In this document: in pieces, positions 1 through 64,000 of the stretch | Numbering within the stretch: the first letter of the stretch is position 1 | Layout of the letters: the number at the start of each line of letters is the position of its first letter | Source of the DNA: an uncultured Anaeromyxobacter sp. | Lineage (GTDB): Bacteria > Myxococcota > Myxococcia > Myxococcales > Anaeromyxobacteraceae | Direction of reading: 5' to 3' | Assembly: GCA_903904005.1 (NCBI GenBank) | Contig: CAIVAR010000185.1 | Coordinates: 17,052-81,051 of the forward strand | DNA length: 64,000 nucleotides | The notes under the pieces: generated by a model | The model's database searches: none | Seen by the model: the letters and a program-made list of their open reading frames with translations, nothing else | What the model was told of the DNA's origin: nothing | Translations under genes and position numbers: made by a program

Positions 1-948
1 GAGGTGACCAACCGAGAGGAACGTGATCGAGTCGGTATTGCTTGCGGCAAGCCCGGCCGACAGAGTGGTTTCCAGATCCGGGGTCCAGACTTGGTTCCAT
101 GACTCCTCCACCGTGCCCAGGAGGATGTAGAGGTTCCCGGTGAGCATGGAGTCGACCACGGAACCGGTCGTGGTGAGGGTGGTGGCCGGTGACGCCCTGA
201 ACGACCAGGCGACGTCACCCATCGGCCCCCAGGTTCGCGGCTGGGCGGCGGCCCCTCCGCTCCCGACCCCTCCGACGTCCTGGTAGCCGGCGGATAGGGA
301 GAGGCGCGACCGCTGCGTCAGCACCGTCGAGGCCCTCAGGAAGGCGTTCAAGGAGACGTACGGATAGGTCTCGAACGTCCGAACGGGATCGAGCGTGGCC
401 GGCGGCGGACCCGAGCCTCCCGGGGTCGTGGCAGGGAGGAGCTGGGAATTCTGTCCAAAGACGCCCGTTCCGCTGGCGGTGAGCGTCCAGAGCGGTGCGA
501 CCTGCCAGTCGGCCTTGAGGTAGGCGGAGCTCAATACGGCCAGCGCGGAGCCCGTCGTGTTCAACGGCATTGTCAGGCGCGCCGCGTATCCCGTCGACAT
601 CTTGAAGGTCGGGAGGACGACGAGCAGGCTCGCGCCGGGGGTGACCTCGACGTCCGTGCCCCACAGCACGCTCGAGTCCGTCGTGGACAGCGTCCTGGCC
701 CGGAAAAGGGAGGACACCCCAAGGTCCATCGCGACGCCACCCGCTTCCTTCCCGGGGGAGGTCGCGTAGGGCTGCATGGGGATGCCGGTCTCCGGAGGAT
801 CGGTGAACCGAGCGCCCAGGTCGGTACCCGAGGCCTTCTGGGTGTCGACATCGGCTGCGGACGTGGTGCTGCCGGCCGGAGGTGGTTCCGGGGAGGTCGC
901 CTGGGCCGCGACGACGGCCAGCAGGCATGCCGCAACGGGGGCGATCAA
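1..948 (-). CDS. Partial CDS (3' end beyond window edge): secreted Ser/Thr/Gly/Ala-rich protein, probable outer-membrane beta-barrel partner of the adjacent short OPX export protein
   Basis: The third minus-strand frame is open across all 948 nt in my hand translation; it is absent from the ORF track because it runs off the window. N-terminus (M/L)IAPVAACLLAVVAAQA-TSPEPP looks like a signal peptide. The rest shows alternating aromatic/hydrophobic patterns (VAWSFRASPATTLTTTGSVVDSMLTGNLYILLG) and GC-rich third positions. The listed ORFs 215..928 and 573..935 are Arg/Pro-rich shadows. The start (TTG at 948, 2 nt after the upstream TAG) is uncertain. Confidence 0.5.
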   Translation of the reverse strand, partial: MIAPVAACLLAVVAAQATSPEPPPAGSTTSAADVDTQKASGTDLGARFTDPPETGIPMQPYATSPGKEAGGVAMDLGVSSLFRARTLSTTDSSVLWGTDVEVTPGASLLVVLPTFKMSTGYAARLTMPLNTTGSALAVLSSAYLKADWQVAPLWTLTASGTGVFGQNSQLLPATTPGGSGPPPATLDPVRTFETYPYVSLNAFLRASTVLTQRSRLSLSAGYQDVGGVGSGGAAAQPRTWGPMGDVAWSFRASPATTLTTTGSVVDSMLTGNLYILLGTVEESWNQVWTPDLETTLSAGLAASNTDSITFLSVGHL

Positions 949-950
949 GG

Positions 951-1568
951 CTATTCGACGACGACGACGTCGCCGGAGCTGAGGCGGAACGTGGCGGCGC
1001 GCCCTTCGAGTTGCGTGAGCGAGGCGAAGGTGAACCGGATCCGTGTCGCGCCGCTTCCGTCCGGCCTCTGGCGGATGACCATGATCCGATCGCGATCCGC
1101 GAACGGGGTCATGCCTGCGGCCGATGCAAGCGCCTGGAGCACGCCCGAGCCCGGCTCGATCGAGTAGCTTCCCGGCTTGACGACCTCCCCGATCACCGAA
1201 ACCTGAAGCGGTCGGGCTTCGTCGAGCGTCACGGTCACGACCGGGTTCACGATGTAGTCCTTCAGGCCGGTCTGGATCCTTCCCGCCAGCACCGTTGGCG
1301 TGGCCCCCGCGGCCGGAACGTCGCTGACGAACGGCAGGGAGACCTTTCCGTCGGGACGGACCTTGGTCTTCGTCGTGATGGAGTCCTGGTTCCAGACCCG
1401 GATCGTGATCACGTCGCCGGGCTGGAGGAGATAGTCGGATCCCGATGGAGCGGGCGATGCCGGATAGCTATCCGCCCAGACGAATTCGCCGGTCGTCTTG
1501 CATCCCGTGGCCGACAAGAGCAGCGCGATGGCGCCCAGGAGCGCCGCACCCGATCGTCGTATCATCAT
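951..1568 (-). CDS. Short outer-membrane polysaccharide export (OPX/Wza-family) lipoprotein, Poly_export + one SLBB domain only (205 aa)
   Basis: Start trimmed to MMIRRSGAALLGAIALLLSATGC (lipobox). PES-like motif GDVITIRVW...PDGKVSLPFV and SLBB-like VSVIGEVVKPGSY are present. There is no C-terminal amphipathic helix region. Confidence 0.85.
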   Translation of the reverse strand: MMIRRSGAALLGAIALLLSATGCKTTGEFVWADSYPASPAPSGSDYLLQPGDVITIRVWNQDSITTKTKVRPDGKVSLPFVSDVPAAGATPTVLAGRIQTGLKDYIVNPVVTVTLDEARPLQVSVIGEVVKPGSYSIEPGSGVLQALASAAGMTPFADRDRIMVIRQRPDGSGATRIRFTFASLTQLEGRAATFRLSSGDVVVVE

Positions 1569-1692
1569 CCCCCTCCAGCGTCGGCCGTTCCCCGGCGTCA
1601 ACCCTCCGGGAAGAGTCGAATAGCCTGCCGGAGGTTCCGGCTCCATACCATGAACGGGATGCAGGGGCCGCTCCGCGGCATACCGGAGCCGG

Positions 1693-2880
1693 TCACCTCT
1701 TTTCCTCGCGCGGCGTGCGGACCCAGGTTCCCCGGGCATCCGGCGTGCGCCGAAGTCCGATGGCGGCGCGCCAGGCCAGGTACGCAGGGGCCCCGGCGAG
1801 CGCGGCCACGCCGGCGAGGCCGGTTCCCGACAGGGCCAGACCGCGCGTCACGTAACCGAGGAGGGCCAAGTCGCAGGCGACCCAGGGAACGAGCGCGATG
1901 GCCGAACCGGTCCAGACCCAGGCGATGAGGGCCGCCACCGTGCCGATGGACGACCAGGTGACGATCCGGGAGAGGGGTGGGACCAGGAGATCGAGTGCGA
2001 GATCGACGAGGACCCGGTTCCGCTCCCGGATGCCCCGGGCAAGCAAGGGCATCGCCCGCGATCGCGCAAGATCCCGGCGGCCGTGCTCCCACCTCCGGCG
2101 CTGGGGACGGGAGGCCTCCGCCCCCGAGGCCATGACCCCGAGGACCGAGGCCTCCTCGACGTAGCGGATCCGGTGGCCAGCCTCCCCGAGCTGGATTCCG
2201 TACTCCACGTCCTCCACGACCGAGTGGGCGGAATGGGGGATCTCGCGCAGCAAGCGCGCCGAGAAGCACATCCCGTTGCCGCGGAGGCCGCTCGAGAGGG
2301 AGAGGCGCTCCCGGCCCAGCGACCGGAGGTCGTGGAAGAGTGCGAGCGCGATCGTCATGAGCCGCGTTCGCCACGAGTCCTCCGGGTTGCGCACCCCGTA
2401 CCGGGCCTGCATCGCCAGCGCTCCATCGGCGAGGCGCGCGGAGAACGCCGAGAGGAGGTTCGGGGTGGCCAGCGAGTCGGCGTCGACGACCACGAAGGCG
2501 TCGGTCGAGCCCTCCTCGAGGAGCAGGCCGAACGCGTACTCCAGCGCGAAGCCCTTGCCGCGTCGGGACGGGTCGACTCGCTCGATGACCCGGGCGCCGG
2601 CAATCGCGGCCCGGGCGGCGGTCGAATCGGTGCAGTTGTCGGCCACGACGATCACCCGGCGGAGGCCGGCGGGGTAATCGAGGGCAAGGAGGCTCTCGAC
2701 CGTCTCTCCGATCCCGGCCTCCTCGTCGTGGGCGGGTACGACGATGCCGAATCGGATGCCGGGCGGCGGTGGCGCAGGGACCCGGCCGGCACGCGCGAAG
2801 ATGGTCAGCACGGCCAGGTAGCCCGTCGCGAGCACGACCGGGAGCGCGAGGACAAGGAGGGCGACGTTCAGGAGGATCAT
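1693..2880 (-). CDS. Membrane-embedded family-2 glycosyltransferase with processive-synthase motifs (PgaC/NodC/CesA-like)
   Basis: Start trimmed to MILLNVALLVLALPVV (ATGA overlap with the upstream stop). Motifs seen: VPAHDEE, VVDADS, VEDVEY and QRRRW (nt 2089..2103). TM segments occur at the N-terminus and in the C-terminal third. Confidence 0.85.
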   Translation of the reverse strand: MILLNVALLVLALPVVLATGYLAVLTIFARAGRVPAPPPPGIRFGIVVPAHDEEAGIGETVESLLALDYPAGLRRVIVVADNCTDSTAARAAIAGARVIERVDPSRRGKGFALEYAFGLLLEEGSTDAFVVVDADSLATPNLLSAFSARLADGALAMQARYGVRNPEDSWRTRLMTIALALFHDLRSLGRERLSLSSGLRGNGMCFSARLLREIPHSAHSVVEDVEYGIQLGEAGHRIRYVEEASVLGVMASGAEASRPQRRRWEHGRRDLARSRAMPLLARGIRERNRVLVDLALDLLVPPLSRIVTWSSIGTVAALIAWVWTGSAIALVPWVACDLALLGYVTRGLALSGTGLAGVAALAGAPAYLAWRAAIGLRRTPDARGTWVRTPREEKR

Positions 2881-5800
2881 GGGCGGGTCGAAGGGGAGGG
2901 AACGCTCGCAGACGAGGGGAGCGGATGCAAGCTGGGGACCGGACTGCCCTGGTCGGAGGGGCGACGGGCCCTCTGGCGCCAGGCGCCCCTCGCCGAGGCC
3001 AGCTTGCCGGCCGCGGCGAGGGCGGGCGCCAGGAGGAACACGCCGTGCCACGAGACGATCGCCATGTCGCCGTAAGCCTGGATGAGGAACACGACGGCCA
3101 CGGAGACCACCGTCAGGCAGGCCGAGCGCAGGAGGGGGTCGGCCGTTGCACGGTATGCGCGGGCGGCCAGGTAGAGCCCCACCGTCAGGAAGGCGAACAG
3201 GGTGGTGAAGCCGAGCACGCCACCGAATGCCAGGAGTCCGAGCAGGCTGTTGTGCGGGATGAACCGCCACTGGGCGAAGAGGTGGGAGATGTCGTCACCG
3301 CGCGTGTACTGGACGTATTCCCGGCCGAAGCCCATCCCCAGGAACGGATTGTCCTGGAGGTTCTTGACCAGGTTGTAGTTCTCGACGTCCCTTTCCTCCG
3401 TGGATCGGTCGGACTTCGAATCGACCACCGAACGGACCTTGGCGACGGGCGCGAAGACCCGGGACCCGGAGTTCCACCCGGCGACCATGTAGAGCAACAG
3501 CACCGGTGCAGCCAGGACGAGGCCGCGCTGGATCGTCCGCTTCGCGCGCGAGCGCGGCAGCATGAAGTACACGACCACCAGGGCTGCGACGATCTCCACC
3601 CAGACGAGCCGCCGGTTGTTGGCGACCATCCCGGCGATCAGGATCGGCGAGAGGAGGAGCAGTCGGCCGAAGGTCCGCCGGCCAGGCGCCTCCACGGCCA
3701 TCACGACCAGCAGGCATGCGGAGCTTGCGAAGAGCATCGAGTCCGCGTGGGAGGTGGCCGTGGGCAGGGACTCGACGGGGAGCGCCACGGTCACCCGCAC
3801 CCAGACCGCGAGGCAAGCCTTGACGAGGGCCGCGGCGACGACGGTCCGCGCGAGCGGCGCGAGGTCCCGAGGGCCCCGCAGGGCGGCCAGGAAGAGCAGC
3901 ACCATGGCGAGCAGCATGGCGGGTACGTGGCACTGCCAGAGGACCTGCCCGAGGTCACCGCCCTGGGCCATCCCCGTCGCCACGAGTACGGCCATGGCCC
4001 CGAGGGAGACGAACACCGCTCCGACGAGGGGAGCGGGTGCGGGCCAGGATCCGTCCGTGTCGACACCCTTCCCCGCCATCCGGCGGCCGACGGCGACCGC
4101 GGCGAGAAGGGCGAAGATGGCGTCCACCCCGGCGAAGCGCAGAGCGGGCACCGGGAGCGTGAGGTTGAGGTTCGAGTTGAGGAGATGGCCGAGGAGGTGC
4201 CACGGGGACTGCCACCTCCCCGAGGAGTCCCCGGGGGCGTCCAGGACGAGCATCGAGAAGAGGAGGACCAGCGTGCTCTGGCGCAGGGGTGCCGTGACGA
4301 GCCACCAGGCGGCGGCGGCGAGGAGGGTGGGGGCCACGGCGATGAGCGGGTTGGCCGCGTTCGCGAGAAGGAGGACCGTCGAGACGGCGACGCCTCCCGT
4401 GATGGCCGCCACGCCCAAGCGACGTGTCCGTGAGACCGTCACGGGGCCCGTCCCCGGTGAGGGCGCCCGGGACGTCGCCAGGAAGGTGAACGCCCCGAGC
4501 ACGACACCGCAGAGGATCCCGCCCAGGACCACGACGAGCGGGCGGGGCCGAACGGGTTCGACGGGGACCTCCGCAGGGACCACGATCATGTACCGGTACG
4601 CGAATGCGGCCCGGACCACGTCGGCCTCGATCCGGGCGGCCTCGATCCGGCGAAGGATGCGCTCCTGCTCCAGGGCGACGATGTGGAGGCGTCCCCTGGC
4701 GGCCACCAGGCCCGGCGGATCGGCCCGGCGATCCCGGATGGCCGGCAGCGGCACCTCGTCCATCGGCCCGGCGCGGGACGAGCCGGAGCGCACGAGCACG
4801 CCGTCGGCATCGGTGCGCTCCCTTCCATCGATGCCGTTCGCGATCCGCGGACGAGCCCCTGGGACGCGGGGATCTCGCTGCACCCCGCCACGAAGTCCGG
4901 CGGCCACGAGCGGGCGCTGGGTATCCTCGGCCTCGGCGGGCGTCGCCATGGCCTCCTCGGCCGCCTCGTCCTCGGAGGCCGAGGTGTCGCCCGCAAGGTG
5001 GCCCGTCTCCAGGTCGCGAATCCGCCGCCGGAGGGCTCCTTCCTGCGGGTCCGGCTCGTCCCACGACGCGAACGCGTCCTGCGCGGCCAGGACGCTGGGG
5101 TGGCGATCGGAGTAGACGGTCCGCAGGGTCGAGAGGCGCGCCTCGGCGTCCTTTCGCCGCGCGGCGCGCGAGGTCTCGAGACGGTCCAGATCGGCGCGCG
5201 CCGACGCCAGCGCCGCGGCGAGGGGATCGGCCGCCGTCGGGGAAGCCGTCCGGAGCACGGGCCGGGTACGCCGCGCCTCGCCGCGAAGTGCCGGAGGGAG
5301 CAGCGCCTCCTCCCGGACCAGTTCCGCCCTCGCAGCGGTGACCGCGTCGCCCGATTCCGCCGCCCGACGCTCCAGGATCGCGATGACCTCGTCGACCGGC
5401 TGTACCTCCCGGGCCCTCCGCGTCTCCAGGAACTTCTGCTGCGCCGCCTCGACGAGCACGAACGCGGTCCTGGCGCTCGGCCAGTCGATCCCGATCGCGA
5501 CGGTTCCCTCCGGCAGCGCCTTCACGTAGAGGCGCTTGCGGAGGATCTCGACCAGCTGGTCCCGGCGGTCGTCCAGCATGGGGATGGGGCCGCGGGCGGA
5601 CCGCAGCCGATCGACCGCGCGCAGGACGAAGCCTCGGTCTTTCTCCCAGCGTGACAGGAGGTCGGTCTCCTGGATGATGGAGAGCAGGTTGCGGCGGCTG
5701 AGGACGAGGTCGGCAGCGGCCCAGCCAGGCGCTTCGCCTCCCTGGGCACGCCCCCGATCCGGGTTCACGAGCGCCGGCATCCGGAGGTGCGGCTCCGCGA

Positions 5801-5936
5801 GGAGTACCGCCTCCACGTGCCAGGTGCTGGGCATCGCGAGCAGCGTCACGGCGACGAGCGCCTGGACCGCGAGGAAGACCCCGGCCGCGAGACGGAAGGG
5901 ACTGCGAGAGGGGGTCTGGCTCGAGCCGGCGGGCAT
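2877..5936 (-). CDS. Single-ORF fusion: polysaccharide co-polymerase (Wzz/GumC-like, about aa 1-490) + Wzy/O-antigen-ligase-family polymerase (about aa 500-1019)
   Basis: The N-terminal half has a TM, a long coiled/charged periplasmic region and a second TM (AFAYRYMIVVPAE...LVVVLGGILCGVVLGAF), and is paralogous to CDS 17934..19406. The C-terminal half is polytopic with the Wzy_C-like block NPFLGMGFGREY...RFIPHNSLLGLLAFGG. No stop codon lies between the halves; the junction is about nt 4440-4470. Confidence 0.8.
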   Translation of the reverse strand: MPAGSSQTPSRSPFRLAAGVFLAVQALVAVTLLAMPSTWHVEAVLLAEPHLRMPALVNPDRGRAQGGEAPGWAAADLVLSRRNLLSIIQETDLLSRWEKDRGFVLRAVDRLRSARGPIPMLDDRRDQLVEILRKRLYVKALPEGTVAIGIDWPSARTAFVLVEAAQQKFLETRRAREVQPVDEVIAILERRAAESGDAVTAARAELVREEALLPPALRGEARRTRPVLRTASPTAADPLAAALASARADLDRLETSRAARRKDAEARLSTLRTVYSDRHPSVLAAQDAFASWDEPDPQEGALRRRIRDLETGHLAGDTSASEDEAAEEAMATPAEAEDTQRPLVAAGLRGGVQRDPRVPGARPRIANGIDGRERTDADGVLVRSGSSRAGPMDEVPLPAIRDRRADPPGLVAARGRLHIVALEQERILRRIEAARIEADVVRAAFAYRYMIVVPAEVPVEPVRPRPLVVVLGGILCGVVLGAFTFLATSRAPSPGTGPVTVSRTRRLGVAAITGGVAVSTVLLLANAANPLIAVAPTLLAAAAWWLVTAPLRQSTLVLLFSMLVLDAPGDSSGRWQSPWHLLGHLLNSNLNLTLPVPALRFAGVDAIFALLAAVAVGRRMAGKGVDTDGSWPAPAPLVGAVFVSLGAMAVLVATGMAQGGDLGQVLWQCHVPAMLLAMVLLFLAALRGPRDLAPLARTVVAAALVKACLAVWVRVTVALPVESLPTATSHADSMLFASSACLLVVMAVEAPGRRTFGRLLLLSPILIAGMVANNRRLVWVEIVAALVVVYFMLPRSRAKRTIQRGLVLAAPVLLLYMVAGWNSGSRVFAPVAKVRSVVDSKSDRSTEERDVENYNLVKNLQDNPFLGMGFGREYVQYTRGDDISHLFAQWRFIPHNSLLGLLAFGGVLGFTTLFAFLTVGLYLAARAYRATADPLLRSACLTVVSVAVVFLIQAYGDMAIVSWHGVFLLAPALAAAGKLASARGAWRQRARRPSDQGSPVPSLHPLPSSASVPSPSTRP

Positions 5937-5948
5937 CCGTGGGGTGGA

Positions 5949-6119
5949 TCAATAGAGCCGCGGCAGGACGAACCGAAGCGCGAGGTAGTAGGCGGCGTTG
6001 AACGCGGCGGTCAGGGCCAGGGCCTTGCGCAGGCCCCGGGCAGCCGACGGGTCACGCGAGGTGACGATCGGGATGGCGACGATGCCGAACACGACGGCGA
6101 CGAGGAGGAGCTTGGCCAT
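5949..6119 (-). CDS. Small (56 aa) two-helix membrane protein, hypothetical; below the ORF-track length cutoff
   Basis: Hand translation: MAKLLLVAVVFGIVAIPIVTSRDPSAARGLRKALALTAAFNAAYYLALRFVLPRLY*. Third codon positions are GC-rich. It sits 12 nt upstream of the PCP-Wzy start and 73 nt downstream of the GH18 gene stop. No clear Shine-Dalgarno sequence. Confidence 0.4.
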   Translation of the reverse strand: MAKLLLVAVVFGIVAIPIVTSRDPSAARGLRKALALTAAFNAAYYLALRFVLPRLY

Positions 6120-6192
6120 GGCGGCGGGCCGAGCCTACCCGATCGGCGCTCCCCGGTGATCCGGAACGCGAGGGATGTCCCTCGCTTCCGGG

Positions 6193-8979
6193 TCAATACA
6201 GGTTTGCGAGCATCCACTGCGCCCAGAAGGCACGCAGGGCCAGGTAGCCGCCGGTCGTGTAGTAGTGGACGCCGTCCGAGGCCAGGAACTGGGAGTGGGA
6301 CTGGCCCCACGCCCACTGGTCGGGGCCGGGAACCACCGTCGGGTTGGCCGCGAGGAGCTCGGCGATCCAGCCGTTGAGGATCGGGCCGTTGACGGCGAGG
6401 TTGGCGTTGGTGCCGTAAGGGATGGTGCGGGGGACGATGACCACCTTGCCCGAGGCGTGCGCGGCATCGATCATCTGCTGCATGGCGTTCAGGAACATCG
6501 TCCGGTGGGCAGCGTCCCCGAAGTTCAGCGCCTCGTTGGTCCCGTAGGAGATGGACACGTAACGCCCCTGGGCCGTGCCGAGCCATCCGGTGAAGGCCGG
6601 AGCGGCGTCCCAGGAGGCCTCGCCCACGATTCCCGCGCCCTGCAGGACCGGCATCTTCCCGGGTCGGGCCGCCAGGATCATGTCGGGAAGGCTCTGGGCG
6701 GCGACGCCGGCCGCCGTCGCGTCGGCCGTTCCGTAGGGGTTGTGGGTGGCCCAGCCCACGTTGATGGAGTCGCCGAAGAACGTCACGTCGTCGTTGGTTC
6801 CCTGGCTGGCGTCGTGGACGTCGAAGAAGGCCTTCACGGCCCCACCGCCCTGCGCCGCGGTGACACGAAGGCGGATCCAGTTGTAGATGGTGGTGCCGCT
6901 CGTCAGGCTGACGAGGTGCTGCCTTCCGGACCAGGTGTTTCCCGTGACGGAGGCCAGCGTGACCCAGCCGGCGTCGCCGTCGGCAGGCGGGGCGGATCCG
7001 CCGGCGCGTGCGTGCGCCTGGATCGAGTAGGTCGACGGGCCACCCGAGCCGACCGTGAAGTCGGTCCGGTTGACGTCGTGGTGGACGTAGGCCACGACCT
7101 GGCCGCGCTGGTGGGCGGGGACGCCCGAGAGGTCGTAGGCGAGCCAGGCGGGATTCTCGCCCGCCGAGGTCCACGGGACCGCGTAGTACGGAGCCGCGTT
7201 GGCCGCCGAAGCGGTACCGCTCGAGGCATGGGCCGGAACGCCACGCGAGACGATGGGCGTCGGAGGGACCTTCGAGAGGAACGCCTCGCCGACCGCTGTC
7301 AGGTAGGGATTCGTTCCGGTCGTCACGTTCGTGCAACCGTTGTCGATGGTCCAGATGATCGTTCCGCCGAGCCCGTTGTCGCGCACGTACCGGGCCTTGG
7401 CCTGGATCGAGGCCTCGTCCTCCCAGGTCATGAAGCCGATCGGGAACCAGGCCTGGCTCCAGTCGTTGGTGCCGGCCGGGGCCCAGCTGGTGGCCGACGA
7501 GAGCGCGTACATCTTGGCGCCCGGGTCCCACACCTTCGTGGCGTGGCCCGGGTACTCGGCCAGGTAGTGCTTGATGATGTTCGAACTGCGGAGGAGGAAG
7601 TCCTGCCCCCCGTGGTCCGAGCCCCCGTAGGCCTGGTTGGGGCCGGTGTTGGGCGCCTCGGTGGCGTGGCCGTAGAACCCGATGCCGATGCCGATCTTGG
7701 CCGCCGGGATCCCGGCTGCGCGATAGGCGGCGACGGTGGAGGCGATGGACGTCGGCGTCAGCGTGCCGGCCCCGTCCAGCGCCGCGAAGAACCAGGTGTT
7801 CCAGCCCCAGTTCGCCGTCATGTCGTAGGACATGACGTTGAACTGGTCCACGACGTTCGCGACCTGGAGCGCCCAGCTGGCCGGGAAGGGGAGCCCGATG
7901 TTGCGGTTCACCCAGGGTGCGGGGAAGGTCAGGATGACCGTCGGCCGGGCAGCGCGCAGATCCTGGAGCAGCGCGAGGATCCTCCGCTGGGTGTCCGGGT
8001 ACGTGCCCGAATTGTCCAGGTACTCCTCCCAGTCGATGTCGACGCCGTCGAATCCGTACTGGTCGAGCAGCGCCAGGATGCTGGCCACGAACCCCGGGCG
8101 GTTCGCGTCGCTGGACGCGGCGTACCAGGAGGCGGCGTCCCCCATCCCTCCGGCCATCACCAGGGCCTTGACGCCGGCGGCGTGGGCCTTGGCCACGAGC
8201 GGCGCGGCCAGCGTGTTGCCGTAGGTGCCCGCGGCGAGCGTGAGCGTGCCGTTGGCGTTGGGCTGGGCACGGGCGAACATGAAGTGGGAGAGGCGAGACA
8301 TGTCGACGAGGTCGTGGGGGTAGTAGGTGTCGCCGTAATAGGCCGCGTAGTACCCGGTGACCCACGGGCGCTTGACGACCCCCGAGCCCCCGGATGTCGA
8401 GACGGTCACCGTTGCGACGTCCTTCTTCGATCCGTCCGCGACGCTCGTGGCGATCACGTGGCAGGTGGTGGCCGAAGCCGGAGCGACGTAGGCGCCGTTC
8501 GAGGAGATGGAGCCGCAGCCGGACGTCTCCTGGAGCGACCAGGCAACGCCCGTGCTCGTCGTTCCGGAGACGGTCGCCGTGAAGGTCTGGGTGCCGCCGG
8601 GCGCGACGGTGACGGTCTTCGGCGAGATGGCGACCGTCACCACGGAGGGCGCCGTCACGGTGACCAGCGCCACCGCGGTTCGAGTCGGGTCCGCGGCGCT
8701 GGCGACGACGACGTGGAACGTGCCGCCCGACGCGGGAGCCGTGTAGAGCCCGGTCGACGTGATGGTTCCGCCGGAGGTACCTTCCTGTACCGTCCACGTC
8801 ACGCTCCGGACCGTGGTGCCGGTGACCGCGGCCGCGAAGAGCTGGGGCGATGACGGTGGCAACTCGGCACGGTCGGGCGCCACGGTCACCTGGACCGGCT
8901 CGGCCGGTGGCTCGGTGCCGCCACATGCGGCAAGGGCGACTACGGCGAAGGCCAGGACTGGGATCTGGGGGATTCTCAC
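6193..8979 (-). CDS. Multidomain lipoprotein: 2x Big_2 Ig-like + GH18 (chitinase-like) + discoidin/CBM32-like + SGNH/GDSL hydrolase
   Basis: Lipobox VALAACGG. Two Big_2-like repeats (GLYTAPASGGTFHVVVASAADPT). Intact GH18 catalytic motif FDGVDIDWEE (nt 8026..8049). SGNH blocks FFGDSINVG, YGTNEA and SDGVHYY. Confidence 0.85.
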   Translation of the reverse strand: MRIPQIPVLAFAVVALAACGGTEPPAEPVQVTVAPDRAELPPSSPQLFAAAVTGTTVRSVTWTVQEGTSGGTITSTGLYTAPASGGTFHVVVASAADPTRTAVALVTVTAPSVVTVAISPKTVTVAPGGTQTFTATVSGTTSTGVAWSLQETSGCGSISSNGAYVAPASATTCHVIATSVADGSKKDVATVTVSTSGGSGVVKRPWVTGYYAAYYGDTYYPHDLVDMSRLSHFMFARAQPNANGTLTLAAGTYGNTLAAPLVAKAHAAGVKALVMAGGMGDAASWYAASSDANRPGFVASILALLDQYGFDGVDIDWEEYLDNSGTYPDTQRRILALLQDLRAARPTVILTFPAPWVNRNIGLPFPASWALQVANVVDQFNVMSYDMTANWGWNTWFFAALDGAGTLTPTSIASTVAAYRAAGIPAAKIGIGIGFYGHATEAPNTGPNQAYGGSDHGGQDFLLRSSNIIKHYLAEYPGHATKVWDPGAKMYALSSATSWAPAGTNDWSQAWFPIGFMTWEDEASIQAKARYVRDNGLGGTIIWTIDNGCTNVTTGTNPYLTAVGEAFLSKVPPTPIVSRGVPAHASSGTASAANAAPYYAVPWTSAGENPAWLAYDLSGVPAHQRGQVVAYVHHDVNRTDFTVGSGGPSTYSIQAHARAGGSAPPADGDAGWVTLASVTGNTWSGRQHLVSLTSGTTIYNWIRLRVTAAQGGGAVKAFFDVHDASQGTNDDVTFFGDSINVGWATHNPYGTADATAAGVAAQSLPDMILAARPGKMPVLQGAGIVGEASWDAAPAFTGWLGTAQGRYVSISYGTNEALNFGDAAHRTMFLNAMQQMIDAAHASGKVVIVPRTIPYGTNANLAVNGPILNGWIAELLAANPTVVPGPDQWAWGQSHSQFLASDGVHYYTTGGYLALRAFWAQWMLANLY

Positions 8980-9070
8980 GGTCGCCTCTTCCCGCGCTCG
9001 AGTGACGTGCGCCTGAGGGTCATTGGACCAGAAAGCGCGCCCTCCGACATCGCCTGGTGGGGGGATGCGT

Positions 9071-9095
9071 CAAATATTACAGGTGCTTACATTGT
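9071..9095. promoter_or_regulatory. AT-rich island with TTACA-N5-TTACA direct repeat in the divergent promoter region; on the minus strand it reads TGTAATAT (sigma70 -10-like)
   Basis: caaatattacaggtgcttacattg is the only AT-rich patch in the 265-nt divergent intergenic region (8980..9244) of a roughly 70% GC locus. There is no experimental support. Confidence 0.25.
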
Positions 9096-9244
9096 GGCAT
9101 GCTGCGTCGAGGCTGCGCGGCACGGGGAGCGCCCCTGCTGGGGATGGCTATCCCGTCAACGAGGCATCGCCTCGAAAGGGGCTCTCGTGGATACTCCACG
9201 CCCCGGCGGGCCTCACGTCCGCCGTTCGGAGCGGGTCGGGGGTC

Positions 9245-11605
9245 ATGGCAAACGTGCAGGAACGTTCGGACGTCGCGAAGGCTGGCCAGGGAGTGGGGTT
9301 GCGAGAGGGGGAGACCCGGTGGGACCTCGCCTCCCGCATCCTCCGGGCGGTGACGGAGCGGGTCACGGCCGGGTTCCGGCTCCGGAGGTGCGACCATGTC
9401 GGTCGGCGTGCGCGAACCCGCTCCGCGCCACGCGTGGTGAACAGGGGCCGGATCGACATCGGCGACGACGTCATCCTCATGTCCCAGTGGAGCCCCGTCG
9501 AGCTGTTCACGGGACCCGGAGCGCAGCTCGAGATCGGCGATGGTGTCCACGTCAACTACGGAACCCTGATCTCGGCCCAGCGGCACGTGCGCATCGGCGA
9601 CCGCGTGCAGATCGGGCAGTACTGCATCATCGCCGACACGGACGGGCCCTCCGGCGACGACGTCGGTCCCGGCCCTGCCCGGCCCGTGGAGATCGGGCCA
9701 GGTGCCTGGCTTGCGGGGCGGGTGACGGTCCTGCCCGGTGTCCGGGTGGGGTCGGGCTCCGTGATCACCGCCGGCAGCATCGTCACCGAGGACGTTCCCG
9801 ACGGGGTGGTGGCCGGTGGAAATCCTGCGCGCGTGCTTCGGACGGTGGGCGAGGTGCCGGGAGTCCATCCGTCCGCCGAGACCACGGTCGAGGCGGCGAG
9901 TTCGCCTCCGGCCCAGGTGGCAGCGACCGCTGCCCCCCTTGCGCGCGGGACCCTCATCTCCGACTTCACCGTCGATCCCCTGGCGCGCTTCCTGGCCGAA
10001 TCCCGGGAGGGCGTCTCGCTCGAGGCCGAGGTGGCGCCGTTCGCCCAGGTGACCCAGACGATCCTCGGAGGGCCGAGCCCAGGTCACGAAGCCTTCGCCG
10101 TCGTCTGGACCCGGCCCGAGACGGCACTTCCCTCCTTCGCCCGCGCGCTCTCCGGAGAGGGGTTCTCCGACGTCGATCTCGTCGCCGACGTCGATGCCCA
10201 CTGCGTGCTCCTGGAGCGAGCCGTCGCAGCATGGAAGCTCGTTCTCGTCCCGACGTGGACCACTCCGCCCGGAAGGCGCGGGCTGGGCGCCCTGGACGGC
10301 CGGCAGGGCGGGGCCCGCGCGCTCGCCATCTGCAATGCCCGGCTCCTCGAGCGGCTGGCGACGATGCCCGGTGCGCTCGCCATGGATGCCACGAGGTGGA
10401 CCGTCCACGGGGGAAGGGCTGCGCAGGGCGACCGGGCCTGGTTCCTCGGAAAGGTTGCGTTCGGTGACCCGGTCCTCGTCGAGGCCGCGCGGGACGTCCA
10501 GGCCGCGGTGGTCGGGGCCCGGGGGAGTGCGAGGAAGCTCGTCATCGTGGACCTCGACGACACGCTCTGGGGCGGGATCGTGGGCGACGTCGGGTGGCAA
10601 GGGCTCAACCTGGGGGGTCACGATGCCCCCGGCGAGGCGTTCGTCGCCTTCCAGCGGCGCCTCAAGGAACTCACGCGGCGGGGAATCGTGCTCGCCATCG
10701 TCAGCAAGAACGAGGAGTCGACCGCGCTGGAGGCGATCCGGTCCCATCCCGAGATGGTCCTCCGGGAGGAGGACTTCGTGGCCTGGCGGATCAACTGGAC
10801 CGACAAGGCGCGGAACGTCGCGGACATCGTGGCGTCCCTCAACCTGGGCCTGCAGTCGGCCGTCTTCATCGACGACAACCCCGTCGAGCGCGCCCGGGTT
10901 CGCGAGGCGCTGCCCGAGGTCCTGGTTCCCGAGTGGCCGGAGGACAAGCTGCTCTACCCGTCCGCCCTCGACGAGCTGCGATGCTTCGACGTCACGACCA
11001 TCAGTGCGGAGGACGCCGAACGCACGCGCCTGTATGCCGCCGAGCGGAAGCGCGAGACGGCCCTGTCGGAGGTCGGATCCATCGACGCGTGGCTCGAGAA
11101 GCTCGACATCCGGGTGCGCGTGGAGCCCATCGGGGCCGGGAACCTGGGACGCGCGACCCAGCTGTTCAACAAGACCAACCAGATGAACCTGGCGACGCGC
11201 CGGCTCTCCGAGAAGGAACTGCTCGACTGGGCCTCCGCACCGGGGCACGGCGCCTTCGCGGTGAGCGTCTCCGATCGATACGGGGACGCCGGGCTGACCG
11301 GCATCGTGAGCGTGGCCGTCGACGCGGGCCGGGCGCGTGTCGTCGACTACCTCCTGTCGTGCCGGGTGATGGGGCGGAAGGTCGAGGAGGCGATGGTTCA
11401 CGTCGCCGTGAAGGCCGCCATCGACGCCGGCGCCACCTCGTTCGAGGCGGTGCTGCTGCCGACGAAGAAGAACAAGCCCTGCCTCGACTTCTGGGCGCGA
11501 AGCGGCCTGGAGAGGACGGCTCCGGAGACGTTCCGCTGGGACGTCTCCCAGCCGTACCCGCTCCCGTCCTGCATCCACCTGGAACGGCTGGGCGACGGAG
11601 CCTAG
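9245..11605 (+). CDS. Fusion: N-terminal left-handed beta-helix (LbH) acyltransferase + FkbH-like protein (HAD-IIIC phosphatase + C-terminal GNAT-like acyl-loading domain)
   Basis: Hexapeptide repeats (IGDGVHVNYGTLISAQRHVRIGDRVQIGQYCII...GGNPARV). HAD motif VIVDLDDTLWGG, followed by SKNEE, DDNP and a C-terminal LLSCRVMGRKVEE block typical of FkbH. The start is uncertain; ATG 9245 (MANVQERS) was chosen within ORF 9023..11605. Confidence 0.8.
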   Translation: MANVQERSDVAKAGQGVGLREGETRWDLASRILRAVTERVTAGFRLRRCDHVGRRARTRSAPRVVNRGRIDIGDDVILMSQWSPVELFTGPGAQLEIGDGVHVNYGTLISAQRHVRIGDRVQIGQYCIIADTDGPSGDDVGPGPARPVEIGPGAWLAGRVTVLPGVRVGSGSVITAGSIVTEDVPDGVVAGGNPARVLRTVGEVPGVHPSAETTVEAASSPPAQVAATAAPLARGTLISDFTVDPLARFLAESREGVSLEAEVAPFAQVTQTILGGPSPGHEAFAVVWTRPETALPSFARALSGEGFSDVDLVADVDAHCVLLERAVAAWKLVLVPTWTTPPGRRGLGALDGRQGGARALAICNARLLERLATMPGALAMDATRWTVHGGRAAQGDRAWFLGKVAFGDPVLVEAARDVQAAVVGARGSARKLVIVDLDDTLWGGIVGDVGWQGLNLGGHDAPGEAFVAFQRRLKELTRRGIVLAIVSKNEESTALEAIRSHPEMVLREEDFVAWRINWTDKARNVADIVASLNLGLQSAVFIDDNPVERARVREALPEVLVPEWPEDKLLYPSALDELRCFDVTTISAEDAERTRLYAAERKRETALSEVGSIDAWLEKLDIRVRVEPIGAGNLGRATQLFNKTNQMNLATRRLSEKELLDWASAPGHGAFAVSVSDRYGDAGLTGIVSVAVDAGRARVVDYLLSCRVMGRKVEEAMVHVAVKAAIDAGATSFEAVLLPTKKNKPCLDFWARSGLERTAPETFRWDVSQPYPLPSCIHLERLGDGA

Positions 11606-11609
11606 GGCG

Positions 11610-12386
11610 ATGCTCGGACCATTCCAGAGGTTGGTCGCCCGGCTGGACGGCGTCCCTGCGCCGGCGCTGGGACGCGGGATCACGCTGGAGGGTCGGCCGT
11701 GGGTGTCCTGCAAGGGACGCCTGGCCATCGGCGAACGGGCATACCTCTCGTCGAGCCCCGTGGTGTCCCATCTCGTCGTGGCGCGCGGGGCCGTCCTGGA
11801 GATCGGGGCCAGGGTCACCATCGGGCACGGGGCTGCGATCGCCGCTCACGGGGCCATCCGGATCGGAGAAGGGACGCGGCTCGGCCCGTTCGTCTCCATC
11901 TCCGACACCGACTTCCACGTGGCGGGCGAGCGTGAAGGGCGCCCGGCGATCACCCCGGTCACGATCGGCCGGAACGTGCGCATCGGTCCGCGCGTCACGA
12001 TCCTGCGCGGATCGGTGATCGGGGACGGCGCCACGGTCGAGGCGGGCAGCGTGGTGTCCGGCCTCGTGCCGGCGGGCTCCGTCTTCGGTGGGGTGCCGGC
12101 GCGGGATCGTTCGCTCGCAGCGACGGGCCAGGTCCAGGGCACGGGCCTCGCCGCGCTCGACGATCTGCCCGGCGTCGTGGGCCATGCACTCGGCGCGACG
12201 GAGGTGCTGACGCTCGACACGTGCCCGATCGACGTTCCGGCATGGGACTCGCTCGGCGCGCTCCGGGTCCTCCTCGCGCTCGAGGAGACCTACGCCGTCC
12301 GCCTCGACCAGCGTGGCGTCGGGGCTGCACGAACCGTGGGGGAACTCGCCGAGCTGGTCCGGTCGGCCCGCGGTCGGCCGTCCTGA
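11610..12386 (+). CDS. Fusion: LbH acyltransferase + C-terminal acyl/peptidyl carrier protein domain
   Basis: Hexapeptide repeats (IGARVTIGHGAAIAAHGAIRIGEGTRLG...GGVPA). The C-terminal ~70 aa carry a phosphopantetheine-site-like motif VPAWDSLGALRVLLALEE (Ser214, nt 12249..12251). The gene starts 4 nt after the FkbH-like stop. Confidence 0.8.
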   Translation: MLGPFQRLVARLDGVPAPALGRGITLEGRPWVSCKGRLAIGERAYLSSSPVVSHLVVARGAVLEIGARVTIGHGAAIAAHGAIRIGEGTRLGPFVSISDTDFHVAGEREGRPAITPVTIGRNVRIGPRVTILRGSVIGDGATVEAGSVVSGLVPAGSVFGGVPARDRSLAATGQVQGTGLAALDDLPGVVGHALGATEVLTLDTCPIDVPAWDSLGALRVLLALEETYAVRLDQRGVGAARTVGELAELVRSARGRPS

Positions 12387-12400
12387 AGTATCGACTGCGC

Positions 12401-14050
12401 TCAGGAGCGGGGAAGGGCGCGGACGGGTGCGGCCTCGGCGCCCGCCTCGTTCTCCGCCGGCGTGCGATCCCGGCCGCGGATCTCCGAGCGCGGTGCGAGC
12501 ACCAGCGAGCGCGCCGGGACCGACGTCGTGAGGAGCGCGCCAGCCTGGATCTTGGTGCCCTCGCCGACCACGATCGGGCCGAGGATGGTGGCTCCCGGGC
12601 CGACATGGACGTTTCGCTCGAGCCGGGGAGCGCCCACCTCCCGGGTGTCGGGGTCGATTCCCATGCCGATCGTGATCCCGTGGGCAAGGATGCAACCGGT
12701 GGCGATGCGCGCCCCGCCGGTGATCGCCATGCCCATCCCGTGCGAGATGACCACGCCGGGCTCGAACTCCACGTCCCAGTGGACGTCGGACCCGTAGAGG
12801 TGTCGGATGGTTCGCGAGGCGATCTTCGCCGCGAAGGGGACCGGGGAGTCACGGAAGTACCGCATCATTCGGATGGCGATCATCATCTGGAGGCCGATCT
12901 TCTGGATGGAGTCCCCGAGGAGTCGGCCGCGCATCGTCTGCTTTCCGTACTTGGCGTCCGTGGCCCGGTTCTGTTCGTAGTCGGCCCGGATCTCCGCGCG
13001 GAGTCGCGCCAGGTTGCCCTGCCCAGGTGCGGGTGCCGAACCTCCGTCCTCCGTCTTCAGGTGCCGCGACAGGTCTGCGATCATCGCCCTGGCTCCCATC
13101 TCCGCGGCCAGGCCGCGGTAGTAGTCGATCCCGAAGGTGACGCCGGTCCCGCGGTAGGCGACCCCCTTCATCCCGAGCCGGTCCGCAGCGGAGGAGATCG
13201 CGTACACGGTCCCGGCGGCGAGGTTCGCCACGAAGGGCACGGTCGAAGGACCGACCTTCAGGAGGGGGGCGACACGGCTCCCGGGGGCGAAGTGTCGCCA
13301 CGGGCTGGCATGCGGGATGTCGGCGTGCTTGCGGGCGATGATCACGTCGTAGCGGCCGTACCGCACCGCCCGTCCCCTCCACTTCGCGAGGCTCGTGTGG
13401 TCGGAGCCGTTGACGGTGCTCGCGCTTGGCGAGAAGCCGATCTCGACCCCGCTCTGCTCGAGCCGGAGACCGAGTTCCGAGTCCTCGGAGCGCTCGAGAG
13501 AGGGATCGAACCCGCCCACGCCCAGGTAGTCCGCCCGCCGAAACGACACGTTCGCCGTGTAGAGTTCGTTGCCGCGCAGCCGGGTTCCTGGCTGGGCGGC
13601 ACGGGCGGCAAAGTCCTCGAGGAGCTTCTGGTGCCACCGCTCGAAGAGCGGCATCCGGTCGAGGTCCGGGGGCGGGAGAATCGCCCCGAGCACGGCCCGG
13701 CGGCTGCCGGGCGGATGCTCCCGCGTGTGCTGCGACAGGAAATCCCGGCCGACCTGCATGTCGTCGTCGACGATGACGACCAGTTCGCCGCGTGCAGCCA
13801 GGACTCCCCGGTGGCGAGCCGCCGCCGCCCCGGCATTCTCCTGGCGATGGACGCGGACATCGAGGTCGAGTCCGAGGGCGGACACGCGGGGTGCCGCGGC
13901 CTCGGTCGACCCGTCGTCGACCACGACGACCTCGAACGCGCTGTGGTCGAGATCCTGGTCGGCCAGCTGTCGAAGCAGGCGCTCGAGGAGCGCGGGCCGC
14001 TCGAATGTGGCGATGACGACGCTGACGCGCGGTTGACTGGTCTCCCCCAT
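12401..14050 (-). CDS. Fusion: GT2 glycosyltransferase + C-terminal serine-O-acetyltransferase-like (CysE-type LbH) domain
   Basis: Start trimmed to MGETSQPRVSVVIATFERP. GT-A motifs VVVVDDGST and VIVDDDM. The C-terminus has a CysE-like helical region plus hexapeptides (GVVISHGMGMAITGGARIATGCILAHGITIG). Confidence 0.85.
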   Translation of the reverse strand: MGETSQPRVSVVIATFERPALLERLLRQLADQDLDHSAFEVVVVDDGSTEAAAPRVSALGLDLDVRVHRQENAGAAAARHRGVLAARGELVVIVDDDMQVGRDFLSQHTREHPPGSRRAVLGAILPPPDLDRMPLFERWHQKLLEDFAARAAQPGTRLRGNELYTANVSFRRADYLGVGGFDPSLERSEDSELGLRLEQSGVEIGFSPSASTVNGSDHTSLAKWRGRAVRYGRYDVIIARKHADIPHASPWRHFAPGSRVAPLLKVGPSTVPFVANLAAGTVYAISSAADRLGMKGVAYRGTGVTFGIDYYRGLAAEMGARAMIADLSRHLKTEDGGSAPAPGQGNLARLRAEIRADYEQNRATDAKYGKQTMRGRLLGDSIQKIGLQMMIAIRMMRYFRDSPVPFAAKIASRTIRHLYGSDVHWDVEFEPGVVISHGMGMAITGGARIATGCILAHGITIGMGIDPDTREVGAPRLERNVHVGPGATILGPIVVGEGTKIQAGALLTTSVPARSLVLAPRSEIRGRDRTPAENEAGAEAAPVRALPRS

Positions 14051-14169
14051 GGCGGGCGAGAGGTACCCTATCCGGGGGTGGGAGGATATCCGGTGATCGG
14101 GGGAGGCGAGCCGTCCAGATCGGAAGGGGGGCACCTTGACTCGTGGATGGATGCATCGGAGAAAAGGGC

Positions 14170-15840
14170 ATGATCCTGGCAACTTGTGCGGTCGCGCTGC
14201 TGCTTGCCGCGGGGCCCGACGCTCCTGGCGGGGTCCAGAAGGTCCGGATCCGGGTCGACACGTTCGAGCGCAAGCCGATCTCCCGGTTCATCTACGGTCT
14301 CAACTTTCCGGAGTCGGAATCGACCTGGGGAAAGGGAGTTCCGCGAGGGGTCTCCCTGTCGAGAATGGGGGGGAATCGCGTCAGCGCGTACAACTGGGAG
14401 ACCAACGCTTCGAACTGCGGAAACGACTGCGACGGGAAGTTCCCGAACGATGCCTTTCTCGGCGGAGGGGACGAGCCCGGGGGGGCGGTCCGCAAGCGTG
14501 CGGGCTGGGCGTTCGAGCGGGGAGCGGGATTCCTCGCCTCCGTCCCCATGCTGGGCTGGGTCTCGGCCGACAAGGACGGCCAGGTATCCCTTGCCACCCC
14601 GCTCGCCGAGCGCCGCGCGACCCGGTTTCTCCCTTCCCGGGCGCGGAAGGGGGCTCCCTTCGCTGCGCGGCCGGACCGTTCGGACGGCGCGGTCTTCCAG
14701 GACGAGTTCGTCGCCTGGCTGGAGGGGGAGTTCCGGGGTCGCCGCGGCGACCCACTGCGACCCATCTTCTACTCCCTGGACAACGAGCCCGACCTCTGGG
14801 GTTCCACGCACGAGGAGGTTCGCGGGAACCGGCAGGGCAAGGACGGATACGTCCTGACGGGCTACGAGGAACTGGTCTCGCGCTCGGTGGAGTACGCGTC
14901 GGCGGTGAAGGACGTCGCACCGGAAGCGCTGGTGTTCGGACCCTCGGTTTCCAACTGGAACGGATTCGCCAACCTCTTCCACAATGACAAGCCCGACCCG
15001 GCCGGGCGGAAGTTCTTCCTGGAGTACTACCTGGAGGAGATGCGGAAGGCGGGCGAGCGGCAGGGACGGCGGCTGCTCGACGTGCTCGACGTGCACTGGT
15101 ACGCCGAGATCCAGAGCACGAACCATCAGTCCATCGCCAACGAATGGGCGCCGCAGGACGCGGCCATGGTCCAGGCGCGGGTCCAGGCGCCGCGCTCGCT
15201 CTGGGACCCGGCGTTCCGGGAGCGGAGCTGGGTGGACCGGGCGGTCGGAGGTCCGGTACGCCTGATCCCGCGCCTCCGGGAACTGGTGGCCCGGCACTAC
15301 CCCGGGACCCGGATCGCCGTGACCGAGTACTACTACCACCGGGGGGGCGACATCTCCGGTGCGATCGCCCAGGCCGATGCACTCGGGATCTTCGGCAGGG
15401 AAGGGGTGTTCGCGGCCACGCTCTGGCCCCAGGGGTCCCGTTGGGCCTACAAGGGGGACCTCGACAGGACGTACGCCTGCGTCTTCGCCGCCTTCCGCAG
15501 CTACCGCGACTACGACGGGAAGGGAGGGGCGTTCGGGGAGGCCTCGCTGCAGGCCACGACCTCCGACCTCGAGCGGACGAGCGTCTACGCCAGCACCGAC
15601 CCCGAAGGCGCCGGGCCGCTCGTGCTCGTCATCGTCAACCGTTCGGAGCAGCCCGTCGACGCGTCCATCGAGCTCTCGAGCGCGGTCCAGTACGCCCGCG
15701 CGGAGGCCTGGCGTGTCACGGGAGGCATCGGCGCCTGCACGGGCCCCGAGCGGACCCCCGGAGAGATCCCGGTGGAACGGAACGCCCTGGTGGCCAGCCT
15801 TCCACCGCTGAGCATCTCTACGGTCGTGGTGAGGCGGTAG
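14170..15840 (+). CDS. Secreted glycoside hydrolase family 44-like endo-beta-glucanase
   Basis: Signal-like MILATCAVALLLAAG. GH44-type blocks GGNRVSAYNWETNASNCGNDC, YSLDNEPDLW (acid/base Glu) and IAVTEYYY (nucleophile Glu). Confidence 0.8.
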   Translation: MILATCAVALLLAAGPDAPGGVQKVRIRVDTFERKPISRFIYGLNFPESESTWGKGVPRGVSLSRMGGNRVSAYNWETNASNCGNDCDGKFPNDAFLGGGDEPGGAVRKRAGWAFERGAGFLASVPMLGWVSADKDGQVSLATPLAERRATRFLPSRARKGAPFAARPDRSDGAVFQDEFVAWLEGEFRGRRGDPLRPIFYSLDNEPDLWGSTHEEVRGNRQGKDGYVLTGYEELVSRSVEYASAVKDVAPEALVFGPSVSNWNGFANLFHNDKPDPAGRKFFLEYYLEEMRKAGERQGRRLLDVLDVHWYAEIQSTNHQSIANEWAPQDAAMVQARVQAPRSLWDPAFRERSWVDRAVGGPVRLIPRLRELVARHYPGTRIAVTEYYYHRGGDISGAIAQADALGIFGREGVFAATLWPQGSRWAYKGDLDRTYACVFAAFRSYRDYDGKGGAFGEASLQATTSDLERTSVYASTDPEGAGPLVLVIVNRSEQPVDASIELSSAVQYARAEAWRVTGGIGACTGPERTPGEIPVERNALVASLPPLSISTVVVRR

Positions 15841-15867
15841 CCGGGAACCCCTGGCGGGGCACCCGGA

Positions 15868-17364
15868 TCAGCGGGCCGGCCGGAGGGCGGACCGGGTGAA
15901 GTCCCGGAGTTCCCGCCAGTCGACCGCGCGCAGCGCGAGGACCAGGACGACGTAGGCGACCGCGTCGAGCGCGATCCGTGCGGGCCCGAGGGGACGTGCC
16001 AGCAGGTGAACCACCACGACGACGGCGACGGCAGCGAAGGTGCGGAGCAGCATCCGGCGGCTCCGCCTGTCGAAGGCCACGCCGCCGAGCGAGGCCGTCA
16101 AGGCCACCACGACCACGGCCTCCGCTCCCAGCATGGCGAGCGCTGCCCCGGTCCCGGCGCCACCCCACGCGCCGAAATGGTTCTTCGCGACCCCCACGAG
16201 CAGCACGCAGAGAAATGGATTGACCAGGAGTCCGGTCAGCGAGATGCGGGTGACGAACCACTCCTTGCCCGTGACGTTGAGCGCGCAAGCGCTGACGGTG
16301 GCGACGTAGGTCAGCACGTACATCGCGGCGAGAACGCGGAGTTGGTGGGCCGCCGGGGCGTATGCCATGCCGAAGATGAGTCGGATCCAGACGTCGGCCC
16401 CGAGAATGAGGATCAGCGAGGTCGGGACCGCGATGGACACGACCACCTCCATCGATCGGGCCACCGCTTCGCGCATCGCCTCGGGTCCGCGAGCGGAGGC
16501 GCGCACGAAGAGCGGCATGAGCACCCAGCCGACGAGTGGCGTCACGAGGAGGGAGAGCCCGGCGAGGCTGGCTGCCGCGCCGTACCAGCCGAGTTGCTGC
16601 TCGTCACGGATCGAGAAGGAGAGGACCGTCATGTCGATGCGGCCATACGCGGTGAAGGCGATGGTGTTCAGGTAGAAGGGGACGCCGATCACCACCGACC
16701 GCCAGGCCGCAGGAATGTCGACGTGAAACCGGAGGCCCACGTCACGGCGGGCCAGGGCATAGGTCGCAGCGGCCTTTGCCGTCTCGGCGACGAGGAGGGC
16801 GACGGCCACGGCCTCGAGAGGGTAGGGCGTCGCCATCCCGATGAGCACGCCGGAGGCCCAGAGGAGCTTGGAGGCCACGTTGACCATGGAGAGCCCGCCC
16901 ACCACGCTCCGCGCGTGGAGTACGGCCGAAGCGGTCAAGCCGATGCTCATGACGAACTGGGCCAGGCCGAAGAGGAACACCAGTCGCCAGACCACGCCCG
17001 GCTGCCGCGTCACCTGGAGGATCAGCGCCATGGCCGCGAGGACCAGCAACGAGAGCCCGGCACGCAGTACCACCACGCCCCCGAAGAGTGCGGTGGCCAT
17101 CTCGGGATGGACCGGCACCTCCTTCCGGATCTGGGTGTCGATCCCGAAGGCGATGAGGACGAAGGCGGTGGCGGTGAAGGCGTCGGCGAAGTTCATCCAG
17201 CCGAAGGCTGCCGGACCGAGTTGACGCGGAAGCAGGATGCGGATCCCGATGGCGATCGCCCAGGTCAGCAGCAGCGACCCCCCCAGGCGGACCCCGCTGC
17301 GCAGGGCCACGGCGGCGTCGCTCGCTGCCGGTTCCTCACGGCGCTCGGCTTCGCGGGTGGGCAC
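15868..17364 (-). CDS. Wzx-type polysaccharide flippase (MOP/PST family)
   Basis: 498-aa polytopic membrane protein with about 12+ hydrophobic segments and the typical PST N-terminus (GGSLLLTWAIAIGIRILLPRQLGPAAFG). Confidence 0.8.
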   Translation of the reverse strand: MPTREAERREEPAASDAAVALRSGVRLGGSLLLTWAIAIGIRILLPRQLGPAAFGWMNFADAFTATAFVLIAFGIDTQIRKEVPVHPEMATALFGGVVVLRAGLSLLVLAAMALILQVTRQPGVVWRLVFLFGLAQFVMSIGLTASAVLHARSVVGGLSMVNVASKLLWASGVLIGMATPYPLEAVAVALLVAETAKAAATYALARRDVGLRFHVDIPAAWRSVVIGVPFYLNTIAFTAYGRIDMTVLSFSIRDEQQLGWYGAAASLAGLSLLVTPLVGWVLMPLFVRASARGPEAMREAVARSMEVVVSIAVPTSLILILGADVWIRLIFGMAYAPAAHQLRVLAAMYVLTYVATVSACALNVTGKEWFVTRISLTGLLVNPFLCVLLVGVAKNHFGAWGGAGTGAALAMLGAEAVVVVALTASLGGVAFDRRSRRMLLRTFAAVAVVVVVHLLARPLGPARIALDAVAYVVLVLALRAVDWRELRDFTRSALRPAR

Positions 17365-17379
17365 CTGCGTCCGGGTCCG

Positions 17380-17925
17380 TCAGGGCGTCGACGCAGCAGC
17401 GGCGTCGACGTCCTTGCGAGGGCGGATGGTGGCTGGAATGCCTGCTGCGACGGAGTCGGGAGGGACGTCCTTGAGGACGACGGCGTTGGCGCCGATGCGG
17501 GACCGGGCGCCGATCCGGATGGGCCCCAGGATCCGTGCTCCTGCGCCGATCCAGACGTCTTCCTCGATCACCGGGTAGCCGTCGTCGCGTACCGTCCCCA
17601 CGGTGTTGTTCCCGTAGAACCGGACCCGGTCGCCGATGCGGGCGTCCCCGCCGATGATCACCCCGAGGCTGTGAACGAAGTAGACACCCCGGCCGAGCAC
17701 CACGCGGGAGTCGATCTCGATCGAGAACATGGCGGTCTGCACCATGCGCAGGATGTGGTTGACGAGCGGGATGTGCAAACGGCGGGACGCCTCCCGGATC
17801 CGGTTGAGGAAGGTGATCCGGTAGGAATCGCTCCCGAAGACGAGGCGTGCGATCGCTCGGGGCGTCGTCTGCCCGGTGGCGGCCGTGGCCAGCTGGATGG
17901 CGTCGTCGCGAAGGGCGCTGAACAT
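17380..17925 (-). CDS. Serine-O-acetyltransferase-like LbH O-acetyltransferase
   Basis: Start trimmed to MFSALRDD. CysE-like helical N-terminal region plus hexapeptide repeats (GVYFVHSLGVIIGGDARIGDRVRFYGNNTVG...IGAGARILGPIRIGARSRIGANAVV). Confidence 0.85.
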   Translation of the reverse strand: MFSALRDDAIQLATAATGQTTPRAIARLVFGSDSYRITFLNRIREASRRLHIPLVNHILRMVQTAMFSIEIDSRVVLGRGVYFVHSLGVIIGGDARIGDRVRFYGNNTVGTVRDDGYPVIEEDVWIGAGARILGPIRIGARSRIGANAVVLKDVPPDSVAAGIPATIRPRKDVDAAAASTP

Positions 17926-17933
17926 CCGGAGCC

Positions 17934-19406
17934 TCAGGAAGCCTCTCCCCGTCGCGAGACGGGGTTCCGGACCAGGCCGCCGATCCCCCACGGCCGCGGG
18001 AGGACGCCCCTCCAGAAGTCGAGGAGCGCGGTTCCCAGGATCGCGAGGACGGCGCCGCCGAGGATGCCCGCCACGATCAGCAGCGGGACGTTCGGCTTGG
18101 AGGGCTTCTTCGTGACCTCGGCAGGGCGGATCACGACATAGCGGTAGGCAAAGGCGGCCCGCGCGGTGTCGAGCTCGATCCGCGCGGCCTCGATGCGGCC
18201 GGCCAGGCTCTCGTACTTCTGCAGGGCGTAGTCGAGCTGGGTCCGCCAGTACTGGACCGTTTCGCTCTCCTGCTCCTTGCGGCCCTCCCTCGCGAACGCC
18301 GGGGCGACCGGCCTGCTACCGGAGGAACCTCCGGTCCGGCGCGTGTCCAGATCGGCGGCCGAACCGCCGCGAGCGGTGAGCTGGGCGAGGAGGTCCCGCT
18401 CGTCGCGACGCAACTGGGCCACCTGCGGGGAGTCCTTCTGCAGGGACTGGATGCTCTCGGTCGTGGCGACCACGAGGGGATGACTCCGGGTGTAGCTTGC
18501 CGAGAGCTCCGTGAGCTGCGACTGCAGCTCGACCAGGCGGCGCTGCCGGTACTCCTCCAGGTCCTGGAGGGCTCGCCGCTTGGCCACGAGCATCACCCGA
18601 AGGTTGGCAACCTCGGGAGAGACGGTGGCCTCGCCGTCCACGCGCGTCGGCTGCCGGGTCGCCGGGGAAGCGCGGCGGGACTCCCGCTCCTTCTCGAGCT
18701 CCGACATCGCGGTGTCGACACGCCCCCTGGCCGTCGCCGCGTGCCCCTCGAGGATGGAGATGGCCTCGGCGATCGTGGAAACCTCGATCGCGTGCCGGGT
18801 CTCGAGGAAGTTCTGCTGGGCGAGTGTGACGAGCTGGTAGGCCATCCGGGGGTCCGACCACTCGATCCCGATGGTGATGACCCCATCGCCCGTGGTGACC
18901 TTGAGCCGCTTCTCGAGGAGGTAGACCAGGGCCCGACGCTGCTCCTCCAGATCGGGCGTACCCGAGACCAGGGACGTCAGCCAGTCCTTGGCGCGGTTGA
19001 GAAACGGGCGCTCCCTCTGCCAGGCGGCGAGCAGGTCCGTCTGGTCCATCAGGACGAGGAGATTGTCCCTGCGGAGGATGGTCTCGGCGGCGGCCCGTGT
19101 CGGGGCGTCTGCATCCAGCGGGATCGAACGGTTCGGATTCCCGAGGGCAGGCATGATGAGGTTTCGGGACGCCAGGATCCGCGCCTCGGTGTAGTAGGTG
19201 CGAGGAAGGAGAACCGCCGCGGCGATGGCGATGGCGACCACCAGGACGAAGATCGTGGCCGCAAGCACGGGATGCCGGCGCGGTGCCCCGCACACGAAGA
19301 CGACGTCATGCCCGAGGGCCGGCCAGTCGAAGAGCGGTCCGTCGCCTCCCGGGGACGAAGGGGGGAAAGACGGATCGACGCGATGAAGTGGGGTGTCGTT
19401 GGCCAT
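17934..19406 (-). CDS. Polysaccharide co-polymerase (Wzz/GumC-like chain-length determinant), no kinase domain
   Basis: Start trimmed to MANDTPL. Two TMs flank a coiled periplasmic region. Clear paralogy to the N-terminal half of 2877..5936 (RRDNLLVLMDQTDLLAAW; AFAYRYVVIRPAE). Confidence 0.8.
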   Translation of the reverse strand: MANDTPLHRVDPSFPPSSPGGDGPLFDWPALGHDVVFVCGAPRRHPVLAATIFVLVVAIAIAAAVLLPRTYYTEARILASRNLIMPALGNPNRSIPLDADAPTRAAAETILRRDNLLVLMDQTDLLAAWQRERPFLNRAKDWLTSLVSGTPDLEEQRRALVYLLEKRLKVTTGDGVITIGIEWSDPRMAYQLVTLAQQNFLETRHAIEVSTIAEAISILEGHAATARGRVDTAMSELEKERESRRASPATRQPTRVDGEATVSPEVANLRVMLVAKRRALQDLEEYRQRRLVELQSQLTELSASYTRSHPLVVATTESIQSLQKDSPQVAQLRRDERDLLAQLTARGGSAADLDTRRTGGSSGSRPVAPAFAREGRKEQESETVQYWRTQLDYALQKYESLAGRIEAARIELDTARAAFAYRYVVIRPAEVTKKPSKPNVPLLIVAGILGGAVLAILGTALLDFWRGVLPRPWGIGGLVRNPVSRRGEAS

Positions 19407-19504
19407 TCCAGGAGAACTCACTCGATGTTGGCCGGCACGATAGGCGACTCCGGGCGCGAGCGCCACCCATGCGGTGAGGGGACGTCCGGGAGGCGGCGGC
19501 AGGT

Positions 19505-20974
19505 TCAGGGAGGGGGGTTCAGCACGATCACCGAGGGGGCCTCGGCCGTCGCGAATCCCGGGGGATCGTTGCGGGTGTACACCACGTTGTCGAGGGTCAC
19601 CGGGCCGGAGACGTCCCAGTAGCCGATGGCCCCGCCCGCCCCTGCCTGCTCGGGCACGGTGACGACGTTGCCGGTCATCACGGAGTTCTTGAAGGTGACC
19701 GGGCCCGAGTGGTGCATCATGAAGGCTCCCCCTGCCACCACGGCCATGTTCCGGTCGAACACCATGTCGGTCCAGATCGGCTGGATGGAACCGCTCAGGG
19801 TGTTGAAGTAGATGGCCCCTCCCTTCGACTCCGGGGAGTCGGTCGAGACCGCCCGGTTGTTGCGGAGCATGAGGCCGTTGAGGTGGAGGTCGCTGTACTT
19901 GAGGCCCGCGTAATCCTCGGGAGCGCCCGCCGTCCAGGCGGTGGCGCCGTAGACGTACAGTGCCCCGCGCGAATCGTTGTAGACCGCGTCTCCGAACGAG
20001 CGGAGTCGCGACCGGTCCTTGACGACGTTCTCGATGATGCAGTTCTCGAGGTGGTAGTCCCCCACGTCCGGCGCGGTCCCGATGGCCCCGGTTCCGTTCC
20101 AGATCCGGATCCCGTACCAGCCTGCGACCGGGTCCTCGGCGGTGAAGAGGATGTCCCGCTGGGCGGGAGAAGTCCCACGAGCGTCGATGATCCCGGGCCC
20201 CTCCATCCGGTAGTGCCCCTGGAACCGGACCTGGACCCCGGGCCGGATGGTCAGCCTGTTACCGGACGGAATGTAAACGTCCCCGAACACGCGGTAGGGA
20301 GAGCCCGCCGAGGTCCACGTCTGCGTTCGGATGGCCCCGGCCTGGACGGCCGTGCCCGTACCACCGGCGACGGTGACCGCGGCCGACCCACTTCGCGTGG
20401 GGTCGGCGACCGAGGTGGCCACCACCGTGCATACTGCCGACCAGGCGGGAGCCTGCAGGAGTCCCGAGGCGCTGATGGTTCCGCAGGAGGCCCCCTCCTT
20501 CAGCGACCAGTTCACGGTGCCGTTGGAGGCGTTGGCCACCGTCGCGGTGAACTGCTGGACCCCGGATGCGGGAACCGACGAGACCGAGGGGGTCACCGTC
20601 ACGGTGACCGGGAGCGAGGAGCCAGTGACGAGCACGGTCGCCGTGGCCCGAACGGTGGGGTCGGTGGCGCTCGCCACCACGACGTGGAAGCTTCCAGCCG
20701 CTGCCGGCGCCGTGTAGAGGCCGGATGAGGTGATCGATCCACCCGTGGAGCCCTCCTGCACCGTCCACGCGACCGACCGGACGGAGACCGGGGCACTCAC
20801 CGTGAACGTCTTCGTGGCGAGAGCGGGTACCGTCGCCGACGGGGGCTGGACGACGAGACCCGTGCCGTCCACGGGGCCCGGCCCCTCGGAGGTTCCCCCG
20901 CATCCCTGGAGAAGCCCGGCGACGAGCGAGAGACGGAGGAGCACCGCTGCGTGGCGTCGTTCGATGATGGCCAT
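19505..20974 (-). CDS. Lipoprotein: 2x Big_2 Ig-like + right-handed parallel beta-helix domain (polysaccharide lyase/hydrolase-like)
   Basis: Start trimmed to MAIIERRHAAVLLRLSLVAGLLQGCGG (lipobox). Big_2 repeats are paralogous to those of 6193..8979. The C-terminal half has beta-helix-like repeats (NCIIENV, GGAIYFN, GGAFMMHHSGPVTFKNSVMTGN, GGAIGYW). Confidence 0.75.
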   Translation of the reverse strand: MAIIERRHAAVLLRLSLVAGLLQGCGGTSEGPGPVDGTGLVVQPPSATVPALATKTFTVSAPVSVRSVAWTVQEGSTGGSITSSGLYTAPAAAGSFHVVVASATDPTVRATATVLVTGSSLPVTVTVTPSVSSVPASGVQQFTATVANASNGTVNWSLKEGASCGTISASGLLQAPAWSAVCTVVATSVADPTRSGSAAVTVAGGTGTAVQAGAIRTQTWTSAGSPYRVFGDVYIPSGNRLTIRPGVQVRFQGHYRMEGPGIIDARGTSPAQRDILFTAEDPVAGWYGIRIWNGTGAIGTAPDVGDYHLENCIIENVVKDRSRLRSFGDAVYNDSRGALYVYGATAWTAGAPEDYAGLKYSDLHLNGLMLRNNRAVSTDSPESKGGAIYFNTLSGSIQPIWTDMVFDRNMAVVAGGAFMMHHSGPVTFKNSVMTGNVVTVPEQAGAGGAIGYWDVSGPVTLDNVVYTRNDPPGFATAEAPSVIVLNPPP

Positions 20975-21163
20975 CGGGTACATTAGACAGCATCCCCGTG
21001 CCGCCCGAATCCCCCAGTGGAGTCGCATACCTGGGCGTACACGGTCGGAGGGCATCCCCGCGAGACTCCACGGGTAGGACGCAGGCCCACTCGGCCGGTT
21101 CCCCGCCGGGGCTCCCTGGATACCCGGGAGGGCCGCTCCCGCGCACGGAAAACCGGCGGGCAG

Positions 21164-22450
21164 CTACCCGCGCCGGGCCGCGCGCCAGGCGGCGCGAGGA
21201 TGGCGCAGCGTCGCCCGTGCCTCGCGCAGGACCTCGACCAGGCCCGGTGCGAGGTCCTCCGCGTCGATGCACGGGTCGGTGACCCTGCCCGCGTGCTGCC
21301 GCAGCCATCCGTTCCAGCGGGCTGCCTCGCCCGGGGGGGCCGACCCGGCGAGTCGCCGGAGGAGCAGGTGGCTGCGGAGCTGCACCCGGTTGCAGAAGGT
21401 TCGACCGGTGCGGCGCGCAGCCGCGTCCCGGGCTTCGGCGGCGACGCGGTCGAGCGCGGGCCCGTCGTCGATCGCCGCCAGATAGGCGAGGAGGGGGAGG
21501 TTCACCCCCCGGTCGACGTCGAAGGCCATCTGCCCGAAGAAGCGGGGGTTGAAATCGATGACCTGGCGTCGCCCCCCCACCTCCACGAACTCGACCTCGA
21601 ACACCCCGTCGAGCCCGACCCTGTGGCAGAGCCGCTCGACGCCTGCGGCCAGGTCGGCCAGGACCTCGGCCTCCTCGAAGCAGAGCCCCGTGCCGAGCAG
21701 TCTCGGGCGCTGCAGGATCTTGCGCGACGCCTGCACGACGAAGATCCGGCGGGCGCGGTGCACGAAGCCGCTCAGGCTGTAGATGCCCTCCGCTGCGGAC
21801 GGCGCGAAGGCCTGCAGGAGGGGACGCGCGGCACCCGGATCGATGGCCAGGAGCGCCGGCTGAACCTGCGTCGACCGACACAGGTCGGTGTAGAGCCCTC
21901 GGAGCTCGGACGCAGAGTGGACGACGCGTCCCTTCTGGTGCGGCCAGAGCCCAACCTGGGTCTGGGGCTTCACGATCAGGGGAAAGGTCGCTTCCCGGGA
22001 GAGCCGGTCCAGGGCATCGTCGTTCTCGGGAAGGGCTGTCCAGGGCGCGTCCAGGCCCGAACCCAGGCAGGCCTCCCGGAGTCGCCACTTGTTGAGGACG
22101 GAATAGACCGCTTCGAGGTCCGGGACCGCCAGCCGGAAGTGTGGCGCGAGCCTTTCCCGGTGGACGGCGAGCAACCACTCCAGTCCGTCGCTCGTGGGCA
22201 GGATCACGGTTCCGGGCATGCGCCGGCCCAGCGCGACGAGCCAGTCGACGAACGCGGCAGGAGCGGTTTCAGGGTCTGGGCAGATGGGCGTCGCGGTTGC
22301 GTGACGTGACCATCGGGCGGGCGACAGCCTTGCGGCGTCGGCGACCCACACCGCGACCCCGGCGCGGCCCAGCGCGCGCACGCCGGCGAGCGTACCGTAG
22401 TACTCCGCCATGGTGAGCAGCGCGGCCGGCCTGTCAGCAGGCATCGTCAT
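21164..22450 (-). CDS. ATP-grasp family carboxylate-amine ligase
   Basis: ATP-grasp-like layout: N-terminal Rossmann-like GVRALGRAGVAVWV, then PLIVKP, then EVEFVEVGGRRQVIDFNPRF. Start options are GTG 22468, ATG 22450 and ATG 22444. Confidence 0.75.
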   Translation of the reverse strand: MTMPADRPAALLTMAEYYGTLAGVRALGRAGVAVWVADAARLSPARWSRHATATPICPDPETAPAAFVDWLVALGRRMPGTVILPTSDGLEWLLAVHRERLAPHFRLAVPDLEAVYSVLNKWRLREACLGSGLDAPWTALPENDDALDRLSREATFPLIVKPQTQVGLWPHQKGRVVHSASELRGLYTDLCRSTQVQPALLAIDPGAARPLLQAFAPSAAEGIYSLSGFVHRARRIFVVQASRKILQRPRLLGTGLCFEEAEVLADLAAGVERLCHRVGLDGVFEVEFVEVGGRRQVIDFNPRFFGQMAFDVDRGVNLPLLAYLAAIDDGPALDRVAAEARDAAARRTGRTFCNRVQLRSHLLLRRLAGSAPPGEAARWNGWLRQHAGRVTDPCIDAEDLAPGLVEVLREARATLRHPRAAWRAARRG

Positions 22451-22623
22451 GTCGTCGGCTCCCTCCACCCGAGCGCGATGTTTACCACGAGGCTGGACCC
22501 GTGCCGACGCCTCCCGGGCGCGGCGGCGTCGGGAGGCGACCCTTGATCACGGGACTCGTTCTGGCACTCGCAATCCTGCAAATGGAGGCGCCCGGCCCCA
22601 CGCATTCGTTAGAAAGCGGTCAC

Positions 22624-23937
22624 ATGCCTGAACTGACGGTTCACCCATTCACGTCCTTCGCGGAACTGTCCTCCATCCGGGAGGAGATGGACGCCCTGAA
22701 CCTGGGAGCCCGTCGCCCCTGCCCCTTCGCAACCTTCGAGTACCTCCAGACCCTGGTGGCGCACGACGAGTACGCCCGGCCGGACGACCAGATGCTCTTC
22801 CTGGCGGTGCGTGAGGGCAGCCGGCTGGTCGGGTACCTTCCCCTGCGGCGCCGAAGGGAGCGGGTGCTGGGGGTCGAGTGCCGGCGTATCGGGATGCTCG
22901 CGGACCACGACACCGACCGGCCCGGTCTCGTCGCCCGTGCCGAGGACGAGGCGCGCTGCTGCGAGGCCGTATTTCGGCACCTCCTGACACAGGACCGGAA
23001 CTGGACCTTCCTCGAGCTTCTCTTCCAGGACGCGGAGTCCGGGCTCGACCGGCTGCCGACGATGGCGTCCGGAAGGTTCCATGTGAGGCGCTTCGAGAAC
23101 ATGCCCAACACGACCGCGCCCCTGCCGTTCCGTTCACTGAAGGAGTACTACAAGGCGCTTGGTTCTTCCCACCGCCGGAACGTGGCGAGCCGGGGACGCA
23201 AGTTGCTGCAGGCTGGAAGGGTCGAGGTGGTCGCGTCGTGCGACCCCAGGGCCCGACGCGCACTCCTCGACCTCTTCCTGGACGTCGAGCGCAGGAGCTG
23301 GAAGGAAGCTGCGCAGGCCGGGATCCGTCGCCATCCGAAACGCATGGCGTTCTACCGGGAACTCTGCGAGCCGGGCCAGCCGCTCGCGCTCGGGTTCGAC
23401 ATCGTGCTCCTCGATGGCCTGCCCGTCGCGGCAAGCATCGCGGGGAGCTTCGAGGGTACATGGTACTCGCTCGAGGTTGCCTTCGACGAGGCCTATGACG
23501 ATGTCGGTCCGGGCACGCTTCTCTGGCTCATGACCTTCGGCAGCGCCATCCAGGCGGGCGCCCGGGCCTACAACCTGGGTGGGAACTATGCGTACTACAA
23601 GTCCCGCTGGGGCGGGGTCGTGACACCCACGGCCGCCATCCAGGTGTACCGGGTCCCCAGCATCCACTGGCTGAAGGCGCGAGGTGGGGAACTTCGGCGA
23701 CGCCTCCTCGGCAGCGAGACGGCGAGTGAGAACTTCAACCCCGAGCGGCGCAAGGTGGCAGGGGCGACGGACGAGGGGAAGCCGGAGGCGGACAAGGCTG
23801 GCCCCCGTCCGGTCCGGGAGGTCGAGCGGGAGGAGGCCCGGCGGGTCCTCCACGACCTCGAGGTTGCCGGTGTACCGCTCGTTCGCGTGGCCGGGCCCGA
23901 ACTCGAGGCCATCCTCCCCTTCCAGACGAAGACCTAG
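22624..23937 (+). CDS. FemAB/CelD-like GNAT-fold acyl(aminoacyl)transferase
   Basis: Start trimmed to MPELTVHPF. About 440 aa with a C-terminal GNAT-like block (GLPVAASIAGSFEGTWYSLEVAFDEAYDDVGPGTLLW...YNLGGNYAYYKSRWGG), typical of the CelD/BioF2-like/FemAB-related family. It is divergent from the ATP-grasp gene. Confidence 0.7.
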   Translation: MPELTVHPFTSFAELSSIREEMDALNLGARRPCPFATFEYLQTLVAHDEYARPDDQMLFLAVREGSRLVGYLPLRRRRERVLGVECRRIGMLADHDTDRPGLVARAEDEARCCEAVFRHLLTQDRNWTFLELLFQDAESGLDRLPTMASGRFHVRRFENMPNTTAPLPFRSLKEYYKALGSSHRRNVASRGRKLLQAGRVEVVASCDPRARRALLDLFLDVERRSWKEAAQAGIRRHPKRMAFYRELCEPGQPLALGFDIVLLDGLPVAASIAGSFEGTWYSLEVAFDEAYDDVGPGTLLWLMTFGSAIQAGARAYNLGGNYAYYKSRWGGVVTPTAAIQVYRVPSIHWLKARGGELRRRLLGSETASENFNPERRKVAGATDEGKPEADKAGPRPVREVEREEARRVLHDLEVAGVPLVRVAGPELEAILPFQTKT

Positions 23938-23970
23938 GACCTCCCGACGTCGAGCCGAGCCGAGGGACCC

Positions 23971-25125
23971 ATGCCCCGATTCTCCGTCCTGATGCCGACA
24001 TACAACCGCGCAGACGTCATCGGACGTTCGATCGAGAGCGTCCGGGCGCAGACGTTCGGCGACTTCGAGTTCATCGTCGTCGACGACGGATCCACGGACG
24101 GGACGAAGGACCTGATCGCTGGGTCCGACCCCAGGCTCCGCGTGATCGTCCAGGAGAACCGGGGGCTCCCCGGGGCCAGGAACACGGGACTCGCGGCCGC
24201 GAAGGGGGACCTCATCGCCTTCATCGACTCGGATGACGAGTGGACCCCTCACCACCTCCGCCTGGCGTCGGCGTTCTTCGAGGCCTTCCCGCGGGAACAC
24301 GCGCTCACGTCCGAGTTCTGGGAGGATTTCGGCAACCAGAACTACCTGAAGCACTTCCGGGTCGAGACCTCGGACTGGTATCCGGAGACGGCCCGGCGAA
24401 TCGGGTCCTCAGCATTCACCCAGCAGCCACCGAATGGCGACCCCTATCTCTGGTTCTACCAGCAGCGGACCGAGGTGGGCGACTGGGCCCGGGATGCGCT
24501 CCAGGAGTCGCCGTTCCCCCGGCCCCACCACTATTCGGGACGGATCTTCCAGGGGTGGCGCTGGGGCTGGCTGATGGCCATGCAACCGACGGTCATCACG
24601 CGCCACGCCATGGAGACGCTCGGCCCCCAGGACACGAACTCACCGGCCGCATCCGACTTCGGCTACCTCGCGGCGCTCTGCCGGGAGTTCCCGATGAACA
24701 TGCTGTCGATTCCGGGCTGCATCAAGCACGAATACGGAATCGGAAAGAAGCGGATCGCGGAGGACCACATCGTCACGGGCCGGGCCGCCGTCAGGTTTCA
24801 CCGGGAAGTTCTCCGCTACCTGGATCTCTTCTACCTGTCGGCAGCGCCCGACGACCCGGAACTGATGGCCCTGCGTGCGTTCCGGCAGTTCCTGGTCGGC
24901 AAGGCGGCGCTCTCGAAGGGGGAGCGGGACGTCGCGCTCGCCAATCTGTCGAGCGCAGCCAGGCACTACCCCGGCACGGACGTGGCGGCGCTGCTCTGGC
25001 TGGCTCGCCTGATTCCCAGCGGGGCACTTGCGGCCCTCGCGTACCGTGCAGGGCTCGACGCGGCAGCGATTCCCGAACGCATTCGCCGCCGCGCGGCCCG
25101 AGTCCTCGGAGCCTCGGGTAGGTGA
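23971..25125 (+). CDS. GT2 glycosyltransferase
   Basis: FSVLMPTYNRADVIGRSIESV...FIVVDDGSTDGT...AFIDSDDEW (GT-A DxD). Confidence 0.85.
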   Translation: MPRFSVLMPTYNRADVIGRSIESVRAQTFGDFEFIVVDDGSTDGTKDLIAGSDPRLRVIVQENRGLPGARNTGLAAAKGDLIAFIDSDDEWTPHHLRLASAFFEAFPREHALTSEFWEDFGNQNYLKHFRVETSDWYPETARRIGSSAFTQQPPNGDPYLWFYQQRTEVGDWARDALQESPFPRPHHYSGRIFQGWRWGWLMAMQPTVITRHAMETLGPQDTNSPAASDFGYLAALCREFPMNMLSIPGCIKHEYGIGKKRIAEDHIVTGRAAVRFHREVLRYLDLFYLSAAPDDPELMALRAFRQFLVGKAALSKGERDVALANLSSAARHYPGTDVAALLWLARLIPSGALAALAYRAGLDAAAIPERIRRRAARVLGASGR

Positions 25126-26042
25126 CCACCGGGTCGAAATTGTGGAAACGAGGAGTCGGTCTCCTCCTGGGTACGCTGGCGCTCGCCACCGTCGCGGTGC
25201 CCGTCCGCTCCGCACTGCTCGCGAGGGCCGACCTTCACCCGACCCGGCAACCCGTGCGGTCGCTCCAGGGCCGGGCGGACCTGGCGGGTTTCCAACCGGT
25301 CGCTTTTTCGGCGGCGGACGGGGTGGGGATCCGTGGGTGGTGGCTTCCTCCCCGGAACGGGTCGGCCATCATCCTGGTCCACGGGTGGGGCGAGAGCCGG
25401 GAGCAGATGGTTCCGCAAGCGTTGATGCTGGCCCGCCATGGATTCGGCGTTCTCGCATTCGACCTTCGGGCGCACGGGGAGAGCGGAGGTGAACTCTCCA
25501 CGTCCGGAGACCAGGAGCGGCGGGACGTGCGGGCGGCCATCGACTTCGCGGCGACGCGGCCAGACGTCGGCCCGGGGAGCATCGGTATCGTCGGGTTCTC
25601 CATCGGTGCGCTGGCCGCCGCCGACGTGGCCATCGATGACGGCCGCGTCGCGGCCATCGTGCTCGAGGCGATGCACGGGAGCCTGGAGGAGCTGGTGATC
25701 CACGACTACGGGGCACACGGATTCCTCACGGAGTTGCCGGCCCGGTGGACGTACAGGGCCAGTGGCGTCGATGTCGCCGACCTGGCGCCCGGAGAGCGGA
25801 TCTGCGGACTGGCTCCCAGGCCACTGCTGCTCATCTACGGTGAACGGGATCCGGAAGCGCCCGTGGGCGAAGGTCGCCAGGTCCTGGCCCGGAGTTGCGG
25901 GCCGGCGAGCATGTGGGTGGTCCCCGGCGGCGGCCACGGTGGGTGGAGTGGGGACGAAGTGGGTGCCCTGGAGGCCCGTCTGGTGACCTTTTTCAGCGAG
26001 AGCCTGGCATCTCGAGAAGTCCATCGGAGGAACGGCCTGTGA
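25122..26042 (+). CDS. Membrane-anchored alpha/beta-fold hydrolase
   Basis: GTG start overlaps the upstream stop (GTGA). N-terminal anchor GVGLLLGTLALATVAV. HGWGES, nucleophile elbow GFSIG, and later GERD and GGGH supply the acid and His candidates. Confidence 0.8.
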   Translation: MTTGSKLWKRGVGLLLGTLALATVAVPVRSALLARADLHPTRQPVRSLQGRADLAGFQPVAFSAADGVGIRGWWLPPRNGSAIILVHGWGESREQMVPQALMLARHGFGVLAFDLRAHGESGGELSTSGDQERRDVRAAIDFAATRPDVGPGSIGIVGFSIGALAAADVAIDDGRVAAIVLEAMHGSLEELVIHDYGAHGFLTELPARWTYRASGVDVADLAPGERICGLAPRPLLLIYGERDPEAPVGEGRQVLARSCGPASMWVVPGGGHGGWSGDEVGALEARLVTFFSESLASREVHRRNGL

Positions 26043-27487
26043 GCAAGCGCGAGCACCGGAAGAAGGCCTGGTCGAGTGGGCGCGACTGGGTGAAGAAGAT
26101 CGTCCGTCCGGTGGCCAAGGCTGCCTTGCCGAAGGGCCGCGAACTGCAGCCCGAGGAATGGCGTCTGGAGCGGGCGCCGGACGGCGCCCTCTCCCTCGGG
26201 CAGGTGGAACTGCGCGCGCTGTTCGAGAAATGGGGATCGCCGCTCCACGTGGTGGATGGGGAACGCCTGGACGAGAACGCGGCGCGCTTCATGGCCCGCC
26301 CCCCTGCCGCGGCCGGCTCGTGCGAGGCCTATTACTCCTACAAGACGAATCCGGTTCCCGGAGTCCTCCGGAGACTTCACGAGCGGGGTATGGGTGCGGA
26401 GGTGGTGAGCGCCTACGAGCTCTGGCTTGCCCTCCGGCTCGGCGTGCCACCTGGGAGGATCGTCTACAACGGTCCCGCAAAGTCGCCGGAGTCGGTCATC
26501 GAGGCCGTGCGGCGCGAGATCGGACTGCTCAACGTGAACTCCAGGGCCGAACTGGCCCTGCTGGCGGCGACGGCGCGGCAGCTCGGGAAGCGACCGAGGA
26601 TCGGTATTCGTGTCACCCTTCCCGGGGGCTGGTCCGGTCAGTTCGGGGAGAAGGTCCAGACCGGGGCCGCGATGGAGGCCTTCCGGGAGGCCCTCGCGAT
26701 GCCGGATCTGGATGTCGTGGCGCTGCACTGTCACCTCGGCGGCGAGATCGCATCCCTCGATCGGCTCGATTTCCTGCTTTCCGGAGTGCTCGCCTTCGCC
26801 GACGAGCTCCGCGCACGCCTCGGACTGGACCTGGAAATCCTCGACCTGGGAGGGAGCCTGGCGTGCCCGACGGTCGGACCCCGTCAGCGTCGAGCGAGCC
26901 GCGTGGCGGAGGCCCTGGGCCTCCAGCTCCCCCCGCGACCTCCCGAGGACGTGCTCGGCATCGACGCCTACGTCGCGAGGATCCGGGAAAGGGTGGAGGG
27001 GCAGTTCACGGCCAAGGGGCGAGCCACCCCGCGAGTCTTCCTGGAGCCAGGGCGCGCTGCGACCGGCAATACGCAGTTCCTGCTCTGCCGGGTGGTGCGC
27101 TTACGCGAGCCCGAACCCTCAGGGCTCGCCTGGGCCGTTCTCGACGCCGGGATCAACGTCGCGGACGCCGCGCGAAGCGAGTCCCATCAGGTGTTCGCCA
27201 TTGCCCCGCGGCCCGGCAGTTCGCGGAGGCCCTATCGTCTGGTCGGTCCGACCTGTACACCGGGTGACGTTCTCTACGGGGCATGCATGCTGCCCGAGCT
27301 CGAGGAGGGAGACGGGCTGGCCATCATGGACGCCGGAGCCTACTTCGTGCCGTACTCGACGTCCTTCTCGTATCCCCAGCCGGGCGTGATCCTGATCGAG
27401 CGCGGTCGTGTCGAGCCGATCCGCCGGATCGAGCGGTTCGAGGACATCGTTCGTCGCGACATCCTGCCGGAGGATCCGGGCCCCTGA
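26039..27487 (+). CDS. PLP-dependent decarboxylase, Orn/DAP/Arg decarboxylase (fold-type III) family
   Basis: GTG start overlaps the upstream stop (GTGA). PLP-Lys motif YYSYKTNP, HCHLGG, LDLGGSL, and substrate-site VGPTCTPGDVL. Confidence 0.85.
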   Translation: MSKREHRKKAWSSGRDWVKKIVRPVAKAALPKGRELQPEEWRLERAPDGALSLGQVELRALFEKWGSPLHVVDGERLDENAARFMARPPAAAGSCEAYYSYKTNPVPGVLRRLHERGMGAEVVSAYELWLALRLGVPPGRIVYNGPAKSPESVIEAVRREIGLLNVNSRAELALLAATARQLGKRPRIGIRVTLPGGWSGQFGEKVQTGAAMEAFREALAMPDLDVVALHCHLGGEIASLDRLDFLLSGVLAFADELRARLGLDLEILDLGGSLACPTVGPRQRRASRVAEALGLQLPPRPPEDVLGIDAYVARIRERVEGQFTAKGRATPRVFLEPGRAATGNTQFLLCRVVRLREPEPSGLAWAVLDAGINVADAARSESHQVFAIAPRPGSSRRPYRLVGPTCTPGDVLYGACMLPELEEGDGLAIMDAGAYFVPYSTSFSYPQPGVILIERGRVEPIRRIERFEDIVRRDILPEDPGP

Positions 27488-27577
27488 CGGGGACCGCTGG
27501 GGGGCAGCGCATCCTTGGCGCGTGCGCCCGAAAGGCGAGCGGAGCAAGCCCAACGCGTCAAGTCCTCGCCCGTGACG

Positions 27578-29107
27578 CTAGATGCCCCGCAGGCGGCGGA
27601 GTCGGTCGCGAAGCGACCTGGACATGCCAACCCCGTCCAGGACCCTGCTCACGACGTTTCGCAGGCGAACGGGCTCCGGTGGATTGATCGGCTCCATGAG
27701 CACCTCCGGCCAGAGGCGTTCGATCAGGCGACGAAGGAAGACGTGGTCGGGTGGCCTGCGCTCGCCCTCGTCCACGGTGAGCATCCCCATGACCAGGTGG
27801 CGGCTGTTGAGCGGCGAGAAGGAGTCCTGGACGATGTCGAACTCGGACCGGATGAGCGCTTGCCATCTGCCCACCATCTGCTCCCAGCAGAAGAGGTCGA
27901 GCAGGTGGATAGGCCCAGCCCTCGGAGCTCCCGCCAGCCAGAACTCGAAGGCACGGATTGCAAAGGGATGCGAACCCGCGCGGCACAGGGAGGCAAGGCC
28001 ATGCGGCGTCAGCGGCTCCCCTTCGCCGCCGGTGTTCCGATAAAGGCACTTCACGACCTCGGCCACGTCGCCCGTGATGCAGAGGCGGCCAGGGGGGCTT
28101 CCCTCCAGGAGGGCCTGGGCTTCCACGAAGCTCGTTTCCTTCGCCGACGGGTTGGCCTCGCGACACGCCGAGTCGAAGGACCCGTCGATACGGGCGGGTG
28201 GCAGGAGGAGCCTGTGCGCCATCCCCAGCCTGGAAAGGAGACGGGCCGGGATGGTGTGATCTGGAATGTCGCGCGGGGAGAAATGGTAGGCCAGCGTGAA
28301 GGAGTAGAGCCGATCCCGGTGCGGGCGCCCCAGGGCGAGCGTGAGGCGGCTGTCCCACCCCGCCGTCATGGAGAGCGCCAGGGGGTAGCGACGAGCCGCT
28401 GCCTCGACGGTCCTTTCCAGGATCCGCGCGCTCTCTGCCACGGGGTCGTTCCATCGGGGCAGCTCGGTCTCGCTGGTCGGCCAGTACCGATGCGCCGTGC
28501 CCTGGTCGAGGTCGAGGTAGTGATTGGGGAGGAGGGCGCGAATCCCCTCGAAGAGCGACGTGTCACCCGGCAGCCAGTAGGTCCGGCAGCCCGGCGAGCA
28601 CATGGAGTCGCGAGCCTCGGGATCGATGGAGGCGTCCAGCGCGGTGGCGAGCAAGCCGGGCTGGGAAGCGCAACGGATCCCCTCGGATGCGGCCCGCCGG
28701 CCGTAGTAGACCGATCGCTGTCCTCCCGCGTCGTGGAACAGGATCGAGCGCCGCTCGTCCATGGCCAGGAGCGCCCACCGGCCACCCAGCATGTTCGTGA
28801 GCTCCGGGAGACGGACCGCGTCGTCCATTTCCCGCAGCAGTCGCTCGAGGATGTCGAGGCTCGTCGCGGCCGGGTCCTCCGGGTCCAGCAGGAAGCCCAG
28901 CAGCGTCAACGAACGCCCGCCCGCAACGGCTCTGTGAAACTCGAGATCCGGGTGGATCGTCAACGCGAACTTGTCCGTGAGTTGAACGCGGTGCCAGCCC
29001 TCGAGTCCACCCAGGGGGGTCGGGCCAAGGAAGAACTGCCTCCTGAACCTGAGCCCCTCGGTCCGGGCATCGGACTCGACTGGCCTGTTGGGAGACCGGC
29101 CGGTCAT
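27578..29107 (-). CDS. Asparagine-synthetase-like (AsnB-fold) adenylating enzyme lacking the N-terminal catalytic Cys
   Basis: N-domain block GGRWALLAMDERRSILFHDAGGQRSVYY resembles the AsnB glutaminase-domain fold, but the protein starts MTGRSPN with no Cys2. The C-domain has a degenerate PP-loop LSMTAGWDSR in place of SGGxDS. Confidence 0.7.
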   Translation of the reverse strand: MTGRSPNRPVESDARTEGLRFRRQFFLGPTPLGGLEGWHRVQLTDKFALTIHPDLEFHRAVAGGRSLTLLGFLLDPEDPAATSLDILERLLREMDDAVRLPELTNMLGGRWALLAMDERRSILFHDAGGQRSVYYGRRAASEGIRCASQPGLLATALDASIDPEARDSMCSPGCRTYWLPGDTSLFEGIRALLPNHYLDLDQGTAHRYWPTSETELPRWNDPVAESARILERTVEAAARRYPLALSMTAGWDSRLTLALGRPHRDRLYSFTLAYHFSPRDIPDHTIPARLLSRLGMAHRLLLPPARIDGSFDSACREANPSAKETSFVEAQALLEGSPPGRLCITGDVAEVVKCLYRNTGGEGEPLTPHGLASLCRAGSHPFAIRAFEFWLAGAPRAGPIHLLDLFCWEQMVGRWQALIRSEFDIVQDSFSPLNSRHLVMGMLTVDEGERRPPDHVFLRRLIERLWPEVLMEPINPPEPVRLRNVVSRVLDGVGMSRSLRDRLRRLRGI

Positions 29108-29679
29108 GACACGCCTACGACACCCGGCCGGAGGTCGGGGCTGGTCGATGACTCACCCGCGAGGGCAGCACGGTGGAAGGTGACCCAGCGTTCAGTCCAT
29201 CGGAAGATCAGCGCCAGGTGGGTCACGGGACAGGACAGGTCGACACGCACGTCACGCAGCCGTTTCTGGACGGCCTCGAACTCGGCACGGGTGAGGCCGT
29301 GAGCAAGGGTCGCGTGAAGCTTGTAATCGGTCCCCCGCTCCAGCGCGTACGGCTCCACCCCGAAGCGATCATTTACCTGCGCCACCACCTGCCGCCGGAG
29401 TGCTTCCAGTTCTCCGTCGTGGTCGACGCCGAGGTAGGCGAAGCCTTCGGGAAAGAACCCGATGCCGTTGAACCGGAGGGTGAAGGGCCGGATGGAGAGG
29501 GCAAGGTCGGCGACGTGTCGGGCGAACGGACGAACGTCGGGTGCGAAGAAGCCGAGCTTCAGCGTCACGTGCGGCGGAGCGGAGAGCCCCAGGTTGACGC
29601 CGAATTCCTCCAGGATCTCGAGTTGCAGGCCGCGCATGAAGTTGTGCACCTCGTCACCGAGGAGCACGACATAGGCCAT
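29104..29679 (-). CDS. 2H phosphoesterase superfamily protein (LigT/cyclic phosphodiesterase-like)
   Basis: Two H-x-T-x motifs (PHVTLKLG and LHATLAHG) at the spacing expected for the 2H fold. The stop overlaps the downstream start (ATGA). The start is uncertain: ATG 29679 (MAYVVLLGD) is preferred, with upstream options at 29790 and 29838. Confidence 0.7.
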   Translation of the reverse strand: MAYVVLLGDEVHNFMRGLQLEILEEFGVNLGLSAPPHVTLKLGFFAPDVRPFARHVADLALSIRPFTLRFNGIGFFPEGFAYLGVDHDGELEALRRQVVAQVNDRFGVEPYALERGTDYKLHATLAHGLTRAEFEAVQKRLRDVRVDLSCPVTHLALIFRWTERWVTFHRAALAGESSTSPDLRPGVVGVS

Positions 29680-29899
29680 CTGGAAGGAAGGTCCAGGGCT
29701 GGGCGGAAGCCGCAGCAGCCGGTTCCTGAACTTGCGGACGATCCGGCCGACCCTCGTCACTCTCCAGTGGGGCAATCCGGTCGAGTTCATTGAGAGGGCC
29801 GCACGCCGATCCAGGACGAAGGACCGAATACCTCGCACGGTGGCGTCGGCGGTGTCAATTCCGCCGGCGTCTCCGTGCGAGGAAGCGTTCCGCCCTCGT

Positions 29900-31393
29900 T
29901 TACTGCGCCGCGAAGGTCCCGCAAGTCGTGGTCACGGTCGCCGCGAACGCCAGCTGCCCGGTCGCGTTCACGGTCCCGCTGCCCGGCGTCACCGCGACCG
30001 AGAGCACCTTCTCCGCACCCACCGTGATGGTCGCCTGGATCGTCTTGGTGGGGTCGGCCTGGCTGACGGCCATGACGTGGTAGGTGCCGGCGGTGGTCGG
30101 CGCGAAGTAGGCGCCGTTCGTGATCGTCCCGCCGCCTGCCTCGACGACCGACCAGGTCACCGCAGAGTTGGAGGAGTTGGTGATCGTGGCCGTGAATACC
30201 TGACCCATGCACGCGTCCAACGTCGCGGTGGTCGGGCTGATGGCGATGGTGACCGGCGGGGCCGTCACGGTGACCGTGGCGGTGGACTTCTTGGAGGTGT
30301 CGGCAATGCTGGTGGCGGTGACGGTGTAGGTGCCGGGGGTGGCGGGTGCCACGTAGACGCCGGTGGTGGCGCCGATGGAGCCCGAGCCGGCCGGGACCGA
30401 CCAGGTCGCGGCCGTGGACTGGCCGGCCGAGGTCCCGGAGACGGTGGCGGTGAAGGTGACGGTGCCGCCGGTCAGGATGGACGCCGTCCCCGGAGCGACG
30501 CTGACGGCGATGACCGGAGCCGCGGTGACCGTGACCGTGGCGGTCGAGGTCCCGGAAGGTGTCGCGACGCTGGTGGCGGTGACCGTGTACGTGCCGGGGG
30601 TGGCCGGAGCGACGTAGACGCCGGTGGTCGCGCCGATGGTGCCGGCGCCGGCGGGAACCGACCAGGTCACGGCCGTGGACTCGCCCGTCGTGGTGCCCGT
30701 GACAGTGGCGCTGAAGGTCGTCGTGCCGCCCGTGAGAATGGAGGCGGAGCCCGGGGAGATGGCGACGACGTGGGGCGGGGGAGGGGTCACGGTGACGGTT
30801 GCGCTTCCGCTCTTCGTCGTGTCGGCGGCGCTGGTGGCCACCACGGTGCACGTCGCTCCGGCGTTCGGCGCCGTGTAGACGCCGCCCGACGAGATCGACC
30901 CGCAGCTCGAGCCCTGCTGGACCGTCCAGGTGACCGTGAGGTTGGTCGTGCCGGCGACGGCAGCGGCGAAGACCTTCGTGCCGCTGGCCGGCACGGTGGC
31001 GGTTGCGGGATCGACCGCCACCGACACCTGCGCCGCCGCGCCCTTCTTCACCCGCACCACGCTCGACCCGTTGCTCTTGGAGGAAGCGACGCTCACGGCA
31101 CGGACGTGGAAGGTGCCATCGATGGCCGGCGCCGTGTACAGGCCGGTCGCGTCGACCGTTCCTCCATCTGCCTCCGCGACCTGCCAGGTCACCGAGCCGT
31201 CGGCGGTGCCGGTCACCTGGGCGCCGAACTTCACCGTTCCACCCGGGGCGACGTCCGCCTCGGCGGGGGAAGTGGCCACGACGATCGCCTGGCCAGCCGG
31301 TGGTGTCCCGCCCGTCGTGTCGGAGGTGGAGCCTCCACAGGCGGCGGTGAAGAGAGCGGCGATTGCGAGAGCGACGATCGATCGGTGCGTCAT
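29900..31393 (-). CDS. Lipoprotein made of six tandem Big_2 Ig-like domains
   Basis: Start trimmed to MTHRSIVALAIAALFTAACGG (lipobox). Six repeats of about 85-90 aa each contain ...VTW(S/T)V...G.(Y/V)(T/V)AP...GT(Y/F).V.A(T/V)S... No catalytic domain is evident. Confidence 0.8.
   Translation of the reverse strand: MTHRSIVALAIAALFTAACGGSTSDTTGGTPPAGQAIVVATSPAEADVAPGGTVKFGAQVTGTADGSVTWQVAEADGGTVDATGLYTAPAIDGTFHVRAVSVASSKSNGSSVVRVKKGAAAQVSVAVDPATATVPASGTKVFAAAVAGTTNLTVTWTVQQGSSCGSISSGGVYTAPNAGATCTVVATSAADTTKSGSATVTVTPPPPHVVAISPGSASILTGGTTTFSATVTGTTTGESTAVTWSVPAGAGTIGATTGVYVAPATPGTYTVTATSVATPSGTSTATVTVTAAPVIAVSVAPGTASILTGGTVTFTATVSGTSAGQSTAATWSVPAGSGSIGATTGVYVAPATPGTYTVTATSIADTSKKSTATVTVTAPPVTIAISPTTATLDACMGQVFTATITNSSNSAVTWSVVEAGGGTITNGAYFAPTTAGTYHVMAVSQADPTKTIQATITVGAEKVLSVAVTPGSGTVNATGQLAFAATVTTTCGTFAAQ
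30308..30829. repeat. Two near-identical 261-bp tandem DNA units (30308..30568 and 30569..30829) inside the 6x Big_2 gene, followed by more diverged copies
   Basis: gctggtggcggtgac(g/c)gtgta(g/c)gtgccgggggtggc...acgtagacgccggtggt.gcgccgatgg recurs with exact 261-nt (87-codon) periodicity. At protein level GATTGVYVAPATPGTYTVTATS is repeated exactly. Confidence 0.85.
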
Positions 31394-31765
31394 TTGGTGA
31401 AGCCTCCCGTCAGCGAAAACTTCCTTCGTCGCCGAGGTCCCCTCCCCGGGTGACGAGCCATCCAAGGACAAGATATGTCCTCGCGCGTCACACCGTAAGG
31501 CCCTGAAGAGGCAGGGTTTTTCGCCTTCATCGCCGCACATGGTCTTGAACTGTGTGTCCTGGGCCTACCGGGATCCCGGGAAGGCCGATGGCCGTGAATC
31601 GGCGATATCGGACTTCTGCACAACCCCCGAACGAACTCCCCCGTTTGAAGGTACCTTCCGGCCCCTCTAACCCTTGACCCACCGCGTCGCGATCGGGGAA
31701 ACTGCGCGGTCCGCCGCGCGGCATTCGGGCCTCGCGACAAGGGTTTTCCGAGGGTGACAAGCGAG

Positions 31766-34700
31766 ATGACGACGGGGCTACCGGAGAAGCAGGGTCTCTA
31801 CGACCCGGCCAACGAGCACGACGCCTGCGGGTTCGGCTTCGTCGTGGACATCGCCGGGCGGAAGTCCCACGCCATCGTACAGCAGGCTCTCCAGGTGCTC
31901 GTGAACCTCGAGCACCGCGGCGCGGCGGGCGCGGAGAAGAACACCGGCGACGGCGCAGGCATCCTCCTGCAGAACCCCGACGCCTTCCTCCGCAAGGAGG
32001 CCGCGCGGCTCGGGATCGAGCTCCCCCATGCCGGGCGCTACGCCGCCGGGATGGTCTTCCTGCCCTCCGACGCCCCCAGCCGGGCCGCCTGCGAGCGGAA
32101 GCTCGAGGAGGCGGTGCGGGCCGAGGGGCAGCTGTTGCTGGGCTGGCGCGACGTCCCGTACGACGCATCCACGCTGGGTGACATGGCCAAGGCCAGCCAG
32201 CCGGTGATCCGGCAGCTGCTGGTGGGGGCCGGTGCGGTGGCCGACGACGTGATGGCGTTCGAGCGCAAGCTCTACGTGATCCGCCGCATGGCCAGGAAGT
32301 CGATCCTCCGCTCCAACATCCCCGGCCGCCGCGAGTTCTACGTGGCGAGCCTCTCCTGCCGCACGCTCGTCTACAAGGGGATGCTCAACGCCGGGCAGCT
32401 GCGCGAGTTCTACCCGGACCTGTCCGACCCGGAGATGGCGTCCGCCATCGCCATGGTCCACTCCCGGTTCTCCACCAACACCTTCCCGAGCTGGTCCCGC
32501 GCGCACCCGTACCGGTTCATCTCCCACAACGGAGAGATCAACACGCTGCGCGGGAACATCAACTGGATGCACGCGCGGCAGAGCCAGATGGCCTCGAAGC
32601 TCTTCGGCGCGGACTTGAAGAAGGTCCTCACCGTCGTCGACACCGGCGGCTCCGACTCGGCCATGTTCGACAACGTGCTCGAGCTCCTGCACCTCTCGGG
32701 GCGCTCGCTGCCGCACGCCATGATGATGATGGTCCCGGAGCCCTGGGCCAAGCACGAGTCGATGAGCCCGGAGAAGAAGGCCTTCTACGAGTTCCACTCC
32801 TGCCTCATGGAGCCCTGGGACGGCCCGGCCTCCATCGCCTTCACCGATGGGGAAGTGGTCGGCGCCACGCTGGACCGCAACGGCCTGCGCCCGGCCCGCT
32901 ACTACGTCACCCACGACGGGCTCGTGGTCATGGCCTCCGAGGTGGGCGTCCTCGACATCCCCATCGAGAACGTGAAGCAGAAGGGGCGGCTGCAGCCGGG
33001 TCGGATGTTCCTCGTCGACACGCGCGAGAAGCGCATCGTCCCCGACGACGAGCTGAAGCAGCGGATCGCGTCGGCCGAGCCCTACGCCGACTGGCTGAAG
33101 CAGCACCTGGTGAAGCTCGAGGACCTGCCCTCGCCCCCCTCGGTCCACGCGCCGGATCACGAGACGGTGCTGCGCCGGCAGGAGACCTTCGGCTACACCG
33201 CCGAGGACCTGAAGGTCCTCATCAACCCCATGGCCACGACCGGCAGCGAGCCGCTCGGGTCGATGGGCACCGACACGCCGCTGGCGGTCCTCTCCGAGAA
33301 GCCGCAGCTCCTCTACGGCTACTTCAAGCAGCTCTTCGCCCAGGTCACGAACCCTCCCGTGGACGCCATCCGCGAGGAGATCATCATGGGCATCGAGACG
33401 GCCGTGGGCCCGGAGCGGAACCTCCTTGAGCCCACTGCCGAGTCCTGCCACCAGCTCGAGGTGCCCACGCCGGTCCTCACCAACGAGGACCTGGAGCGCA
33501 TCCGCGCCCTCGACGGCGGCCCGGCCAGCCGGCGCTTCCGATCCATCACCATCCCCGCCCTCTTCCCGGTCGCCGACGGCGGCGCGGGCTTGCGCAAGTC
33601 GATCGAGGACATGCAGGTGCAGGCCTCAGAGGCCATCGCCGAGGGGCACAACCTGCTCGTCATCTCCGACCGCGGTCACGACGAGTGGGACGCCCCCATC
33701 CCGGCGCTGCTCGCGGTGTCGGCGGTGCACCACCACCTCCTGCGCGAGGGAACGCGGACCCGGGTGGGCATCGTCCTCGAGTCGGGCGAGCCCCGCGAGG
33801 TGCACCACTTCGCGCTGCTCATCGGCTTCGGTGCCAGCGCCGTGAACCCCTACCTGGCCTTCGAGACCATCCACGACCAGGTGCGCCAGGGGCTCATCCC
33901 CGGCCCTGCCGAAAAGGCCGAGAAGAAGTACATCAAGGCCGTCAACAAGGGGATCGTGAAGGTCCTGTCCAAGATGGGGATCTCCACCATCCAGAGCTAC
34001 CACGGCGCCCAGGTCTTCGAGGCGGTGGGGCTGAACCAGGACTTCATCGACGAGTACTTCACCTGGACGTCGAGCCGCATCGGCGGCGTCGGCATCGACG
34101 TGGTGGCGAGGGAGGTCAAGGACCGGCACTACCGGGCCTACCCGCCGCGCGCCATCCGGCACACCACGCTCGGCACCGGCGGCCAGTACCAGTTCCGCTC
34201 CGACGGCGAGTACCACCTCTTCAACCCCGAGTCGGTGCACCGGCTGCAGCACGCCTGCCGGACCGGCAGCTACGCCGCCTACAAGGAATACGCGGCGCTG
34301 GTGAACAACCAGTCGAAGACGCTGTGCACCCTGCGCGGCCTCATGGATTTCAAGCAGGGGGCGAAGCCGGTGCCGCTCGCCGAGGTGGAGTCGGTCGAGT
34401 CCATCCTCCGCCGCTTCAAGACGGGAGCGATGAGCTACGGATCCATCTCCAAGGAGGCGCACGAGGCGCTCGCCGTGGCGATGAACCGCATCGGCGGCAA
34501 GTCCAACACCGGTGAGGGCGGGGAGGACCCGGCCCGCTACACGCCGATGCCGAACGGCGACTCGAAGAACAGCGCCATCAAGCAGGTGGCGTCGGCGCGC
34601 TTCGGGGTCACGAGCGAGTACCTGGTCAACGCCAAGGAGCTGCAGATCAAGATCGCCCAGGGCGCCAAGCCCGGTGAGGGCGGGCAGCTCCCCGGTTCCA

Positions 34701-36370
34701 AGGTCTACCCCTGGATCGCCAAGGTCCGGCACTCGACCCCCGGCGTCGGGCTCATCTCCCCGCCGCCGCACCACGACATCTACTCCATCGAGGATCTGGC
34801 CCAGCTCATCCACGACCTCAAGAACGCCAACCGCGGCGCCCGGGTGTCGGTGAAGCTGGTCTCCGAGGTCGGGGTGGGCACCATCGCGGCCGGCGTGGCC
34901 AAGGCCCACGCCGACGTGATCCTCATCTCCGGGTACGACGGGGGCACGGGCGCCTCGCCCCTCACCTCCATCAAGCACGCCGGCATCCCCTGGGAGCTCG
35001 GGCTCGCCGAGGCCCATCAAGTCCTGCTCCTCAACAACCTCCGGTCCCGCGTCACCGTCGAGGCCGACGGGCAGCTGAAGACCGGCCGCGACGTGGCGGT
35101 GGCCGCGCTGCTCGGCGCCGAGGAGTTCGGCTTCGCCACCGCGCCGCTGGTGGTCCTGGGCTGCATCCTGATGCGGGTCTGCCACCTCAACACCTGCCCG
35201 GTCGGCGTGGCCACGCAGGATCCCGAGCTGCGCAAGCGCTTCACCGGCGACCCGGCCCACGTGGTCAACTTCATGCGCTTCGTGGCCACCGAGCTGCGCG
35301 AGTACATGGCCGAGCTGGGCTTCCGCACCATCGACGAGATGGTGGGGCACCCGGAGCGGCTGGAGATGCGCCGCGCCGTCGATCACTGGAAGGCCCGCAA
35401 CCTCGACTTCTCCCGCATCCTCTTCCAGCCCAAGGTGCCGCGGGAGTGGCCGCGCACCTGCCAGATCAAGCAGGACCACGGCATCGAGCAGTCGCTCGAC
35501 GTGACCACGCTGCTCGAGCGCTGCCGTCCGGCCATCGAGCAGGGGAAGAAGGTCGAGGCGACCATTCCCATCCGCAACGTGAACCGGGTGGTCGGGACCA
35601 TCACCGGCAGCGAGGTGACGCGCCGCTGGGGGGCAAAGGGGCTCCCCGACGGGACCATCCGGCTCACCTTCCTGGGCTCGGCAGGGCAGAGCTTCGGGGC
35701 CTTCATCCCGTCCGGGATGACCCTCGCCCTCGAGGGCGACGCCAACGACTACATCGGCAAGGGGCTCTCCGGCGGGCGCATCGTCGTCTACCCGCCCCGG
35801 GGCGCCACCTTCGTCGCCGAGGAGAACGTCATCATCGGCAACGTCGCCTTCTACGGGGCCACCGGCGGCGAGGCCTTCATCCGCGGCATGGCGGGCGAGC
35901 GCTTCTGCGTGCGCAACTCCGGCGTGACGGCGGTGGTCGAGGGCGTGGGCGACCACGGCTGCGAGTACATGACCGGCGGCCGGGTGGTCATCCTGGGCCG
36001 GACCGGGCGGAACTTCGCGGCCGGCATGTCGGGCGGCATCGCCTACGTGCTCGACAAGGACGGCGCCCTCGGCAAGGTCCTGAACCGCGAGATGGTCGAG
36101 GCCGAGCCGCTCGCCGATCCCGCCGAGAGGGCCGAGCTGCGGGCCCTGATCGAGCGTCACGTGGAGTTCACCGGATCGGCCCGCGGCCGGCGGGTGCTCG
36201 ACGCCTGGGCCGAGTTCGCGCCCCGTTTCGTGCGCGTGGTCCCGAACGACTACCGGCGCGTGCTCGAGGCCCAGGCCCGCATGCGGGCCAAGGGGCTGTC
36301 GCCCGAGGAGGCGGAGATGGCGGCGTTCGAGGAGAACGCCCGGGACGAGGCGCGCGTGGGGGGCAACTAG
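31766..36370 (+). CDS. gltB: Glutamate synthase large subunit
   Basis: N-terminal Ntn amidotransferase ...[13 protein letters not shown] and synthase domains, and a C-terminal GXGXG beta-helix region. About 1530 aa. An alternative GTG start lies at 31754. Confidence 0.95.
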
Positions 36371-37861
36371 ATGGGCAAGCCGACCGGGTTCATGGAGTAC
36401 GAGCGGGAGCCGGCCCACGACCGGAGCCCCGAGGAGCGCCTCAAGGACTGGAACGAGTTCCACCCGCCCGTCCCCGTCGAGACGCTGCGCATCCAGGCGG
36501 CCCGCTGCATGGACTGCGGCCTGCCCTTCTGCCACACCGGCAAGCTCATCGCCGGGATGGCCTCCGGCTGCCCCATCAATAACCTCATCCCCGAGTGGAA
36601 CGACCTCGTCTACAAGGGGCAGTGGCAGGAGGCGCTCATCCGCCTCCAGAAGACCAACAACTTCGCCGAGTTCACCGGGCGTGTCTGCCCGGCCCCCTGC
36701 GAGGGCTCCTGCACGGTGGGCATGAACGGCGACGCCGTCACCATCAAGTCCATCGAGGTCTCCATCATCGACCGGGCCTTCGCCGAGGGCTGGGTGAAGC
36801 CGGACCGTCCGCAGACCCGGACCGGATACAAGGTCGCGGTCATCGGCAGCGGGCCGGCCGGCCTGGCCTGCGCCGCGCAGCTGAACCGCGCCGGCCACCT
36901 GGTCACCGTCTTCGAGCGGGCCGACCGCGTCGGCGGCCTGCTCATGTACGGGATCCCCAACATGAAGCTCGACAAGGGGATCGTGCAGCGGCGGGTGAAC
37001 CTCATGGCCGACTCGGGCGTGCGCTTCATCACCGGCACCGAGGTGGGCAAACACATCCCGGTGCACCGCATCCTGAACGACTACGACGCGGCGGTGCTCT
37101 GCGTGGGCGCCACCAAGGCCCGCGACCTGTCGGTGGAGGGGCGCAGCCTCCACGGCATCCACCTGGCCATGGACTTCCTGACCCGGAACACGAAGAGCCT
37201 GCTCGACTCCGGGCTCGTGGACGGGCGCTACATCAGCGCCGCCGGGCGCGACGTGGTGGTCATCGGCGGCGGCGACACCGGGACCGACTGCGTGGGCACG
37301 AGCATCCGCCATGGCGCCCGCAGCGTCACCCAGTTCGAGATCCTTCCCCGGCCGCCCGATCGGCGCGCCGGCGACAACCCCTGGCCCCAGTGGCCCAAGA
37401 TCTTCCGCACCGACTACGGCCAGGAGGAGGCCGCCGCCCTCTTCGGGAAGGACCCCCGCATCTTCGGGATCTCCACCCAGAAGTTCGTGGGCGACGCCCA
37501 GGGTCGGGTGAAGGAACTCCATACCATCCGGGTCGAGTGGGTGAAGGACGCCGACGGGCGCTTCGGCCCGCGGGACATCCCCGGCTCCGAGCAGGTGGTG
37601 AAGGCCGACCTGGTGCTCCTCGCGCTCGGCTTCACCGGGCCGGAGCGGACCGGCGCCATCGCCGAGCTGGGGGTGAAGCTCGACGAGCGGGGCAACGTCT
37701 GGACCGACGACGAGAAGTCCACCAGCGTCCCGGGCGTCTTCGCGGCGGGCGACGCATCGCGCGGCCAGTCGCTCGTGGTCTGGGCCATCCAGGAGGGGAG
37801 GCGGGCGGCGCGCGGCGTCGACCGGTTCCTCATGCAGGGCGAGAGCTACCTGCCGGGATAG
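36371..37861 (+). CDS. gltD: Glutamate synthase small subunit (NADPH-dependent)
   Basis: MGKPTGFMEYERE..., Fe-S Cys clusters (CMDCGLPFC; CPAPCEGSC), and FAD/NAD folds VAVIGSGPAGLACA and VVVIGGGDTGTDC. It starts 1 nt after gltB. Confidence 0.95.
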   Translation: MGKPTGFMEYEREPAHDRSPEERLKDWNEFHPPVPVETLRIQAARCMDCGLPFCHTGKLIAGMASGCPINNLIPEWNDLVYKGQWQEALIRLQKTNNFAEFTGRVCPAPCEGSCTVGMNGDAVTIKSIEVSIIDRAFAEGWVKPDRPQTRTGYKVAVIGSGPAGLACAAQLNRAGHLVTVFERADRVGGLLMYGIPNMKLDKGIVQRRVNLMADSGVRFITGTEVGKHIPVHRILNDYDAAVLCVGATKARDLSVEGRSLHGIHLAMDFLTRNTKSLLDSGLVDGRYISAAGRDVVVIGGGDTGTDCVGTSIRHGARSVTQFEILPRPPDRRAGDNPWPQWPKIFRTDYGQEEAAALFGKDPRIFGISTQKFVGDAQGRVKELHTIRVEWVKDADGRFGPRDIPGSEQVVKADLVLLALGFTGPERTGAIAELGVKLDERGNVWTDDEKSTSVPGVFAAGDASRGQSLVVWAIQEGRRAARGVDRFLMQGESYLPG

Positions 37862-37915
37862 ACGGCGGATTTTCGCTGGAAATATCGGGAGTCGGCGTCC
37901 GTATTACTGGGGACC

Positions 37916-38113
37916 ATGCTCCGGCTCCTCCTGTTCCTCCTGCTGCTCGCCCTCTGCTGGCCGCTTGCGCTCCTGGCGATCCTTCTCTGGCCGGTGGTCT
38001 GGTTGCTGTTGATCCCTTTCCGTCTGGTCGGGATCGCCGTCGACGGGGTCTTCGCGCTCCTGCGCGCCGTGATCATGCTCCCCGCGCGGATCCTGGGTGG
38101 CGGACGGGCCTGA
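37916..38113 (+). CDS. Possible small (65 aa) very hydrophobic membrane protein
   Basis: MLRLLLFLLLLALCWPLALLAILLWPVVWLLLIPFRLVGIAVDG... The ATG is preceded by GGGGA. Its 3' end overlaps the convergent MFS gene by 41 nt, so the coding status is uncertain. Confidence 0.35.
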   Translation: MLRLLLFLLLLALCWPLALLAILLWPVVWLLLIPFRLVGIAVDGVFALLRAVIMLPARILGGGRA

Positions 38114-39311
38114 CCCCCGGCCCCCTCACCACCACCGGCAACAGCACCGCCACCGCCAGCACCGCGGCCGTCACCGGCAGCGCCCCCGCGTACGTCCCCG
38201 TCCGGTCCTTCACGACGGCCACGAACGCCGGCCCGGCCACGCCCGCCAGGCTCCACGCCAGCAGCACCCACCCGTAGTTCACGCCCAGGTTCCGGGTCCC
38301 GAACCAGTCGGCGACGAGCGACGGCATGACCCCGAAGCCGCCGCCGTAGCAGAGCAGCACGAGTGCGAAGAGCGGCGCCACCATCCACATCGAGTGAACC
38401 CGGCCGACCACCAGGAAGACCGCGACCTGGAGGAGGTAGATGGCGGCGAAGGCGGCGCGCCGCCCGACCCGGTCGGACACCGCTCCCCACAGGAAGCGGC
38501 CGAGCGCGTTGGCGAGCGCGATGGTTCCGTAGACCGCCGCCGCCACGGCCGGAACGGCTCCGGTCAACTCCCGCATGATGGGAACCGCGTTCGAGATGAA
38601 GAGGATGCCCGCCGTCACGTTGAGGAAGAGCATCGCGAAGGCCGCCCAGAACTGAGGGGTCCGTGCCATCTCGCCCGGCGTGTAGTCCCGTCCGCCCTCC
38701 GCGGCGGCCGCGGCGAGGGAAAGAGTGGGCGGATTCCGCACCAGGAGCGCCCCCGCGCCCCCGAGGATCGCGAACGCCACCCCCGACACCGTGAATGCCC
38801 GGAGCACGTCCGGCCCCGAGACTCCCGACGCGCCCCCGGAGAAGGCCGGCAACGCCCTCAGGACGTGCGCGTACCCGAACGCCCCGAGCCCGAACCCGCC
38901 CACGACGAGGCCGCTGCCCAGCCCCCGCCGGTCCGGGAACCACTTGGTCACCGCCGCCACCGGGGTGACGTAGCCAAGCCCGAGCCCCAACCCTCCCAGC
39001 ACGCCATACGCTCCGCACAGCCAGGCCACGCCGAACCGCGCCGTCCCGAGCCCGGCGAGCACGTTCCCCGCCCCCCAGAGGAGCGCGCCGGTGACCGCCA
39101 CCGGGCGCGGTCCGGCCAGGTCCTGCCAGCGCCCGCCCAGCACTGCCCCCACGCCCAGGAAGAAGATGGCGATGGAGAACGGCGCCGTCGCCTGCGCGCT
39201 CGTCCACCCGAACGCGGCCTGCAGGGGCTGGGTGTAGACGCTCCAGGCGTAGACGGTGCCCAGGCACGCCATCAGGGCGACGCCGCCCGCGGCGACGAGC
39301 CAGCGGTTCAC
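38073..39311 (-). CDS. MFS transporter, oxalate/formate antiporter (OFA)-like
   Basis: MNRWLVAAGGVALMACLGTVYAWSVYTQPL... is the typical OFA N-terminus. 12 hydrophobic segments. The GTG start overlaps the helicase stop (GTGA). Confidence 0.85.
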   Translation of the reverse strand: MNRWLVAAGGVALMACLGTVYAWSVYTQPLQAAFGWTSAQATAPFSIAIFFLGVGAVLGGRWQDLAGPRPVAVTGALLWGAGNVLAGLGTARFGVAWLCGAYGVLGGLGLGLGYVTPVAAVTKWFPDRRGLGSGLVVGGFGLGAFGYAHVLRALPAFSGGASGVSGPDVLRAFTVSGVAFAILGGAGALLVRNPPTLSLAAAAAEGGRDYTPGEMARTPQFWAAFAMLFLNVTAGILFISNAVPIMRELTGAVPAVAAAVYGTIALANALGRFLWGAVSDRVGRRAAFAAIYLLQVAVFLVVGRVHSMWMVAPLFALVLLCYGGGFGVMPSLVADWFGTRNLGVNYGWVLLAWSLAGVAGPAFVAVVKDRTGTYAGALPVTAAVLAVAVLLPVVVRGPGVRPVRHPGSARGA

Positions 39312-40960
39312 GGACGGGGGCGCTTCACCGGCCGCGCCTTCTCCTCCCGGACCAGGTCGATCCGGACGCCGGGCATCTTGGGATCGGGGCGTCGGGCCTT
39401 GGCCTCGAACGCCGCGGCGGCGTCGGCCGCCACCTCGAAGCGGGTCTCGCGCGGGAAGATCAGGATCTTCCCGATCTCGCTCCGGGTCACGTCACCGCGT
39501 CGGCAGAGCAGCGGGAGCATCCACTTTGGATCGGCGTTCTTCTCCCGCCCGATCCCGATCCGGAACCAGACGGCCTCCATCGGCCCGGAGCGCTTGGTCC
39601 GGACGGGCGACTCGGCGCGCGGCACCTGCCTCGCGACCCGGGCGGTCTCGGGGAGCTCCTCGGCTGCGGGGAGGCGGGCCCGCTCGCGCCGGAGCAGCGC
39701 CGCCGCGACCGTGAGGGGGGCGCGCGCTTCGAGCAGCCGCTTGGCCGCGGCCAGCTCCTCCTCGGAGGCCTCCCCGGCCAGCGTGGCCACGTCGGCGGCC
39801 AGCCGCTCCTCGTCGCGGGCCCGGATCTCCTCGGCCGTGGGCACGGGCAGCCATTCGGCCTTGGCTCCGGCCATCTTGAGCATCCGCTCCATCTTGAAGC
39901 GCTCGGCAGGGGTGGCGAGGAACACCGCGCGCCCCTTCTTCCCGGCGCGTCCGGTGCGCCCGCTGCGGTGCTGCAGCGCCTGCGCGTCGCGCGGGATGTC
40001 GGCGTGGACCACGAGCTCGATTCCGGGCAGGTCGAGGCCGCGTGCGGCGACGTCGGTGGCAACCAGGATGCGTGCCCGCCCGTCGCGCAGGAGCTTCAGC
40101 GCCCGGGTCCGCTCCCCCTGCGTCAGGTCGCCGGCGATGCCCACCGCCTCGAAGCCGCGCTCGGAGAGGCTCGAGGCCATGTGGTGGGCCCCCTCGCGCG
40201 TCGCGCAGAAGACCAGCGCCCGGGCCGGGTCCTGCGCCCGCAGCACGTTCACGAGCGCGTGCTCCCGCTCCCGCTGGGCCACCACGTGGCCGTGGAGCGC
40301 GATGTCGGCGTGGGCCTCGCCGGGCGGCGTGGCGGCGACGCGGGCGGCATCGTGGGTGTAAGCCTTGGCCAGTTCCAGGATCGGGCGCGGCAGCGTGGCC
40401 GAGAAGAGCATGGTGCGCCGCTCGCCGGGCGCGGCCCCGAGGATGGCCTCGAGCTCCTCCCGGAATCCCATGTCGAGCATCTCGTCGGCCTCGTCGAGCA
40501 CGAGGGCCCGGACGTCCGAGAGGTCGAGGTTCTTCCGGTCGATGTGGTCGCGGAGCCGCCCGGGCGTCCCCACCACCACGTGGGTCCCGGCGGCGAGCGC
40601 CCGGGCCTCGCGGCGCGGCTCCATCCCGCCCACCGTGGAGAGGACGCGCCCACCGGCGTCGCCGAGGAGCCAGGAGAGCTCCCGCTGAACCTGCACGGCG
40701 AGCTCGCGGGTGGGGGCGATGACGAGCGCCAGCGGCGCCCCCGCCGGGCCGAAGGCCGGGGCCTCCCCGAGCAGGGTGTCGGCGAGGAGCAGCCCGAAGG
40801 CCACGGTCTTGCCCGAGCCGGTGCGGGAGGAGACGAGCAGGTCCCGGCCGGCGAGCCCCTCGGCGAGGACCTCCCGCTGCACCGGGGTGGGCTCGTCGTA
40901 GCCACGGGCGTCGAGGGTGCGTCGGAGGGCCGGGTGGATGCCGAGGGTCGCGAAGCTCAT
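39308..40960 (-). CDS. DEAD-box ATP-dependent RNA helicase with DbpA-type C-terminal RNA-binding domain
   Basis: Start trimmed to MSFATLGI. Q-motif PTPVQ, Walker A SRTGSGKT, DEAD (LDEADEMLD), SAT and HRSGRTGRAG. The C-terminal WFRIGIGREKNADPKWMLPLLCRRGDV is DbpA-like. Confidence 0.9.
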   Translation of the reverse strand: MSFATLGIHPALRRTLDARGYDEPTPVQREVLAEGLAGRDLLVSSRTGSGKTVAFGLLLADTLLGEAPAFGPAGAPLALVIAPTRELAVQVQRELSWLLGDAGGRVLSTVGGMEPRREARALAAGTHVVVGTPGRLRDHIDRKNLDLSDVRALVLDEADEMLDMGFREELEAILGAAPGERRTMLFSATLPRPILELAKAYTHDAARVAATPPGEAHADIALHGHVVAQREREHALVNVLRAQDPARALVFCATREGAHHMASSLSERGFEAVGIAGDLTQGERTRALKLLRDGRARILVATDVAARGLDLPGIELVVHADIPRDAQALQHRSGRTGRAGKKGRAVFLATPAERFKMERMLKMAGAKAEWLPVPTAEEIRARDEERLAADVATLAGEASEEELAAAKRLLEARAPLTVAAALLRRERARLPAAEELPETARVARQVPRAESPVRTKRSGPMEAVWFRIGIGREKNADPKWMLPLLCRRGDVTRSEIGKILIFPRETRFEVAADAAAAFEAKARRPDPKMPGVRIDLVREEKARPVKRPRP

Positions 40961-40971
40961 GACCGAATCTA

Positions 40972-42963
<1,992 letters not shown>

Positions 42964-43028
42964 GCGGTTCACACTTCTTCACCCAGGATCCCTGCGGAGG
43001 CAAGGGGGGGCACGACTATGATGCGCCG

Positions 43029-43733
43029 GTGTCCACCGACCCAGTCCTCACCGCGCTCCTCGTCGAGGACGACGCCCGGCTGGCCGCGCTCACCGCGGAC
43101 TACCTGGGGGGCCACGGCGTGGTGGTGACCCGGGCCGGGGACGGCCCGGCCGGGCTGCAGGAGGCGCTCCGCCACCGCTACGACGTGGTGCTCCTCGACC
43201 TCATGCTCCCCGGGAAGGACGGCCTCGACGTCTGCCGGGAGCTGCGTGCCCACTCCGACGTCCCCGTCATCGTGCTGACCGCGCGTGGCGAGGAGGCCGA
43301 CCGGGTCATGGGGCTCGACCTGGGGGCCGACGACTACCTCTCGAAGCCCTTCTCCCCGCGGGAACTCCTGGCCCGGATCCGGGCGCTCGTCCGCCGCGCC
43401 CGGGGGAAGGTGGGGCCGCCGATCCAGACGCTCCAGGTGGGCGTCCTGATCCTCGATCCGGGCTCGCGCCGCGCCACCGTCCGCGGACAGGAGATCCCGC
43501 TCACCGGCTACGAGTTCTCGCTGCTCTATGCGCTGGCGTCACGGGCCGGGCGGGTGCTCTCCCGGGAGCAACTCATCGAACTCGCCGGGGGGAGCGCCGA
43601 GGAGGCCTTCGACCGGTCGGTCGACGTCCACGTCTCCCGCCTCCGGCAGAAGCTCGGCGACGATTCCAAGAACCCCCGGATGCTGAAGACGGTCCGCGGT
43701 GCCGGGTACCTGCTCGCCGCGGAGCCGGAATGA
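43029..43733 (+). CDS. OmpR-family response regulator
   Basis: Receiver domain (LLVEDD...VLLDLMLPGKDG...KPF) plus winged-helix output (LTGYEFSLLYALASRAG...VRGAGYLL). GTG start. Confidence 0.9.
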   Translation: MSTDPVLTALLVEDDARLAALTADYLGGHGVVVTRAGDGPAGLQEALRHRYDVVLLDLMLPGKDGLDVCRELRAHSDVPVIVLTARGEEADRVMGLDLGADDYLSKPFSPRELLARIRALVRRARGKVGPPIQTLQVGVLILDPGSRRATVRGQEIPLTGYEFSLLYALASRAGRVLSREQLIELAGGSAEEAFDRSVDVHVSRLRQKLGDDSKNPRMLKTVRGAGYLLAAEPE

Positions 43734-45076
43734 GCCGCTTCCGCCTGCGGCAGCCGCGCCTCTTCTGGCGTCTCTACCTGGCCGGGCTGGCGCTCCTCGG
43801 GCTGGTGCTCGTCGCCAACATCGTCGTGGGCTCGCTCACGAGCTCGAGCGACAGGCCGGTGCGAAGCGGCGAGAAGCTCACCCGGTTCGCGGCCGGCCAC
43901 ATCGCCGAGCACCGGACCGAACCCGACCGCATCACCGCCGAGCTGCGCCAGATGGCCGACGCCTTCAAGGTCGACATGGCCTACCGGCTCGACGACGGGA
44001 TGGTCGTGGCCAGCGTGGGCGACCCGCCGCCGCTCCCGGAGGCGGAGCGCGCCCAGCTCGACGCCGGCATCCGTCGCTTCGAGGAGGACGACCACCCGGT
44101 CTGGGCCATCCGGGTGCCCGGCAGTCCGCCCGGATACCTGGTGGTGGCCTCGTCGCCCCGCGCCTTCCCGGTGGAGCGCGCGGCCGCCTTCATCTCCGCC
44201 TGGCTCTTCGTGCTGGCGCTGGCCGCCTTCCCGCTGGCCCGGGCACTCGCCCGGCCCATGGAGCGGCTCACCGAGGTGGCCCGCCGGCTCGGCGCCGGGG
44301 ACCTGTCCGCGCGCGCCGGACTCCGCCGGGGCGACGAGGTGGGGGAGCTCTCCTCGGCCTTCGACGACATGGCCTCCCGGCTCCAGGGGCTCGTCAAGTC
44401 GGAGCGGCAGCTCCTCGCCGACGTCTCCCACGAGCTGCGCACGCCGCTCTCCCGGATCCGGGTGGCGCTCGACCTCGCGGCCGAGGGGGACGTGGCGAAG
44501 GCCCGCAGGTACCTGGAGGAGATCCGGCTCGACCTGGAGGAGCTCGACCAGTTGCTCGGGGACGTCCTCACCGCGGCCCGGCTCGACCAGGCCGGCGGCC
44601 GCGGCGACGTCCCGCTGCGGCTGCAGGAGGTCACCTCCGCAAGCGTCCTCGAGAAGGCCGCCGAGCGGTTCCGGGGGGCCCATCCCGGTCGGGTGCTCAC
44701 CGTGCAGTTCGAGGGGACGCTCCCGCCGCTCGTGGCCGATCCGGCGATGCTCCGGCGGGTCGTCGACAACCTCCTCGACAACGCGGCCAAGTACTCGGAG
44801 GCGCCGGCCCCCGTGGGGCTCGTCGCGGGGGTCTCGGACGGCATGCTCCAGGTCGCCGTCCGGGACGAGGGGATCGGCATCGACCCGCAGGACTTCCCGC
44901 GCCTCTTCTCCCCGTTCTTCCGGACCGACCGGAGCCGGGCGCGCGGCACGGGCGGGGTCGGGCTGGGGATGGCGCTCGCCAAGCGGATCGTCGAGGCCCA
45001 CGGCGGGACGATCGAGGTGGAGAGCCGGCCGGGGCTGGGGACGACGGTGACCTTCCGGGTGCCCGGCGAGCCGTAG
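43730..45076 (+). CDS. Sensor histidine kinase (2 TM, HAMP, HisKA, HATPase_c)
   Basis: ATGA overlap with the regulator. H-box VSHELRTPLSRI, N-box DNLLDNAAKY, and G-boxes DEGIGI and GGVGLGMALA. Confidence 0.9.
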   Translation: MSRFRLRQPRLFWRLYLAGLALLGLVLVANIVVGSLTSSSDRPVRSGEKLTRFAAGHIAEHRTEPDRITAELRQMADAFKVDMAYRLDDGMVVASVGDPPPLPEAERAQLDAGIRRFEEDDHPVWAIRVPGSPPGYLVVASSPRAFPVERAAAFISAWLFVLALAAFPLARALARPMERLTEVARRLGAGDLSARAGLRRGDEVGELSSAFDDMASRLQGLVKSERQLLADVSHELRTPLSRIRVALDLAAEGDVAKARRYLEEIRLDLEELDQLLGDVLTAARLDQAGGRGDVPLRLQEVTSASVLEKAAERFRGAHPGRVLTVQFEGTLPPLVADPAMLRRVVDNLLDNAAKYSEAPAPVGLVAGVSDGMLQVAVRDEGIGIDPQDFPRLFSPFFRTDRSRARGTGGVGLGMALAKRIVEAHGGTIEVESRPGLGTTVTFRVPGEP

Positions 45077-45100
45077 GCGGTGCGGGGGCGACCGCCCGGC

Positions 45101-45565
45101 CTACCAGACCTCGCCGCAGTTCCTGCAGCGCGCCTTGCGGAAGAGGAAATCGTTCCCCCGGTTCGTCGGGACCTGACAGGCCGGGCAGACCAGGCCGAAC
45201 CAGGCGATCGCCCCCGGACGCCCCAGCGTCACCGAGGTGACGGCGAGGGGGAGCACGAGCCCGAACGCGAGGGCCGCCGCCCAGGTCCAGGGGATCTCCT
45301 TCCGCCAGAGCCCCATGCCCATGCTCATGAGGACCATGGCCGAGAGGAAGAGCGTGAGGTAGCGCCCCCAGAGCCAGGCGAGCCGGTAGCCCCGGGCGAT
45401 TCCCCAGACGAGGACCGCCATCACCGCGGCGGCGAAGATCCACTGGGCGAAGCCGACGTTGGACGAGGCCGAGACCACGAGCGCGAAGCCCGCCTGCACC
45501 GAGGCGGCGAGCAGCAGGGAGAGCGAGGCGACGTGGACGCTGCGGGGCGCCTTCCGTGCGGACAA
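45101..45565 (-). CDS. Hypothetical 4-TM membrane protein with C-terminal CxxC...CxxC zinc-ribbon
   Basis: Hydrophobic segments followed by CPACQVPTNRGNDFLFRKARCRNCGEVW. The TTG start lies 1 nt after the pruA stop, so the exact start is uncertain. Confidence 0.55.
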   Translation of the reverse strand: MSARKAPRSVHVASLSLLLAASVQAGFALVVSASSNVGFAQWIFAAAVMAVLVWGIARGYRLAWLWGRYLTLFLSAMVLMSMGMGLWRKEIPWTWAAALAFGLVLPLAVTSVTLGRPGAIAWFGLVCPACQVPTNRGNDFLFRKARCRNCGEVW

Positions 45566-45566
45566 G

Positions 45567-47198
<1,632 letters not shown>

Positions 47199-47338
47199 GG
47201 GCCCTCTGCTGGCGCCGGAGGATAACTCCGAACGGGGCCCCGGGCTCGCCCAAGCGGGCCCCCATGCACTAATCTGCGCGCCAGACCGGGTCCGCGCCCG
47301 AACCGGCGCGCCACCCACTTCCGAGAGGACCGAACCCC

Positions 47339-47614
47339 ATGAACAAGACCCGCATCCTGGCTGCCCTGGCCGCCATCGCCTTTGCCTCGAGCGCGCTCGC
47401 CTACCAGGTGACCGGCGAGGTCGTGGCCGTCTCCGCCACCGGCATCACGGTGAAGGCCGCTGCCGGGAAGAACAAGGGCGAGAGCTTCGAGATGACCCGC
47501 TCGGCCGCCACCAAGGCCGCCACCGAGCCGAAGAAGGGCGACAAGGTTACCGTGGAGTACGAGATCGCCGCGAAGTCGATCGAGGTGAAGGCCGACAAGA
47601 AGGCGAAGAAGTAG
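47339..47614 (+). CDS. Small secreted Lys-rich protein, hypothetical
   Basis: Signal peptide MNKTRILAALAAIAFASSALA-YQV, followed by a small beta-rich, charged mature region ending KADKKAKK. Confidence 0.6.
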   Translation: MNKTRILAALAAIAFASSALAYQVTGEVVAVSATGITVKAAAGKNKGESFEMTRSAATKAATEPKKGDKVTVEYEIAAKSIEVKADKKAKK

Positions 47615-47627
47615 CGGACCCCTCGCG

Positions 47628-49003
<1,376 letters not shown>

Positions 49004-49007
<4 letters not shown>

Positions 49008-50299
49008 GCCGCCACCTCGCCGGCCAGGCCGGAGGGGAGGGTGAGCTCGGCCCGCAGGCCGCCGCCGTCCCGCGGGGCGAGCCGGAGCTCGCCCCCGTGC
49101 TGCCGCGCGATGGCGCGGGCCACGGTGAGGCCGAGCCCGGAGCCGCCGGCCTTGGTCGTCACGCCGGGCTCGAAGACCCGGCCGCCCAGGGCGGGGTCGA
49201 GCCCCGGCCCCCGGTCGAGCACCGCGAGCCGCGCCGTCTCCGCCCCGTCCTGCACGTCGATGACCACCGACTCGCCCGGGGGTGTCACGTCGAGCGCGTT
49301 CTGGACCAGGTTGATGAGCACCTGCTTCACCTTGCGGGGATCGCAGCGGGCCCGGCCCCCGCCCTGCACCTCGACGGCCACGCCCAGGTCGCGCGCCATC
49401 CCCTCGTGCAGCATGGCCACCTCGCGGGCGATGGCGCCCACGTCGGCGCTGCCGAGCGCCAGCGGGACGAGCGGGCGGGAGAAGTTCAGGAACTCGTCGA
49501 GGATGGCCTGGAGCCGGTCGACCTCGCGCCGCAGCACCGAGAGCCGCTCGGCGGACCGCGGATCGACGACGGCCGGGGCGAGCCGCGCGGCGAGCCCCTT
49601 CACGCTGGCGAGCGGGTTCTTGAGCTCGTGGGCGATCTCCGCCGACAGGGCCGAGAGCTCCGCCTCCCGCTCCTGCCAGGCGCGGAGCGAGTCGGCCTGG
49701 GCGGCGAGGGCCCGGCGCACCATGCCATCGAAGGTCTTGCGGATGACCCGGCCCAGGCCGGCGCCGCCGATGAGGAGGAAGGTGAGGACGCCCCAGTCGA
49801 CGAGCACCGAGAGCCGCGACGCCTGCCCCAGCACCGGCAGCCCCACCTGCGAGTCGGCGGAGAGCCCCAGGAGGGCGAAGCCGGCCGCCACCAGCACCTG
49901 GAAGGCGGTGAGGGCGACGATCACCGGGGGCTCGAGGAAGAAGCCGAGGATGATGGCGAGCACCGGCAGCACGAAGACCACCGGGCTGCCCAGGCCGCCC
50001 GTCCCGAGCGCCATGCAGGCCGAGACCACGGCGGCCACGGCCAGGTTGAGCCAGATGGAGAGCCGCTCGATGCCGAGCCGCCGCGCCCGCACCGCCTCGA
50101 CGGCGAAGAAGCCGACGGCGAGCACCGAGACGGCGCCCACGAGCCAGGTTCTCCAGGGGCGCGGGTCGGTCCAGGCCAGCGCGATGGCGAGCATCATCAT
50201 GATCGGGACGAAGAACAGCCGGATCCCGACGGCGCGGCCGAAGAGCCGGTTCAGCTCCTGGCGCTGGATGTCGGTGAAGCCGTGGGGAGGGCTCTTCAT
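49004..50299 (-). CDS. Membrane sensor histidine kinase (multi-TM N-terminus, HisKA, HATPase_c)
   Basis: Trimmed from the 979-aa ORF to MKSPPHGFTDIQ (ATG 50299). H-box IAHELKNPL, N-box NLVQNALDV and G-box GGSGLGL. The stop overlaps the regulator start. Confidence 0.85.
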
Positions 50300-50370
50300 G
50301 CCGTGGCTCTTGCCGTCGCGCCGGAGCTTACGCCGGCCGCCGGAGGAGCGCACGCCGAGCCCGAGGAGGC

Positions 50371-51705
50371 TCACGGGGAACGCCCCACGGCCCGGTCGAG
50401 GGCGGCGAGCGATCCGCCCAGCCGGGCGCTGGCGTTCGCGACCTGGATCTCCGACCCGTACAGGGCGTCGTTGGCGGAGAGCACGTCGAGGCTGGAGGTG
50501 ATCCCCTCGCCGAAGCCGCGCCGCGCCGACGCCGCGGCCGACGAGGCGGTCTCCCGCTCCTGCCGTGCGAGCCGGAGCCGCTGACGCGCCACCTCGACGT
50601 CGCGCGCCGCGTTCTGCACCTCCTGGAGGACCTGGAGCCGGGTCCCGGTCTCGGCGGCACGGGCCTCGGAGGCCTGGGCCGCGGCCTGGTCGGCCTTCCC
50701 GTACCGGAGCCCGCCGTCGTACAGGGTCCAGGTGAGATCGACCGAGACGCGCCACCCGCCCTTGTCGCCGGTGGGGAAGGGCACGGTCTGTCCCTGGGCG
50801 CCGCCCGAGGCGGAGAGCTGGGGCGCCAGCCGCCACATCGCGGCGCTCTGCTGCTTCTCGTAGGCGCGCACCACCGCGGCCGAGGCGCGCAGCTCCGGGC
50901 GGGCGTCGAGCGCCTCCCGGAAGAGGGACTCGACGTCGTAGTCGGCCGCCGTGGGCATGGGCGGCATGGTGATGCTCACCGGGTCGGGGCGCCCGAGGAG
51001 GACGCCGACCGCGATGCGGGCGCGGGAGCGCTCGGACCGGGCCGCGACGAGGTCGCTCTCCCGCCGGATGGCGGAGGTCTCGGCCTGGAGGACCGCGAGC
51101 GGGGTTCCCGTCCCCGCCCCGAGCATCCGGCGCGCGGCGTCGGCCTGGGAGCGTGCCGAGGCGACGGCGCGCTCGGAGGCGGCCACCACCTCGTCGCCGG
51201 CCCAGGCCGTCCACGCCGATTGCACGAGCGCTGCGCGGACGGTGAGCCGGGTGGCGCTGCTCGCCTCGGCGGCGGCGAGGGCGGAGTCGCGGGCCGCGGC
51301 CACCGAGAACCACGCCTCCGGAACGACGAGCGGTACCCGGAGTGCGGCCGACCCGTACCAGGCGTCGAGGGGCTGGATGTAGATCGGTTCGAAGGTGGTG
51401 GGCGTGACCGGACGCAGGAAGACCGCATCGGCGTTGTTGTGGAAGTAGCCTCCGCCCACCGAGAGGTTCGGCAGGAGCGGCGCGGCCGCCTGCCTCACCA
51501 CCCCGAGCGCGGCGGCGGCCCGGCTCCGGGCCTCCTCGAGGGTGGGGTTCTGCCGGTCGAGCTCGGCGAGCGCATCGGCGAGGCTCATCGAGGTCACCCT
51601 GGGCATCCCCTTCAGGAGAGGCGGGTCGGCCACCGGGGCGGGGGCCGGGGGCGCGTCCGGGGCGGCGGCGACGAGGAGGGCGAGGGCAGCGGCGAGGGCG
51701 GTCAT
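50371..51705 (-). CDS. TolC-family outer-membrane efflux protein
   Basis: Signal-like MTALAAALALLVAAAP. Two OEP repeats with characteristic coiled segments (LSLADALAELDRQNPTLEEARSR...; ...LDVLSANDALYGSEIQVANA). Confidence 0.85.
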   Translation of the reverse strand: MTALAAALALLVAAAPDAPPAPAPVADPPLLKGMPRVTSMSLADALAELDRQNPTLEEARSRAAAALGVVRQAAAPLLPNLSVGGGYFHNNADAVFLRPVTPTTFEPIYIQPLDAWYGSAALRVPLVVPEAWFSVAAARDSALAAAEASSATRLTVRAALVQSAWTAWAGDEVVAASERAVASARSQADAARRMLGAGTGTPLAVLQAETSAIRRESDLVAARSERSRARIAVGVLLGRPDPVSITMPPMPTAADYDVESLFREALDARPELRASAAVVRAYEKQQSAAMWRLAPQLSASGGAQGQTVPFPTGDKGGWRVSVDLTWTLYDGGLRYGKADQAAAQASEARAAETGTRLQVLQEVQNAARDVEVARQRLRLARQERETASSAAASARRGFGEGITSSLDVLSANDALYGSEIQVANASARLGGSLAALDRAVGRSP

Positions 51706-51906
51706 GCCCTCCGCGGCAGCAAGGAAGATGCCGTCCGGCCGGGTCGGCCCGGCCCCCCCGTTCCCGTGAGGGGAGCGCGTGCCGGAGGCCGGGAAAGGGG
51801 CCCGCCCTGTACGCTTGGCCGAACGGGGCGTCGGATGTCCTTACAGGGCGGGGCGCAGGTGCCGCGCCCGCGGCGGGATCCGGGGCTCCGGCCGGTCCCG
51901 TTCCTC

Positions 51907-51921
51907 GGCACGCTCCTCGCA
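51907..51921 (+). promoter_or_regulatory. Candidate sigma-54 (-24/-12) promoter upstream of the HlyD/ABC efflux operon
   Basis: cGGCACG-CTCC-TcGCA against the consensus TGGCACG-N4-TTGCW, with correct GG-N10-GC spacing. The -12 element is 46 nt upstream of the hlyD-like ATG. An NtrC-type regulator is encoded next to the divergent tolC gene. Confidence 0.35.
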
Positions 51922-51966
51922 CCTGACCCGGCGGGCCCGCCATGAGCGCGGGCGAGGAGCCGCCGC

Positions 51967-53004
51967 ATGCGTCGCATCGCCGTCGTGGTCACCGTCGTCG
52001 TCCTGATCCTTGTCTCCCTGCTGGGGGTGCGCCTCTGGGTACAGGCGCGTGCGCGGAACGCCCCTCCCGGAGGGTCGGGGGAGATCGAGGGGACCACGGT
52101 CGACGTGTCGGCGCGGATCTCCGCCCGGGTGCTCAAGCTGGTCGCCGTGAAGGGGCGGCCGGTGAAGGCCGGCGACGTGCTCGTCGAGCTCGACTGCGCC
52201 GACCAGGGAGCCGCGCTGGCCGAGGCCGAGGCCCGCCTCGTCGCGGCCCGGGCGCAGGCGACGGCCGCCGAGGCCAACGTCGACGCCACGCGCCGGAGCC
52301 GCGAGGCCGCCGCCGCGTCGGAGATGGCCGCCCGGGCCCAGGTCCAGGCACTTGCCGCCCAGCGCGACGCCGCGCGGCGCGAGGCGACCCGGCTCGAGTC
52401 GCTGCCGGAGGACGTCTCCGTCTCCGCGCGCGACCGCGCCCGCAGCGGCGCCGACCAGCTCACCGCCCAGACCCAGGCCGCCGAGGCCCAGGCCCGCGCC
52501 AGCGCCGAGCAGTCGCGCGCCTCGGCCCTCGCCATCCAGGCCTCCAGCGCCCAGGCCAGCTCCAGCGTCGCCAGCGTGAAGGCCTCCGGCCAGGCCGCCC
52601 GGCGCAGCCAGCTGCTCGCCGAGGAGTGCGTGCTGCGCGCCCCGCGGGACGCCATGCTCGACGACCTGCCCCACGAGGTGGGGGAGCTCGTGGGAGCGGG
52701 GCAGCCGCTGGCGCGGCTCGTCGACATCTCCGAGGTGAAGGCCACCTTCTACCTGCCCAACGCCGAGATCGGCGCGGCGCGCCCGGGCGGCAAGGCCACC
52801 GTGGTGGCCGACGCCTTCCCCGACCGGAAGTTCGAGGGCACCGTGGCCTCGGTCTCGTCCAAGGCCGAATTCACCCCGCGCAACATCCAGACCCGCTCCG
52901 ACCGCGACCGGCTCGTCTACCCCGTCGAGGTCCGGCTGAAGAACCCCGACGGCCTCCTGCGCCCCGGGATGCCGGTGCAGGTCACGCTGTCCCGGGAGAA
53001 CTAG
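51967..53004 (+). CDS. HlyD-family membrane fusion (periplasmic adaptor) protein
   Basis: N-terminal TM, a barrel-sandwich motif (VKAGDVLVELD), a long Ala/Gln-rich coiled hairpin, and the C-terminal LRPGMPVQV. Confidence 0.85.
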   Translation: MRRIAVVVTVVVLILVSLLGVRLWVQARARNAPPGGSGEIEGTTVDVSARISARVLKLVAVKGRPVKAGDVLVELDCADQGAALAEAEARLVAARAQATAAEANVDATRRSREAAAASEMAARAQVQALAAQRDAARREATRLESLPEDVSVSARDRARSGADQLTAQTQAAEAQARASAEQSRASALAIQASSAQASSSVASVKASGQAARRSQLLAEECVLRAPRDAMLDDLPHEVGELVGAGQPLARLVDISEVKATFYLPNAEIGAARPGGKATVVADAFPDRKFEGTVASVSSKAEFTPRNIQTRSDRDRLVYPVEVRLKNPDGLLRPGMPVQVTLSREN

Positions 53005-53007
53005 TAA

Positions 53008-53184
53008 GTGCCCCGGCCCAGGCAAGGTGACGACTGCGTGCGCCGATCCTCTCGCTGCGGCGGGCGGCCTCGTCGGTGCGCTGCTCGACGTAGCGCTGCT
53101 ACGCCTGCGCTGCTCGCTCCTCGGGCGCCCGCCTCGCGTCGGTCTCGGCGCCCTCGTCAAGTCCCCCTGCCTGGGTCGGGGCAC
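53008..53184. repeat. 177-nt intergenic palindromic element with 20-nt terminal inverted repeats (18/20 complementary) and an apical GCGCTGCT x3 direct repeat
   Basis: Left arm gtgccccggcccaggcaagg (53008..53027). The right arm ccctgcctgggtcggggcac (53165..53184) has reverse complement gtgccccgacccaggcaggg. Further imperfect pairing extends inward (tgacga/gcgccga with tcggcgc/tcgtca). The right arm ends 2 nt before the ABC ATPase ATG. Confidence 0.6.
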
Positions 53185-53186
53185 TG

Positions 53187-54098
53187 ATGTCCGCGGCCCT
53201 CGAGGCGCGCCGGATGGAGAAGCGCTTCGGCACGGTCGAGGCGCTCGCCGGCATGTCCTTCTCGGTGCGGTCCGGGGAGCTCTACGGCCTCGTCGGCCCC
53301 GACGGCGCCGGGAAGACCACCGCCATCCGGGCGCTCGCCGGCCTCCTCGACCTCGACGCCGGGGAGGCTCGCGTCCTCGACATGGACCCGCGGGCGGGCG
53401 GCGCGGTCCGCGAGGCGCTCGGGCTGCTGCCCCAGCAGTACAGCCTCTACCGGGACCTCACGGTGATGGAGAACCTCACCTTCTACTCCCGCCTCTACGT
53501 GCTCCCGCGCGACGTCTTCCGCCGCCGGGCCGAGCGGCTGCTCGCCATCACGCGGCTCGACCGCTTCACCGACCGGCGCGCCGATCAGCTCTCCGGCGGC
53601 ATGTACAAGAAGCTCGCGCTCGCAGCCGCGCTCCTGCACGAGCCGAAGGTGCTGCTCCTCGACGAGCCCACCAACGGCGTGGATCCCGTATCGCGCCGCG
53701 AGCTGTGGGCGCTCCTCCACGAGTTCGTGCAGGGCGGCATGGCGGTGCTGGTCTCCACCCCGTACATGGACGAGGCCGAGCGCTGCGATCGGGTGGGGCT
53801 CGCCTACCGCGGGCGGTTGCTCCTCGAGGGCGAGCCGGGGGCGCTGCTCGCCGGGTTCGACGAAGAGGCCTACGAGATCGCCGGGGGCGATCGTGAGCGG
53901 GTCGAGGCGGTGGTGGAGTCGCTTCCCGCGGTCCGGTCCATGTCCCCGGCCGGCTCCCGCCTGCGCGTGGACCTCGTGGCCGGTGGGCGCGAGGGGGTCG
54001 CCGCCGCGCTCGCGCCGCTCGGCGCCGAGCTTCGCCCGGTGGCCCCGAGCTTCGAGGACCTGTTCCTGTCCCGCCTCCAGGGGGAGCACGCCGCGTGA
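53187..54098 (+). CDS. ABC transporter ATP-binding protein (ABC-2/YbhF-type), first of two
   Basis: Walker A GPDGAGKTT, signature LSGGMYKK and Walker B LLLDEPT. Confidence 0.9.
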   Translation: MSAALEARRMEKRFGTVEALAGMSFSVRSGELYGLVGPDGAGKTTAIRALAGLLDLDAGEARVLDMDPRAGGAVREALGLLPQQYSLYRDLTVMENLTFYSRLYVLPRDVFRRRAERLLAITRLDRFTDRRADQLSGGMYKKLALAAALLHEPKVLLLDEPTNGVDPVSRRELWALLHEFVQGGMAVLVSTPYMDEAERCDRVGLAYRGRLLLEGEPGALLAGFDEEAYEIAGGDRERVEAVVESLPAVRSMSPAGSRLRVDLVAGGREGVAAALAPLGAELRPVAPSFEDLFLSRLQGEHAA

Positions 54099-55057
54099 AC
54101 GCCGCTCCCTCCATCGAGGCCGAGCACCTCTCCCGCCGCTTCGGCCAGTTCCTGGCGGTGGACGACGTCTCCTTCCACGTGGAGAAGGGGGAGATCTTCG
54201 GCTACCTGGGCGCGAACGGGGCCGGCAAGTCCACCACCATCCGCATGCTCATCGGCCTGCTCACCCCCTCCAGCGGCCGGGCCACGGTGGCTGGCCACGA
54301 CGTGGCGAGCGACCCGGAGGGCGTGAAGGCGGCCATCGGCTACATGTCGCAGAAGTTCTCGCTCTACCTCGACCTCCCGGTCGAGGAGAACCTGCGCTTC
54401 TTCGGGGGCGCCTACGGGCTCTGGGGAAAGGACCTCCAGCGGCGCGCCGACGAGGTCCTCGAGCTCACCGGCCTCGCCGAGCACCGCAAGGCCATCACCG
54501 GCTCGCTGCCCGGGGGCATCCGGCAGCGGCTCGCGCTGGGGAGCGCGGTCCTCCACCGCCCGTCCATCGTCTTCCTCGACGAACCCACCGCCGGTGTCGA
54601 TCCCGAGGCCCGCCGGTCCTTCTGGCGGCTCATCCGCGACCTGTCGCGGGGCGGCACGACGGTCTTCGTCACCACCCACTACCTCGACGAGGCCGAGTAC
54701 TGCCGCCGGATCGGGCTCATGGTGGACGGCCGGCTGGTGGCGCTCGACACCCCGGCCGAGCTGAAGCGGACCTGGGTCCCCGATCGCGTCCTCCTGGTCC
54801 GCGGCCGCAACCTCTCGGCCGGCGCGGCGTCTCTCCGCGGCCGCCCCGGGGTCCGGGCCGTCGAGCCGTTCGGCGCCGGGCTCCACCTGCGCGTCGCCCC
54901 GGAGGCCTGGACCGGCGAGGCCGTGCGGTCCGCCCTCGAGGCGAGCGGCGGGGAGGGGGTCTCGGTCGAGGTGGTCGAGCCCACGCTCGAGGACGTGTTC
55001 CTCGCGGTGGTGGGTCGCGGCGCCGAGGCGCAGGCGGCACAGGAGGTCGTGCCGTGA
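54095..55057 (+). CDS. ABC transporter ATP-binding protein (ABC-2/YbhF-type), second of two
   Basis: Walker A GANGAGKST, signature LPGGIRQR and Walker B VFLDEPT. It overlaps the upstream stop. Confidence 0.9.
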   Translation: MNAAPSIEAEHLSRRFGQFLAVDDVSFHVEKGEIFGYLGANGAGKSTTIRMLIGLLTPSSGRATVAGHDVASDPEGVKAAIGYMSQKFSLYLDLPVEENLRFFGGAYGLWGKDLQRRADEVLELTGLAEHRKAITGSLPGGIRQRLALGSAVLHRPSIVFLDEPTAGVDPEARRSFWRLIRDLSRGGTTVFVTTHYLDEAEYCRRIGLMVDGRLVALDTPAELKRTWVPDRVLLVRGRNLSAGAASLRGRPGVRAVEPFGAGLHLRVAPEAWTGEAVRSALEASGGEGVSVEVVEPTLEDVFLAVVGRGAEAQAAQEVVP

Positions 55058-56196
55058 CGCTCTCCGGAAGCCCGTCCGGGCGTTTCCTCGCCCGCGTGGG
55101 GGCCATCTCCTGGAAGGAGACCCTCCACATCCGGCGCGACCCCCGGACCCTGCTGCTCGCGCTCGCCATGCCGGTGGTGATGCTGCTCCTCTTCGGTTAC
55201 GGGGTGAGCTTCGACGTCGACCGCATCCCGCTCGCCGTCTCCGACCAGGACCGCACCGAGGCCTCGCGCCGGCTGGCCCTGGCCTTCACCGAGAACCACG
55301 AGTTCCAGCCGGTGGGCGGGGCCGAGGCCGACGCCGCGGACACGATCTTCCGCCGCCACCGGGCCCAGGCCATCCTGGTCATCCCCCAGGGCTTCGAGAA
55401 GGACCTGGCGCGCGGCGGGCCGGCGCGGGCCCAGCTCCTCCTCGACGCCGCCGACCCGGTCACCGCCAGCCAGGTCCTCAACAAGGCGGATGCCATCGCC
55501 CTCTCCGAGAGCCGGCGGGTGGCGGCGGGCCCGGGCATCTCCGCCGCTCCCCCACTTCAAGTGAAGGTGTCGTCCCGCTACAACCCGGAGGCACGCTCGG
55601 CGGTCTTCATCGTGCCCGGGCTGGCGGCCTACCTCATGGCCATCAGCGCGGTCCTGCTGACCGCGCTCACCGTGGCCGGCGAGTGGGAGCGGGGCTCCAT
55701 GGAGCAGCTCTTCGCCTCGCCGGTGAGCCGGCTCGAGATCGTGCTGGGCAAGCTCTTTCCCTACCTGATCGTCGGCCTCATCCAGCTCCTGCTCGTCCTG
55801 GGGGTCGGCACCAACGTCTTCGACGTGCCCATCCTGGGAAGCCCGCTCCTCGTCATCCTGGCCGGGACCCTCTTCCTGGCCGGGATGCTCGGACAGGGGC
55901 TCCTCATCTCGGTGCTGGCGAAGAACCAGCTCGTGGCCACACAGGCCGGCAGCCTGTCGTCGCTGCTCCCCTCGCTGCTCCTCTCCGGCATGCTCGTTCC
56001 CATCGACAACATGCCGGCGGTGCTGCGCCTGATCTCGCGGGTCGTGCCCGCCCGGTACATGGTGGACGCGCTCCGGCAGATCCTGCTCAAGGGGAACGGC
56101 TTCGCGCAGGTCTGGCCCGACCTCCTCGCCATGCTGGTGTTCGCGGTGGTGATCGTGGCGCTCGCCACGTTCCGTTTCAAGAGGAGGATCGCGTGA
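55054..56196 (+). CDS. ABC-2 type transporter permease (YbhS/YbhR-like)
   Basis: GTG start overlaps the upstream stop (GTGA). N-terminal TM, a large periplasmic loop, then 5 TMs. WKETLHIRRDPRTLLLAL is the typical ABC-2 N-terminus. Confidence 0.85.
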   Translation: MTLSGSPSGRFLARVGAISWKETLHIRRDPRTLLLALAMPVVMLLLFGYGVSFDVDRIPLAVSDQDRTEASRRLALAFTENHEFQPVGGAEADAADTIFRRHRAQAILVIPQGFEKDLARGGPARAQLLLDAADPVTASQVLNKADAIALSESRRVAAGPGISAAPPLQVKVSSRYNPEARSAVFIVPGLAAYLMAISAVLLTALTVAGEWERGSMEQLFASPVSRLEIVLGKLFPYLIVGLIQLLLVLGVGTNVFDVPILGSPLLVILAGTLFLAGMLGQGLLISVLAKNQLVATQAGSLSSLLPSLLLSGMLVPIDNMPAVLRLISRVVPARYMVDALRQILLKGNGFAQVWPDLLAMLVFAVVIVALATFRFKRRIA

Positions 56197-57344
56197 GCGC
56201 GGAGCGGCGCCCGTCCCGGGCCTGGATCCAGTACGTCGCCGTGGTGCGCAAGGAGGTCCTCCAGACGCTCCGGGACCGGCGCGTCATGTTCATGCTCATC
56301 TTCGCGCCGTTCCTGCAGACGCTGGTCCTGGGATTCGCGGTGGACTTCGACGTCGACCGGGTGCCCACCGTGGTCGCCGACCAGGATCGCAGCCAGGAGA
56401 GCCGGACCCACCTGCGCCGGGTGCTCGCCGACGGGACGCTGCACTTCGCCGGGGGAGCGGACAGCGCCGAGCAGGGGGCTGCCGCGCTCGACGACGGAAC
56501 GGCGGCGGCGGTGCTGGTCATCCCACCCCGCTTCGGCGCCGACGTGGCGGCGGGGCGGCCGGCCCAGGTCCAGATGGTCCTCGACGGGACCGACCCCAAC
56601 CGCTCCAACGTGGCCGCCGGTGCGGTCTCCCGCTACTTCGGGGAGGACGCCCTGCGGCGTGCCAGCGAGCGCGCCCGGGCCGCCGGCGTGCCCCCCCCGG
56701 CCCGCGTCGAGATCGTCCCCCGGCTCTACTACAACCCCGGGCTGAAGAGCGCGCCCTACATCGTGCCCGGCATCGCGGCCATGCTGCTCGTGGTCGTCAC
56801 CACGCTCGTCACAGCCATGGGGCTGGCGCGCGAGCGGGAGCAGGGAACCCTGGAGCAGGTGGCGGTGACGCCCGTCCCGGCATCGGTGCTGCTCGCCGCG
56901 AAGATGACCCCGTTCGTCTTCATCGGCTTCTTCGACGTGCTGCTCCTCGTCACCGTCGGCACCTGGGTCTTCGGCGTCCCCCTGCGGGGAAACCTGTCGG
57001 TGCTGGCGCTCGCCACGCTCCTCTACCTGCTCTCCACGCTGGGCGTCGGCCTGCTCATCTCGACCATCTCGGCGAACCAGCAGCAGGCCTTCCTGGGCGG
57101 CTTCCTCTTCACGCTCCCGGCCATGTTGCTCTCCGGGATCATGACGCCCGTCGACTCGATGCCGCGCTGGATGCAGGTGCTGACCTACGCGAACCCGCTG
57201 CGCTACTTCCAGGAGATCGCCCGCTCCAACCTCCTCAAGGGAGGGGGCTTCGCCGATCTCTGGCCGCAGCTGGTGGCGCTGGCGTTCTTCGGCACGGTGA
57301 TCTTCGGCCTGGCCGCGGCCCGGTTCCGCAAGCGGTCCGCGTAG
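56193..57344 (+). CDS. ABC-2 type transporter permease (YbhS/YbhR-like), paralog
   Basis: GTG start overlaps the upstream stop (GTGA). VRKEVLQTLRDRRVMFMLIF, with the same topology as the preceding gene. Confidence 0.85.
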   Translation: MSAERRPSRAWIQYVAVVRKEVLQTLRDRRVMFMLIFAPFLQTLVLGFAVDFDVDRVPTVVADQDRSQESRTHLRRVLADGTLHFAGGADSAEQGAAALDDGTAAAVLVIPPRFGADVAAGRPAQVQMVLDGTDPNRSNVAAGAVSRYFGEDALRRASERARAAGVPPPARVEIVPRLYYNPGLKSAPYIVPGIAAMLLVVVTTLVTAMGLAREREQGTLEQVAVTPVPASVLLAAKMTPFVFIGFFDVLLLVTVGTWVFGVPLRGNLSVLALATLLYLLSTLGVGLLISTISANQQQAFLGGFLFTLPAMLLSGIMTPVDSMPRWMQVLTYANPLRYFQEIARSNLLKGGGFADLWPQLVALAFFGTVIFGLAAARFRKRSA

Positions 57345-57348
57345 CCGC

Positions 57349-57891
57349 TCAACCCCGCGGCGGGTGGCGCCAGACGTTCGCCACCGGATCGCACGAGGCC
57401 GGGCCCGACGCGTCGTAGCCGGGCCGACCCACCAGGTCCTCGGCGAGCGCTGTGAAGTCCATCCAGCGCGGGTCGGCGTGATCGGCGTCGCCGATCACCG
57501 CGTGGCCGACCTCGTGGACGAGCACCGTGGCCTCGACGCAGGACACGGTTCGACCGGCGTCCTGGGTGCTGAGCCGGATGTCGCCGTCGTAGCAACCGGT
57601 GGAGCCGTCGTTGCCGGCGCACGCCACGTGCGACGTGCCCTCGAAGACGATGGTGGTGCCGGCGAGGCGCGACCAGGAGCCGCCCCAGTAGCGGAGGGCT
57701 GCATCGAGCGTGCTCTCGACCCGGGCCGGGAAGTCGACGCTGCGCGTGAAGGCGGCGTCGGTGCGGAGGACGACGGCGGCGTCCCGGACCACGAAGTCCG
57801 GCTCCTGCCCGGGATCCGGCCGGACGCCGCCGCAGGCGACGAGCGCGAGCAGCGGGACCGCGAACCAGGACCTTTCGAGAAGTTGCGCCAT
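57349..57891 (-). CDS. Lipoprotein with HExxH zinc-metallopeptidase motif
   Basis: Start trimmed to MAQLLERSWFAVPLLALVACGG (lipobox). Contains VLVHEVGHAV. Otherwise no recognisable family. Confidence 0.6.
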   Translation of the reverse strand: MAQLLERSWFAVPLLALVACGGVRPDPGQEPDFVVRDAAVVLRTDAAFTRSVDFPARVESTLDAALRYWGGSWSRLAGTTIVFEGTSHVACAGNDGSTGCYDGDIRLSTQDAGRTVSCVEATVLVHEVGHAVIGDADHADPRWMDFTALAEDLVGRPGYDASGPASCDPVANVWRHPPRG

Positions 57892-58016
57892 CTGCTTCGC
57901 CGTGCCTCCTGTGGGGACCTTAGGCGGCGGCGGAACATGTAGGTAGACGTGGGGTCGAGGGTCACACGCGCGCGTGACCCGCATTCCCGGGGCACGGCAC
58001 ATGCAAGCACCTGAAA

Positions 58017-58832
58017 TTACAGGCGCCTGTGCTTTAGCGCCGGAAGCTCCTGCCGGGCCTTCTCCATCCGCGCGCGGTCGAAGCGGGCCACGCAGACCCC
58101 CTCGCCGTCCGGGCAGCGGGCGAGCACCGTCCCCCAGGGATCCACGACCATGGCGTTCCCGTAGGTGAGCCGGTTGGCCGAGTGGCGCCCCACCTGCGCC
58201 GGGGCGACCACGTAGCAGAGGTTCTCGATGGCCCGGGCCCGGAGGAGGACCTCCCAGTGGTCCTTGCCGGTGAAGAGGGTGAAGGCCGCCGGGATGAAGA
58301 CCACCTCGGCGCCCAGGGAGGCGAGCTGCCGGTAGAGTTCCGGGAAGCGCAGGTCGTAGCAGATGGTCAGCCCGAGCCGACCCATCGGCGTGGGGGCGAG
58401 GACCGCCTTGTCCCCGGGGGCGACCGTCTCGCTCTCGGCGTATCGCGCGCCGTCCGGGATGTTGACGTCGAAGAGGTGGATCTTCCGGTAGGCCGCCGCG
58501 ATCGATCCGTCCTCGGCGATGAGCACGCTCGTGTTCGCGGTCTTCCCGGGTTCATCGACCTTCTCGGCCACCGACCCGGCGACGATCCAGATCCGGCGGG
58601 CCCGCGCGACTTCTCGGATGGCGCCCAGGGTCGGACCCTCGAGCGGCTCTGCGGTGGCGATCCGCTCCTCGTCCCTCCCCATGAAGGCGAAGTTCTCGGG
58701 GAGCCCGACCAACGTCGCTCCCAGGTCGGCCGCCTCGTTCAGGAGCCGGATCGCGGTGGCCATGTTCCGGGCCCGGTCCGCGGTGGAGGTCATCTGCACG
58801 GCACCCAGGAGGTACGTCGCCGGTGGGGGCAT
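58017..58832 (-). CDS. Carbon-nitrogen hydrolase (nitrilase superfamily, Nit/omega-amidase-like)
   Basis: Glu-Lys-Cys triad contexts: GLPENFAF, YRKIHLFD and ICYDLRFPELY. Confidence 0.85.
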   Translation of the reverse strand: MPPPATYLLGAVQMTSTADRARNMATAIRLLNEAADLGATLVGLPENFAFMGRDEERIATAEPLEGPTLGAIREVARARRIWIVAGSVAEKVDEPGKTANTSVLIAEDGSIAAAYRKIHLFDVNIPDGARYAESETVAPGDKAVLAPTPMGRLGLTICYDLRFPELYRQLASLGAEVVFIPAAFTLFTGKDHWEVLLRARAIENLCYVVAPAQVGRHSANRLTYGNAMVVDPWGTVLARCPDGEGVCVARFDRARMEKARQELPALKHRRL

Positions 58833-58858
58833 GGATTCTCCTTACCACGGTCTGGTGT

Positions 58859-59458
58859 ATGCTCCGCTCGCTCCCGATGCGCCGGTTCTACACCACATTC
58901 GAGGCGGCCCACGTCCTCGGCGTATCCCTGCCGACGGTCGTGAACTGGATCAAGGCCCGCCGCCTGAAGGCGCACCGCACGCCCGGTGGCCACCGCCGGA
59001 TCGCGCGCGAGGAACTCGCCGCCTTCATGTCCCGCCACGGCATGCCCATGCCCGACGAGCTCGAGGGTGCGGTGGACACCCGCCGCAAGGCGCTCGTCGT
59101 CGGCGAGGCGGGCTCGGCGGTCGACCACGTCGTCCGGCAGCTCCAGGCGGCGGGCATCGTCGCCCAGCCGGCCATCCCGGGCTTCTCCGCCGGGCTCGCC
59201 GCGGCGCGCTTCACCCCCGACGTGGTGGTGCTCGTCGACCCCCCGGGGGACGGGGGGGAGACCTTCGCCGGGTTGCGCAACGACCTCGCGCTCGCCTCCG
59301 TCCCGGTCGTCGCCGCGGCCCGGGCCGAGCACGTCCAGAGGCTCCGGGCCATCGGATGCGCGCGGGTGCTCGCGTCGCCCATCCCGGACGGCGCGCTCGC
59401 CGAGGCCGCCTCCGAGGTGGTCGCCACCGCCGCGGCGACCCCGCGCCGCCGCACGTAG
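58859..59458 (+). CDS. Excisionase/MerR-type HTH DNA-binding protein fused to a degenerate receiver-like domain
   Basis: FYTTFEAAHVLGVSLPTVVNWIKARRLKAHRTPGGHRRI is HTH_17-like. The C-terminal ~120 aa have a receiver-like beta-alpha pattern that keeps VVVLVD but lacks the acidic pair and the conserved Lys. Start options are 58823, 58859 and 58877. Confidence 0.65.
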   Translation: MLRSLPMRRFYTTFEAAHVLGVSLPTVVNWIKARRLKAHRTPGGHRRIAREELAAFMSRHGMPMPDELEGAVDTRRKALVVGEAGSAVDHVVRQLQAAGIVAQPAIPGFSAGLAAARFTPDVVVLVDPPGDGGETFAGLRNDLALASVPVVAAARAEHVQRLRAIGCARVLASPIPDGALAEAASEVVATAAATPRRRT

Positions 59459-59464
59459 CGCGCC

Positions 59465-61123
59465 TTGTCCCGGCTCCTCCTCACCGCGTTCCTGCTCGCG
59501 CTCGCCGCCTCGCCGGCGTGGGGCGCGCCGCCGGTCCGTTCCGCCTCGGCCCGGGCCTACGCCTCCTACCTGGCCGGACGGCTCGCCGAGCAGGAGGGCG
59601 ACTGGCGCGCCGCCGTCGCCGCCTACCGAGCCGCCGTCGAGGCCGATCCCCGAGCCCCCGCGCTCCGTGTGGCGCTCGCCGAGGGCCAAGCCCGCACCGG
59701 GGACGTCCCCGGCGCCGAGGCCGAGGCCGGCAAGGCCATCGCACTCGACCCGGCGGGCCCCGCCGCCGCCGAGGCCTGGCTCATCCTGGGGAAGACCGCC
59801 ACCGTCTCAAGGCGCCCGGCCGACGCCCAGCGCGCCCTGCGGGCCGCCATCGAGGTCCAGTCGGCGCTCGCCGCGAAGCGGCCGCCCGGGCAGGCCCCGA
59901 TCGACCCGGATCCCTGGCGGATCCTGGCCCAGCTCCGGCTCGACGCCGGTGACGACGCGGGGGCCGAGGCCCTCCTCGAGGACCTCGCCCGGCGCCTCCC
60001 GGCGGACGGCGCGGCCGCGCTCCGGGACCTGGGGCGGGTTCACGCGGAGCGAAGGGAGCTGGACCGGGCCGCGGCCCTGTACCGGAAGGCCGTCGCCGTG
60101 GAGCGGCGGGACGTCGAGGCCTGGCGCCGGCTGGCCGGGATCGAGGAGTCGAGGCGCCGGTTCGACGAGGCCCGGCTGGCCTGGGAGGGGCTCGTCCGGC
60201 AGGATCCCGACGACCCCGAGGCGCTCGTGGGGCTGGGACGCCTCGCGCTCCGCTCCGGGAAGGTCGACGCCGGCCGGGCCTTCTTCGGCCAGGCCCTCCA
60301 CGTGGGCGGCGACGACGTGGAGGTGCGGACGCGCATCGCCTTCGCCTGGCTCGACGCGCGCAAGCCTGCCGAGGCGATCGCGGTCGTGGACGAGGGGCTC
60401 CGGGGCTCGGCGGACGGCAGGCTGCTCTACGTCCGGGGGCTCGGGTTGCGGGAGGAGCGGCGCTGGGAGGAGGCCGCCGCGTGCTTCGGCGCCGTGGCCA
60501 CGGGGGACACCGAACTCGACGTGGCCGCCATCGCCGCCCGCGCCAGCGTCCTCGAGCGTTCCGGGCGGGCCGGGGAGGCGGTGGCCTACCTCCAGGACGC
60601 GCTCGTCCGCCGTCCCGGCAACGAGCGACTGATCTTCGCGTTGGGCGTGGCGCAGGAGCGGGCCGGCGATCGGGTCCTCGCCATCGCCACCATGCGCCGG
60701 CTCCTCGAGGAGTCCCCGGGGAACGCGGAGGCGCTGAACTTCGTGGGCTACACGCTCGCCGAGCGGGGCGAGCGGCTCGACGAGGCCGAGGTCCTGGTGG
60801 GGCGCGCGCTCCGGATCGAGCCGGACAACGGCTCCTTCCTCGACTCGCTCGGGTGGATCCAGTTCCAGCGCGGCGAGGTCGAGACCGCCGTCGCCACGCT
60901 CGAGCGGGCCGACGTGCTCGCCGGCCCCGAGCCCACCATCCTCGAGCACCTGGGGGAGGCCTACCGGCGCGCCCGGCGGGACGACGACGCGGCGCGCGCC
61001 TTCCGGCGGGCGCTCCAGGCGCTCGACGACGGCGCCGAGCCCGACCAGCCCGGCCAGCGCGCCGGCATCGAGAAGAAGCTTCGCGAACTGCCGGGCGGCG
61101 AGGTCCGCCCGGACCGGAGGTGA
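59465..61123 (+). CDS. Secreted TPR-repeat protein
   Basis: TTG start. Signal peptide MSRLLLTAFLLALAASPAWG, followed by many Ala/Leu/Arg-rich TPR-like helical hairpins. Confidence 0.8.
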   Translation: MSRLLLTAFLLALAASPAWGAPPVRSASARAYASYLAGRLAEQEGDWRAAVAAYRAAVEADPRAPALRVALAEGQARTGDVPGAEAEAGKAIALDPAGPAAAEAWLILGKTATVSRRPADAQRALRAAIEVQSALAAKRPPGQAPIDPDPWRILAQLRLDAGDDAGAEALLEDLARRLPADGAAALRDLGRVHAERRELDRAAALYRKAVAVERRDVEAWRRLAGIEESRRRFDEARLAWEGLVRQDPDDPEALVGLGRLALRSGKVDAGRAFFGQALHVGGDDVEVRTRIAFAWLDARKPAEAIAVVDEGLRGSADGRLLYVRGLGLREERRWEEAAACFGAVATGDTELDVAAIAARASVLERSGRAGEAVAYLQDALVRRPGNERLIFALGVAQERAGDRVLAIATMRRLLEESPGNAEALNFVGYTLAERGERLDEAEVLVGRALRIEPDNGSFLDSLGWIQFQRGEVETAVATLERADVLAGPEPTILEHLGEAYRRARRDDDAARAFRRALQALDDGAEPDQPGQRAGIEKKLRELPGGEVRPDRR

Positions 61124-62004
61124 ACGTGGCCGTCCCCGTCTTTCCCGGATCCGATCTCGCCCGCCACACCCAGGGAACCCTGCGCCCGCCCGGCGGTCCC
61201 GATCTCCACTGGGAGCGCTACACCCCGCCCACCCCCCGGTCGACGGTCCTCGTCCTGCACGGCGCCGGCGATCACCTGGGGCGCTACGCCGGGATCGCCG
61301 ACGCCCTGGTGCGGGCCGGGCACGAGGTGGCGCTCCTCGACTTCCGCGGCCACGGGCGCTCGGGAGGCAAGCGCTGGTACGTGGACCGCTTCGAGGACTA
61401 CCTGGTCGACCTGGACGCCTTCGCGGCCCTGGTCCGGTCCGAGGCGGCGGGACGGAAGATCTTCGTCGTGGCCCACAGCCAGGGCGGGCACATCGCGGCC
61501 CACTGGGCGCTGCGCGGCGGCCGGTCGGTGGACGGGTTCGTCCTCTCGAACCCCTACTTCCGCCTCGCCATCGACCCGCCCAAGATCAAGATCTGGTCGG
61601 CGCTCCTCATGGGGAAGTTCATCCCCCACCTGCCGGTCGACGCCGGGCTCGAGCTCGCCACCCTGACCAGCGACGCGGAGATGCAGGCCTGGAGCGACTC
61701 CGACCCGCTGTACCTCCGGAAGGCGACGCCGCGCTGGTTCACCGAGTCGGGGAGGGCCCAGGCCGACCTGCGCCGGGACATGGCCCGCTTCGACCGGCCG
61801 CTGCTCCTCCTGCTCGGCACGGGCGACCGGATCGCCGACGGCGCCGCGGCGACCGAGTTCTTCGCTGCGGCCGCCTCGCCCGACAAGACGCTCCAGGAGT
61901 ACGTCGGGTTCGAGCACGAGATCTTCAACGAGCGGGAGCGCGCCCGCCCCATCGCCGACGCCGTGGACTGGATCTCCGCGCGGAGTGGCGGAGGAACGCA
62001 TTGA
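61120..62004 (+). CDS. Alpha/beta hydrolase, lysophospholipase/monoacylglycerol-lipase-like
   Basis: VLVLHGAGDH, HGRSGG, nucleophile elbow AHSQGG, and C-terminal GTGDRIAD and FEHEIFNE. The GTG start overlaps the TPR stop; an alternative GTG lies at 61126. Confidence 0.8.
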   Translation: MNVAVPVFPGSDLARHTQGTLRPPGGPDLHWERYTPPTPRSTVLVLHGAGDHLGRYAGIADALVRAGHEVALLDFRGHGRSGGKRWYVDRFEDYLVDLDAFAALVRSEAAGRKIFVVAHSQGGHIAAHWALRGGRSVDGFVLSNPYFRLAIDPPKIKIWSALLMGKFIPHLPVDAGLELATLTSDAEMQAWSDSDPLYLRKATPRWFTESGRAQADLRRDMARFDRPLLLLLGTGDRIADGAAATEFFAAAASPDKTLQEYVGFEHEIFNERERARPIADAVDWISARSGGGTH

Positions 62005-62402
62005 CCGGGGAGCGGAGCGCCTCCTATCCTGCCCCACCAGGGAGACACGCCACGTCCACCGACACCGACAGCACCCGCAGCGTAGCCGAGGAAGCGCCCA
62101 CCGTCGTCGCGCCGGGGACCTCCGTGGAGGGAGACGTCCAGGGTCCCGGGGGCCTGGTGGTGAAGGGAAGCCTGCGCGGACGGGCGTCGATGGGGGGCAC
62201 GGTCCGGATCGAGGCCGGCTCCTCCGTGCAGGCCGACATCCGCGCGCCCCGTGTCGTCATCGTCGACGGGGCCTCGTTCCAGGGCGAGGTCGACACCTCG
62301 GGGGCGGAGCCTCCGGACGCGCCCGGCGCCGACGGCGGGACCGGGTCGCCGGGCGACGACCTCTCCGCGTTGCGGCGACGCATCCGGCTGCGCGGGGCGT
62401 AG
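62001..62402 (+). CDS. Bactofilin family cytoskeletal protein
   Basis: Beta-helical bactofilin core VVAPGTSVEGDVQGPGGLVVKGSLRGRASMGGTVRIEAGSSVQADIRAPRVVIVDGASFQGEV, flanked by disordered tails. The TTG start overlaps the upstream stop. Confidence 0.8.
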   Translation: MTGERSASYPAPPGRHATSTDTDSTRSVAEEAPTVVAPGTSVEGDVQGPGGLVVKGSLRGRASMGGTVRIEAGSSVQADIRAPRVVIVDGASFQGEVDTSGAEPPDAPGADGGTGSPGDDLSALRRRIRLRGA

Positions 62403-62403
62403 C

Positions 62404-62988
62404 GTGGAGCACGTTTCCCTCGACGAGATCTCCCCCGACCTGACCTTCCGCCTCCGGGACCCCGGGGACGTCTCGGAGCTGGCGTCGGCCATCGGCCGGC
62501 TCGGGCAGCTCACCCCGGTGGACCTGCGCCCCCTGCCCGGCGAGGGGGAGGGGAAGCGCTTTCAGGTGGTGGCCGGGTTCCGGCGGATGGAGGCCTTGCG
62601 CCTGCTGCAGCGGGAGCAGGTTCTCGCCCGCGTCCATCCCTCGCTCCCCGACGGGGATGCCTGGGCGCTCGCGCTCGCCGGGCCGATCTTCTCCGCGCCC
62701 TGGAGCCCGGCCGACCTGGACGCCGTCGCCGAGCGGGTCCGCGCACGGCTTCCGTGGGCGGCCCCGGCCGTCGAGGCGCTCCGCCGTCGATCCAGGGCGA
62801 AGGAGGCGGGCCCCGCCCGTTCCACCCTCGCCCACGCCCTGGCGGTCCGGGCCTACGAGCTGAACGGCGACGTGGCCGCCGCCTACGAGGGCTGGAGCAC
62901 CGTCCCCGCGGAGGGGCGCCGCCTCGTGATCGAGCAGCTCCGCTACCTGGTCCGCATCCTCCCCCTCCTGGAGAAGGAGAACCGATGA
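62404..62988 (+). CDS. ParB/Srx-domain protein (PadC-like candidate bactofilin-associated adaptor)
   Basis: GTG start 1 nt after the bactofilin stop. ParB N-terminal-domain pattern: LDEISPDLTFRLRD...LASAIGRLGQLTPVDLRP...FQVVAGFRRMEALRLL (GxxRxxA arginine motif). No HTH or dimerisation domain is evident. Confidence 0.7.
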   Translation: MEHVSLDEISPDLTFRLRDPGDVSELASAIGRLGQLTPVDLRPLPGEGEGKRFQVVAGFRRMEALRLLQREQVLARVHPSLPDGDAWALALAGPIFSAPWSPADLDAVAERVRARLPWAAPAVEALRRRSRAKEAGPARSTLAHALAVRAYELNGDVAAAYEGWSTVPAEGRRLVIEQLRYLVRILPLLEKENR

Positions 62989-63545
62989 GCATCGCCGAAG
63001 ACCGCACCCGCCTCCTCGAGCTCCTGCGCCAGCTCTCCTTCGAGCGGCGCAAGGTCGTCCTCGCCTCCGGCAAGGAGAGCGACTTCTACGTCGACTGCAA
63101 GCGGACCGCCCTCACCGCCGAGGGGCACGTCCTCGTGGGGCGAGTGCTCTTCGACCGGATCCGGCGCATCCAGCCGCTGGTGCGCGGGGCCGGCGGCCTG
63201 ACGCTCGGCGCCGACCCGCTGGCGAGCGCGGTGGCCTACGCGAGCTTCCTCGCCGGGGAGCCCATCGACGCCTTCATCGTGCGCAAGGAGCCCAAGGGGC
63301 ACGGCACCGGCCAGTGGATCGAGGGGCGCAAGACCATCCCCGACGGCAGCCGGGTGGCGGTGCTCGAGGACGTCATCACCACCGGCGGGAGCGCCGCCAA
63401 GGCCATCGAGCGCTGCCGAGGCGAGGGGCTCGTGGTGGCGGGCTGCTTCGCCCTCGTCGACCGGATGGAAGGGGGGCGCGAGGCCATCGAGGGGCTGGGC
63501 GTCCCGGTCGAGGCGCTCTTCACCCGACGCGATTTTCTGGGATAG
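62985..63545 (+). CDS. pyrE: Orotate phosphoribosyltransferase
   Basis: ATGA overlap with the upstream stop. SGKESDFYVDCK, and the PRPP-binding motif VAVLEDVITTGGS. Confidence 0.9.
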   Translation: MSIAEDRTRLLELLRQLSFERRKVVLASGKESDFYVDCKRTALTAEGHVLVGRVLFDRIRRIQPLVRGAGGLTLGADPLASAVAYASFLAGEPIDAFIVRKEPKGHGTGQWIEGRKTIPDGSRVAVLEDVITTGGSAAKAIERCRGEGLVVAGCFALVDRMEGGREAIEGLGVPVEALFTRRDFLG

Positions 63546-63553
63546 TGCCGGAC

Positions 63554-64000
63554 ATGAAGCGGTTCCTGCTGCTCGCCCTGCTCCTCCCCGCCTGCGCCTA
63601 CTTCGGGCCGGCCAACGACCTCTCCACGAAGGAGGGCGCCTGGGCGCAGGCGCGCGACGCCGCCACCCGGACCGCCAAGGTCTACAACGTCCTCGACGAC
63701 GTGGCCTTCGCCACCGCCACCTGGCAGTCGTCCGAGGTCCGGGCCGCACGGGTCGAGCGGCTCGCCCAGTGGAAGGGGATGCTGCCGGCGGAGAAGGAGG
63801 CGCTCGCCGCGAAGGAGAAGGCGGAGGAGGCCGACGGCGAGGAGTTCCTGCTCGCCTTCTTCACCGACGACCGGCGCGCCAACGACCTCGCCACCGATCG
63901 GGGCACCTGGCGGGTCTCGCTGCTCGTCGACGGGACGGAGCAGGCGGTCGCCGCCAAGGTGACCCTCGTGAAGAAGGACCCCACCCTGCAGATCCTCTAC
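63554..64000 (+). CDS. Partial CDS (continues beyond the window): hypothetical lipoprotein
   Basis: Hand translation: MKRFLLLALLLPACAYFGPANDLSTKEGAWAQARDAATR... (lipobox LLPAC). The frame is open to the window end with GC-rich third positions. It is absent from the ORF track because no stop lies in the window. Confidence 0.55.
   Translation, partial: MKRFLLLALLLPACAYFGPANDLSTKEGAWAQARDAATRTAKVYNVLDDVAFATATWQSSEVRAARVERLAQWKGMLPAEKEALAAKEKAEEADGEEFLLAFFTDDRRANDLATDRGTWRVSLLVDGTEQAVAAKVTLVKKDPTLQILY

Follow-up and report, generated by a model that had tools for sequence, protein, structure and literature searches.

Gene locus and domain architecture

The window (the whole stretch of 64,000 nucleotides that was analysed) belongs to a soil, Anaeromyxobacteraceae-like myxobacterium and contains a locus with one Wzx, one OPX and a gene in which a co-polymerase (PCP) and a Wzy-type domain are read as a single chain (Table 1). 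Its 1019-codon frame opens with ATG, closes with TGA and, as originally predicted, is free of internal stops, and the motifs NPFLGMGFGREY and FIPHNSLLGLL, together with the junction string GPVTVSRTRRLGV, were all found. Because long ORFs are common by chance in a genome of approximately 70% GC, ORF length was not used as evidence, and the gene was judged real from its frame-specific codon bias and domain matches instead. GC3 in the fusion frame was 0.85–0.93 for every segment of 100 codons, including the joint.

An HMM built from the 56-aa ORF next to the fusion had matches in 61 related loci, always beside a PCP-wzy or wzy gene, and the GT2/fusion arrangement recurs in L011 and L098. The free PCP paralogue, which may start at either 19406 or 19466, is a candidate partner of the fused PCP, and its ortholog is present in the fused locus L003. 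Two ordinary Wzc proteins are encoded elsewhere in the same genome (contigs C73 and C155).

Table 1. Features of the PCP-wzy fusion gene and its surroundings (positions in the window).
Feature	Position	Strand	Remarks
OPX export protein	951..1739	minus	Poly_export + SLBB
Membrane GT2 glycosyltransferase	1693..2880	minus	start overlaps fusion stop by 4 nt
PCP-Wzy fusion gene	2877..5936	minus	1019 codons + stop; identical protein on 3 contigs
Wzy polymerase domain, predicted (aa 507-985)	2982..4418	minus	14 TM helices; large periplasmic loop aa 821-896
Pfam Wzy_C core (aa 765-913)	3198..3644	minus	NNRR, VENYN, GMGFG, PHNSx8GGxxG
Cytoplasmic linker (aa 487-506, ATSRAPSPGTGPVTVSRTRR)	4419..4478	minus	basic, ~20 residues, 4 Arg
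PCP TM helix 2 (aa 466-488)	4473..4541	minus	Pro-rich PCP motif PAEVPVEPVRPRP before helix; GGxxxGxxxG inside
PCP periplasmic domain (aa 35-465), alpha/beta base + long helices	4542..5834	minus	NCBIfam EpsV, AF2, Foldseek
Disordered, fast-evolving insert (aa 315-403), distal end of periplasmic domain	4728..4994	minus	pLDDT 30-40
PCP TM helix 1 (aa 12-34)	5835..5903	minus	hydropathy peak 16-34; AF2 helix 12-34; N-terminus cytoplasmic
Two-helix membrane ORF, 56 aa, conserved	5949..6119	minus	12 nt upstream of fusion; called as gene
Wzx-type flippase	15868..17364	minus	Pfam Polysacc_synt
Free PCP paralogue, EpsV-like	17934..19466	minus	NCBIfam EpsV 1.7e-94; 39% identical to fused PCP

Residues 1–486 form an EpsV-like PCP consisting of a transmembrane (TM) helix, a periplasmic helical domain of ~430 residues and a further TM helix, in agreement with the topology originally assigned to the first ~490 aa. 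The NCBIfam EpsV model matched this half over residues 16–332 plus a C-terminal block (E = 2.6e-45), with a score of 155 relative to an equivalog cut-off of 800, and Foldseek matches included Wzc, WzzE and KpsE. The paralogy to the free PCP, also proposed earlier, was evident from BLASTP (E = 7e-47; 39% identity across 310 aa, 48% across a further 67 aa). The AF2 model of the whole protein (pLDDT 84.3, pTM 0.70) reached a pLDDT of ~90 in the periplasmic domain except in the insert, where dN/dS was 0.58 vs. 0.08–0.24 in the folded PCP parts, and above 90 in the Wzy domain.

Residues 507–985 constitute a Wzy_EPS-like domain. The C-terminal half matched both NCBIfam Wzy_EPS (E = 1.5e-122, residues 508–986) and Pfam Wzy_C (48.4 bits, cut-off 31.7), consistent with the polytopic Wzy_C-family domain predicted for the last ~520 aa, and the residues of the motifs listed for the Wzy_C core were invariant in the 16 fused proteins compared. 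Since the Wzy_EPS score of 410 bits lies under the equivalog cut-off of 670, we infer polymerase activity from family and context only. The fusion protein is the sole Wzy of its family in the 98%-complete genome.

Distribution and origin of the fusion

A search of related genomes revealed the same fusion in approximately 16 loci and in ~13 representative clusters at 50% identity (counted among the top 150 representatives), vs. approximately 29 split-adjacent loci; in most relatives, the PCP and wzy genes are adjacent with an ATGA or GTGA overlap. Fused homologues of the protein were found at 85, 52 and 32% identity. Uniformly split orthologues, which the original prediction had named as counter-evidence, were not observed: the closest relatives by Wzy domain (71, 61 and 45–48% identity) were all fused, and the more distant ones had two genes sharing an ATGA.

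On the Wzy tree, the fused/unfused state changed at least five times, a single fused clade was rejected by the AU test (p = 3e-55), and junction types varied from clade to clade. Judged from these state changes, the fusion is recurrent and has formed several times independently among relatives. Such repeated origin strengthens the Rosetta-stone argument for direct PCP–Wzy contact that had been made from the window's gene. A literature search for a published description of a PCP–Wzy fusion found none.

The ancestral state was probably a PCP gene directly upstream of wzy with an ATGA overlap, from which the fused gene would have arisen. In the window's clade, which lacks the PCP C-terminal tail, the fusion event would also have removed this tail, the part of Myxococcus EpsV to which the pseudokinase EcpK docks (PMC12004946). 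Both the PCP and Wzy domains are under purifying selection, with dN/dS values relative to the 85% homologue of 0.24 and 0.08 for the PCP and 0.15 for the Wzy domain, vs. 0.56 for the linker.

Proposed coupling of co-polymerase and polymerase

A PCP normally surrounds the Wzy sugar-chain polymerase. The gene described here very likely encodes a real and working fusion in which the two are covalently joined, acting in one Wzx/Wzy-dependent exopolysaccharide pathway of the Myxococcus EPS type; the original prediction of a natural single-polypeptide PCP–Wzy fusion was supported in every test run (frame, contigs, homologues and topology), and none of the three kinds of counter-evidence that it had named (a sequencing error at the joint, uniformly split orthologues and an inverted Wzy domain) was observed. 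Repeat units carried on undecaprenyl-PP would reach the periplasmic side of the membrane through the Wzx flippase, and the C-terminal 14-TM Wzy domain would link them. The PCP module (TM1, periplasmic helical domain and TM2) would be tethered from its TM2 to Wzy TM1 by ~20 cytoplasmic residues, and with so short a tether the polymerase would always stay next to the TM pair belonging to a single PCP protomer, the contact that was cross-linked in PslE–PslJ. We infer both this cis contact and its consequences for stoichiometry; the recurrent fusion offers natural evidence on how PCP and Wzy touch.

The 1:1 stoichiometry proposed earlier needs qualification, as it overlooks the free PCP paralogue, which could enter a mixed ring and so dilute that ratio. 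A strict 1:1 ratio also conflicts with the published ratio of eight PCP to one Wzy, in which Wzy sits inside the lumen of the ring. Our favoured resolution, put forward tentatively as a refinement of the main explanation rather than its replacement, is a PCP ring in which one protomer, or a few, would come from the fused protein and the rest from the free paralogue (~7 free and one fused), with the polymerase built into the lumen. The free PCP would then take the exporter and any pseudokinase contacts. A second, free PCP was present in five of the seven fused loci with long flanks (the window, L003, L010, L034 and L068) vs. two of 14 unfused loci, although this comparison comprises only three phylogenetically independent contrasts and is not significant. 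The free copies in L003, L010, L034 and L068 keep the conserved tail missing from the window-clade fusions, whereas the tail of the window's own free PCP is partly degenerate. Long branches of the fused PCP domains (e.g., 0.58 for L010 vs. 0.16 and 0.24 in the split proteins sister to it; 1.32 for the stem of clade C) and the single Wzy reported per lumen are also consistent with a mixed ring, as are the heterocomplexes of Rhizobium PssP and PssP2, both of which bind the polymerase PssT (PMC4182512).

The short-form fusions L015 and L025, however, have no second PCP within 6–10 kb, which points to another, similarly doubtful possibility, namely that the fused protein works alone as a homo-oligomer or 1:1 unit and the free PCP has a separate export role. 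The homo-oligomer could be a ring with Wzy outside, following the earlier 'scaffold for several Wzy' model, which the literature on Wzz still mentions as an alternative (PMC12881504), or the protein could form a non-ring 1:1 unit; the 20-residue linker allows placement inside or outside. Cryo-EM and cross-linking publications nevertheless put Wzy within the PCP lumen, and long-form fusions co-occurred with a free PCP in all four cases that could be checked by their flanks.

Production of two separate proteins from the one frame is unlikely, whether through translation that starts internally, at a GTG or TTG of the junction, as the original prediction had suggested for GTG, or by proteolysis, e.g., signal-peptidase cutting past Wzy TM1 at LLLANA/ANP. 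In-frame GTG, TTG and GTG codons do lie within the linker and an A-x-A motif just past Wzy TM1, but evidence for internal initiation, sought as linker start codons across the fused relatives, was not found, as no such position was kept; the closest homologues have ATMTNP, TTSSP or LSPNA in place of the ANA motif, and the periplasmic turn has only five residues. A Shine-Dalgarno scan showed that the genuine starts of this locus also lack such motifs. The linker, which stands where split relatives have a PCP tail of 25–45 residues and an extension at the N-terminus of Wzy, is only 35% identical to that of the 85% homologue, yet frame and length are kept across this fast-evolving stretch, suggesting selection for the joined product. 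The topology is compatible with joining, as the end of PCP TM2 is cytoplasmic, four Arg lie in the linker, and the 14-TM Wzy domain has both ends in the cytoplasm.

A role of the C-terminal domain as a WaaL-like ligase, or as another transferase with the Wzy_C fold, instead of as the pathway polymerase is more improbable still. WaaL was its top match among solved structures (7tpg; Foldseek TM-score 0.68 normalised to target) and Pfam Wzy_C spans ligases and polymerases alike, but the top NCBIfam match is to the Myxococcus EPS polymerase family, which was defined genetically, and the locus, with its Wzx, PCPs and OPX, contains no other Wzy-type gene. Finally, although one error could in principle merge the adjacent genes with 4-nt overlap seen in many relatives, joining by a missed frameshift or stop in assembly or sequencing is hardly credible and left no sign at the junction. 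The wzy of split relatives lies in a different frame and starts after the PCP tail, whereas this gene has no such tail and a continuous frame with uniform GC3. In addition, three contigs carry the identical protein, five independent assemblies of the window's clade are fused, and the alignment of the junction DNA with that of L098, the 85% homologue from a different metagenome, is gapless.

Comparison with known systems

Both halves of the fusion match NCBIfam models built on EpsV and Wzy_EPS of the M. xanthus EPS pathway (PMC12004946), which shows the same locus logic of a Wzx, a short OPX together with a probable beta-barrel, and a PCP that lacks a kinase. In M. xanthus, however, EpsV (a PCP-2 without kinase) is separate from Wzy_EPS, and nothing in the fused protein corresponds to its C-terminal 25 residues, which bind EcpK (PMC12004946). 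Myxococcaceae encode Wzy_EPS by itself, in a frame of 526 codons, whereas here it is joined to the PCP. The split-adjacent pairs of related Myxococcota (e.g., L004, L006 and L007) encode homologous PCP and Wzy proteins (36–46% identity) in the same order as in the window (small ORF, PCP, wzy), but as two genes in different frames with an ATGA/GTGA overlap, and they keep the PCP tail RSGRIVERWQIExxLxLPVL that is gone in the window-clade fusion.

Physical PCP–Wzy complexes comparable to the fusion have been described for PslE–PslJ (PMC13434223) and WzzE–WzyE (PMC10030265). These are non-covalent, with eight PCP reported per Wzy in the lumen, whereas the fusion imposes equal synthesis. In the complex of Pseudomonas aeruginosa (PslE–PslJ, with PslD), the PslJ N-terminus adjoins PslE's C-terminal tail, and PslJ TM1–2 lie against one PslE TM pair, with an S2C–Y658C cross-link (PMC13434223); the fusion makes exactly that junction covalent. 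Like the window, Rhizobium leguminosarum has two PCP paralogues in one Wzy-dependent EPS pathway (PMC4182512), although PssP, PssP2 and PssT are three separate proteins and the PCPs belong to a different subfamily. The N-terminal module has the fold of PCP-2a proteins such as E. coli Wzc (PDB 7nhr, 9r62). These also set a precedent, as their PCP part is joined to a partner at the cytoplasmic C-terminus; that partner is a BY-kinase, whereas in the protein described here it is a putative membrane polymerase.

Integrity of the fusion gene

The gene encoding the PCP–Wzy protein forms one ATG-to-TGA frame of 1019 codons. GC content around it is about 70%, at which chance alone often yields long open frames, and many overlapping ones are listed in the window. 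Despite this background, the frame is coding along its whole length, with a third-position GC of 0.85–0.93 in each block of 100 codons and no dip at the joint. The identical 1019-residue protein was found on three contigs, for which two differing sizes are recorded (104,813 and 123,633 bases). A homologue with 85% identity (1018 residues) was recovered from an unrelated JGI metagenome, with neighbouring genes matching those of the window, and its junction DNA aligned to that of the window with zero gaps at a linker identity of only 35%. Measured against this homologue, Wzy had a dN/dS of 0.15 and the two folded PCP segments had values of 0.24 and 0.08, with the linker at 0.56. This indicates purifying selection on both halves and a frame kept through a freely evolving linker. 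Taken together, the repeated contigs, the gapless junction and the dN/dS values provide strong indirect evidence against an artefact, and the original prediction of a single-polypeptide fusion was borne out.

The in-frame GTG codons at the junction had also been proposed to yield a free Wzy. Such internal initiation found no support, as a start codon was conserved nowhere in the linker of the fused relatives. A Shine-Dalgarno scan returned nothing at the linker start codons of the window and was uninformative, since the true gene starts of the locus equally lacked the motif. Signal-peptidase cleavage after Wzy TM1 (LLLANA/ANP) was likewise rejected: close homologues lack a conserved A-x-A motif, and the turn comprises 5 residues.

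Coordinates of the genes, gene parts and loci considered in this analysis
Feature	Sequence	Position (strand)	Remarks
PCP–Wzy fusion gene	Window	2877-5936 (-)	PCP part, residues 1-486; linker, 487-506; Wzy domain, 507-985
Insert in PCP part	Window	4728-4994 (-)	Residues 315-403
Membrane GT2 gene	Window	1693-2880	Overlaps the fusion stop by 4 nt
Free PCP gene	Window	17934-19466 (-)	EpsV-like paralogue
Tail of free PCP	Window	17934-18020 (-)	
Small membrane ORF	Window	5949-6119 (-)	
Small membrane ORF	Locus L011	1242-1412	
Small membrane ORF	Locus L098	649-819	
Short-form fusion	Locus L015	9944-12298	About 780-830 aa
Short-form fusion	Locus L019	2302-4728	About 780-830 aa
Short-form fusion	Locus L021	5981-8410	About 780-830 aa
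Short-form fusion	Locus L025	5756-8248	About 780-830 aa
Short-form fusion	Locus L030		About 780-830 aa
Short-form fusion	Locus L054		About 780-830 aa
Short-form fusion	Locus L059		About 780-830 aa
Short-form fusion	Locus L061		About 780-830 aa
Short-form fusion	Locus L068		About 780-830 aa
PCP gene in two frames	Locus L014	477-1957	
Intact PCP gene	Locus L013	193-1746	Near-identical metagenome contig
PCP-like matches and Wzy_C gene	Genome contig C139	~16350-18853 (+)	Separate frames
Wzc-type PCP-2a	Genome contig C73		781 aa
Wzc-type PCP-2a	Genome contig C155		760 aa

Domain organization and topology

The NCBIfam model EpsV matched the fused protein at residues 16–332 and about 405–486 (E = 2.6e-45), and the N-terminal half aligned to the free PCP of the window with 39% identity over 310 residues and 48% over 67 (E = 7e-47). 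The EpsV scores of the fused protein (154.9 bits) and the free paralogue (317) did not reach the equivalog cut-off of 800, so both are homologues rather than equivalogs. Hydropathy placed the PCP transmembrane helices at residues 16–34 and 468–486, separated by a 433-residue loop. The AlphaFold2 model (mean pLDDT 84.3, pTM 0.70), for which window and locus sequences were aligned in 115 rows, placed them at 12–34 and 466–488, with an alpha/beta base and long periplasmic helices between them. A Pro-rich motif directly ahead of a Gly-rich TM2 is a hallmark of PCPs; both were present (PAEVPVEPVRPRPLVVVLGGILCGVVLG), and P458, P461, R463, P464, G472 and G473 were invariant in alignment A1. Foldseek searches of the PDB with this half retrieved Wzc (9r68 and 7nhr), WzzE (8p3p) and KpsE (8tsh). 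The periplasmic domain carries at its distal tip, which in PCPs is the site of exporter contact, a disordered insert of ~90 residues rich in Ala, Gly, Arg and Asp; with 61% identity and a dN/dS of 0.58 it is fast-evolving yet in frame.

The C-terminal half matched Wzy_EPS at residues 508–986 (NCBIfam, E = 1.5e-122) and Wzy_C at residues 765–913 (Pfam, 48.4 bits vs. a gathering score of 31.7). Its Wzy_EPS score of 409.7 bits lay below the equivalog cut-off of 670; the true equivalogs, which score 809–830 bits in the three 9-Mb genomes of the same order that carry them (family f6), are Myxococcus-type proteins that stand alone and are not fused. Hydropathy and AlphaFold2 both gave 14 membrane-spanning helices and a periplasmic loop at residues 821–896. 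Periplasmic Arg and His residues are conserved in proteins of the WaaL/Wzy type, the motif H-[NSQ]-x9-G-xx-G among them. The residues H895-N896-x9-G906-xx-G909 were invariant in the 16 fused proteins, as were N773-R775-R776, H730, D732 and E852. In the PDB, the best structural match of this half was the O-antigen ligase WaaL (7tpg; TM-score 0.68, target-normalised), followed by SEDS polymerases. Judged from family and locus context, this half is nonetheless unlikely to be a ligase instead of a polymerase, since Wzy_EPS is the family it matches best and the locus, with its one Wzx, one OPX and two PCPs, has no other Wzy-type gene and thus no other polymerase candidate.

Whether the linker leaves the Wzy domain correctly placed was answered positively by hydropathy, the positive-inside rule and the AlphaFold2 model. 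The 20-residue linker contains four Arg and no acidic residues (ATSRAPSPGTGPVTVSRTRR), and the predicted order is a short cytoplasmic N-terminus, a transmembrane helix, the periplasmic domain, a second transmembrane helix, the cytoplasmic linker and the first Wzy helix. In the model, periplasmic loops carry the conserved motifs TATSHADS, NNRR, VENYN, GMGFG and PHNSx8GGxxG, and the Arg/Lys-rich loops and both termini of the Wzy domain are cytoplasmic, which indicates that the fusion does not invert the Wzy domain.

Distribution and recurrence of the fusion

A word-indexed search restricted to proteins of similar length returned fused homologues at 85, 52 and 32% identity and one fragment spanning the joint. 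A profile search of 1.84 billion representatives, of which the top 150 matches were inspected, contained about 13 fused clusters (P0004, P0006, P0008–P0014, P0016, P0061, P0102 and P0148) and about 130 free Wzy proteins of ~500 residues. Since wrong-frame open stretches are long in high-GC DNA, open-frame length in the genome survey cannot tell fused from split genes. The window and 91 loci from GTDB genomes and metagenomes were classified with HMMs of both halves. Both domains shared one frame in 16 loci, and the PCP gene lay directly upstream of wzy in another frame in about 25. Four further loci had an intervening gene, and in eight the PCP gene was divergent or convergent. In split pairs, the stop codon of the PCP gene and the start codon of wzy overlap in ATGA (GTGA in locus L006). 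Nine fusions were short forms, whose PCP has no central coiled-coil segment (model positions ~206–336). Named genomes among the loci belonged to Anaeromyxobacteraceae or were other Myxococcales MAGs; within the genus of the window, two of 14 species carried this Wzy family, so the locus is accessory there.

Several neighbouring observations accompany this survey. A 927-residue library protein (P0129) represents another fusion, of an N-terminal membrane GT2 glycosyltransferase with a Wzy domain of the same family; a GT2 gene adjoins the fusion in the window. The two-frame PCP gene of locus L014 probably reflects either a sequencing error or recent pseudogene formation. A second locus in the genome of the window, on contig C139, has weak matches to PCPs immediately upstream of a further Wzy_C gene, again an adjacency of PCP and wzy. 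Contigs C73 and C155 of this genome each encode an ordinary Wzc protein that has a kinase domain and ends in a Tyr-rich tail, indicating that the organism also runs classical kinase-regulated polysaccharide pathways.

In a maximum-likelihood tree built from 79 rows of the Wzy domain, fused proteins formed separate groups with good support: clade A (window, L001, L011, L003 and L034; support 99), clade B, composed of short forms (L015, L019, L021, L025 and L030; support 100), clade C (L054, L061 and L068; support 100) and the pair L059 and L065 (support 99), with fused L010 nested among split L006 and L007 (support 98). At least five changes between the fused and unfused state were required, and a single fused clade was rejected by the AU test (p = 3e-55); by this phylogeny, the fusion is recurrent.

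Immediately upstream of the PCP-wzy gene or pair, or of wzy when the PCP lies elsewhere, we found a two-helix membrane ORF of ~55 residues (consensus MxKLLLxS...P..AxR....RGLRKA...xAFNxxY...RxxxPRL). Conservation of this ORF extends over 61 related loci, 58 of them in addition to the three tabulated. As it stays beside wzy even with the PCP elsewhere, the ORF tracks Wzy, and it likely encodes an unrecognised small subunit of this polymerase family.

Junction types and the PCP tail

Split PCPs end in a cytoplasmic tail of 25–45 residues with the motif RSGRIVERWQIExxLxLPVL. In clade C and L010 the tail is kept inside a linker of 37–43 residues, a junction that seems to be what simple read-through would give. 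In clades A and B the linker measures 17–22 residues and the tail motif is absent; in the fused protein of the window, EpsV model positions 456–484 are unmatched and the linker runs directly into Wzy TM1. In Myxococcus xanthus, the C-terminal 25 residues of EpsV (483–507) fold into a groove of the pseudokinase EcpK, which stabilises EpsV and is required for EPS synthesis (PMC12004946). Clades with and without this pseudokinase-binding tail are natural variants for probing its role. A genome search for an EcpK-like pseudokinase did not single one out; ParA-like candidates lie on contigs C96, C21, C171 and C174.

The tail is retained by the free PCPs of the fused loci L003, L010, L034 and L068. 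The free PCP of the window has only its first part, LDxxRGxLxxPW, and departs after PW (LDFWRGVLPRPWGIGGLVRNPVSRRGEAS) from orthologues such as that of L003 (LDLRRGLLLYPWQVERQLGIPLLGELDPP). A 3'-end frameshift was rejected as the cause, as no alternative frame restored the motif. The free PCP ORF overlaps a listed acetyltransferase ORF by 58 nt, and the true start of the latter (MFSALRDD) likely lies further downstream than listed.

Stoichiometry and comparison with known systems

In published complexes, a PCP octamer encloses a single Wzy in its membrane lumen (WzzE-WzyE, 8:1, PMC10030265; PslE-PslJ, PMC13434223). The 1:1 stoichiometry originally predicted for the fusion, which holds for synthesis, is at odds with this structural ratio, as eight fused chains cannot all fit their Wzy domains into one lumen. 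The free paralogue in the locus may solve this puzzle: one PCP–Wzy chain, as the odd protomer, would join about seven free PCP paralogues in a hetero-oligomeric ring. We regard such a mixed ring as a tentative and rather doubtful possibility, about equally likely as a fused protein that forms a self-sufficient oligomer. The mixed ring agrees with the single Wzy per octamer lumen and has a precedent in PssP/PssP2/PssT (PMC4182512). A second, free PCP occurred in five of seven fused loci with long flanks, including all four long forms, vs. two of 14 unfused loci; these raw counts are suggestive but comprise just three independent contrasts and are not significant. Fused PCP domains, but not fused Wzy domains, had long branches, and in a mixed ring the fused PCP copy would evolve fast, being free of pseudokinase and exporter contacts. 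Against it, the 6–10 kb around the short-form fusions of L015 and L025 contain no second PCP. If true, the mixed ring would hard-wire a PCP:Wzy ratio of 8:1 with exactly one polymerase per lumen, add a new principle to the assembly of Wzx/Wzy machines and offer a natural single-chain handle for a high-resolution PCP-Wzy structure.

The manner in which Wzy and its co-polymerase make contact is still being worked out, and the fusion bears directly on that structural question. Structures are limited to low-resolution maps in which Wzy density lies within the PCP ring, namely those of WzzE-WzyE in 2023 (PMC10030265) and PslDEJ in 2026 (PMC13434223), and the interface has so far been described by models and one disulfide cross-link. 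As a single chain, the fusion is an attractive cryo-EM target, and in a tractable myxobacterium it lends itself to split/fuse genetics. PCP and Wzy are handled as separate proteins in recent reviews and structural work, and no description of a natural PCP-Wzy fusion was found in the limited full-text collection searched. The Rosetta-stone argument for direct contact gained weight, since repeated fusion of a PCP C-terminus to a Wzy N-terminus, with both halves under purifying selection, is independent evolutionary evidence for a PCP-Wzy interface. PslJ, in the Psl model, packs its first two helices against a single PslE transmembrane pair, and its N-terminus adjoins the PslE C-terminal tail, as confirmed by an S2C-Y658C disulfide (PMC13434223). 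That joint is non-covalent, whereas the natural fusion is exactly that joint made covalent, which is the strongest reading of the Rosetta-stone argument.

Follow-up and report, generated by a model that had tools for sequence, protein, structure and literature searches.

Why should a gene pair that resembles the glyceryl-ACP loaders of polyketide pathways lie among genes for exopolysaccharide assembly? The question is raised by ORF1 and ORF2 at positions 9245-12386 of the window, by which we mean the whole 64-kb stretch of DNA that was analysed. The surrounding Wzx/Wzy-type exopolysaccharide locus (951..17925, no strand assigned) was delimited by Pfam and NCBIfam scans and by the gene calls of the source contig, and it resembles the EPS locus of Myxococcus xanthus. 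On one side of the pair are genes for an OPX protein (EpsY-like, 951-1565), a GT2 (EpsU-like, 1693-2880), a PCP-Wzy fusion (2877-5936) and a GH18-GDSL protein (6193-8979). On the other side are a GT2-LbH fusion (EpsD-EpsC-like, 12401-14050), a GH44 (14170-15840), Wzx (15868-17364) and a stand-alone LbH protein (17380-17925). The GT, Wzx, Wzy and PCP neighbours named by the first-pass annotation are thus in place, together with OPX and GH44. Its statement that KS, AT and C domains are missing from the window also held: Pfam scans that covered some 45 ORFs of the window revealed none of these and no A domain either, and tblastn of the 64-kb window with E. coli FabF, FabD, FabH, EntF, EntE and EntD gave no match at E ≤ 1e-3. 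Neither a PPTase nor an initiating phosphoglycosyl transferase was found within the window.

Both genes and all of their domains are on the + strand. ORF1 (9245..11605), taken from the ORF list, encodes 786 amino acids (AlphaFold2 model, mean pLDDT 86.6), and ORF2 (11610..12386) encodes 258 amino acids that comprise an LbH domain, a linker and an acyl carrier domain (mean pLDDT 89.2). Both genes are called identically in the public annotation of the source contig. The TAG stop codon of ORF1 (11603-11605) is separated by 4 nt from the ATG of ORF2 at 11610, which is preceded by GGAG about 8 nt upstream; from this junction, ORF2 appears to be translationally coupled to ORF1.

ORF1 can be described as a series of N-terminal helices, an LbH domain, a disordered linker, an N-domain, a HAD phosphatase domain and a C-terminal acyl-loading domain. 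The LbH domain (9392..9844, residues ~50-200) is MAT/GAT/WcaF-like, as judged from Hexapep, from matches to the WcaF and LacA families and from a PDB alignment to LacA; Hexapep PF00132 covers residues 148-181 with 36.3 bits (cut-off 27). It has the motif DTDGP, in which Pro135 (9647-9649) takes the position of the catalytic His, and it retains the conserved LbH Trp as Trp155 (9707-9709). An Ala/Pro-rich linker (9854..9916, residues 204-224), with pLDDT <50 in the model and with variable length and sequence among homologues (alignment A1), leads to the FkbH part. This part begins with an alpha/beta N-domain of about 200 amino acids (9941..10519, residues 233-425), which the first reading had not separated from its surroundings and which lies between the LbH and HAD domains. 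The N-terminal part of BF1531 (PDB 3slr) matches it both in sequence (E 1.4e-58) and in structure (Foldseek TM 0.80), and the domain has counterparts in tetronate/butenolide-type FkbH proteins (L084, L088), which share this long form, and in S. meliloti FkbH proteins.

The HAD-IIIC phosphatase domain (10529..10984) matches TIGR01681 with 58.7 bits (cut-off 35.75), and TIGR01686 matches residues 429-755 with 261.8 bits (cut-off 146.65, E 8e-78). The segment DLDDTLWGG (10550-10576) contains HAD motif I, DLDDT (D436, D438 and T440; 10550-10564), and further conserved residues are S487, K521, D543 and D544. The C-terminal domain (11108..11587, residues 622-781) has a GNAT-like topology in the secondary structure of the model, with the element order b-a-a-b-b-b-a-b-a-b; a sequence search for a solved relative of this domain found none. 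It carries SCRVMGR (11357-11377) with the invariant triplet Ser-Cys706-Arg (11357-11365). All 60 homologues compared keep the DxDxT, S, K, DD and SCR residues unchanged, and the same set is common to PKS-type FkbH proteins of the canonical methoxymalonyl cassette (L086), of the tetronate/butenolide type (L084) and of a PKS-embedded locus (L087). Cys706 is the sole Cys invariant across glycan-type and PKS-type proteins and is presumed to be the cysteine of the acyl-S-enzyme. From these features, the FkbH part of ORF1 is a complete long-type FkbH, which agrees with the first-pass annotation of an LbH domain joined to a full FkbH architecture.

The LbH domain of ORF2 (11682..12107, residues 25-166) was identified by Hexapep (50.2 bits), by MAT and LacA alignments and by Foldseek matches to LbH acyltransferases; its closest solved relatives are LacA, MAT and VCA0836. 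Its DTDFH motif, with the catalytic His103 (11916-11918), is invariant, and Arg124 (11979-11981) occupies the position where relatives carry Trp. The carrier domain (12150..12374, residues 181-255) is modelled by AlphaFold2 as a bundle of four helices, [183-193], [214-228], [234-239] and [243-255], in which Ser214 stands at the start of helix II, and it is matched by the acyl carrier protein of PDB 2lml (E 1.5e-4). Ser214 (codon 12249-12251), within WDSLG (12243-12257), is the predicted phosphopantetheine attachment site, and both W212 and S214 are invariant in 91 ORF2 homologues. The carrier assignment at 4 nt from ORF1 and its four-helix fold, both anticipated earlier, are therefore upheld. 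The profile searches proposed at that time were above cut-off for Hexapep, TIGR01686 and TIGR01681 but not for PF00550, which scored 16.6 bits on ORF2 (cut-off 20.8); PF00550 matches many ORF2 homologues, some of which have a tandem double carrier domain.

The fusions are not rare, which corrects the first reading: ORF1 has more than 1500 homologues in a large conserved family, and ORF2 has 667 at E ≤ 1e-5. The family is found in Myxococcota, Gemmatimonadaceae, Acidimicrobiia and some Alphaproteobacteria. In 47 of 53 fusion loci, an LbH-ACP gene lies directly 3' of the FkbH gene and starts within ~24-180 nt. No third gene is conserved alongside the pair across the compared loci, and the transferase must therefore be inside the module. 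A survey of glycan against PKS surroundings had been suggested; most homologous pairs proved to have glycan genes, not PKS genes, as neighbours. Of the 53 loci, 36 contain one or more glycan markers, and GT2, WecG, Bac_transf, Wzx and GT4 are the most frequent families in the set of 126 nearest neighbours, where KS, AT, C and A families are absent from the top 25. L016 and L019 have an Sfp-type PPTase gene immediately 3' of the pair, and L023 has one 5' of it.

The glycan setting applies to most homologous pairs, with exceptions, and these exceptions leave room for another target of the same loading chemistry. The pair could be a portable two-gene unit that serves a lipid head group, LPS, peptidoglycan, a protein glycan or a small-molecule product, the exopolysaccharide locus being just one of several contexts. 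In 17 of the 53 fusion loci there is no glycan marker within 10 kb; the pair of the cultured Labilithrix luteola (L033) has genes for a PLD-like protein, a histidine kinase and efflux as neighbours and no glycan genes nearby, and in L010, L011, L014 and L041 the neighbours are an S41 peptidase and a DHH-family (RecJ-like) protein. However, many of the marker-less loci are short contigs, glycan families dominate among nearest neighbours, and the pair is set between Wzx, Wzy, GT and OPX genes both in the window and in 13 other loci (L001, L003, L009, L013, L017, L018, L022, L025, L027, L028, L032, L042 and L046). We consider a target other than the polysaccharide unlikely.

If the transferase is within the module, which domain acts? 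Each of the two LbH domains has the other as its best paralogue (37% identity), and their active-site residues are divided. In 60 ORF1 homologues the Trp is present in 60/60, while the column of the catalytic His holds Pro in 53/60 and His in 0/60; in 91 ORF2 homologues His is present in 91/91 and Trp in 1/91. Thus the earlier proposal of delivery by the fused LbH domains stands as part of the best-supported reading, but the domains are not two ordinary acyltransferases. They appear from their alignments to be complementary half-enzymes, with the Trp half in ORF1 and the His half in ORF2, which is a new point. The MAT/GAT/WcaF/NeuO-type sugar O-acetyltransferases share with them the left-handed beta-helix fold and a C-terminal GGxPAR motif, the protruding catalytic-His loop being shared by ORF2 and the conserved Trp by ORF1; in those enzymes, however, His and Trp belong to one homotrimer and are not distributed over two paralogues. 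In MAT, GAT, VatD, PaXAT and OatWY, one subunit contributes the catalytic His and its neighbour the conserved Trp (PMC3046976), and a heterotrimer is plausible for this reason. A mixed trimer of the ORF1 and ORF2 LbH domains, which would hold one complete site and bring loader, carrier and transferase side by side, is our tentative suggestion, with chances somewhat below even. Acetyl-CoA users are described as typically having the Trp, and its absence from ORF2 may simply reflect an ACP-bound donor, in which case a heterotrimer is unnecessary.

The same residues bear on whether ORF2 uses acetyl-CoA. Its LbH domain could be an ordinary acetyl-CoA-dependent O-acetyltransferase on which the carrier is merely parked, with the ACP-bound acyl group delivered by another enzyme; the acceptor would then be a sugar or the hydroxyls of glyceryl-S-ACP, and the LbH domain of ORF1 a plain trimerisation scaffold. 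LacA, MAT and VCA0836 do use acetyl-CoA, and the window encodes other candidate transferases, namely a FemAB-like GNAT (22417-23937) and an alpha/beta hydrolase (25122-26042). However, the Trp that acetyl-CoA-using relatives conserve is nearly absent from the ORF2 family, across other loci none of the other candidate transferases is retained with the pair, and a carrier that feeds the LbH domain is the simplest explanation of their fusion. Acyl-ACP feeds LpxA and LpxD; in these, and in the LbH-like C-terminal domains of Pls/PosA-type synthetases, the acyl group passes from a carrier phosphopantetheine thioester to an LbH catalytic domain. The resemblance is seen in weak NCBIfam matches to LpxD and TIGR02353 far under their cut-offs (TIGR02353, 45.9 against 423 bits), and the present pair differs in having carrier and LbH domain in one polypeptide and, as its presumed acyl group, a C3 hydroxy acid instead of a fatty acyl or aminoacyl group. 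A tethered acyl-S-carrier is the likely donor, and a parked carrier seems quite improbable to us.

The identity of the acyl group is read from the FkbH/OzmB-type loaders (methoxymalonyl, hydroxymalonyl and tetronate pathways; TIGR01686), with which ORF1 shares the HAD and C-terminal architecture, the catalytic residues and a dedicated carrier partner. The present pair differs from them in having no PKS, no KS partner and no FkbI/K/G tailoring enzymes, in the attachment of an LbH domain without the His to the FkbH part and of a second LbH domain to the carrier, and in its place within a Wzx/Wzy locus. Closer relatives of the long FkbH core, at ~50% identity, are found in stand-alone ACP-FkbH cassettes (B. 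fragilis BF1531, the protein of PDB 3slr; C. jejuni cj1302), which occur in many phyla with glycan-gene surroundings. Neither protein of these cassettes is fused to an LbH domain; the carrier has a small gene of its own, which in 19 of the 28 stand-alone loci immediately precedes that of FkbH. Their paired transferases are GNAT, LbH or MBOAT proteins, and their partners vary among a MaoC-SDR fusion, a GNAT, a glyoxalase-like protein, or LbH with an unknown 600-aa protein. The MaoC dehydratase-SDR fusions and glyoxalase-like genes of some cassettes imply a further-processed C3 unit, e.g. lactyl. The literature searched held no characterisation of such cassettes in glycan loci. The MBOAT-ACP-FkbH arrangement on S. 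meliloti pSymB resembles the Dlt system (DltA ligase, DltC carrier, DltB MBOAT and DltD), with FkbH replacing DltA; D-alanylation is likewise a carrier-protein-dependent esterification of an envelope polymer with a small acid, but it uses an adenylating ligase and a membrane MBOAT, where ORF1 and ORF2 would use an acyl phosphate and a cytoplasmic LbH enzyme.

The MaoC-SDR and glyoxalase-like genes added in some cassettes, and the identity of only 28-34% between the ORF1 FkbH clade and PKS-type proteins, with a specificity that the sequence does not reveal, would suit an FkbH part that loads a different acyl phosphate or is a phosphatase only, so that the transferred group is not glycerate. We regard this as a minor possibility, since the thioester-plus-phosphatase mechanism has its full set of catalytic residues, all of them invariant, a dedicated carrier is never missing and no dehydratase or reductase lies beside the pair in the window. 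Supply of a glycerate-derived unit to a PKS or NRPS pathway outside the window, with the position in the exopolysaccharide locus accidental, is very improbable: characterised FkbH proteins all serve PKS or tetronate pathways, two divergent fusion-type FkbH genes lie inside NRPS/PKS clusters (L043, L047) and in L027 and L032 the pair is 7 kb away from NRPS genes, but the 64-kb window is free of KS, AT, C and A domains, the pair has no FkbI, FkbK or FkbG-type tailoring genes beside it, LbH-ACP is the sole partner in 47 of 53 fusion loci, a KS domain is found in only 1 of 80 loci, and L043 and L047 are both without the LbH-ACP partner.

A self-contained, carrier-protein-dependent acylation module is the best reading for ORF1 and ORF2, because the FkbH residues are complete, ORF2 has a carrier fold, the window is free of PKS/NRPS genes and the homologues are mostly among glycan genes. 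Gellan offers a precedent for the product, a glyceryl ester (cited in PMC4432689). Its glycerate is the L form, while 1,3-bisphosphoglycerate would yield the D form, which counts against the proposed product. Furthermore, C. jejuni flagellin carries a di-O-methylglyceric acid derivative of pseudaminic acid (PMC3068675), and the FkbH-domain gene cj1302 is in the flagellin glycosylation locus of that strain (PMC7099621). As the first-pass annotation had surmised, our literature search found no published characterisation of an LbH-FkbH/LbH-ACP pair.

In the mechanism that we propose for the module, Ser214 of ORF2 would be converted to the holo form by a phosphopantetheinyl transferase encoded elsewhere. 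By analogy with OzmB, which forms a phosphoglyceryl-S-enzyme and then glyceryl-ACP (summarised in PMC9057759), the FkbH part of ORF1 would take 1,3-bisphosphoglycerate as a phosphoglyceryl thioester on Cys706, the HAD domain (Asp436) would remove the phosphate, and the glyceryl group would pass to the carrier domain of ORF2. Glyceryl-S-ACP would be the donor at the LbH centre, with His103 of ORF2 as general base, and the ester acceptor would be a sugar hydroxyl on a cytoplasmic lipid-linked repeat unit or a nucleotide-sugar precursor, before the Wzx flip. The acyl group would thus be glycerate and the acceptor the polysaccharide. On this reading, to which we give an even chance, ORF1 and ORF2 would together acylate the exopolysaccharide without CoA, as a module that loads a C3 acid from glycolysis on a built-in carrier.

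The gene pair consists of ORF1 (9245-11605, + strand, 786 amino acid residues) and ORF2 (11610-12386, + strand, 258 residues), and the public gene call agrees with both. The window that holds them has a G+C content of 71% and is part of a 123.6-kb ENA metagenome contig. The two genes are separated by 4 nt, with the motif GGAG located shortly 5' of the ATG of ORF2; an FkbH-type loader is expected to have a dedicated carrier protein beside it, and ORF2, the next gene, provides the carrier domain. On the other side of ORF1 there is a divergent gene (6193-8979, - strand) for a secreted protein of 928 residues, composed of a GH18 chitinase-like domain (residues 210-547) and a GDSL/SGNH esterase domain (residues 734-905). 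The 265-nt intergenic region between them includes a short stretch of much lower G+C, at 9050-9110, that includes caaatattacaggtgcttacattgtgg and is probably the shared promoter region of the GH18 gene and ORF1.

In the first-pass annotation, ORF1 was described as a left-handed beta-helix (LbH) acyltransferase domain joined to a complete FkbH protein, and this description holds. The FkbH family TIGR01686 matched residues 429-755 and profile positions 2-319 of 323 with a score of 261.8 bits (cut-off 146.65), and all the catalytic residues are kept. Further NCBIfam matches were to HAD-IIIC and, at residues ~58-203, to several families of sugar O-acetyltransferases; Pfam gave only Hexapep, at residues 148-181. 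An AlphaFold2 model of ORF1 was made with 60 homologues as input and has a mean pLDDT of 86.6. In this model, two N-terminal helices are followed by the left-handed beta-helix (residues 50-200), a disordered linker (204-224), an alpha/beta N-domain (233-425), the HAD domain, a long helix and a C-terminal domain (622-781) with the strand and helix order of the GNAT fold. The N-domain and the HAD domain together resemble PDB entry 3slr, an uncharacterised protein of Bacteroides fragilis, both in sequence (E 1.4e-58) and in a Foldseek comparison (TM 0.80). The best 50 Foldseek matches of ORF1 were 3slr and LbH matches throughout, which left the C-terminal domain uncovered, and a PDB sequence search returned no solved relative of this domain; it is called GNAT-like from the topology of the model.

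Across the fusion homologues, the residues of HAD motifs I-IV are conserved (D436, D438 and T440 of the DxDxT nucleophile motif, S487, K521 and D543 in 60/60, D544 in 59/60), as is the segment S705-C706-R707 (60/60). To ORF1 we aligned the FkbH cores of stand-alone glycan-locus proteins and of four references, numbered like the other loci compared: a canonical methoxymalonyl-cassette FkbH beside a type I PKS on a Streptomyces canus plasmid (L086), a long FkbH of the tetronate/butenolide type (L084), a PKS-embedded FkbH domain (L087) and an FkbH-like protein from pSymB of Sinorhizobium meliloti (L085). The columns invariant in the whole alignment are those of D436, D438, T440, S487, K521, D543, D544 and S705-C706-R707. 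A loss of the catalytic Asp or Cys residues, named at first pass as grounds for refuting the proposal, is thus not seen: D436, D438, D543, D544 and C706 are conserved. Cys706 is the sole cysteine that is invariant across the glycan-type and the PKS-type proteins. In OzmB, 1,3-bisphosphoglycerate gives a phosphoglyceryl-S-enzyme, which is dephosphorylated before transfer to the carrier (PMC9057759); from its conservation and this mechanism, Cys706 is the putative catalytic Cys of the acyl-S-enzyme. Given the conserved residues, it is likely that the substrate of the FkbH part is 1,3-bisphosphoglycerate and that the acyl group is glyceryl. The companion genes of methoxymalonyl, hydroxymalonyl or tetronate formation (FkbI/FkbK dehydrogenases, an FkbG methyltransferase or a FabH-like KS, and a PKS) are not found in the window; the canonical cassette of L086 serves as comparison.

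In ORF2, Pfam recognised Hexapep with 50.2 bits and the carrier-protein family PF00550 with 16.6 bits, the latter under the gathering cut-off of 20.8 and over profile positions 30-67 only. A precomputed PF00550 match is present on many ORF2 homologues, and the PDB acyl carrier protein 2lml matches ORF2 with an E of 1.5e-4. The model of ORF2 (91 homologues as input, mean pLDDT 89.2) comprises a beta-helix at residues 25-166, a low-confidence linker at residues ~170-180 and four helices, 183-193, 214-228, 234-239 and 243-255, where the pLDDT is 91-97. The C-terminus therefore has the four-helix carrier fold on which the first reading depended, with Ser214 placed exactly where helix II begins, as in carrier proteins. 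Residues W212 and S214 are invariant (S214 in 91/91 sequences), and D213, L215 and G216 are nearly so. Longer homologues of ORF2 have two tandem carrier domains. A phosphopantetheinyl transferase gene was found neither by tblastn of the window with E. coli EntD nor in the Pfam scans of ~45 window ORFs; an Sfp-type gene adjoins the homologous pair in three loci (L016, L019 and L023).

The left-handed beta-helix is seen in both proteins by Pfam, in the models and in the Foldseek matches, and the two LbH domains are each other's closest paralogue, with 37% identity and an E of about 1e-17. Their positions were numbered by the E. coli galactoside acetyltransferase LacA (GAT). At the catalytic His115 position, ORF2 has His103, in the segment DTDFH, and its family has His in 91/91 sequences; ORF1 has Pro135, in DTDGP, and its family has Pro in 53/60 and His in 0/60. 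At the conserved Trp139 position, ORF2 has Arg124, with Trp in 1/91 of its family, and ORF1 has Trp155, with Trp in 60/60. According to the NeuO structure paper, the catalytic His lies on a protruding loop and is common to all crystallised family members, and in users of acetyl-CoA a conserved Trp from the neighbouring subunit faces this His; MAT, GAT, VatD, PaXAT and OatWY are named (PMC3046976). The two domains are, as judged from their sequences, complementary half-sites, with the His from ORF2 and the Trp from ORF1. Because the losses are complementary and the Trp comes from an adjacent subunit, a complete site would be expected only at an interface between an ORF2 and an ORF1 subunit. We therefore consider, tentatively and at somewhat less than an even chance, that the LbH domains of ORF1 and ORF2 form a mixed trimer, which would also unite the loader with the carrier. 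The alternative is that an ORF2 homotrimer is active without the Trp, since its donor is ACP-bound, and that the LbH domain of ORF1 is just a scaffold. The view of the first-pass annotation, that these are two ordinary transferases, does not stand, as ORF1 lacks the catalytic His and ORF2 the conserved Trp. In a mixed trimer that is obligate, there would be one complete site, to which the subunit with the carrier gives His103 and the subunit with the loader gives Trp155, and a single assembly would hold loader, carrier and transferase.

The evidence rejects a PKS reading in the window and in most loci: tblastn of E. coli FabF, FabD, FabH, EntF, EntE and EntD against the window gave no match and Pfam found no PKS/NRPS domain in the ~45 window ORFs scanned, as had been claimed at first, and fusions are not always beside PKS genes, KS and AT domains occurring only in L047 among the 53 loci with an LbH-FkbH fusion gene.

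The locus around the pair resembles the EPS Wzx/Wzy locus of Myxococcus xanthus, having Wzx, Wzy, PCP, OPX and glycosyltransferases together. The best NCBIfam matches are EpsY for the OPX protein, EpsU for a GT2 protein and Wzx_EPS for Wzx. A protein of 1019 residues (2877-5936, - strand) is a PCP-Wzy fusion, composed of an EpsV-like PCP at residues 20-336 and a Wzy_EPS domain at residues 512-990. Directly after the pair, a GT2-LbH fusion (12401-14050, - strand) has EpsD as the best match of its GT2 part and EpsC as that of its serine-acetyltransferase-like LbH. All the matches to Wzx_EPS, Wzy_EPS, EpsV, EpsY, EpsU and EpsD are under the equivalog cut-offs; Pfam gave Polysacc_synt, Wzy_C, Poly_export and GT2. 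A co-polymerase and a polymerase are usually separate proteins, and several related loci have separate Wzy-like ORFs of ~500 residues, in contrast to the fusion in the window; EpsD and EpsC are also encoded by separate genes in M. xanthus. Further neighbours of the pair are a GH44 protein and a stand-alone LbH protein (17380-17925), and with the latter and the GT2-LbH fusion the locus has four LbH domains in total. An extracellular role in trimming or remodelling acyl groups is conceivable for the GDSL/SGNH esterase, which is encoded divergently from ORF1 and next to the acylation module. No Bac_transf match was obtained among the ~45 window ORFs scanned with Pfam, and the initiating phosphoglycosyl transferase (EpsZ/Bac_transf) may lie outside the window. 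The neighbouring genes take their names from the M. xanthus EPS pathway, and the paper describing it mentions neither an FkbH nor an ACP gene for the model eps locus (PMC7484181); the pair is not claimed for M. xanthus.

Two other features of the window were noted. Segment 21164-27487 is a second putative modification block, consisting of an ATP-grasp protein, a FemAB-like GNAT (Acetyltransf_6), a GT2, an alpha/beta hydrolase and a PLP-dependent decarboxylase of the DAP-decarboxylase type. This gene content, together with weak matches to the exosortase-A-associated hydrolase/decarboxylase families TIGR03099, TIGR03100 and TIGR03101, suggests an amino-acid-derived decoration. At 30357-30617 and 30618-30878 (+ strand) there are two adjacent 87-codon stop-to-stop frames of 261 nt each, with third-position G+C of 0.94 and 0.92; a PKD/Ig-domain protein (29903-31540) is called on the opposite strand over both.

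Among species genomes, the closest relative of the window is L001, an Anaeromyxobacteraceae MAG, in which ORF1 has 76% identity and the same neighbouring genes. Among the candidates scored, 1570 homologues of ORF1 were found at E <= 1e-10, the best 120 of which are full-length with 52-76% identity, and 667 homologues of ORF2 at E <= 1e-5. When each species was represented by a single genome, genes of the fusion type were found in Myxococcota, Gemmatimonadaceae, Acidimicrobiia and some Alphaproteobacteria, the cultured Labilithrix luteola being among the carriers; the FkbH core alone, at ~50% identity, is found in many more phyla. The fusions, taken as unfamiliar at first pass, thus belong to a common family. 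The literature searched (FkbH with exopolysaccharide/Myxococcus, O-antigen, polysaccharide or glycosyltransferase) holds no characterised glycan-locus FkbH. The first observation was real and its interpretation largely sound, the corrections being that the family is common and that the LbH domains are not ordinary.

In 47 of the 53 fusion loci, the window included, a full-length LbH-ACP gene starts ~24-180 nt downstream of the FkbH gene. This adjacency was scored by tblastn, as ORF calling based on GC3 chose antisense ORFs in place of the LbH-ACP gene in several very GC-rich loci (L001-L006). No other gene is conserved with the pair across the loci compared. At least one glycan marker is present in 36/53 fusion loci and three or more in 26/53, and an adenylation/NRPS-type gene lies within 10 kb in 6/53. 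When the 126 nearest neighbours in 37 loci were scanned with Pfam without preselection, GT2, Hexapep, WecG, Bac_transf, Wzx and GT4 were the leading families. The glycan setting proposed for the fusions therefore applies to most of them but is not uniform; in L. luteola the pair is next to genes for a PLD-like protein, a kinase and efflux. Two loci, L043 and L047, have divergent LbH-FkbH fusions (48-49% identity) inside NRPS or PKS-NRPS clusters, without an LbH-ACP partner; in its place, L047 has an LbH protein with both the His and the Trp, along with a PPTase.

Other FkbH genes stand in ACP-FkbH cassettes without LbH fusion. In 19 of 28 such stand-alone loci, a small protein of ~100 residues with an LDSLG motif is encoded directly upstream of the FkbH gene. 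Pfam gave no match on a representative of these carriers. A profile of them did not match the ORF2 carrier domain by hmmsearch and the hhalign match was modest (E 1.5e-4, probability 52%), so both are called carrier-like rather than orthologous. The gene after the stand-alone FkbH differs from locus to locus (a MaoC dehydratase-SDR fusion, a GNAT, a glyoxalase-like protein, or an LbH with a ~600-residue protein), and the surroundings contain GT4, GT2, WecG, epimerase and polysaccharide deacetylase genes. In L050, L055, L073 and L075 (about 11650-13400 in the last), the cassette is followed by a MaoC dehydratase-SDR fusion of ~560 residues. A conversion of glyceryl-ACP to lactyl-ACP has been proposed for the lactate starter units of some polyketide pathways; the MaoC dehydratase-SDR pairing would fit this conversion and, by analogy, hints at a lactyl decoration of glycans. 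On S. meliloti pSymB (L085, CP140921.1, 1050793-1055827), the genes encode, in this order, a protein of the MBOAT family, one with the annotation TonB-dependent receptor, an acyl carrier protein and an FkbH-like protein of 628 residues, a layout like that of the Dlt system with FkbH in the loader role; 40 S. meliloti plasmid records match the FkbH core. Since its transferase partners vary across cassettes, the loader-carrier pair seems to be portable, joined to different transferases in different lineages.

The pair builds on known kinds of reaction, namely FkbH loading, carrier-dependent acylation and LbH transfer. By a narrow balance, we infer that the repeat unit receives the acyl group from the LbH centre while still on the cytoplasmic side. 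The C3 acids would be drawn directly from glycolysis, and CoA would not be needed. How soluble and immunogenic a bacterial polysaccharide is, how it gels and how phages recognise it are controlled by its acyl decorations. Biosynthetic routes are known for acetyl, succinyl and pyruvyl groups; for glycerate-type esters none is described in the searchable literature, and a two-gene, CoA-independent module acting on 1,3-bisphosphoglycerate would be a candidate for this chemistry. C3 acyl groups do exist on bacterial glycans: a glyceryl ester on gellan is cited in PMC4432689, and pseudaminic acid occurs on the flagellin of C. jejuni as a di-O-methylglyceric acid derivative (PMC3068675), an FkbH-domain gene being present in the glycosylation locus of that strain (PMC7099621). 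The literature searched gives no experimental link of this chemistry to FkbH. A broader proposal, which we regard as rather unlikely, is that FkbH-ACP cassettes are a general, unrecognised CoA-free route for placing C3 hydroxy acids (glyceryl, or lactyl after tailoring) onto polysaccharides, with an obligate heterotrimeric LbH in the present case. The family is large and occurs in at least one cultured strain, L. luteola DSM 27648, which makes experiments feasible. Should it be confirmed, the pattern of two paralogous LbH domains, one short of the His and the other of the Trp, would clearly illustrate how an active site can be divided between subunits. If the module acts as inferred, the pair would offer a compact cassette for engineered polysaccharide acylation, and FkbH enzymology would reach beyond polyketides.

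Follow-up and report, generated by a model that had tools for sequence, protein, structure and literature searches.

Why should one stretch of DNA hold three distinct types of amide-forming enzyme next to an amine-generating decarboxylase? The question is raised by a block of seven genes in the 64,000 nucleotides of DNA from an uncultured Anaeromyxobacter sp. analysed here (the window). A sequence-only reading had recognised these enzyme types, rightly in the light of the present data, and had likened the block to the accessory set of exosortase-type exopolysaccharide loci. In the explanation that we favour, and to which we give an even chance of being correct, it is instead an accessory part, variable in content, that closes the distal end of a Myxococcus-EPS-type Wzx/Wzy exopolysaccharide locus. 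The block is built from two modules, A (21164-27487) and B (27578-29679), each recurring independently of the other.

Gene content and setting of the block

All eight genes called from the sequence, from the ATP-grasp ligase to the Ig-like-repeat lipoprotein, are present at the coordinates of Table 1; their family assignments were borne out by fold or profile evidence, and all show a coding-type GC3 of 0.84-0.88. In module A, the ATP-grasp ligase is divergent from an operon encoding the GNAT, the GT2, the anchored alpha/beta hydrolase and the LysA-like decarboxylase. The GNAT start is uncertain (22501, 22543 or 22624), and a gap of 33 nt, with no overlap, separates this gene from the GT2. The GT2 stop overlaps the hydrolase start (GTGA), coupling the GT2 translationally inside the operon, and a second GTGA joins hydrolase and decarboxylase. 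In module B, the 2H and AsnB-like genes are translationally coupled through an ATGA overlap. All three overlaps, reported before, can be read directly in the sequence.

Table 1. Features of the block and its surroundings (window positions)
Feature	Position	Strand	Basis
Myxococcus-EPS-type Wzx/Wzy locus core (context)	951..17991	.	Pfam, NCBIfam, partial synteny with L111
EpsV-like polysaccharide co-polymerase	17934-19466	-	NF041864 EpsV 317 bits; two TM segments and coiled coil
Ig/beta-helix lipoprotein	19505-21055	-	conserved flank with EpsV-like gene
ATP-grasp carboxylate-amine ligase	21164..22468	-	22-homolog profile vs PDB; divergent from GNAT operon
Fem-type tandem-GNAT transferase (CelD/BcsL / Acetyltransf_6), putatively aminoacyl-tRNA-dependent	22543..23937	+	PF13480
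GT2 glycosyltransferase, ~250 aa C-terminal extension	23971..25125	+	PF00535 120.6 bits; DSD motif
Membrane-anchored or secreted alpha/beta hydrolase	25122..26042	+	Abhydrolase_1, Hydrolase_4, S9/S15 families
Fold-III (LysA-like) PLP decarboxylase	26039..27487	+	PF02784, PF00278
Glutaminase-dead AsnB-fold adenylating amide synthetase	27578..29107	-	AF2 model, Foldseek
2H (LigT-like) phosphoesterase	29104-29679/29838	-	PF13563 77.5 bits
Ig-like-repeat lipoprotein (context)	29900-31393/31540	-	PKD, Big_2, I-set matches; AAC lipobox

The EPS core, as assigned with Pfam and NCBIfam, comprises an EpsY-like OPX protein, a GT2, a PCP-Wzy fusion, a GH18+GDSL protein, a hexapeptide-FkbH protein, a hexapeptide transferase, an EpsD-EpsC-like fusion, a GH44, Wzx and EpsC. 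Among the NCBIfam models, EpsC scored above its cut-off (185.3 vs 150), while EpsD (356.6 vs 370), Wzy_EPS (409.7 vs 670) and EpsY (248.5 vs 320) scored below theirs. The FkbH part of the FkbH/ACP module proposed upstream of the block stood (TIGR01686, 261.5 bits vs 146.65); the ACP did not, as no PP-binding match or phosphopantetheine motif occurs in any credible ORF of the window.

The EpsV-like gene and the Ig/beta-helix lipoprotein (17934..21055), 73-77% identical in L010, form a conserved flank joining the accessory block to the EPS core. The Ig-like-repeat lipoprotein (29900-31393), located downstream (at higher coordinates) of the 2H gene on the same strand, is 71% identical in L010, a syntenic locus, and is therefore conserved flank rather than variable core. 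It had been described as carrying six Big_2 repeats; it is indeed an Ig-repeat lipoprotein, with five full G.Y.AP repeats at 87-aa spacing and a partial sixth.

Comparison with exosortase-associated families

Identity of the block with the exosortase (XrtA/PEP-CTERM) accessory set was rejected, since the block falls far short of every relevant TIGRFAM, and the likeness is a superfamily-level link only. Specifically, scores of 101.7, 30.1 and 31.4 were obtained for TIGR03099, TIGR03100 and TIGR03101, against cut-offs of 478.45, 168.45 and 202.75. TIGR03019 was not matched by the window protein and was touched by only two of 52 homologs (E 5e-4), and none of the exosortase-type amidotransferase models was matched. 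TIGR03104, previously taken for an exosortase family, is in NCBIfam an N-acetylglutaminylglutamine 'trio' amidotransferase. Neither an exosortase gene nor a PEP-CTERM-like tail was found in the window, as already noted from the sequence.

Module A: decarboxylase, ATP-grasp ligase and the GNAT operon

The decarboxylase retains the PLP-binding lysine (YSYKTN), the EPGR motif and the catalytic Cys. The CE(S/T) motif of LysA is replaced by CTP, the RPxxY stretch is not conserved, about 50 aa are inserted at about 277-330, and the score against the LysA model TIGR01048 is 207.5, below the cut-off of 297.9. On these grounds the housekeeping LysA (DAP decarboxylase) was rejected as its identity, in line with the earlier view, and the protein is predicted from its residues to be competent but not LysA. 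Among its relatives in the PDB are BtrK (Glu-ACP decarboxylase) and N-citrylornithine decarboxylase, which act on tethered amino acids.

Matches of the ATP-grasp ligase to Pfam and NCBIfam are weak; a profile of 22 homologs matches the ATP-grasp domains of carbamoyl-phosphate synthetase and biotin carboxylase in the PDB (up to 9e-12). A tblastn screen covered 80 decarboxylase loci. Where the decarboxylase was at least 44% identical, ATP-grasp homologs (34-54% identity) were present in 33 of 49 loci, and in loci of more distant decarboxylases in 0 of 31; the two genes lie within 600 bp of each other in 11 of the 14 loci having both flanks. The comparison loci are mostly MAG or metagenome contigs, and the mutually syntenic sets L037/L045/L046 and L016/L115 are not independent. 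The pair shares one operon in L113 and a single 898-aa ORF in L112, an apparent fusion with one internal segment whose alignment falls in a different frame. In other lineages, such pairs are found alongside GT4, WecG, Wzx, epimerase and methyltransferase genes. The association is not obligate, because L111 and L114 have no ATP-grasp gene within 10 kb and L010 has one without the decarboxylase.

The GNAT scores 74.9 bits against PF13480 (cut-off 22). Foldseek matched its AF2 model (pLDDT 94) best to FemX, FemA, Sba18/Sbb17 and the aminoacyl-PG synthase domain of MprF (TM 0.6-0.69), compared with a TM of only 0.3-0.5 for acyl-CoA tandem GNATs. These best matches are all aminoacyl-tRNA-dependent transferases, a likeness of fold that does not prove a tRNA donor; aminoacyl-tRNA is probably the donor in one decoration step. 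A further argument for such a step is that in L037, L045 and L046 an ATE_N/ATE_C aminoacyl-tRNA-protein-transferase homolog occupies the GNAT position.

The GNAT-GT2-decarboxylase set recurs in myxobacterial loci at 46-63% identity, with GNAT homologs (43-58%) heading such operons in L036, L111, L112 and L114. In L111 the set lies within an EPS locus partially syntenic with the EPS core of the window, and in L114 it adjoins a Bac_transf priming transferase. The GT2 is the most conserved gene of the operon (55-63% in the same four loci); a more diverged GT2 (cluster c4), which clusters with that of the window and is not matched by the tblastn screens, immediately precedes the decarboxylase in L037, L045, L066 and L067. 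At its N-terminus the hydrolase carries a K/K/R stretch and then a hydrophobic segment; it also has a GFSIG nucleophile elbow and probably faces the periplasm. Its homologs (43-44%) occur in the decarboxylase/ATP-grasp loci L037, L045 and L046, and its absence from L111-L114 makes it an optional part.

Module B: AsnB-like enzyme and 2H phosphoesterase

The AsnB-like protein reaches only 31.8 bits against TIGR01536 and matches nothing in Pfam, its family (616 clusters at 50% identity, E<=1e-30) being without a Pfam model. The top Foldseek matches of its AF2 model (pLDDT 92, pTM 0.90) are carbapenam synthetase 1q15, beta-lactam synthetase 1jgt/1mbz, TsnB9 and AsnB; those to the two synthetases and AsnB are full-length, with E about 1e-13. 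The PP-loop T248-A-G-W-D-S-R254 is invariant. 'Cys-less', as the enzyme had been called, applies to the N-terminal nucleophile (the protein starts MTGRS), not to the whole protein, which has 8 Cys. The lasso-type macrolactam cyclase model NF033561 is weakly matched by 15 of 50 homologs.

The 2H protein has both HxT motifs (HVTL, HATL). Of the genome loci that could be evaluated, about 20 of 20 have its gene next to that of the AsnB-like protein. The pair is kept in at least six phyla (Verrucomicrobiota, Pseudomonadota, Myxococcota, Chloroflexota, Actinomycetota, Acidobacteriota). Fusions place the 2H domain N-terminally in L013, L016, P0054, P0094 and P0200 and C-terminally in P0204, so both domain orders occur. 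The pair is normally followed by a Fem-type GNAT, giving a triad; between the GNAT of the window and the triad GNATs of other phyla, identity is only 13-20%.

Linkage of the genes

The decarboxylase/ATP-grasp adjacency with its apparent fusion, the recurrent GNAT-GT2-decarboxylase operon and the 2H/AsnB-like fusions are direct observations, and support the prediction that the genes are functionally linked rather than chance neighbours. Each module is conserved; the seven genes as one recurring block, as first envisaged, are not. Modules A and B meet only in the window and, as variants, in L010, L016 and L115, and their functional coupling rests on this adjacency, since an AsnB-like or 2H gene was found in 0 of the 80 decarboxylase loci.

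Proposed function and comparison with known systems

The assignments to families and folds, the intactness of the catalytic motifs and the polysaccharide context are directly supported. We propose, with confidence and doubt in equal parts, that both modules together attach amide or amine groups derived from amino acids to the EPS glycan, in part by an aminoacyl-tRNA-dependent step. The glycan target, the tRNA donor, the sequence of the reactions, the amino acid or acids used and the 2H substrate are all part of this proposal. The GT2 would add a sugar that bears the decoration or is required for it. Working as a coupled pair, ATP-grasp ligase and decarboxylase could install an amine-terminated group, in one of two orders: an amino acid would be linked by its side chain to a carboxylate and then alpha-decarboxylated, or decarboxylated first and then ligated. 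The FemX-fold GNAT would then move an amino acid from aminoacyl-tRNA to a free amine, or perhaps a hydroxyl, of the intermediate, and the anchored hydrolase might trim or remove the substituent outside the cytoplasm. The AsnB-like enzyme may adenylate a carboxylate and close an amide with some amine that is not ammonia drawn from glutamine, its obligate 2H partner hydrolysing a phosphodiester, probably cyclic or nucleotide-type, on the substrate or co-substrate of that enzyme.

Synthesis of a free small molecule by the modules would fit several loci: L113, where a GNAT homolog heads a GNAT-decarboxylase-ATP-grasp operon amid unrelated genes, without polysaccharide genes; L029, with a stand-alone triad between ABC-transporter genes; and Verrucomicrobiota, in which an NRPS-like A-T-TE protein and an aminotransferase come after the triad. 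It also counts against decoration that the window showed neither a UDP-sugar dehydrogenase nor any other evident origin for a carboxylate on the glycan. In favour of decoration, L028 and L030 have the triad within polysaccharide loci, and in L016 and L115 it accompanies decarboxylases, an ATP-grasp and Wzx.

Glycan decoration, the reading that we prefer, has precedents. In one, a decarboxylase, an ATP-grasp enzyme and a phosphatase amidate a glycan once the sugar has been incorporated (PMC11800397, PMC11800379); in another, hydrolases are co-operonic with aminoacyl-tRNA-dependent transferases, one of these hydrolases being anchored at the periplasmic face (PMC6103681). Of the two orders proposed, tethering before decarboxylation would resemble BtrJ/BtrK and N-citrylornithine decarboxylase, and decarboxylation before ligation Campylobacter Cj1436/Cj1438C. 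The amide-closing mode suggested for the AsnB-like enzyme is that of beta-lactam synthetase and the lasso cyclases.

Organisation of the block and its EPS-locus setting

The eight genes that the sequence-only reading had named were all found where it had placed them, and its two GTGA overlaps and one ATGA overlap can be read straight from the DNA. The GC content of the window is about 70%, and real genes were chosen by codon-position GC. Module A consists of an ATP-grasp ligase and a divergent operon encoding a GNAT, a GT2, an anchored alpha/beta hydrolase and a LysA-like decarboxylase; module B consists of a 2H phosphoesterase (2H) and an AsnB-fold enzyme (AsnB-like). Both modules together are referred to as the block or cassette, and 2H, AsnB-like and the Fem-type GNAT as the triad. 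Catalytic motifs are intact in the decarboxylase, 2H, hydrolase and GT2.

Genes of the block in window coordinates, with the basis of each assignment
Feature	Coordinates	Strand	Basis
ATP-grasp	21164-22468	-	profile of 22 homologs vs PDB ATP-grasp domains
GNAT	22501/22543-23937	+	Pfam Acetyltransf_6
GT2	23971-25125	+	Pfam/NCBIfam
alpha/beta hydrolase	25122-26042	+	Pfam/NCBIfam
fold-III decarboxylase	26039-27487	+	Pfam/NCBIfam
AsnB-like	27578-29107	-	AlphaFold model and fold comparison; no Pfam match
2H phosphoesterase	29104-29679	-	Pfam/NCBIfam
Ig-repeat lipoprotein	29900-31393	-	one of the eight genes named in the sequence-only reading

A Wzx/Wzy polysaccharide locus occupies approximately 1-21 kb, upstream of the block, and on its downstream side unrelated housekeeping and regulatory genes begin with gltB (31754); therefore, we regard the block as the distal accessory part of an EPS-type locus. 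Specifically, the NCBIfam EpsC model was passed by a core-locus protein (185.3 > 150 bits), and other Eps models were best matches at scores under their cut-offs, namely EpsD (356.6 vs 370 bits), Wzy_EPS (409.7 vs 670), EpsV for the PCP (317.1 vs 800) and EpsY for the OPX (248.5 vs 320). These scores suggest that the window core is a Wzx/Wzy locus related to that of Myxococcus EPS, and not an orthologous copy of it. The core also holds Wzx, a GH18+GDSL protein, a GH44 protein and a hexapeptide-FkbH protein. The sequence-only reading had proposed an FkbH/ACP module in this upstream region: its FkbH domain is genuine and passes TIGR01686, but no ACP was found, since no credible ORF of the window carried a PP-binding match or a phosphopantetheine-site motif.

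The hexapeptide-FkbH protein (860 aa; 9023-11605, + strand) joins a hexapeptide acyltransferase to an FkbH (HAD-IIIC) domain, and in L111 the gene immediately after the decarboxylase encodes a homolog with 49% identity (L-handles denote comparison loci from genomes and metagenomes). Two gene fusions were seen in the core locus: a 1,019-aa Wzy with an N-terminal EpsV-like PCP domain (2877-5936, - strand), and a 593-aa protein combining an EpsD-like GT2 with an EpsC-like hexapeptide acyltransferase (12401-14182, - strand). The GH18+GDSL protein (6193-8979, - strand) and the GH44 glycoside hydrolase (14143-15840, + strand) lie within the biosynthetic locus; homologs of both GH44 and GH18 appear again in L034, and of GH44 in L111.

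The GC3 of the EPS locus and accessory block (2877-31540) is 0.84-0.92, compared to 0.94-0.97 for gltB and the downstream genes (31754-64000). The polysaccharide locus is compositionally distinct, which could reflect horizontal acquisition or low expression. A tRNA scan found no tRNA gene in the window, and an Rfam search at a permissive threshold over 20.5-32 kb found no RNA element or T-box. The promoter and terminator scan returned signals at or under the shuffle expectation, that is, no transcription signal, and no UDP-sugar dehydrogenase or other uronic-acid source was seen in the window.

A LysA-like decarboxylase associated with an ATP-grasp ligase

The decarboxylase matched PF02784 (100.4 bits) and PF00278 (52.1 bits), both over the cut-off, and contains YSYKTN with the PLP-binding Lys, EPGR, and GPTC with the catalytic Cys, on which grounds it can be assigned to the fold-III PLP decarboxylases (Orn/DAP/Arg decarboxylase superfamily). 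Its best NCBIfam model is lysA, TIGR01048, at 207.5 bits against a cut-off of 297.9. LysA enzymes bind their substrate through the motifs C-E-S/T, which comes after a conserved GP, and R-P-x-x-Y. In alignments with the LysA structures 2p3e and 1twi, GPICETGD and GGLCESSD face GPTCTPGD of the decarboxylase, so that C-E-S/T is replaced by C-T-P; the LysA stretch DLIRPSIY faces VADAARSES, which lacks a conserved RPxxY. Compared with LysA, the protein also has an insertion of about 50 residues. With a score under the lysA cut-off and both substrate motifs lost, the protein appears not to be LysA, and the housekeeping identity that the sequence-only reading had kept in view is no longer attractive. 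Other solved relatives include decarboxylases of tethered amino acids, namely BtrK, which acts on glutamyl-ACP, and N-citrylornithine decarboxylase. DokD is a further characterised relative, and the FslC model scored 123 bits against a cut-off of 500.

For the ATP-grasp protein, the profile built from 22 homologs matched the ATP-grasp chains of CPS and biotin carboxylase (up to 8.8e-12), while the single sequence stayed under the Pfam cut-off (ATPgrasp_Ter, 22.6 vs 29.1). The protein is thus best described as a member of the ATP-grasp superfamily, without assignment to a specific subfamily.

The association of the two genes was followed in a survey of 80 metagenome loci anchored on the decarboxylase. 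An ATP-grasp gene of the window type was present in 33 of the 49 loci whose decarboxylase is at least 44% identical to that of the window, and in none of the 31 loci with more distant decarboxylases. Where at least 1.5 kb was available on both sides, it lay within 600 bp of the decarboxylase in 11 of 14 loci. Neither AsnB-like nor 2H was found in any of the 80. In L112, decarboxylase and ATP-grasp were called as one ORF of 898 aa; one internal HSP lies in another frame, and the fusion is for this reason termed apparent. Adjacency and apparent fusion fit a sequential action of the two enzymes, as in the BtrJ/BtrK and FslC systems.

A Fem-type GNAT and its putative acyl donor

The GNAT scored 74.9 against PF13480 (cut-off 22). 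Neither its sequence nor its profile gave a meaningful match in the PDB, and no similarity to solved Fem or MprF proteins was found at this level. The AF2 model (pLDDT 94), compared through Foldseek, placed FemX of Weissella and S. aureus (7z6a/1ne9/6snr), FemA (1lrz), the streptothricin aminoacyl-tRNA-dependent peptide synthases Sba18/Sbb17 and the aminoacyl-PG synthase domain of MprF at the top, with TM values of 0.6-0.69; tandem GNATs that use acyl-CoA were lower, at 0.3-0.5. The model therefore predicts a tandem GNAT fold closest to FemX, FemA and MprF.

In L037, L045 and L046, the position of the GNAT is occupied by a homolog of ATE_N/ATE_C aminoacyl-tRNA-protein transferases, with the hydrolase present. 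Given the Fem-type fold of the model and this ATE-type replacement, aminoacyl-tRNA is our best guess for the putative acyl donor, the fold alone not being proof. In L037 (3776-8705) and L045, a class I Glu/Gln-tRNA synthetase and a GT4 are found two genes from the ATE-like transferase. The synthetase was considered as a marker of the donor amino acid and was not relied on, given the mutual synteny of the two loci and the chance that it is a housekeeping gene.

AsnB-like and 2H define a widespread family

The AlphaFold model of AsnB-like (pLDDT 92, pTM 0.90) matched carbapenam synthetase (1q15), beta-lactam synthetase (1jgt/1mbz), TsnB9 (7ylz) and AsnB (1ct9) over its full length (Foldseek, E ~1e-13), the first two being the best matches. 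The PP-loop T-A-G-W-D-S-R is invariant and the N-terminal Cys is absent (the protein starts MTGRS), from which we infer an adenylating enzyme unable to use glutamine. In sequence the protein is remote from described families: it has no Pfam match and no sequence match in the PDB, its identity to enzymes of the beta-lactam synthetase, carbapenam synthetase and lasso cyclase type is only 13-16%, and it scored 31.8 bits against 267.1 for TIGR01536, with NF033561 weakly matched by 15 of 50 homologs. Pfam Asn_synthase was found neither in AsnB-like nor in the 120 homologs listed, nearly all named members of which are annotated "hypothetical", and the fusion proteins matched only 2H or DUF models; P0330, a distant member (P-handles denote metagenomic homologs), gave a weak PF00733 match of 25.5 bits. 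The family comprises at least 616 clusters (50% identity, E<=1e-30).

The 2H protein passed PF13563 (77.5 vs 27 bits) and carries HVTL and HATL, at residues 90 and 175 of the long ORF, respectively. In a survey of 25 genome loci anchored on AsnB-like, relatives with 41-49% identity occurred in Verrucomicrobiota, Beta-proteobacteria (Sphaerotilus, Leptothrix), Myxococcota, Chloroflexota and Actinomycetota, and also in Acidobacteriota. A 2H gene adjoins AsnB-like in about 20 of 20 loci with usable flanks, and a Fem-type GNAT gene then follows in at least 20 loci; GT2, hydrolase, decarboxylase and window-type ATP-grasp are not co-conserved with AsnB-like. In addition, 2H and AsnB-like share one ORF in L013 and L016, which belong to two phyla, and in several metagenomic proteins. 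The order is 2H-AsnB in P0054, P0094 and P0200 and AsnB-2H in P0204, and fusions in both orders point to independent events.

Other architectures seen in the family are an N-terminal ornithine-cyclodeaminase-family domain (P0218), a C-terminal PAS domain (P0208) and a C-terminal methyltransferase (P0211). P0116, a fused 2H-AsnB-like protein with a faint DUF1045 match in its 2H part, is encoded near LPG_synthase_TM and CapC-like genes. A PADLOC scan of six cassette proteins matched no defence-system model, and the idea that the 2H/PP-loop pair serves in defence was dropped.

Two modules recur separately and meet in a few loci

The seven genes of the block, which the sequence-only reading had treated together, are not conserved as one unit; instead, each of the two modules recurs. 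The comparison loci are, with few exceptions, MAG or metagenome contigs, among them some mutually syntenic ones, and their ORFs were called by GC3. A co-directional GNAT-GT2-decarboxylase operon was found in L036, L111, L112 and L114 (identities to the window of 46-56% for GNAT, 55-63% for GT2 and 50-58% for the decarboxylase); in L111 it lies inside a syntenic EPS-type locus and in L114 beside a priming transferase. L113 holds a compact GNAT-decarboxylase-ATP-grasp operon with unrelated neighbours.

Modules A and B occur together in the window and, in variant form, in L010, L016 and L115. L010 (Anaeromyxobacteraceae MAG, 1-13097) is syntenic with 15868-31540 of the window. Its flanks, which include Wzx, EpsC-like, PCP, lipoproteins and the window-type ATP-grasp, are 71-88% identical, which is the basis for placing the window in Anaeromyxobacteraceae, whereas in its core the GNAT, AsnB-like and 2H are only 37-46% identical; the GT2, hydrolase and decarboxylase are missing, a different ATP-grasp_4 of the L-amino-acid-ligase type is present, and 2H comes after the window-type ATP-grasp. 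Conserved flanks around a diverged and partly missing core indicate that the cassette core has been swapped at a fixed position of the EPS locus. L016 (9341-19573, Actinomycetota MAG) and L115 (8001-17369, metagenome contig) are compact clusters with a 2H-AsnB fusion, an Acetyltransf_6 GNAT, two fold-III decarboxylases (42-44%), a Wzx-like protein and an ATP-grasp_4, to which L016 adds a PCP-like gene; no glycosyltransferase was found near either cluster.

The triad is found in further settings. In eleven Verrucomicrobiota loci (L003, L004, L008, L012-L014, L017-L019, L022 and L024) the gene after it encodes an NRPS-like protein of some 1,300 aa (weak matches to C, A, T and TE), and in L004, L012 and L024 a class I/II (AONS-like) aminotransferase comes next, an arrangement suggestive of a small-molecule gene cluster. 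Some Beta-proteobacteria carry the triad by itself; in the metagenome contig L029 (8270-13602) it lies between two genes for PhnD-like (Phosphonate-bd) ABC-transporter binding proteins, and its neighbours in L028 and L030 are genes for Wzx, Wzy, GT2, a deacetylase and a UDP-sugar dehydrogenase. The feature common to these arrangements is a Fem-type transferase with at least one ATP-dependent carboxylate-amine ligase, with or without an amine-generating decarboxylase.

Proposed function and significance

We propose, as a reading whose chances we judge to be evenly balanced, that the cassette attaches amide or amine groups derived from amino acids to the EPS, at the level of either the repeat unit or the polymer. 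In module A, the GT2 would supply the sugar, and ATP-grasp and decarboxylase would install an amine-terminated substituent, either by ligation followed by decarboxylation, as for BtrJ/BtrK and FslC, or in the reverse order, as for Cj1436/Cj1438C of the Campylobacter capsule. The Fem-type GNAT would then aminoacylate the new amine from aminoacyl-tRNA, and the anchored hydrolase may trim the group outside the cytoplasm, like the hydrolases co-encoded with aminoacyl-PG (aa-PG) synthases (PMC6103681). In module B, AsnB-like would adenylate a carboxylate and form an amide with an amine other than ammonia, and its 2H partner would hydrolyse a phosphodiester on the same substrate or on a co-substrate.

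A more far-reaching version is, on balance, doubtful. Secreted polysaccharides of Myxococcota and other phyla would be aminoacylated from aminoacyl-tRNA on an amine handle built by ATP-grasp and decarboxylase; the triad would represent a separate, widespread amide-forming system with new chemistry, in which adenylation by AsnB-like may pass through a nucleotide- or tRNA-linked (cyclic-phosphate) intermediate that 2H processes. If true, aminoacyl-tRNA-dependent glycan aminoacylation would be a so far undemonstrated class of glycan modification.

Systems in which enzymes decorate a surface glycan with amide or aminoacyl groups are known as such. Literature searches returned no description of module A or module B, of the pairings within them or of the predicted aminoacyl-tRNA step on an exopolysaccharide, and no demonstration of aminoacyl-tRNA-dependent transfer to a glycan or glycan-substituent acceptor. 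Myxococcus spore-coat glycine, followed as a lead, gave nothing usable. When amino acids or amines are amide-linked to the surface glycans of bacteria, charge, antigenicity and matrix properties change; the enzymes responsible are known in only a handful of cases, the Campylobacter capsule being one. The analysis defines two recurrent and experimentally tractable modules with clear predictions: module A predicts an aminoacyl-tRNA-dependent step in exopolysaccharide decoration, and module B represents a large family of predicted glutaminase-dead AsnB-fold enzymes, spread over at least six phyla, each tied to 2H, with no known function or Pfam model. The swap of the cassette core between close relatives is the pattern expected of diversifying surface structures, and homologs annotated as Myxococcus or Myxococcaceae MAGs suggest that testing in a genetic model could be possible.

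Alternative readings

The sequence-only reading had likened the block to the accessory set of exosortase (XrtA/PEP-CTERM) EPS loci, a tempting assignment that is corrected here. The two share their superfamilies (Fem-type GNAT, fold-III decarboxylase, alpha/beta hydrolases and AsnB fold) and a place beside an EPS locus, and the XrtA set is likewise functionally uncharacterised; the PCP and OPX also match pepcterm_ChnLen (77 bits) and pepcterm_export (119 bits) under the cut-offs. A relative of that set, with its exosortase encoded elsewhere, would account for these matches and for the sub-threshold ones to TIGR03099 and TIGR03100/TIGR03101, but every defining HMM was missed, 2- to 6-fold in bit score: the decarboxylase reached 101.7 of the 478.45 bits of TIGR03099, the better of two matched stretches being residues 48-279, and the hydrolase 30.1 of 168.45 bits for TIGR03100 and 31.4 of 202.75 for TIGR03101. 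The FemAB-family model TIGR03019 did not match the GNAT at E<=0.01 and was touched by 2 of 52 GNAT homologs (best E 4.7e-4). None of 50 AsnB-like homologs matched the exosortase-type amidotransferase models, and the glutaminase Cys nucleophile, which working amidotransferases possess, is absent; TIGR03104, listed earlier as an exosortase family, is the amidotransferase of the N-acetylglutaminylglutamine (NAGGN) 'trio' and gave one weak match among the 50. As had been noted from the sequence, the 64-kb window contains no exosortase gene (Pfam and NCBIfam, GC3-supported genes) and no PEP-CTERM-like tail (tail search); moreover, the core locus fits the Myxococcus Wzx/Wzy EPS models better than the XrtA models, and ATP-grasp and 2H, present in the block, are not part of the XrtA set. 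Membership is thus largely refuted by the HMM scores and by the absence of exosortase and PEP-CTERM from the window, and we consider it very unlikely; the resemblance appears to be a shared list of superfamilies and nothing more, and the logic of the two sets may be convergent or distantly related. Least probable of all, to a degree that makes it barely credible, is a chance neighbourhood of a housekeeping lysA and unrelated enzymes beside an EPS locus, with no common pathway. TIGR01048 is indeed the best NCBIfam match of the decarboxylase, but at a score under its cut-off and with the substrate motifs lost; stop/start overlaps are present in the sequence, the same pairs and triples, with fusions, recur across dozens of loci and several phyla, and the conservation data contradict this explanation.

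More weight is due to a free small molecule, made by the cassette or by each module, in place of a glycan substituent. The product could then be a modified di- or oligopeptide amide, an acyl-polyamine, an osmolyte or a siderophore-like compound, the proximity to EPS genes being incidental or the Wzx-like protein serving to export the product. Several contexts favour it: the compact L113 operon away from polysaccharide genes, the stand-alone triad beside ABC-transporter genes in L029, the Verrucomicrobiota triad followed by NRPS-like A-T-TE and an AONS-like aminotransferase, and L016 and L115, with no glycosyltransferase near triad, decarboxylases and ATP-grasp. So does the enzymology, in that the closest characterised non-LysA relatives of the decarboxylase (FslC at 123 bits, BtrK, DokD) belong to small-molecule pathways, the AsnB-fold neighbours (beta-lactam and carbapenam synthetases, TsnB9, lasso cyclases) are all natural-product enzymes, and the NAGGN 'trio' of AsnB-type amidotransferase, GNAT/ATP-grasp and peptidase follows the same enzyme logic. 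The product of the 'trio' pathway is a free dipeptide amide. We nevertheless hold a free molecule to be unlikely, since the GT2 is translationally coupled and is the best conserved of GNAT, GT2 and decarboxylase (55-63% in four other loci), Myxococcota, Acidobacteriota and other lineages repeatedly show polysaccharide contexts, the L010 core swap at a fixed position in a conserved EPS locus is typical of surface-glycan diversification, and Wzx and PCP homologs accompany the L016 cluster. A different envelope target (membrane lipid, lipid-linked precursor or peptidoglycan), served by MprF/Fem-like aminoacylation together with a dedicated turnover hydrolase, seems improbable. The GNAT model is about equally close to MprF aminoacyl-PG synthase domains and to peptidoglycan Fem transferases, P0116 lies near an MprF flippase-type LPG_synthase_TM gene and CapC-like genes, and the anchored alpha/beta hydrolase parallels the hydrolases of aa-PG synthase operons, one of them periplasm-anchored (PMC6103681). 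The GNAT, however, has no MprF-type membrane or flippase domain, the GT2 is part of the operon and the operon part of an EPS locus, and nothing corresponding to the decarboxylase/ATP-grasp pair is known from the aminoacylation of lipids or peptidoglycan. Decoration of the EPS remains our preferred reading.

Comparison with known systems

AsnB-like shares the two-domain AsnB fold, the PP-loop and the lack of an N-terminal Cys with beta-lactam synthetase, carbapenam synthetase and lasso cyclases, and the chemistry expected from those enzymes is carboxylate adenylation followed by attack of the substrate amine. The obligate 2H partner, with fusions in two orders, is a feature of the window family with no counterpart in the beta-lactam, carbapenam or lasso systems; conversely, lasso B and E proteins, like clavam and carbapenem genes, are absent from the AsnB-like contexts.

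In the butirosin (BtrJ/BtrK) and rhizoferrin (FslC) systems, LysA-like decarboxylases have left lysine biosynthesis, as the window decarboxylase appears to have done. BtrJ works together with BtrK, its ligation step coming first: the substrate of BtrK and FslC is an amino acid whose side chain has been ligated beforehand and whose alpha-carboxylate they take off, and each has an ATP-dependent ligase partner. The window proteins show low identity to these enzymes, with scores far under the family cut-offs, and the two systems make small molecules on an ACP or citrate scaffold, whereas the window holds no ACP that we could find.

Fem and MprF transferases have the tandem-GNAT fold predicted for the window GNAT, and hydrolases are encoded in operons with aa-PG synthases, one being anchored on the periplasmic face (PMC6103681). 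In contrast, the window GNAT belongs to a family annotated CelD/BcsL, with no known function, and its acceptor would be a glycan or a glycan substituent.

The EPS pathway of M. xanthus (EpsZ, Wzx, Wzy, EpsV, EpsY, EpsC, EpsD) follows the same Wzx/Wzy logic as the window core (PMC7484181), with only EpsC over its model cut-off in the window. The words "decarboxylase" and "ATP-grasp" have 0 occurrences each in that paper (PMC7484181), and the accessory block is accordingly an addition to the pathway described there.

Among the closest known systems is the glucuronamide decoration of the C. jejuni HS:2 capsule, with the Cj1436 decarboxylase/Cj1437 transaminase, Cj1438, which is a GT2 with a C-terminal ATP-grasp amidoligase, and the Cj1435 phosphatase. 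Cj1436 has a PLP fold other than III and acts on serine phosphate, whereas the window decarboxylase is LysA-like and of fold III. The Campylobacter system has no Fem-type GNAT, AsnB-like enzyme or 2H enzyme; its capsule is ABC-transporter-dependent, whereas the window locus is Wzx/Wzy, and its uronic-acid acceptor has no visible source in the window. Cj1438C is a TupA-like ATP-grasp (PMC11800379), whereas the window enzyme shows no TupA-type match and only weak ATPgrasp_Ter and CPS-like ones. In the Campylobacter pathway, the PLP decarboxylase provides the amine, the ATP-grasp enzyme amidates the carboxylate on the growing glycan after sugar incorporation, and a hydrolase completes the group (PMC11800397, PMC11800379). 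The GT2 is there physically joined to the ligase, and GT2, decarboxylase, ATP-grasp and hydrolytic enzymes are likewise linked in the window. The resemblance to the Campylobacter glycan amidoligase system would be one of function only.
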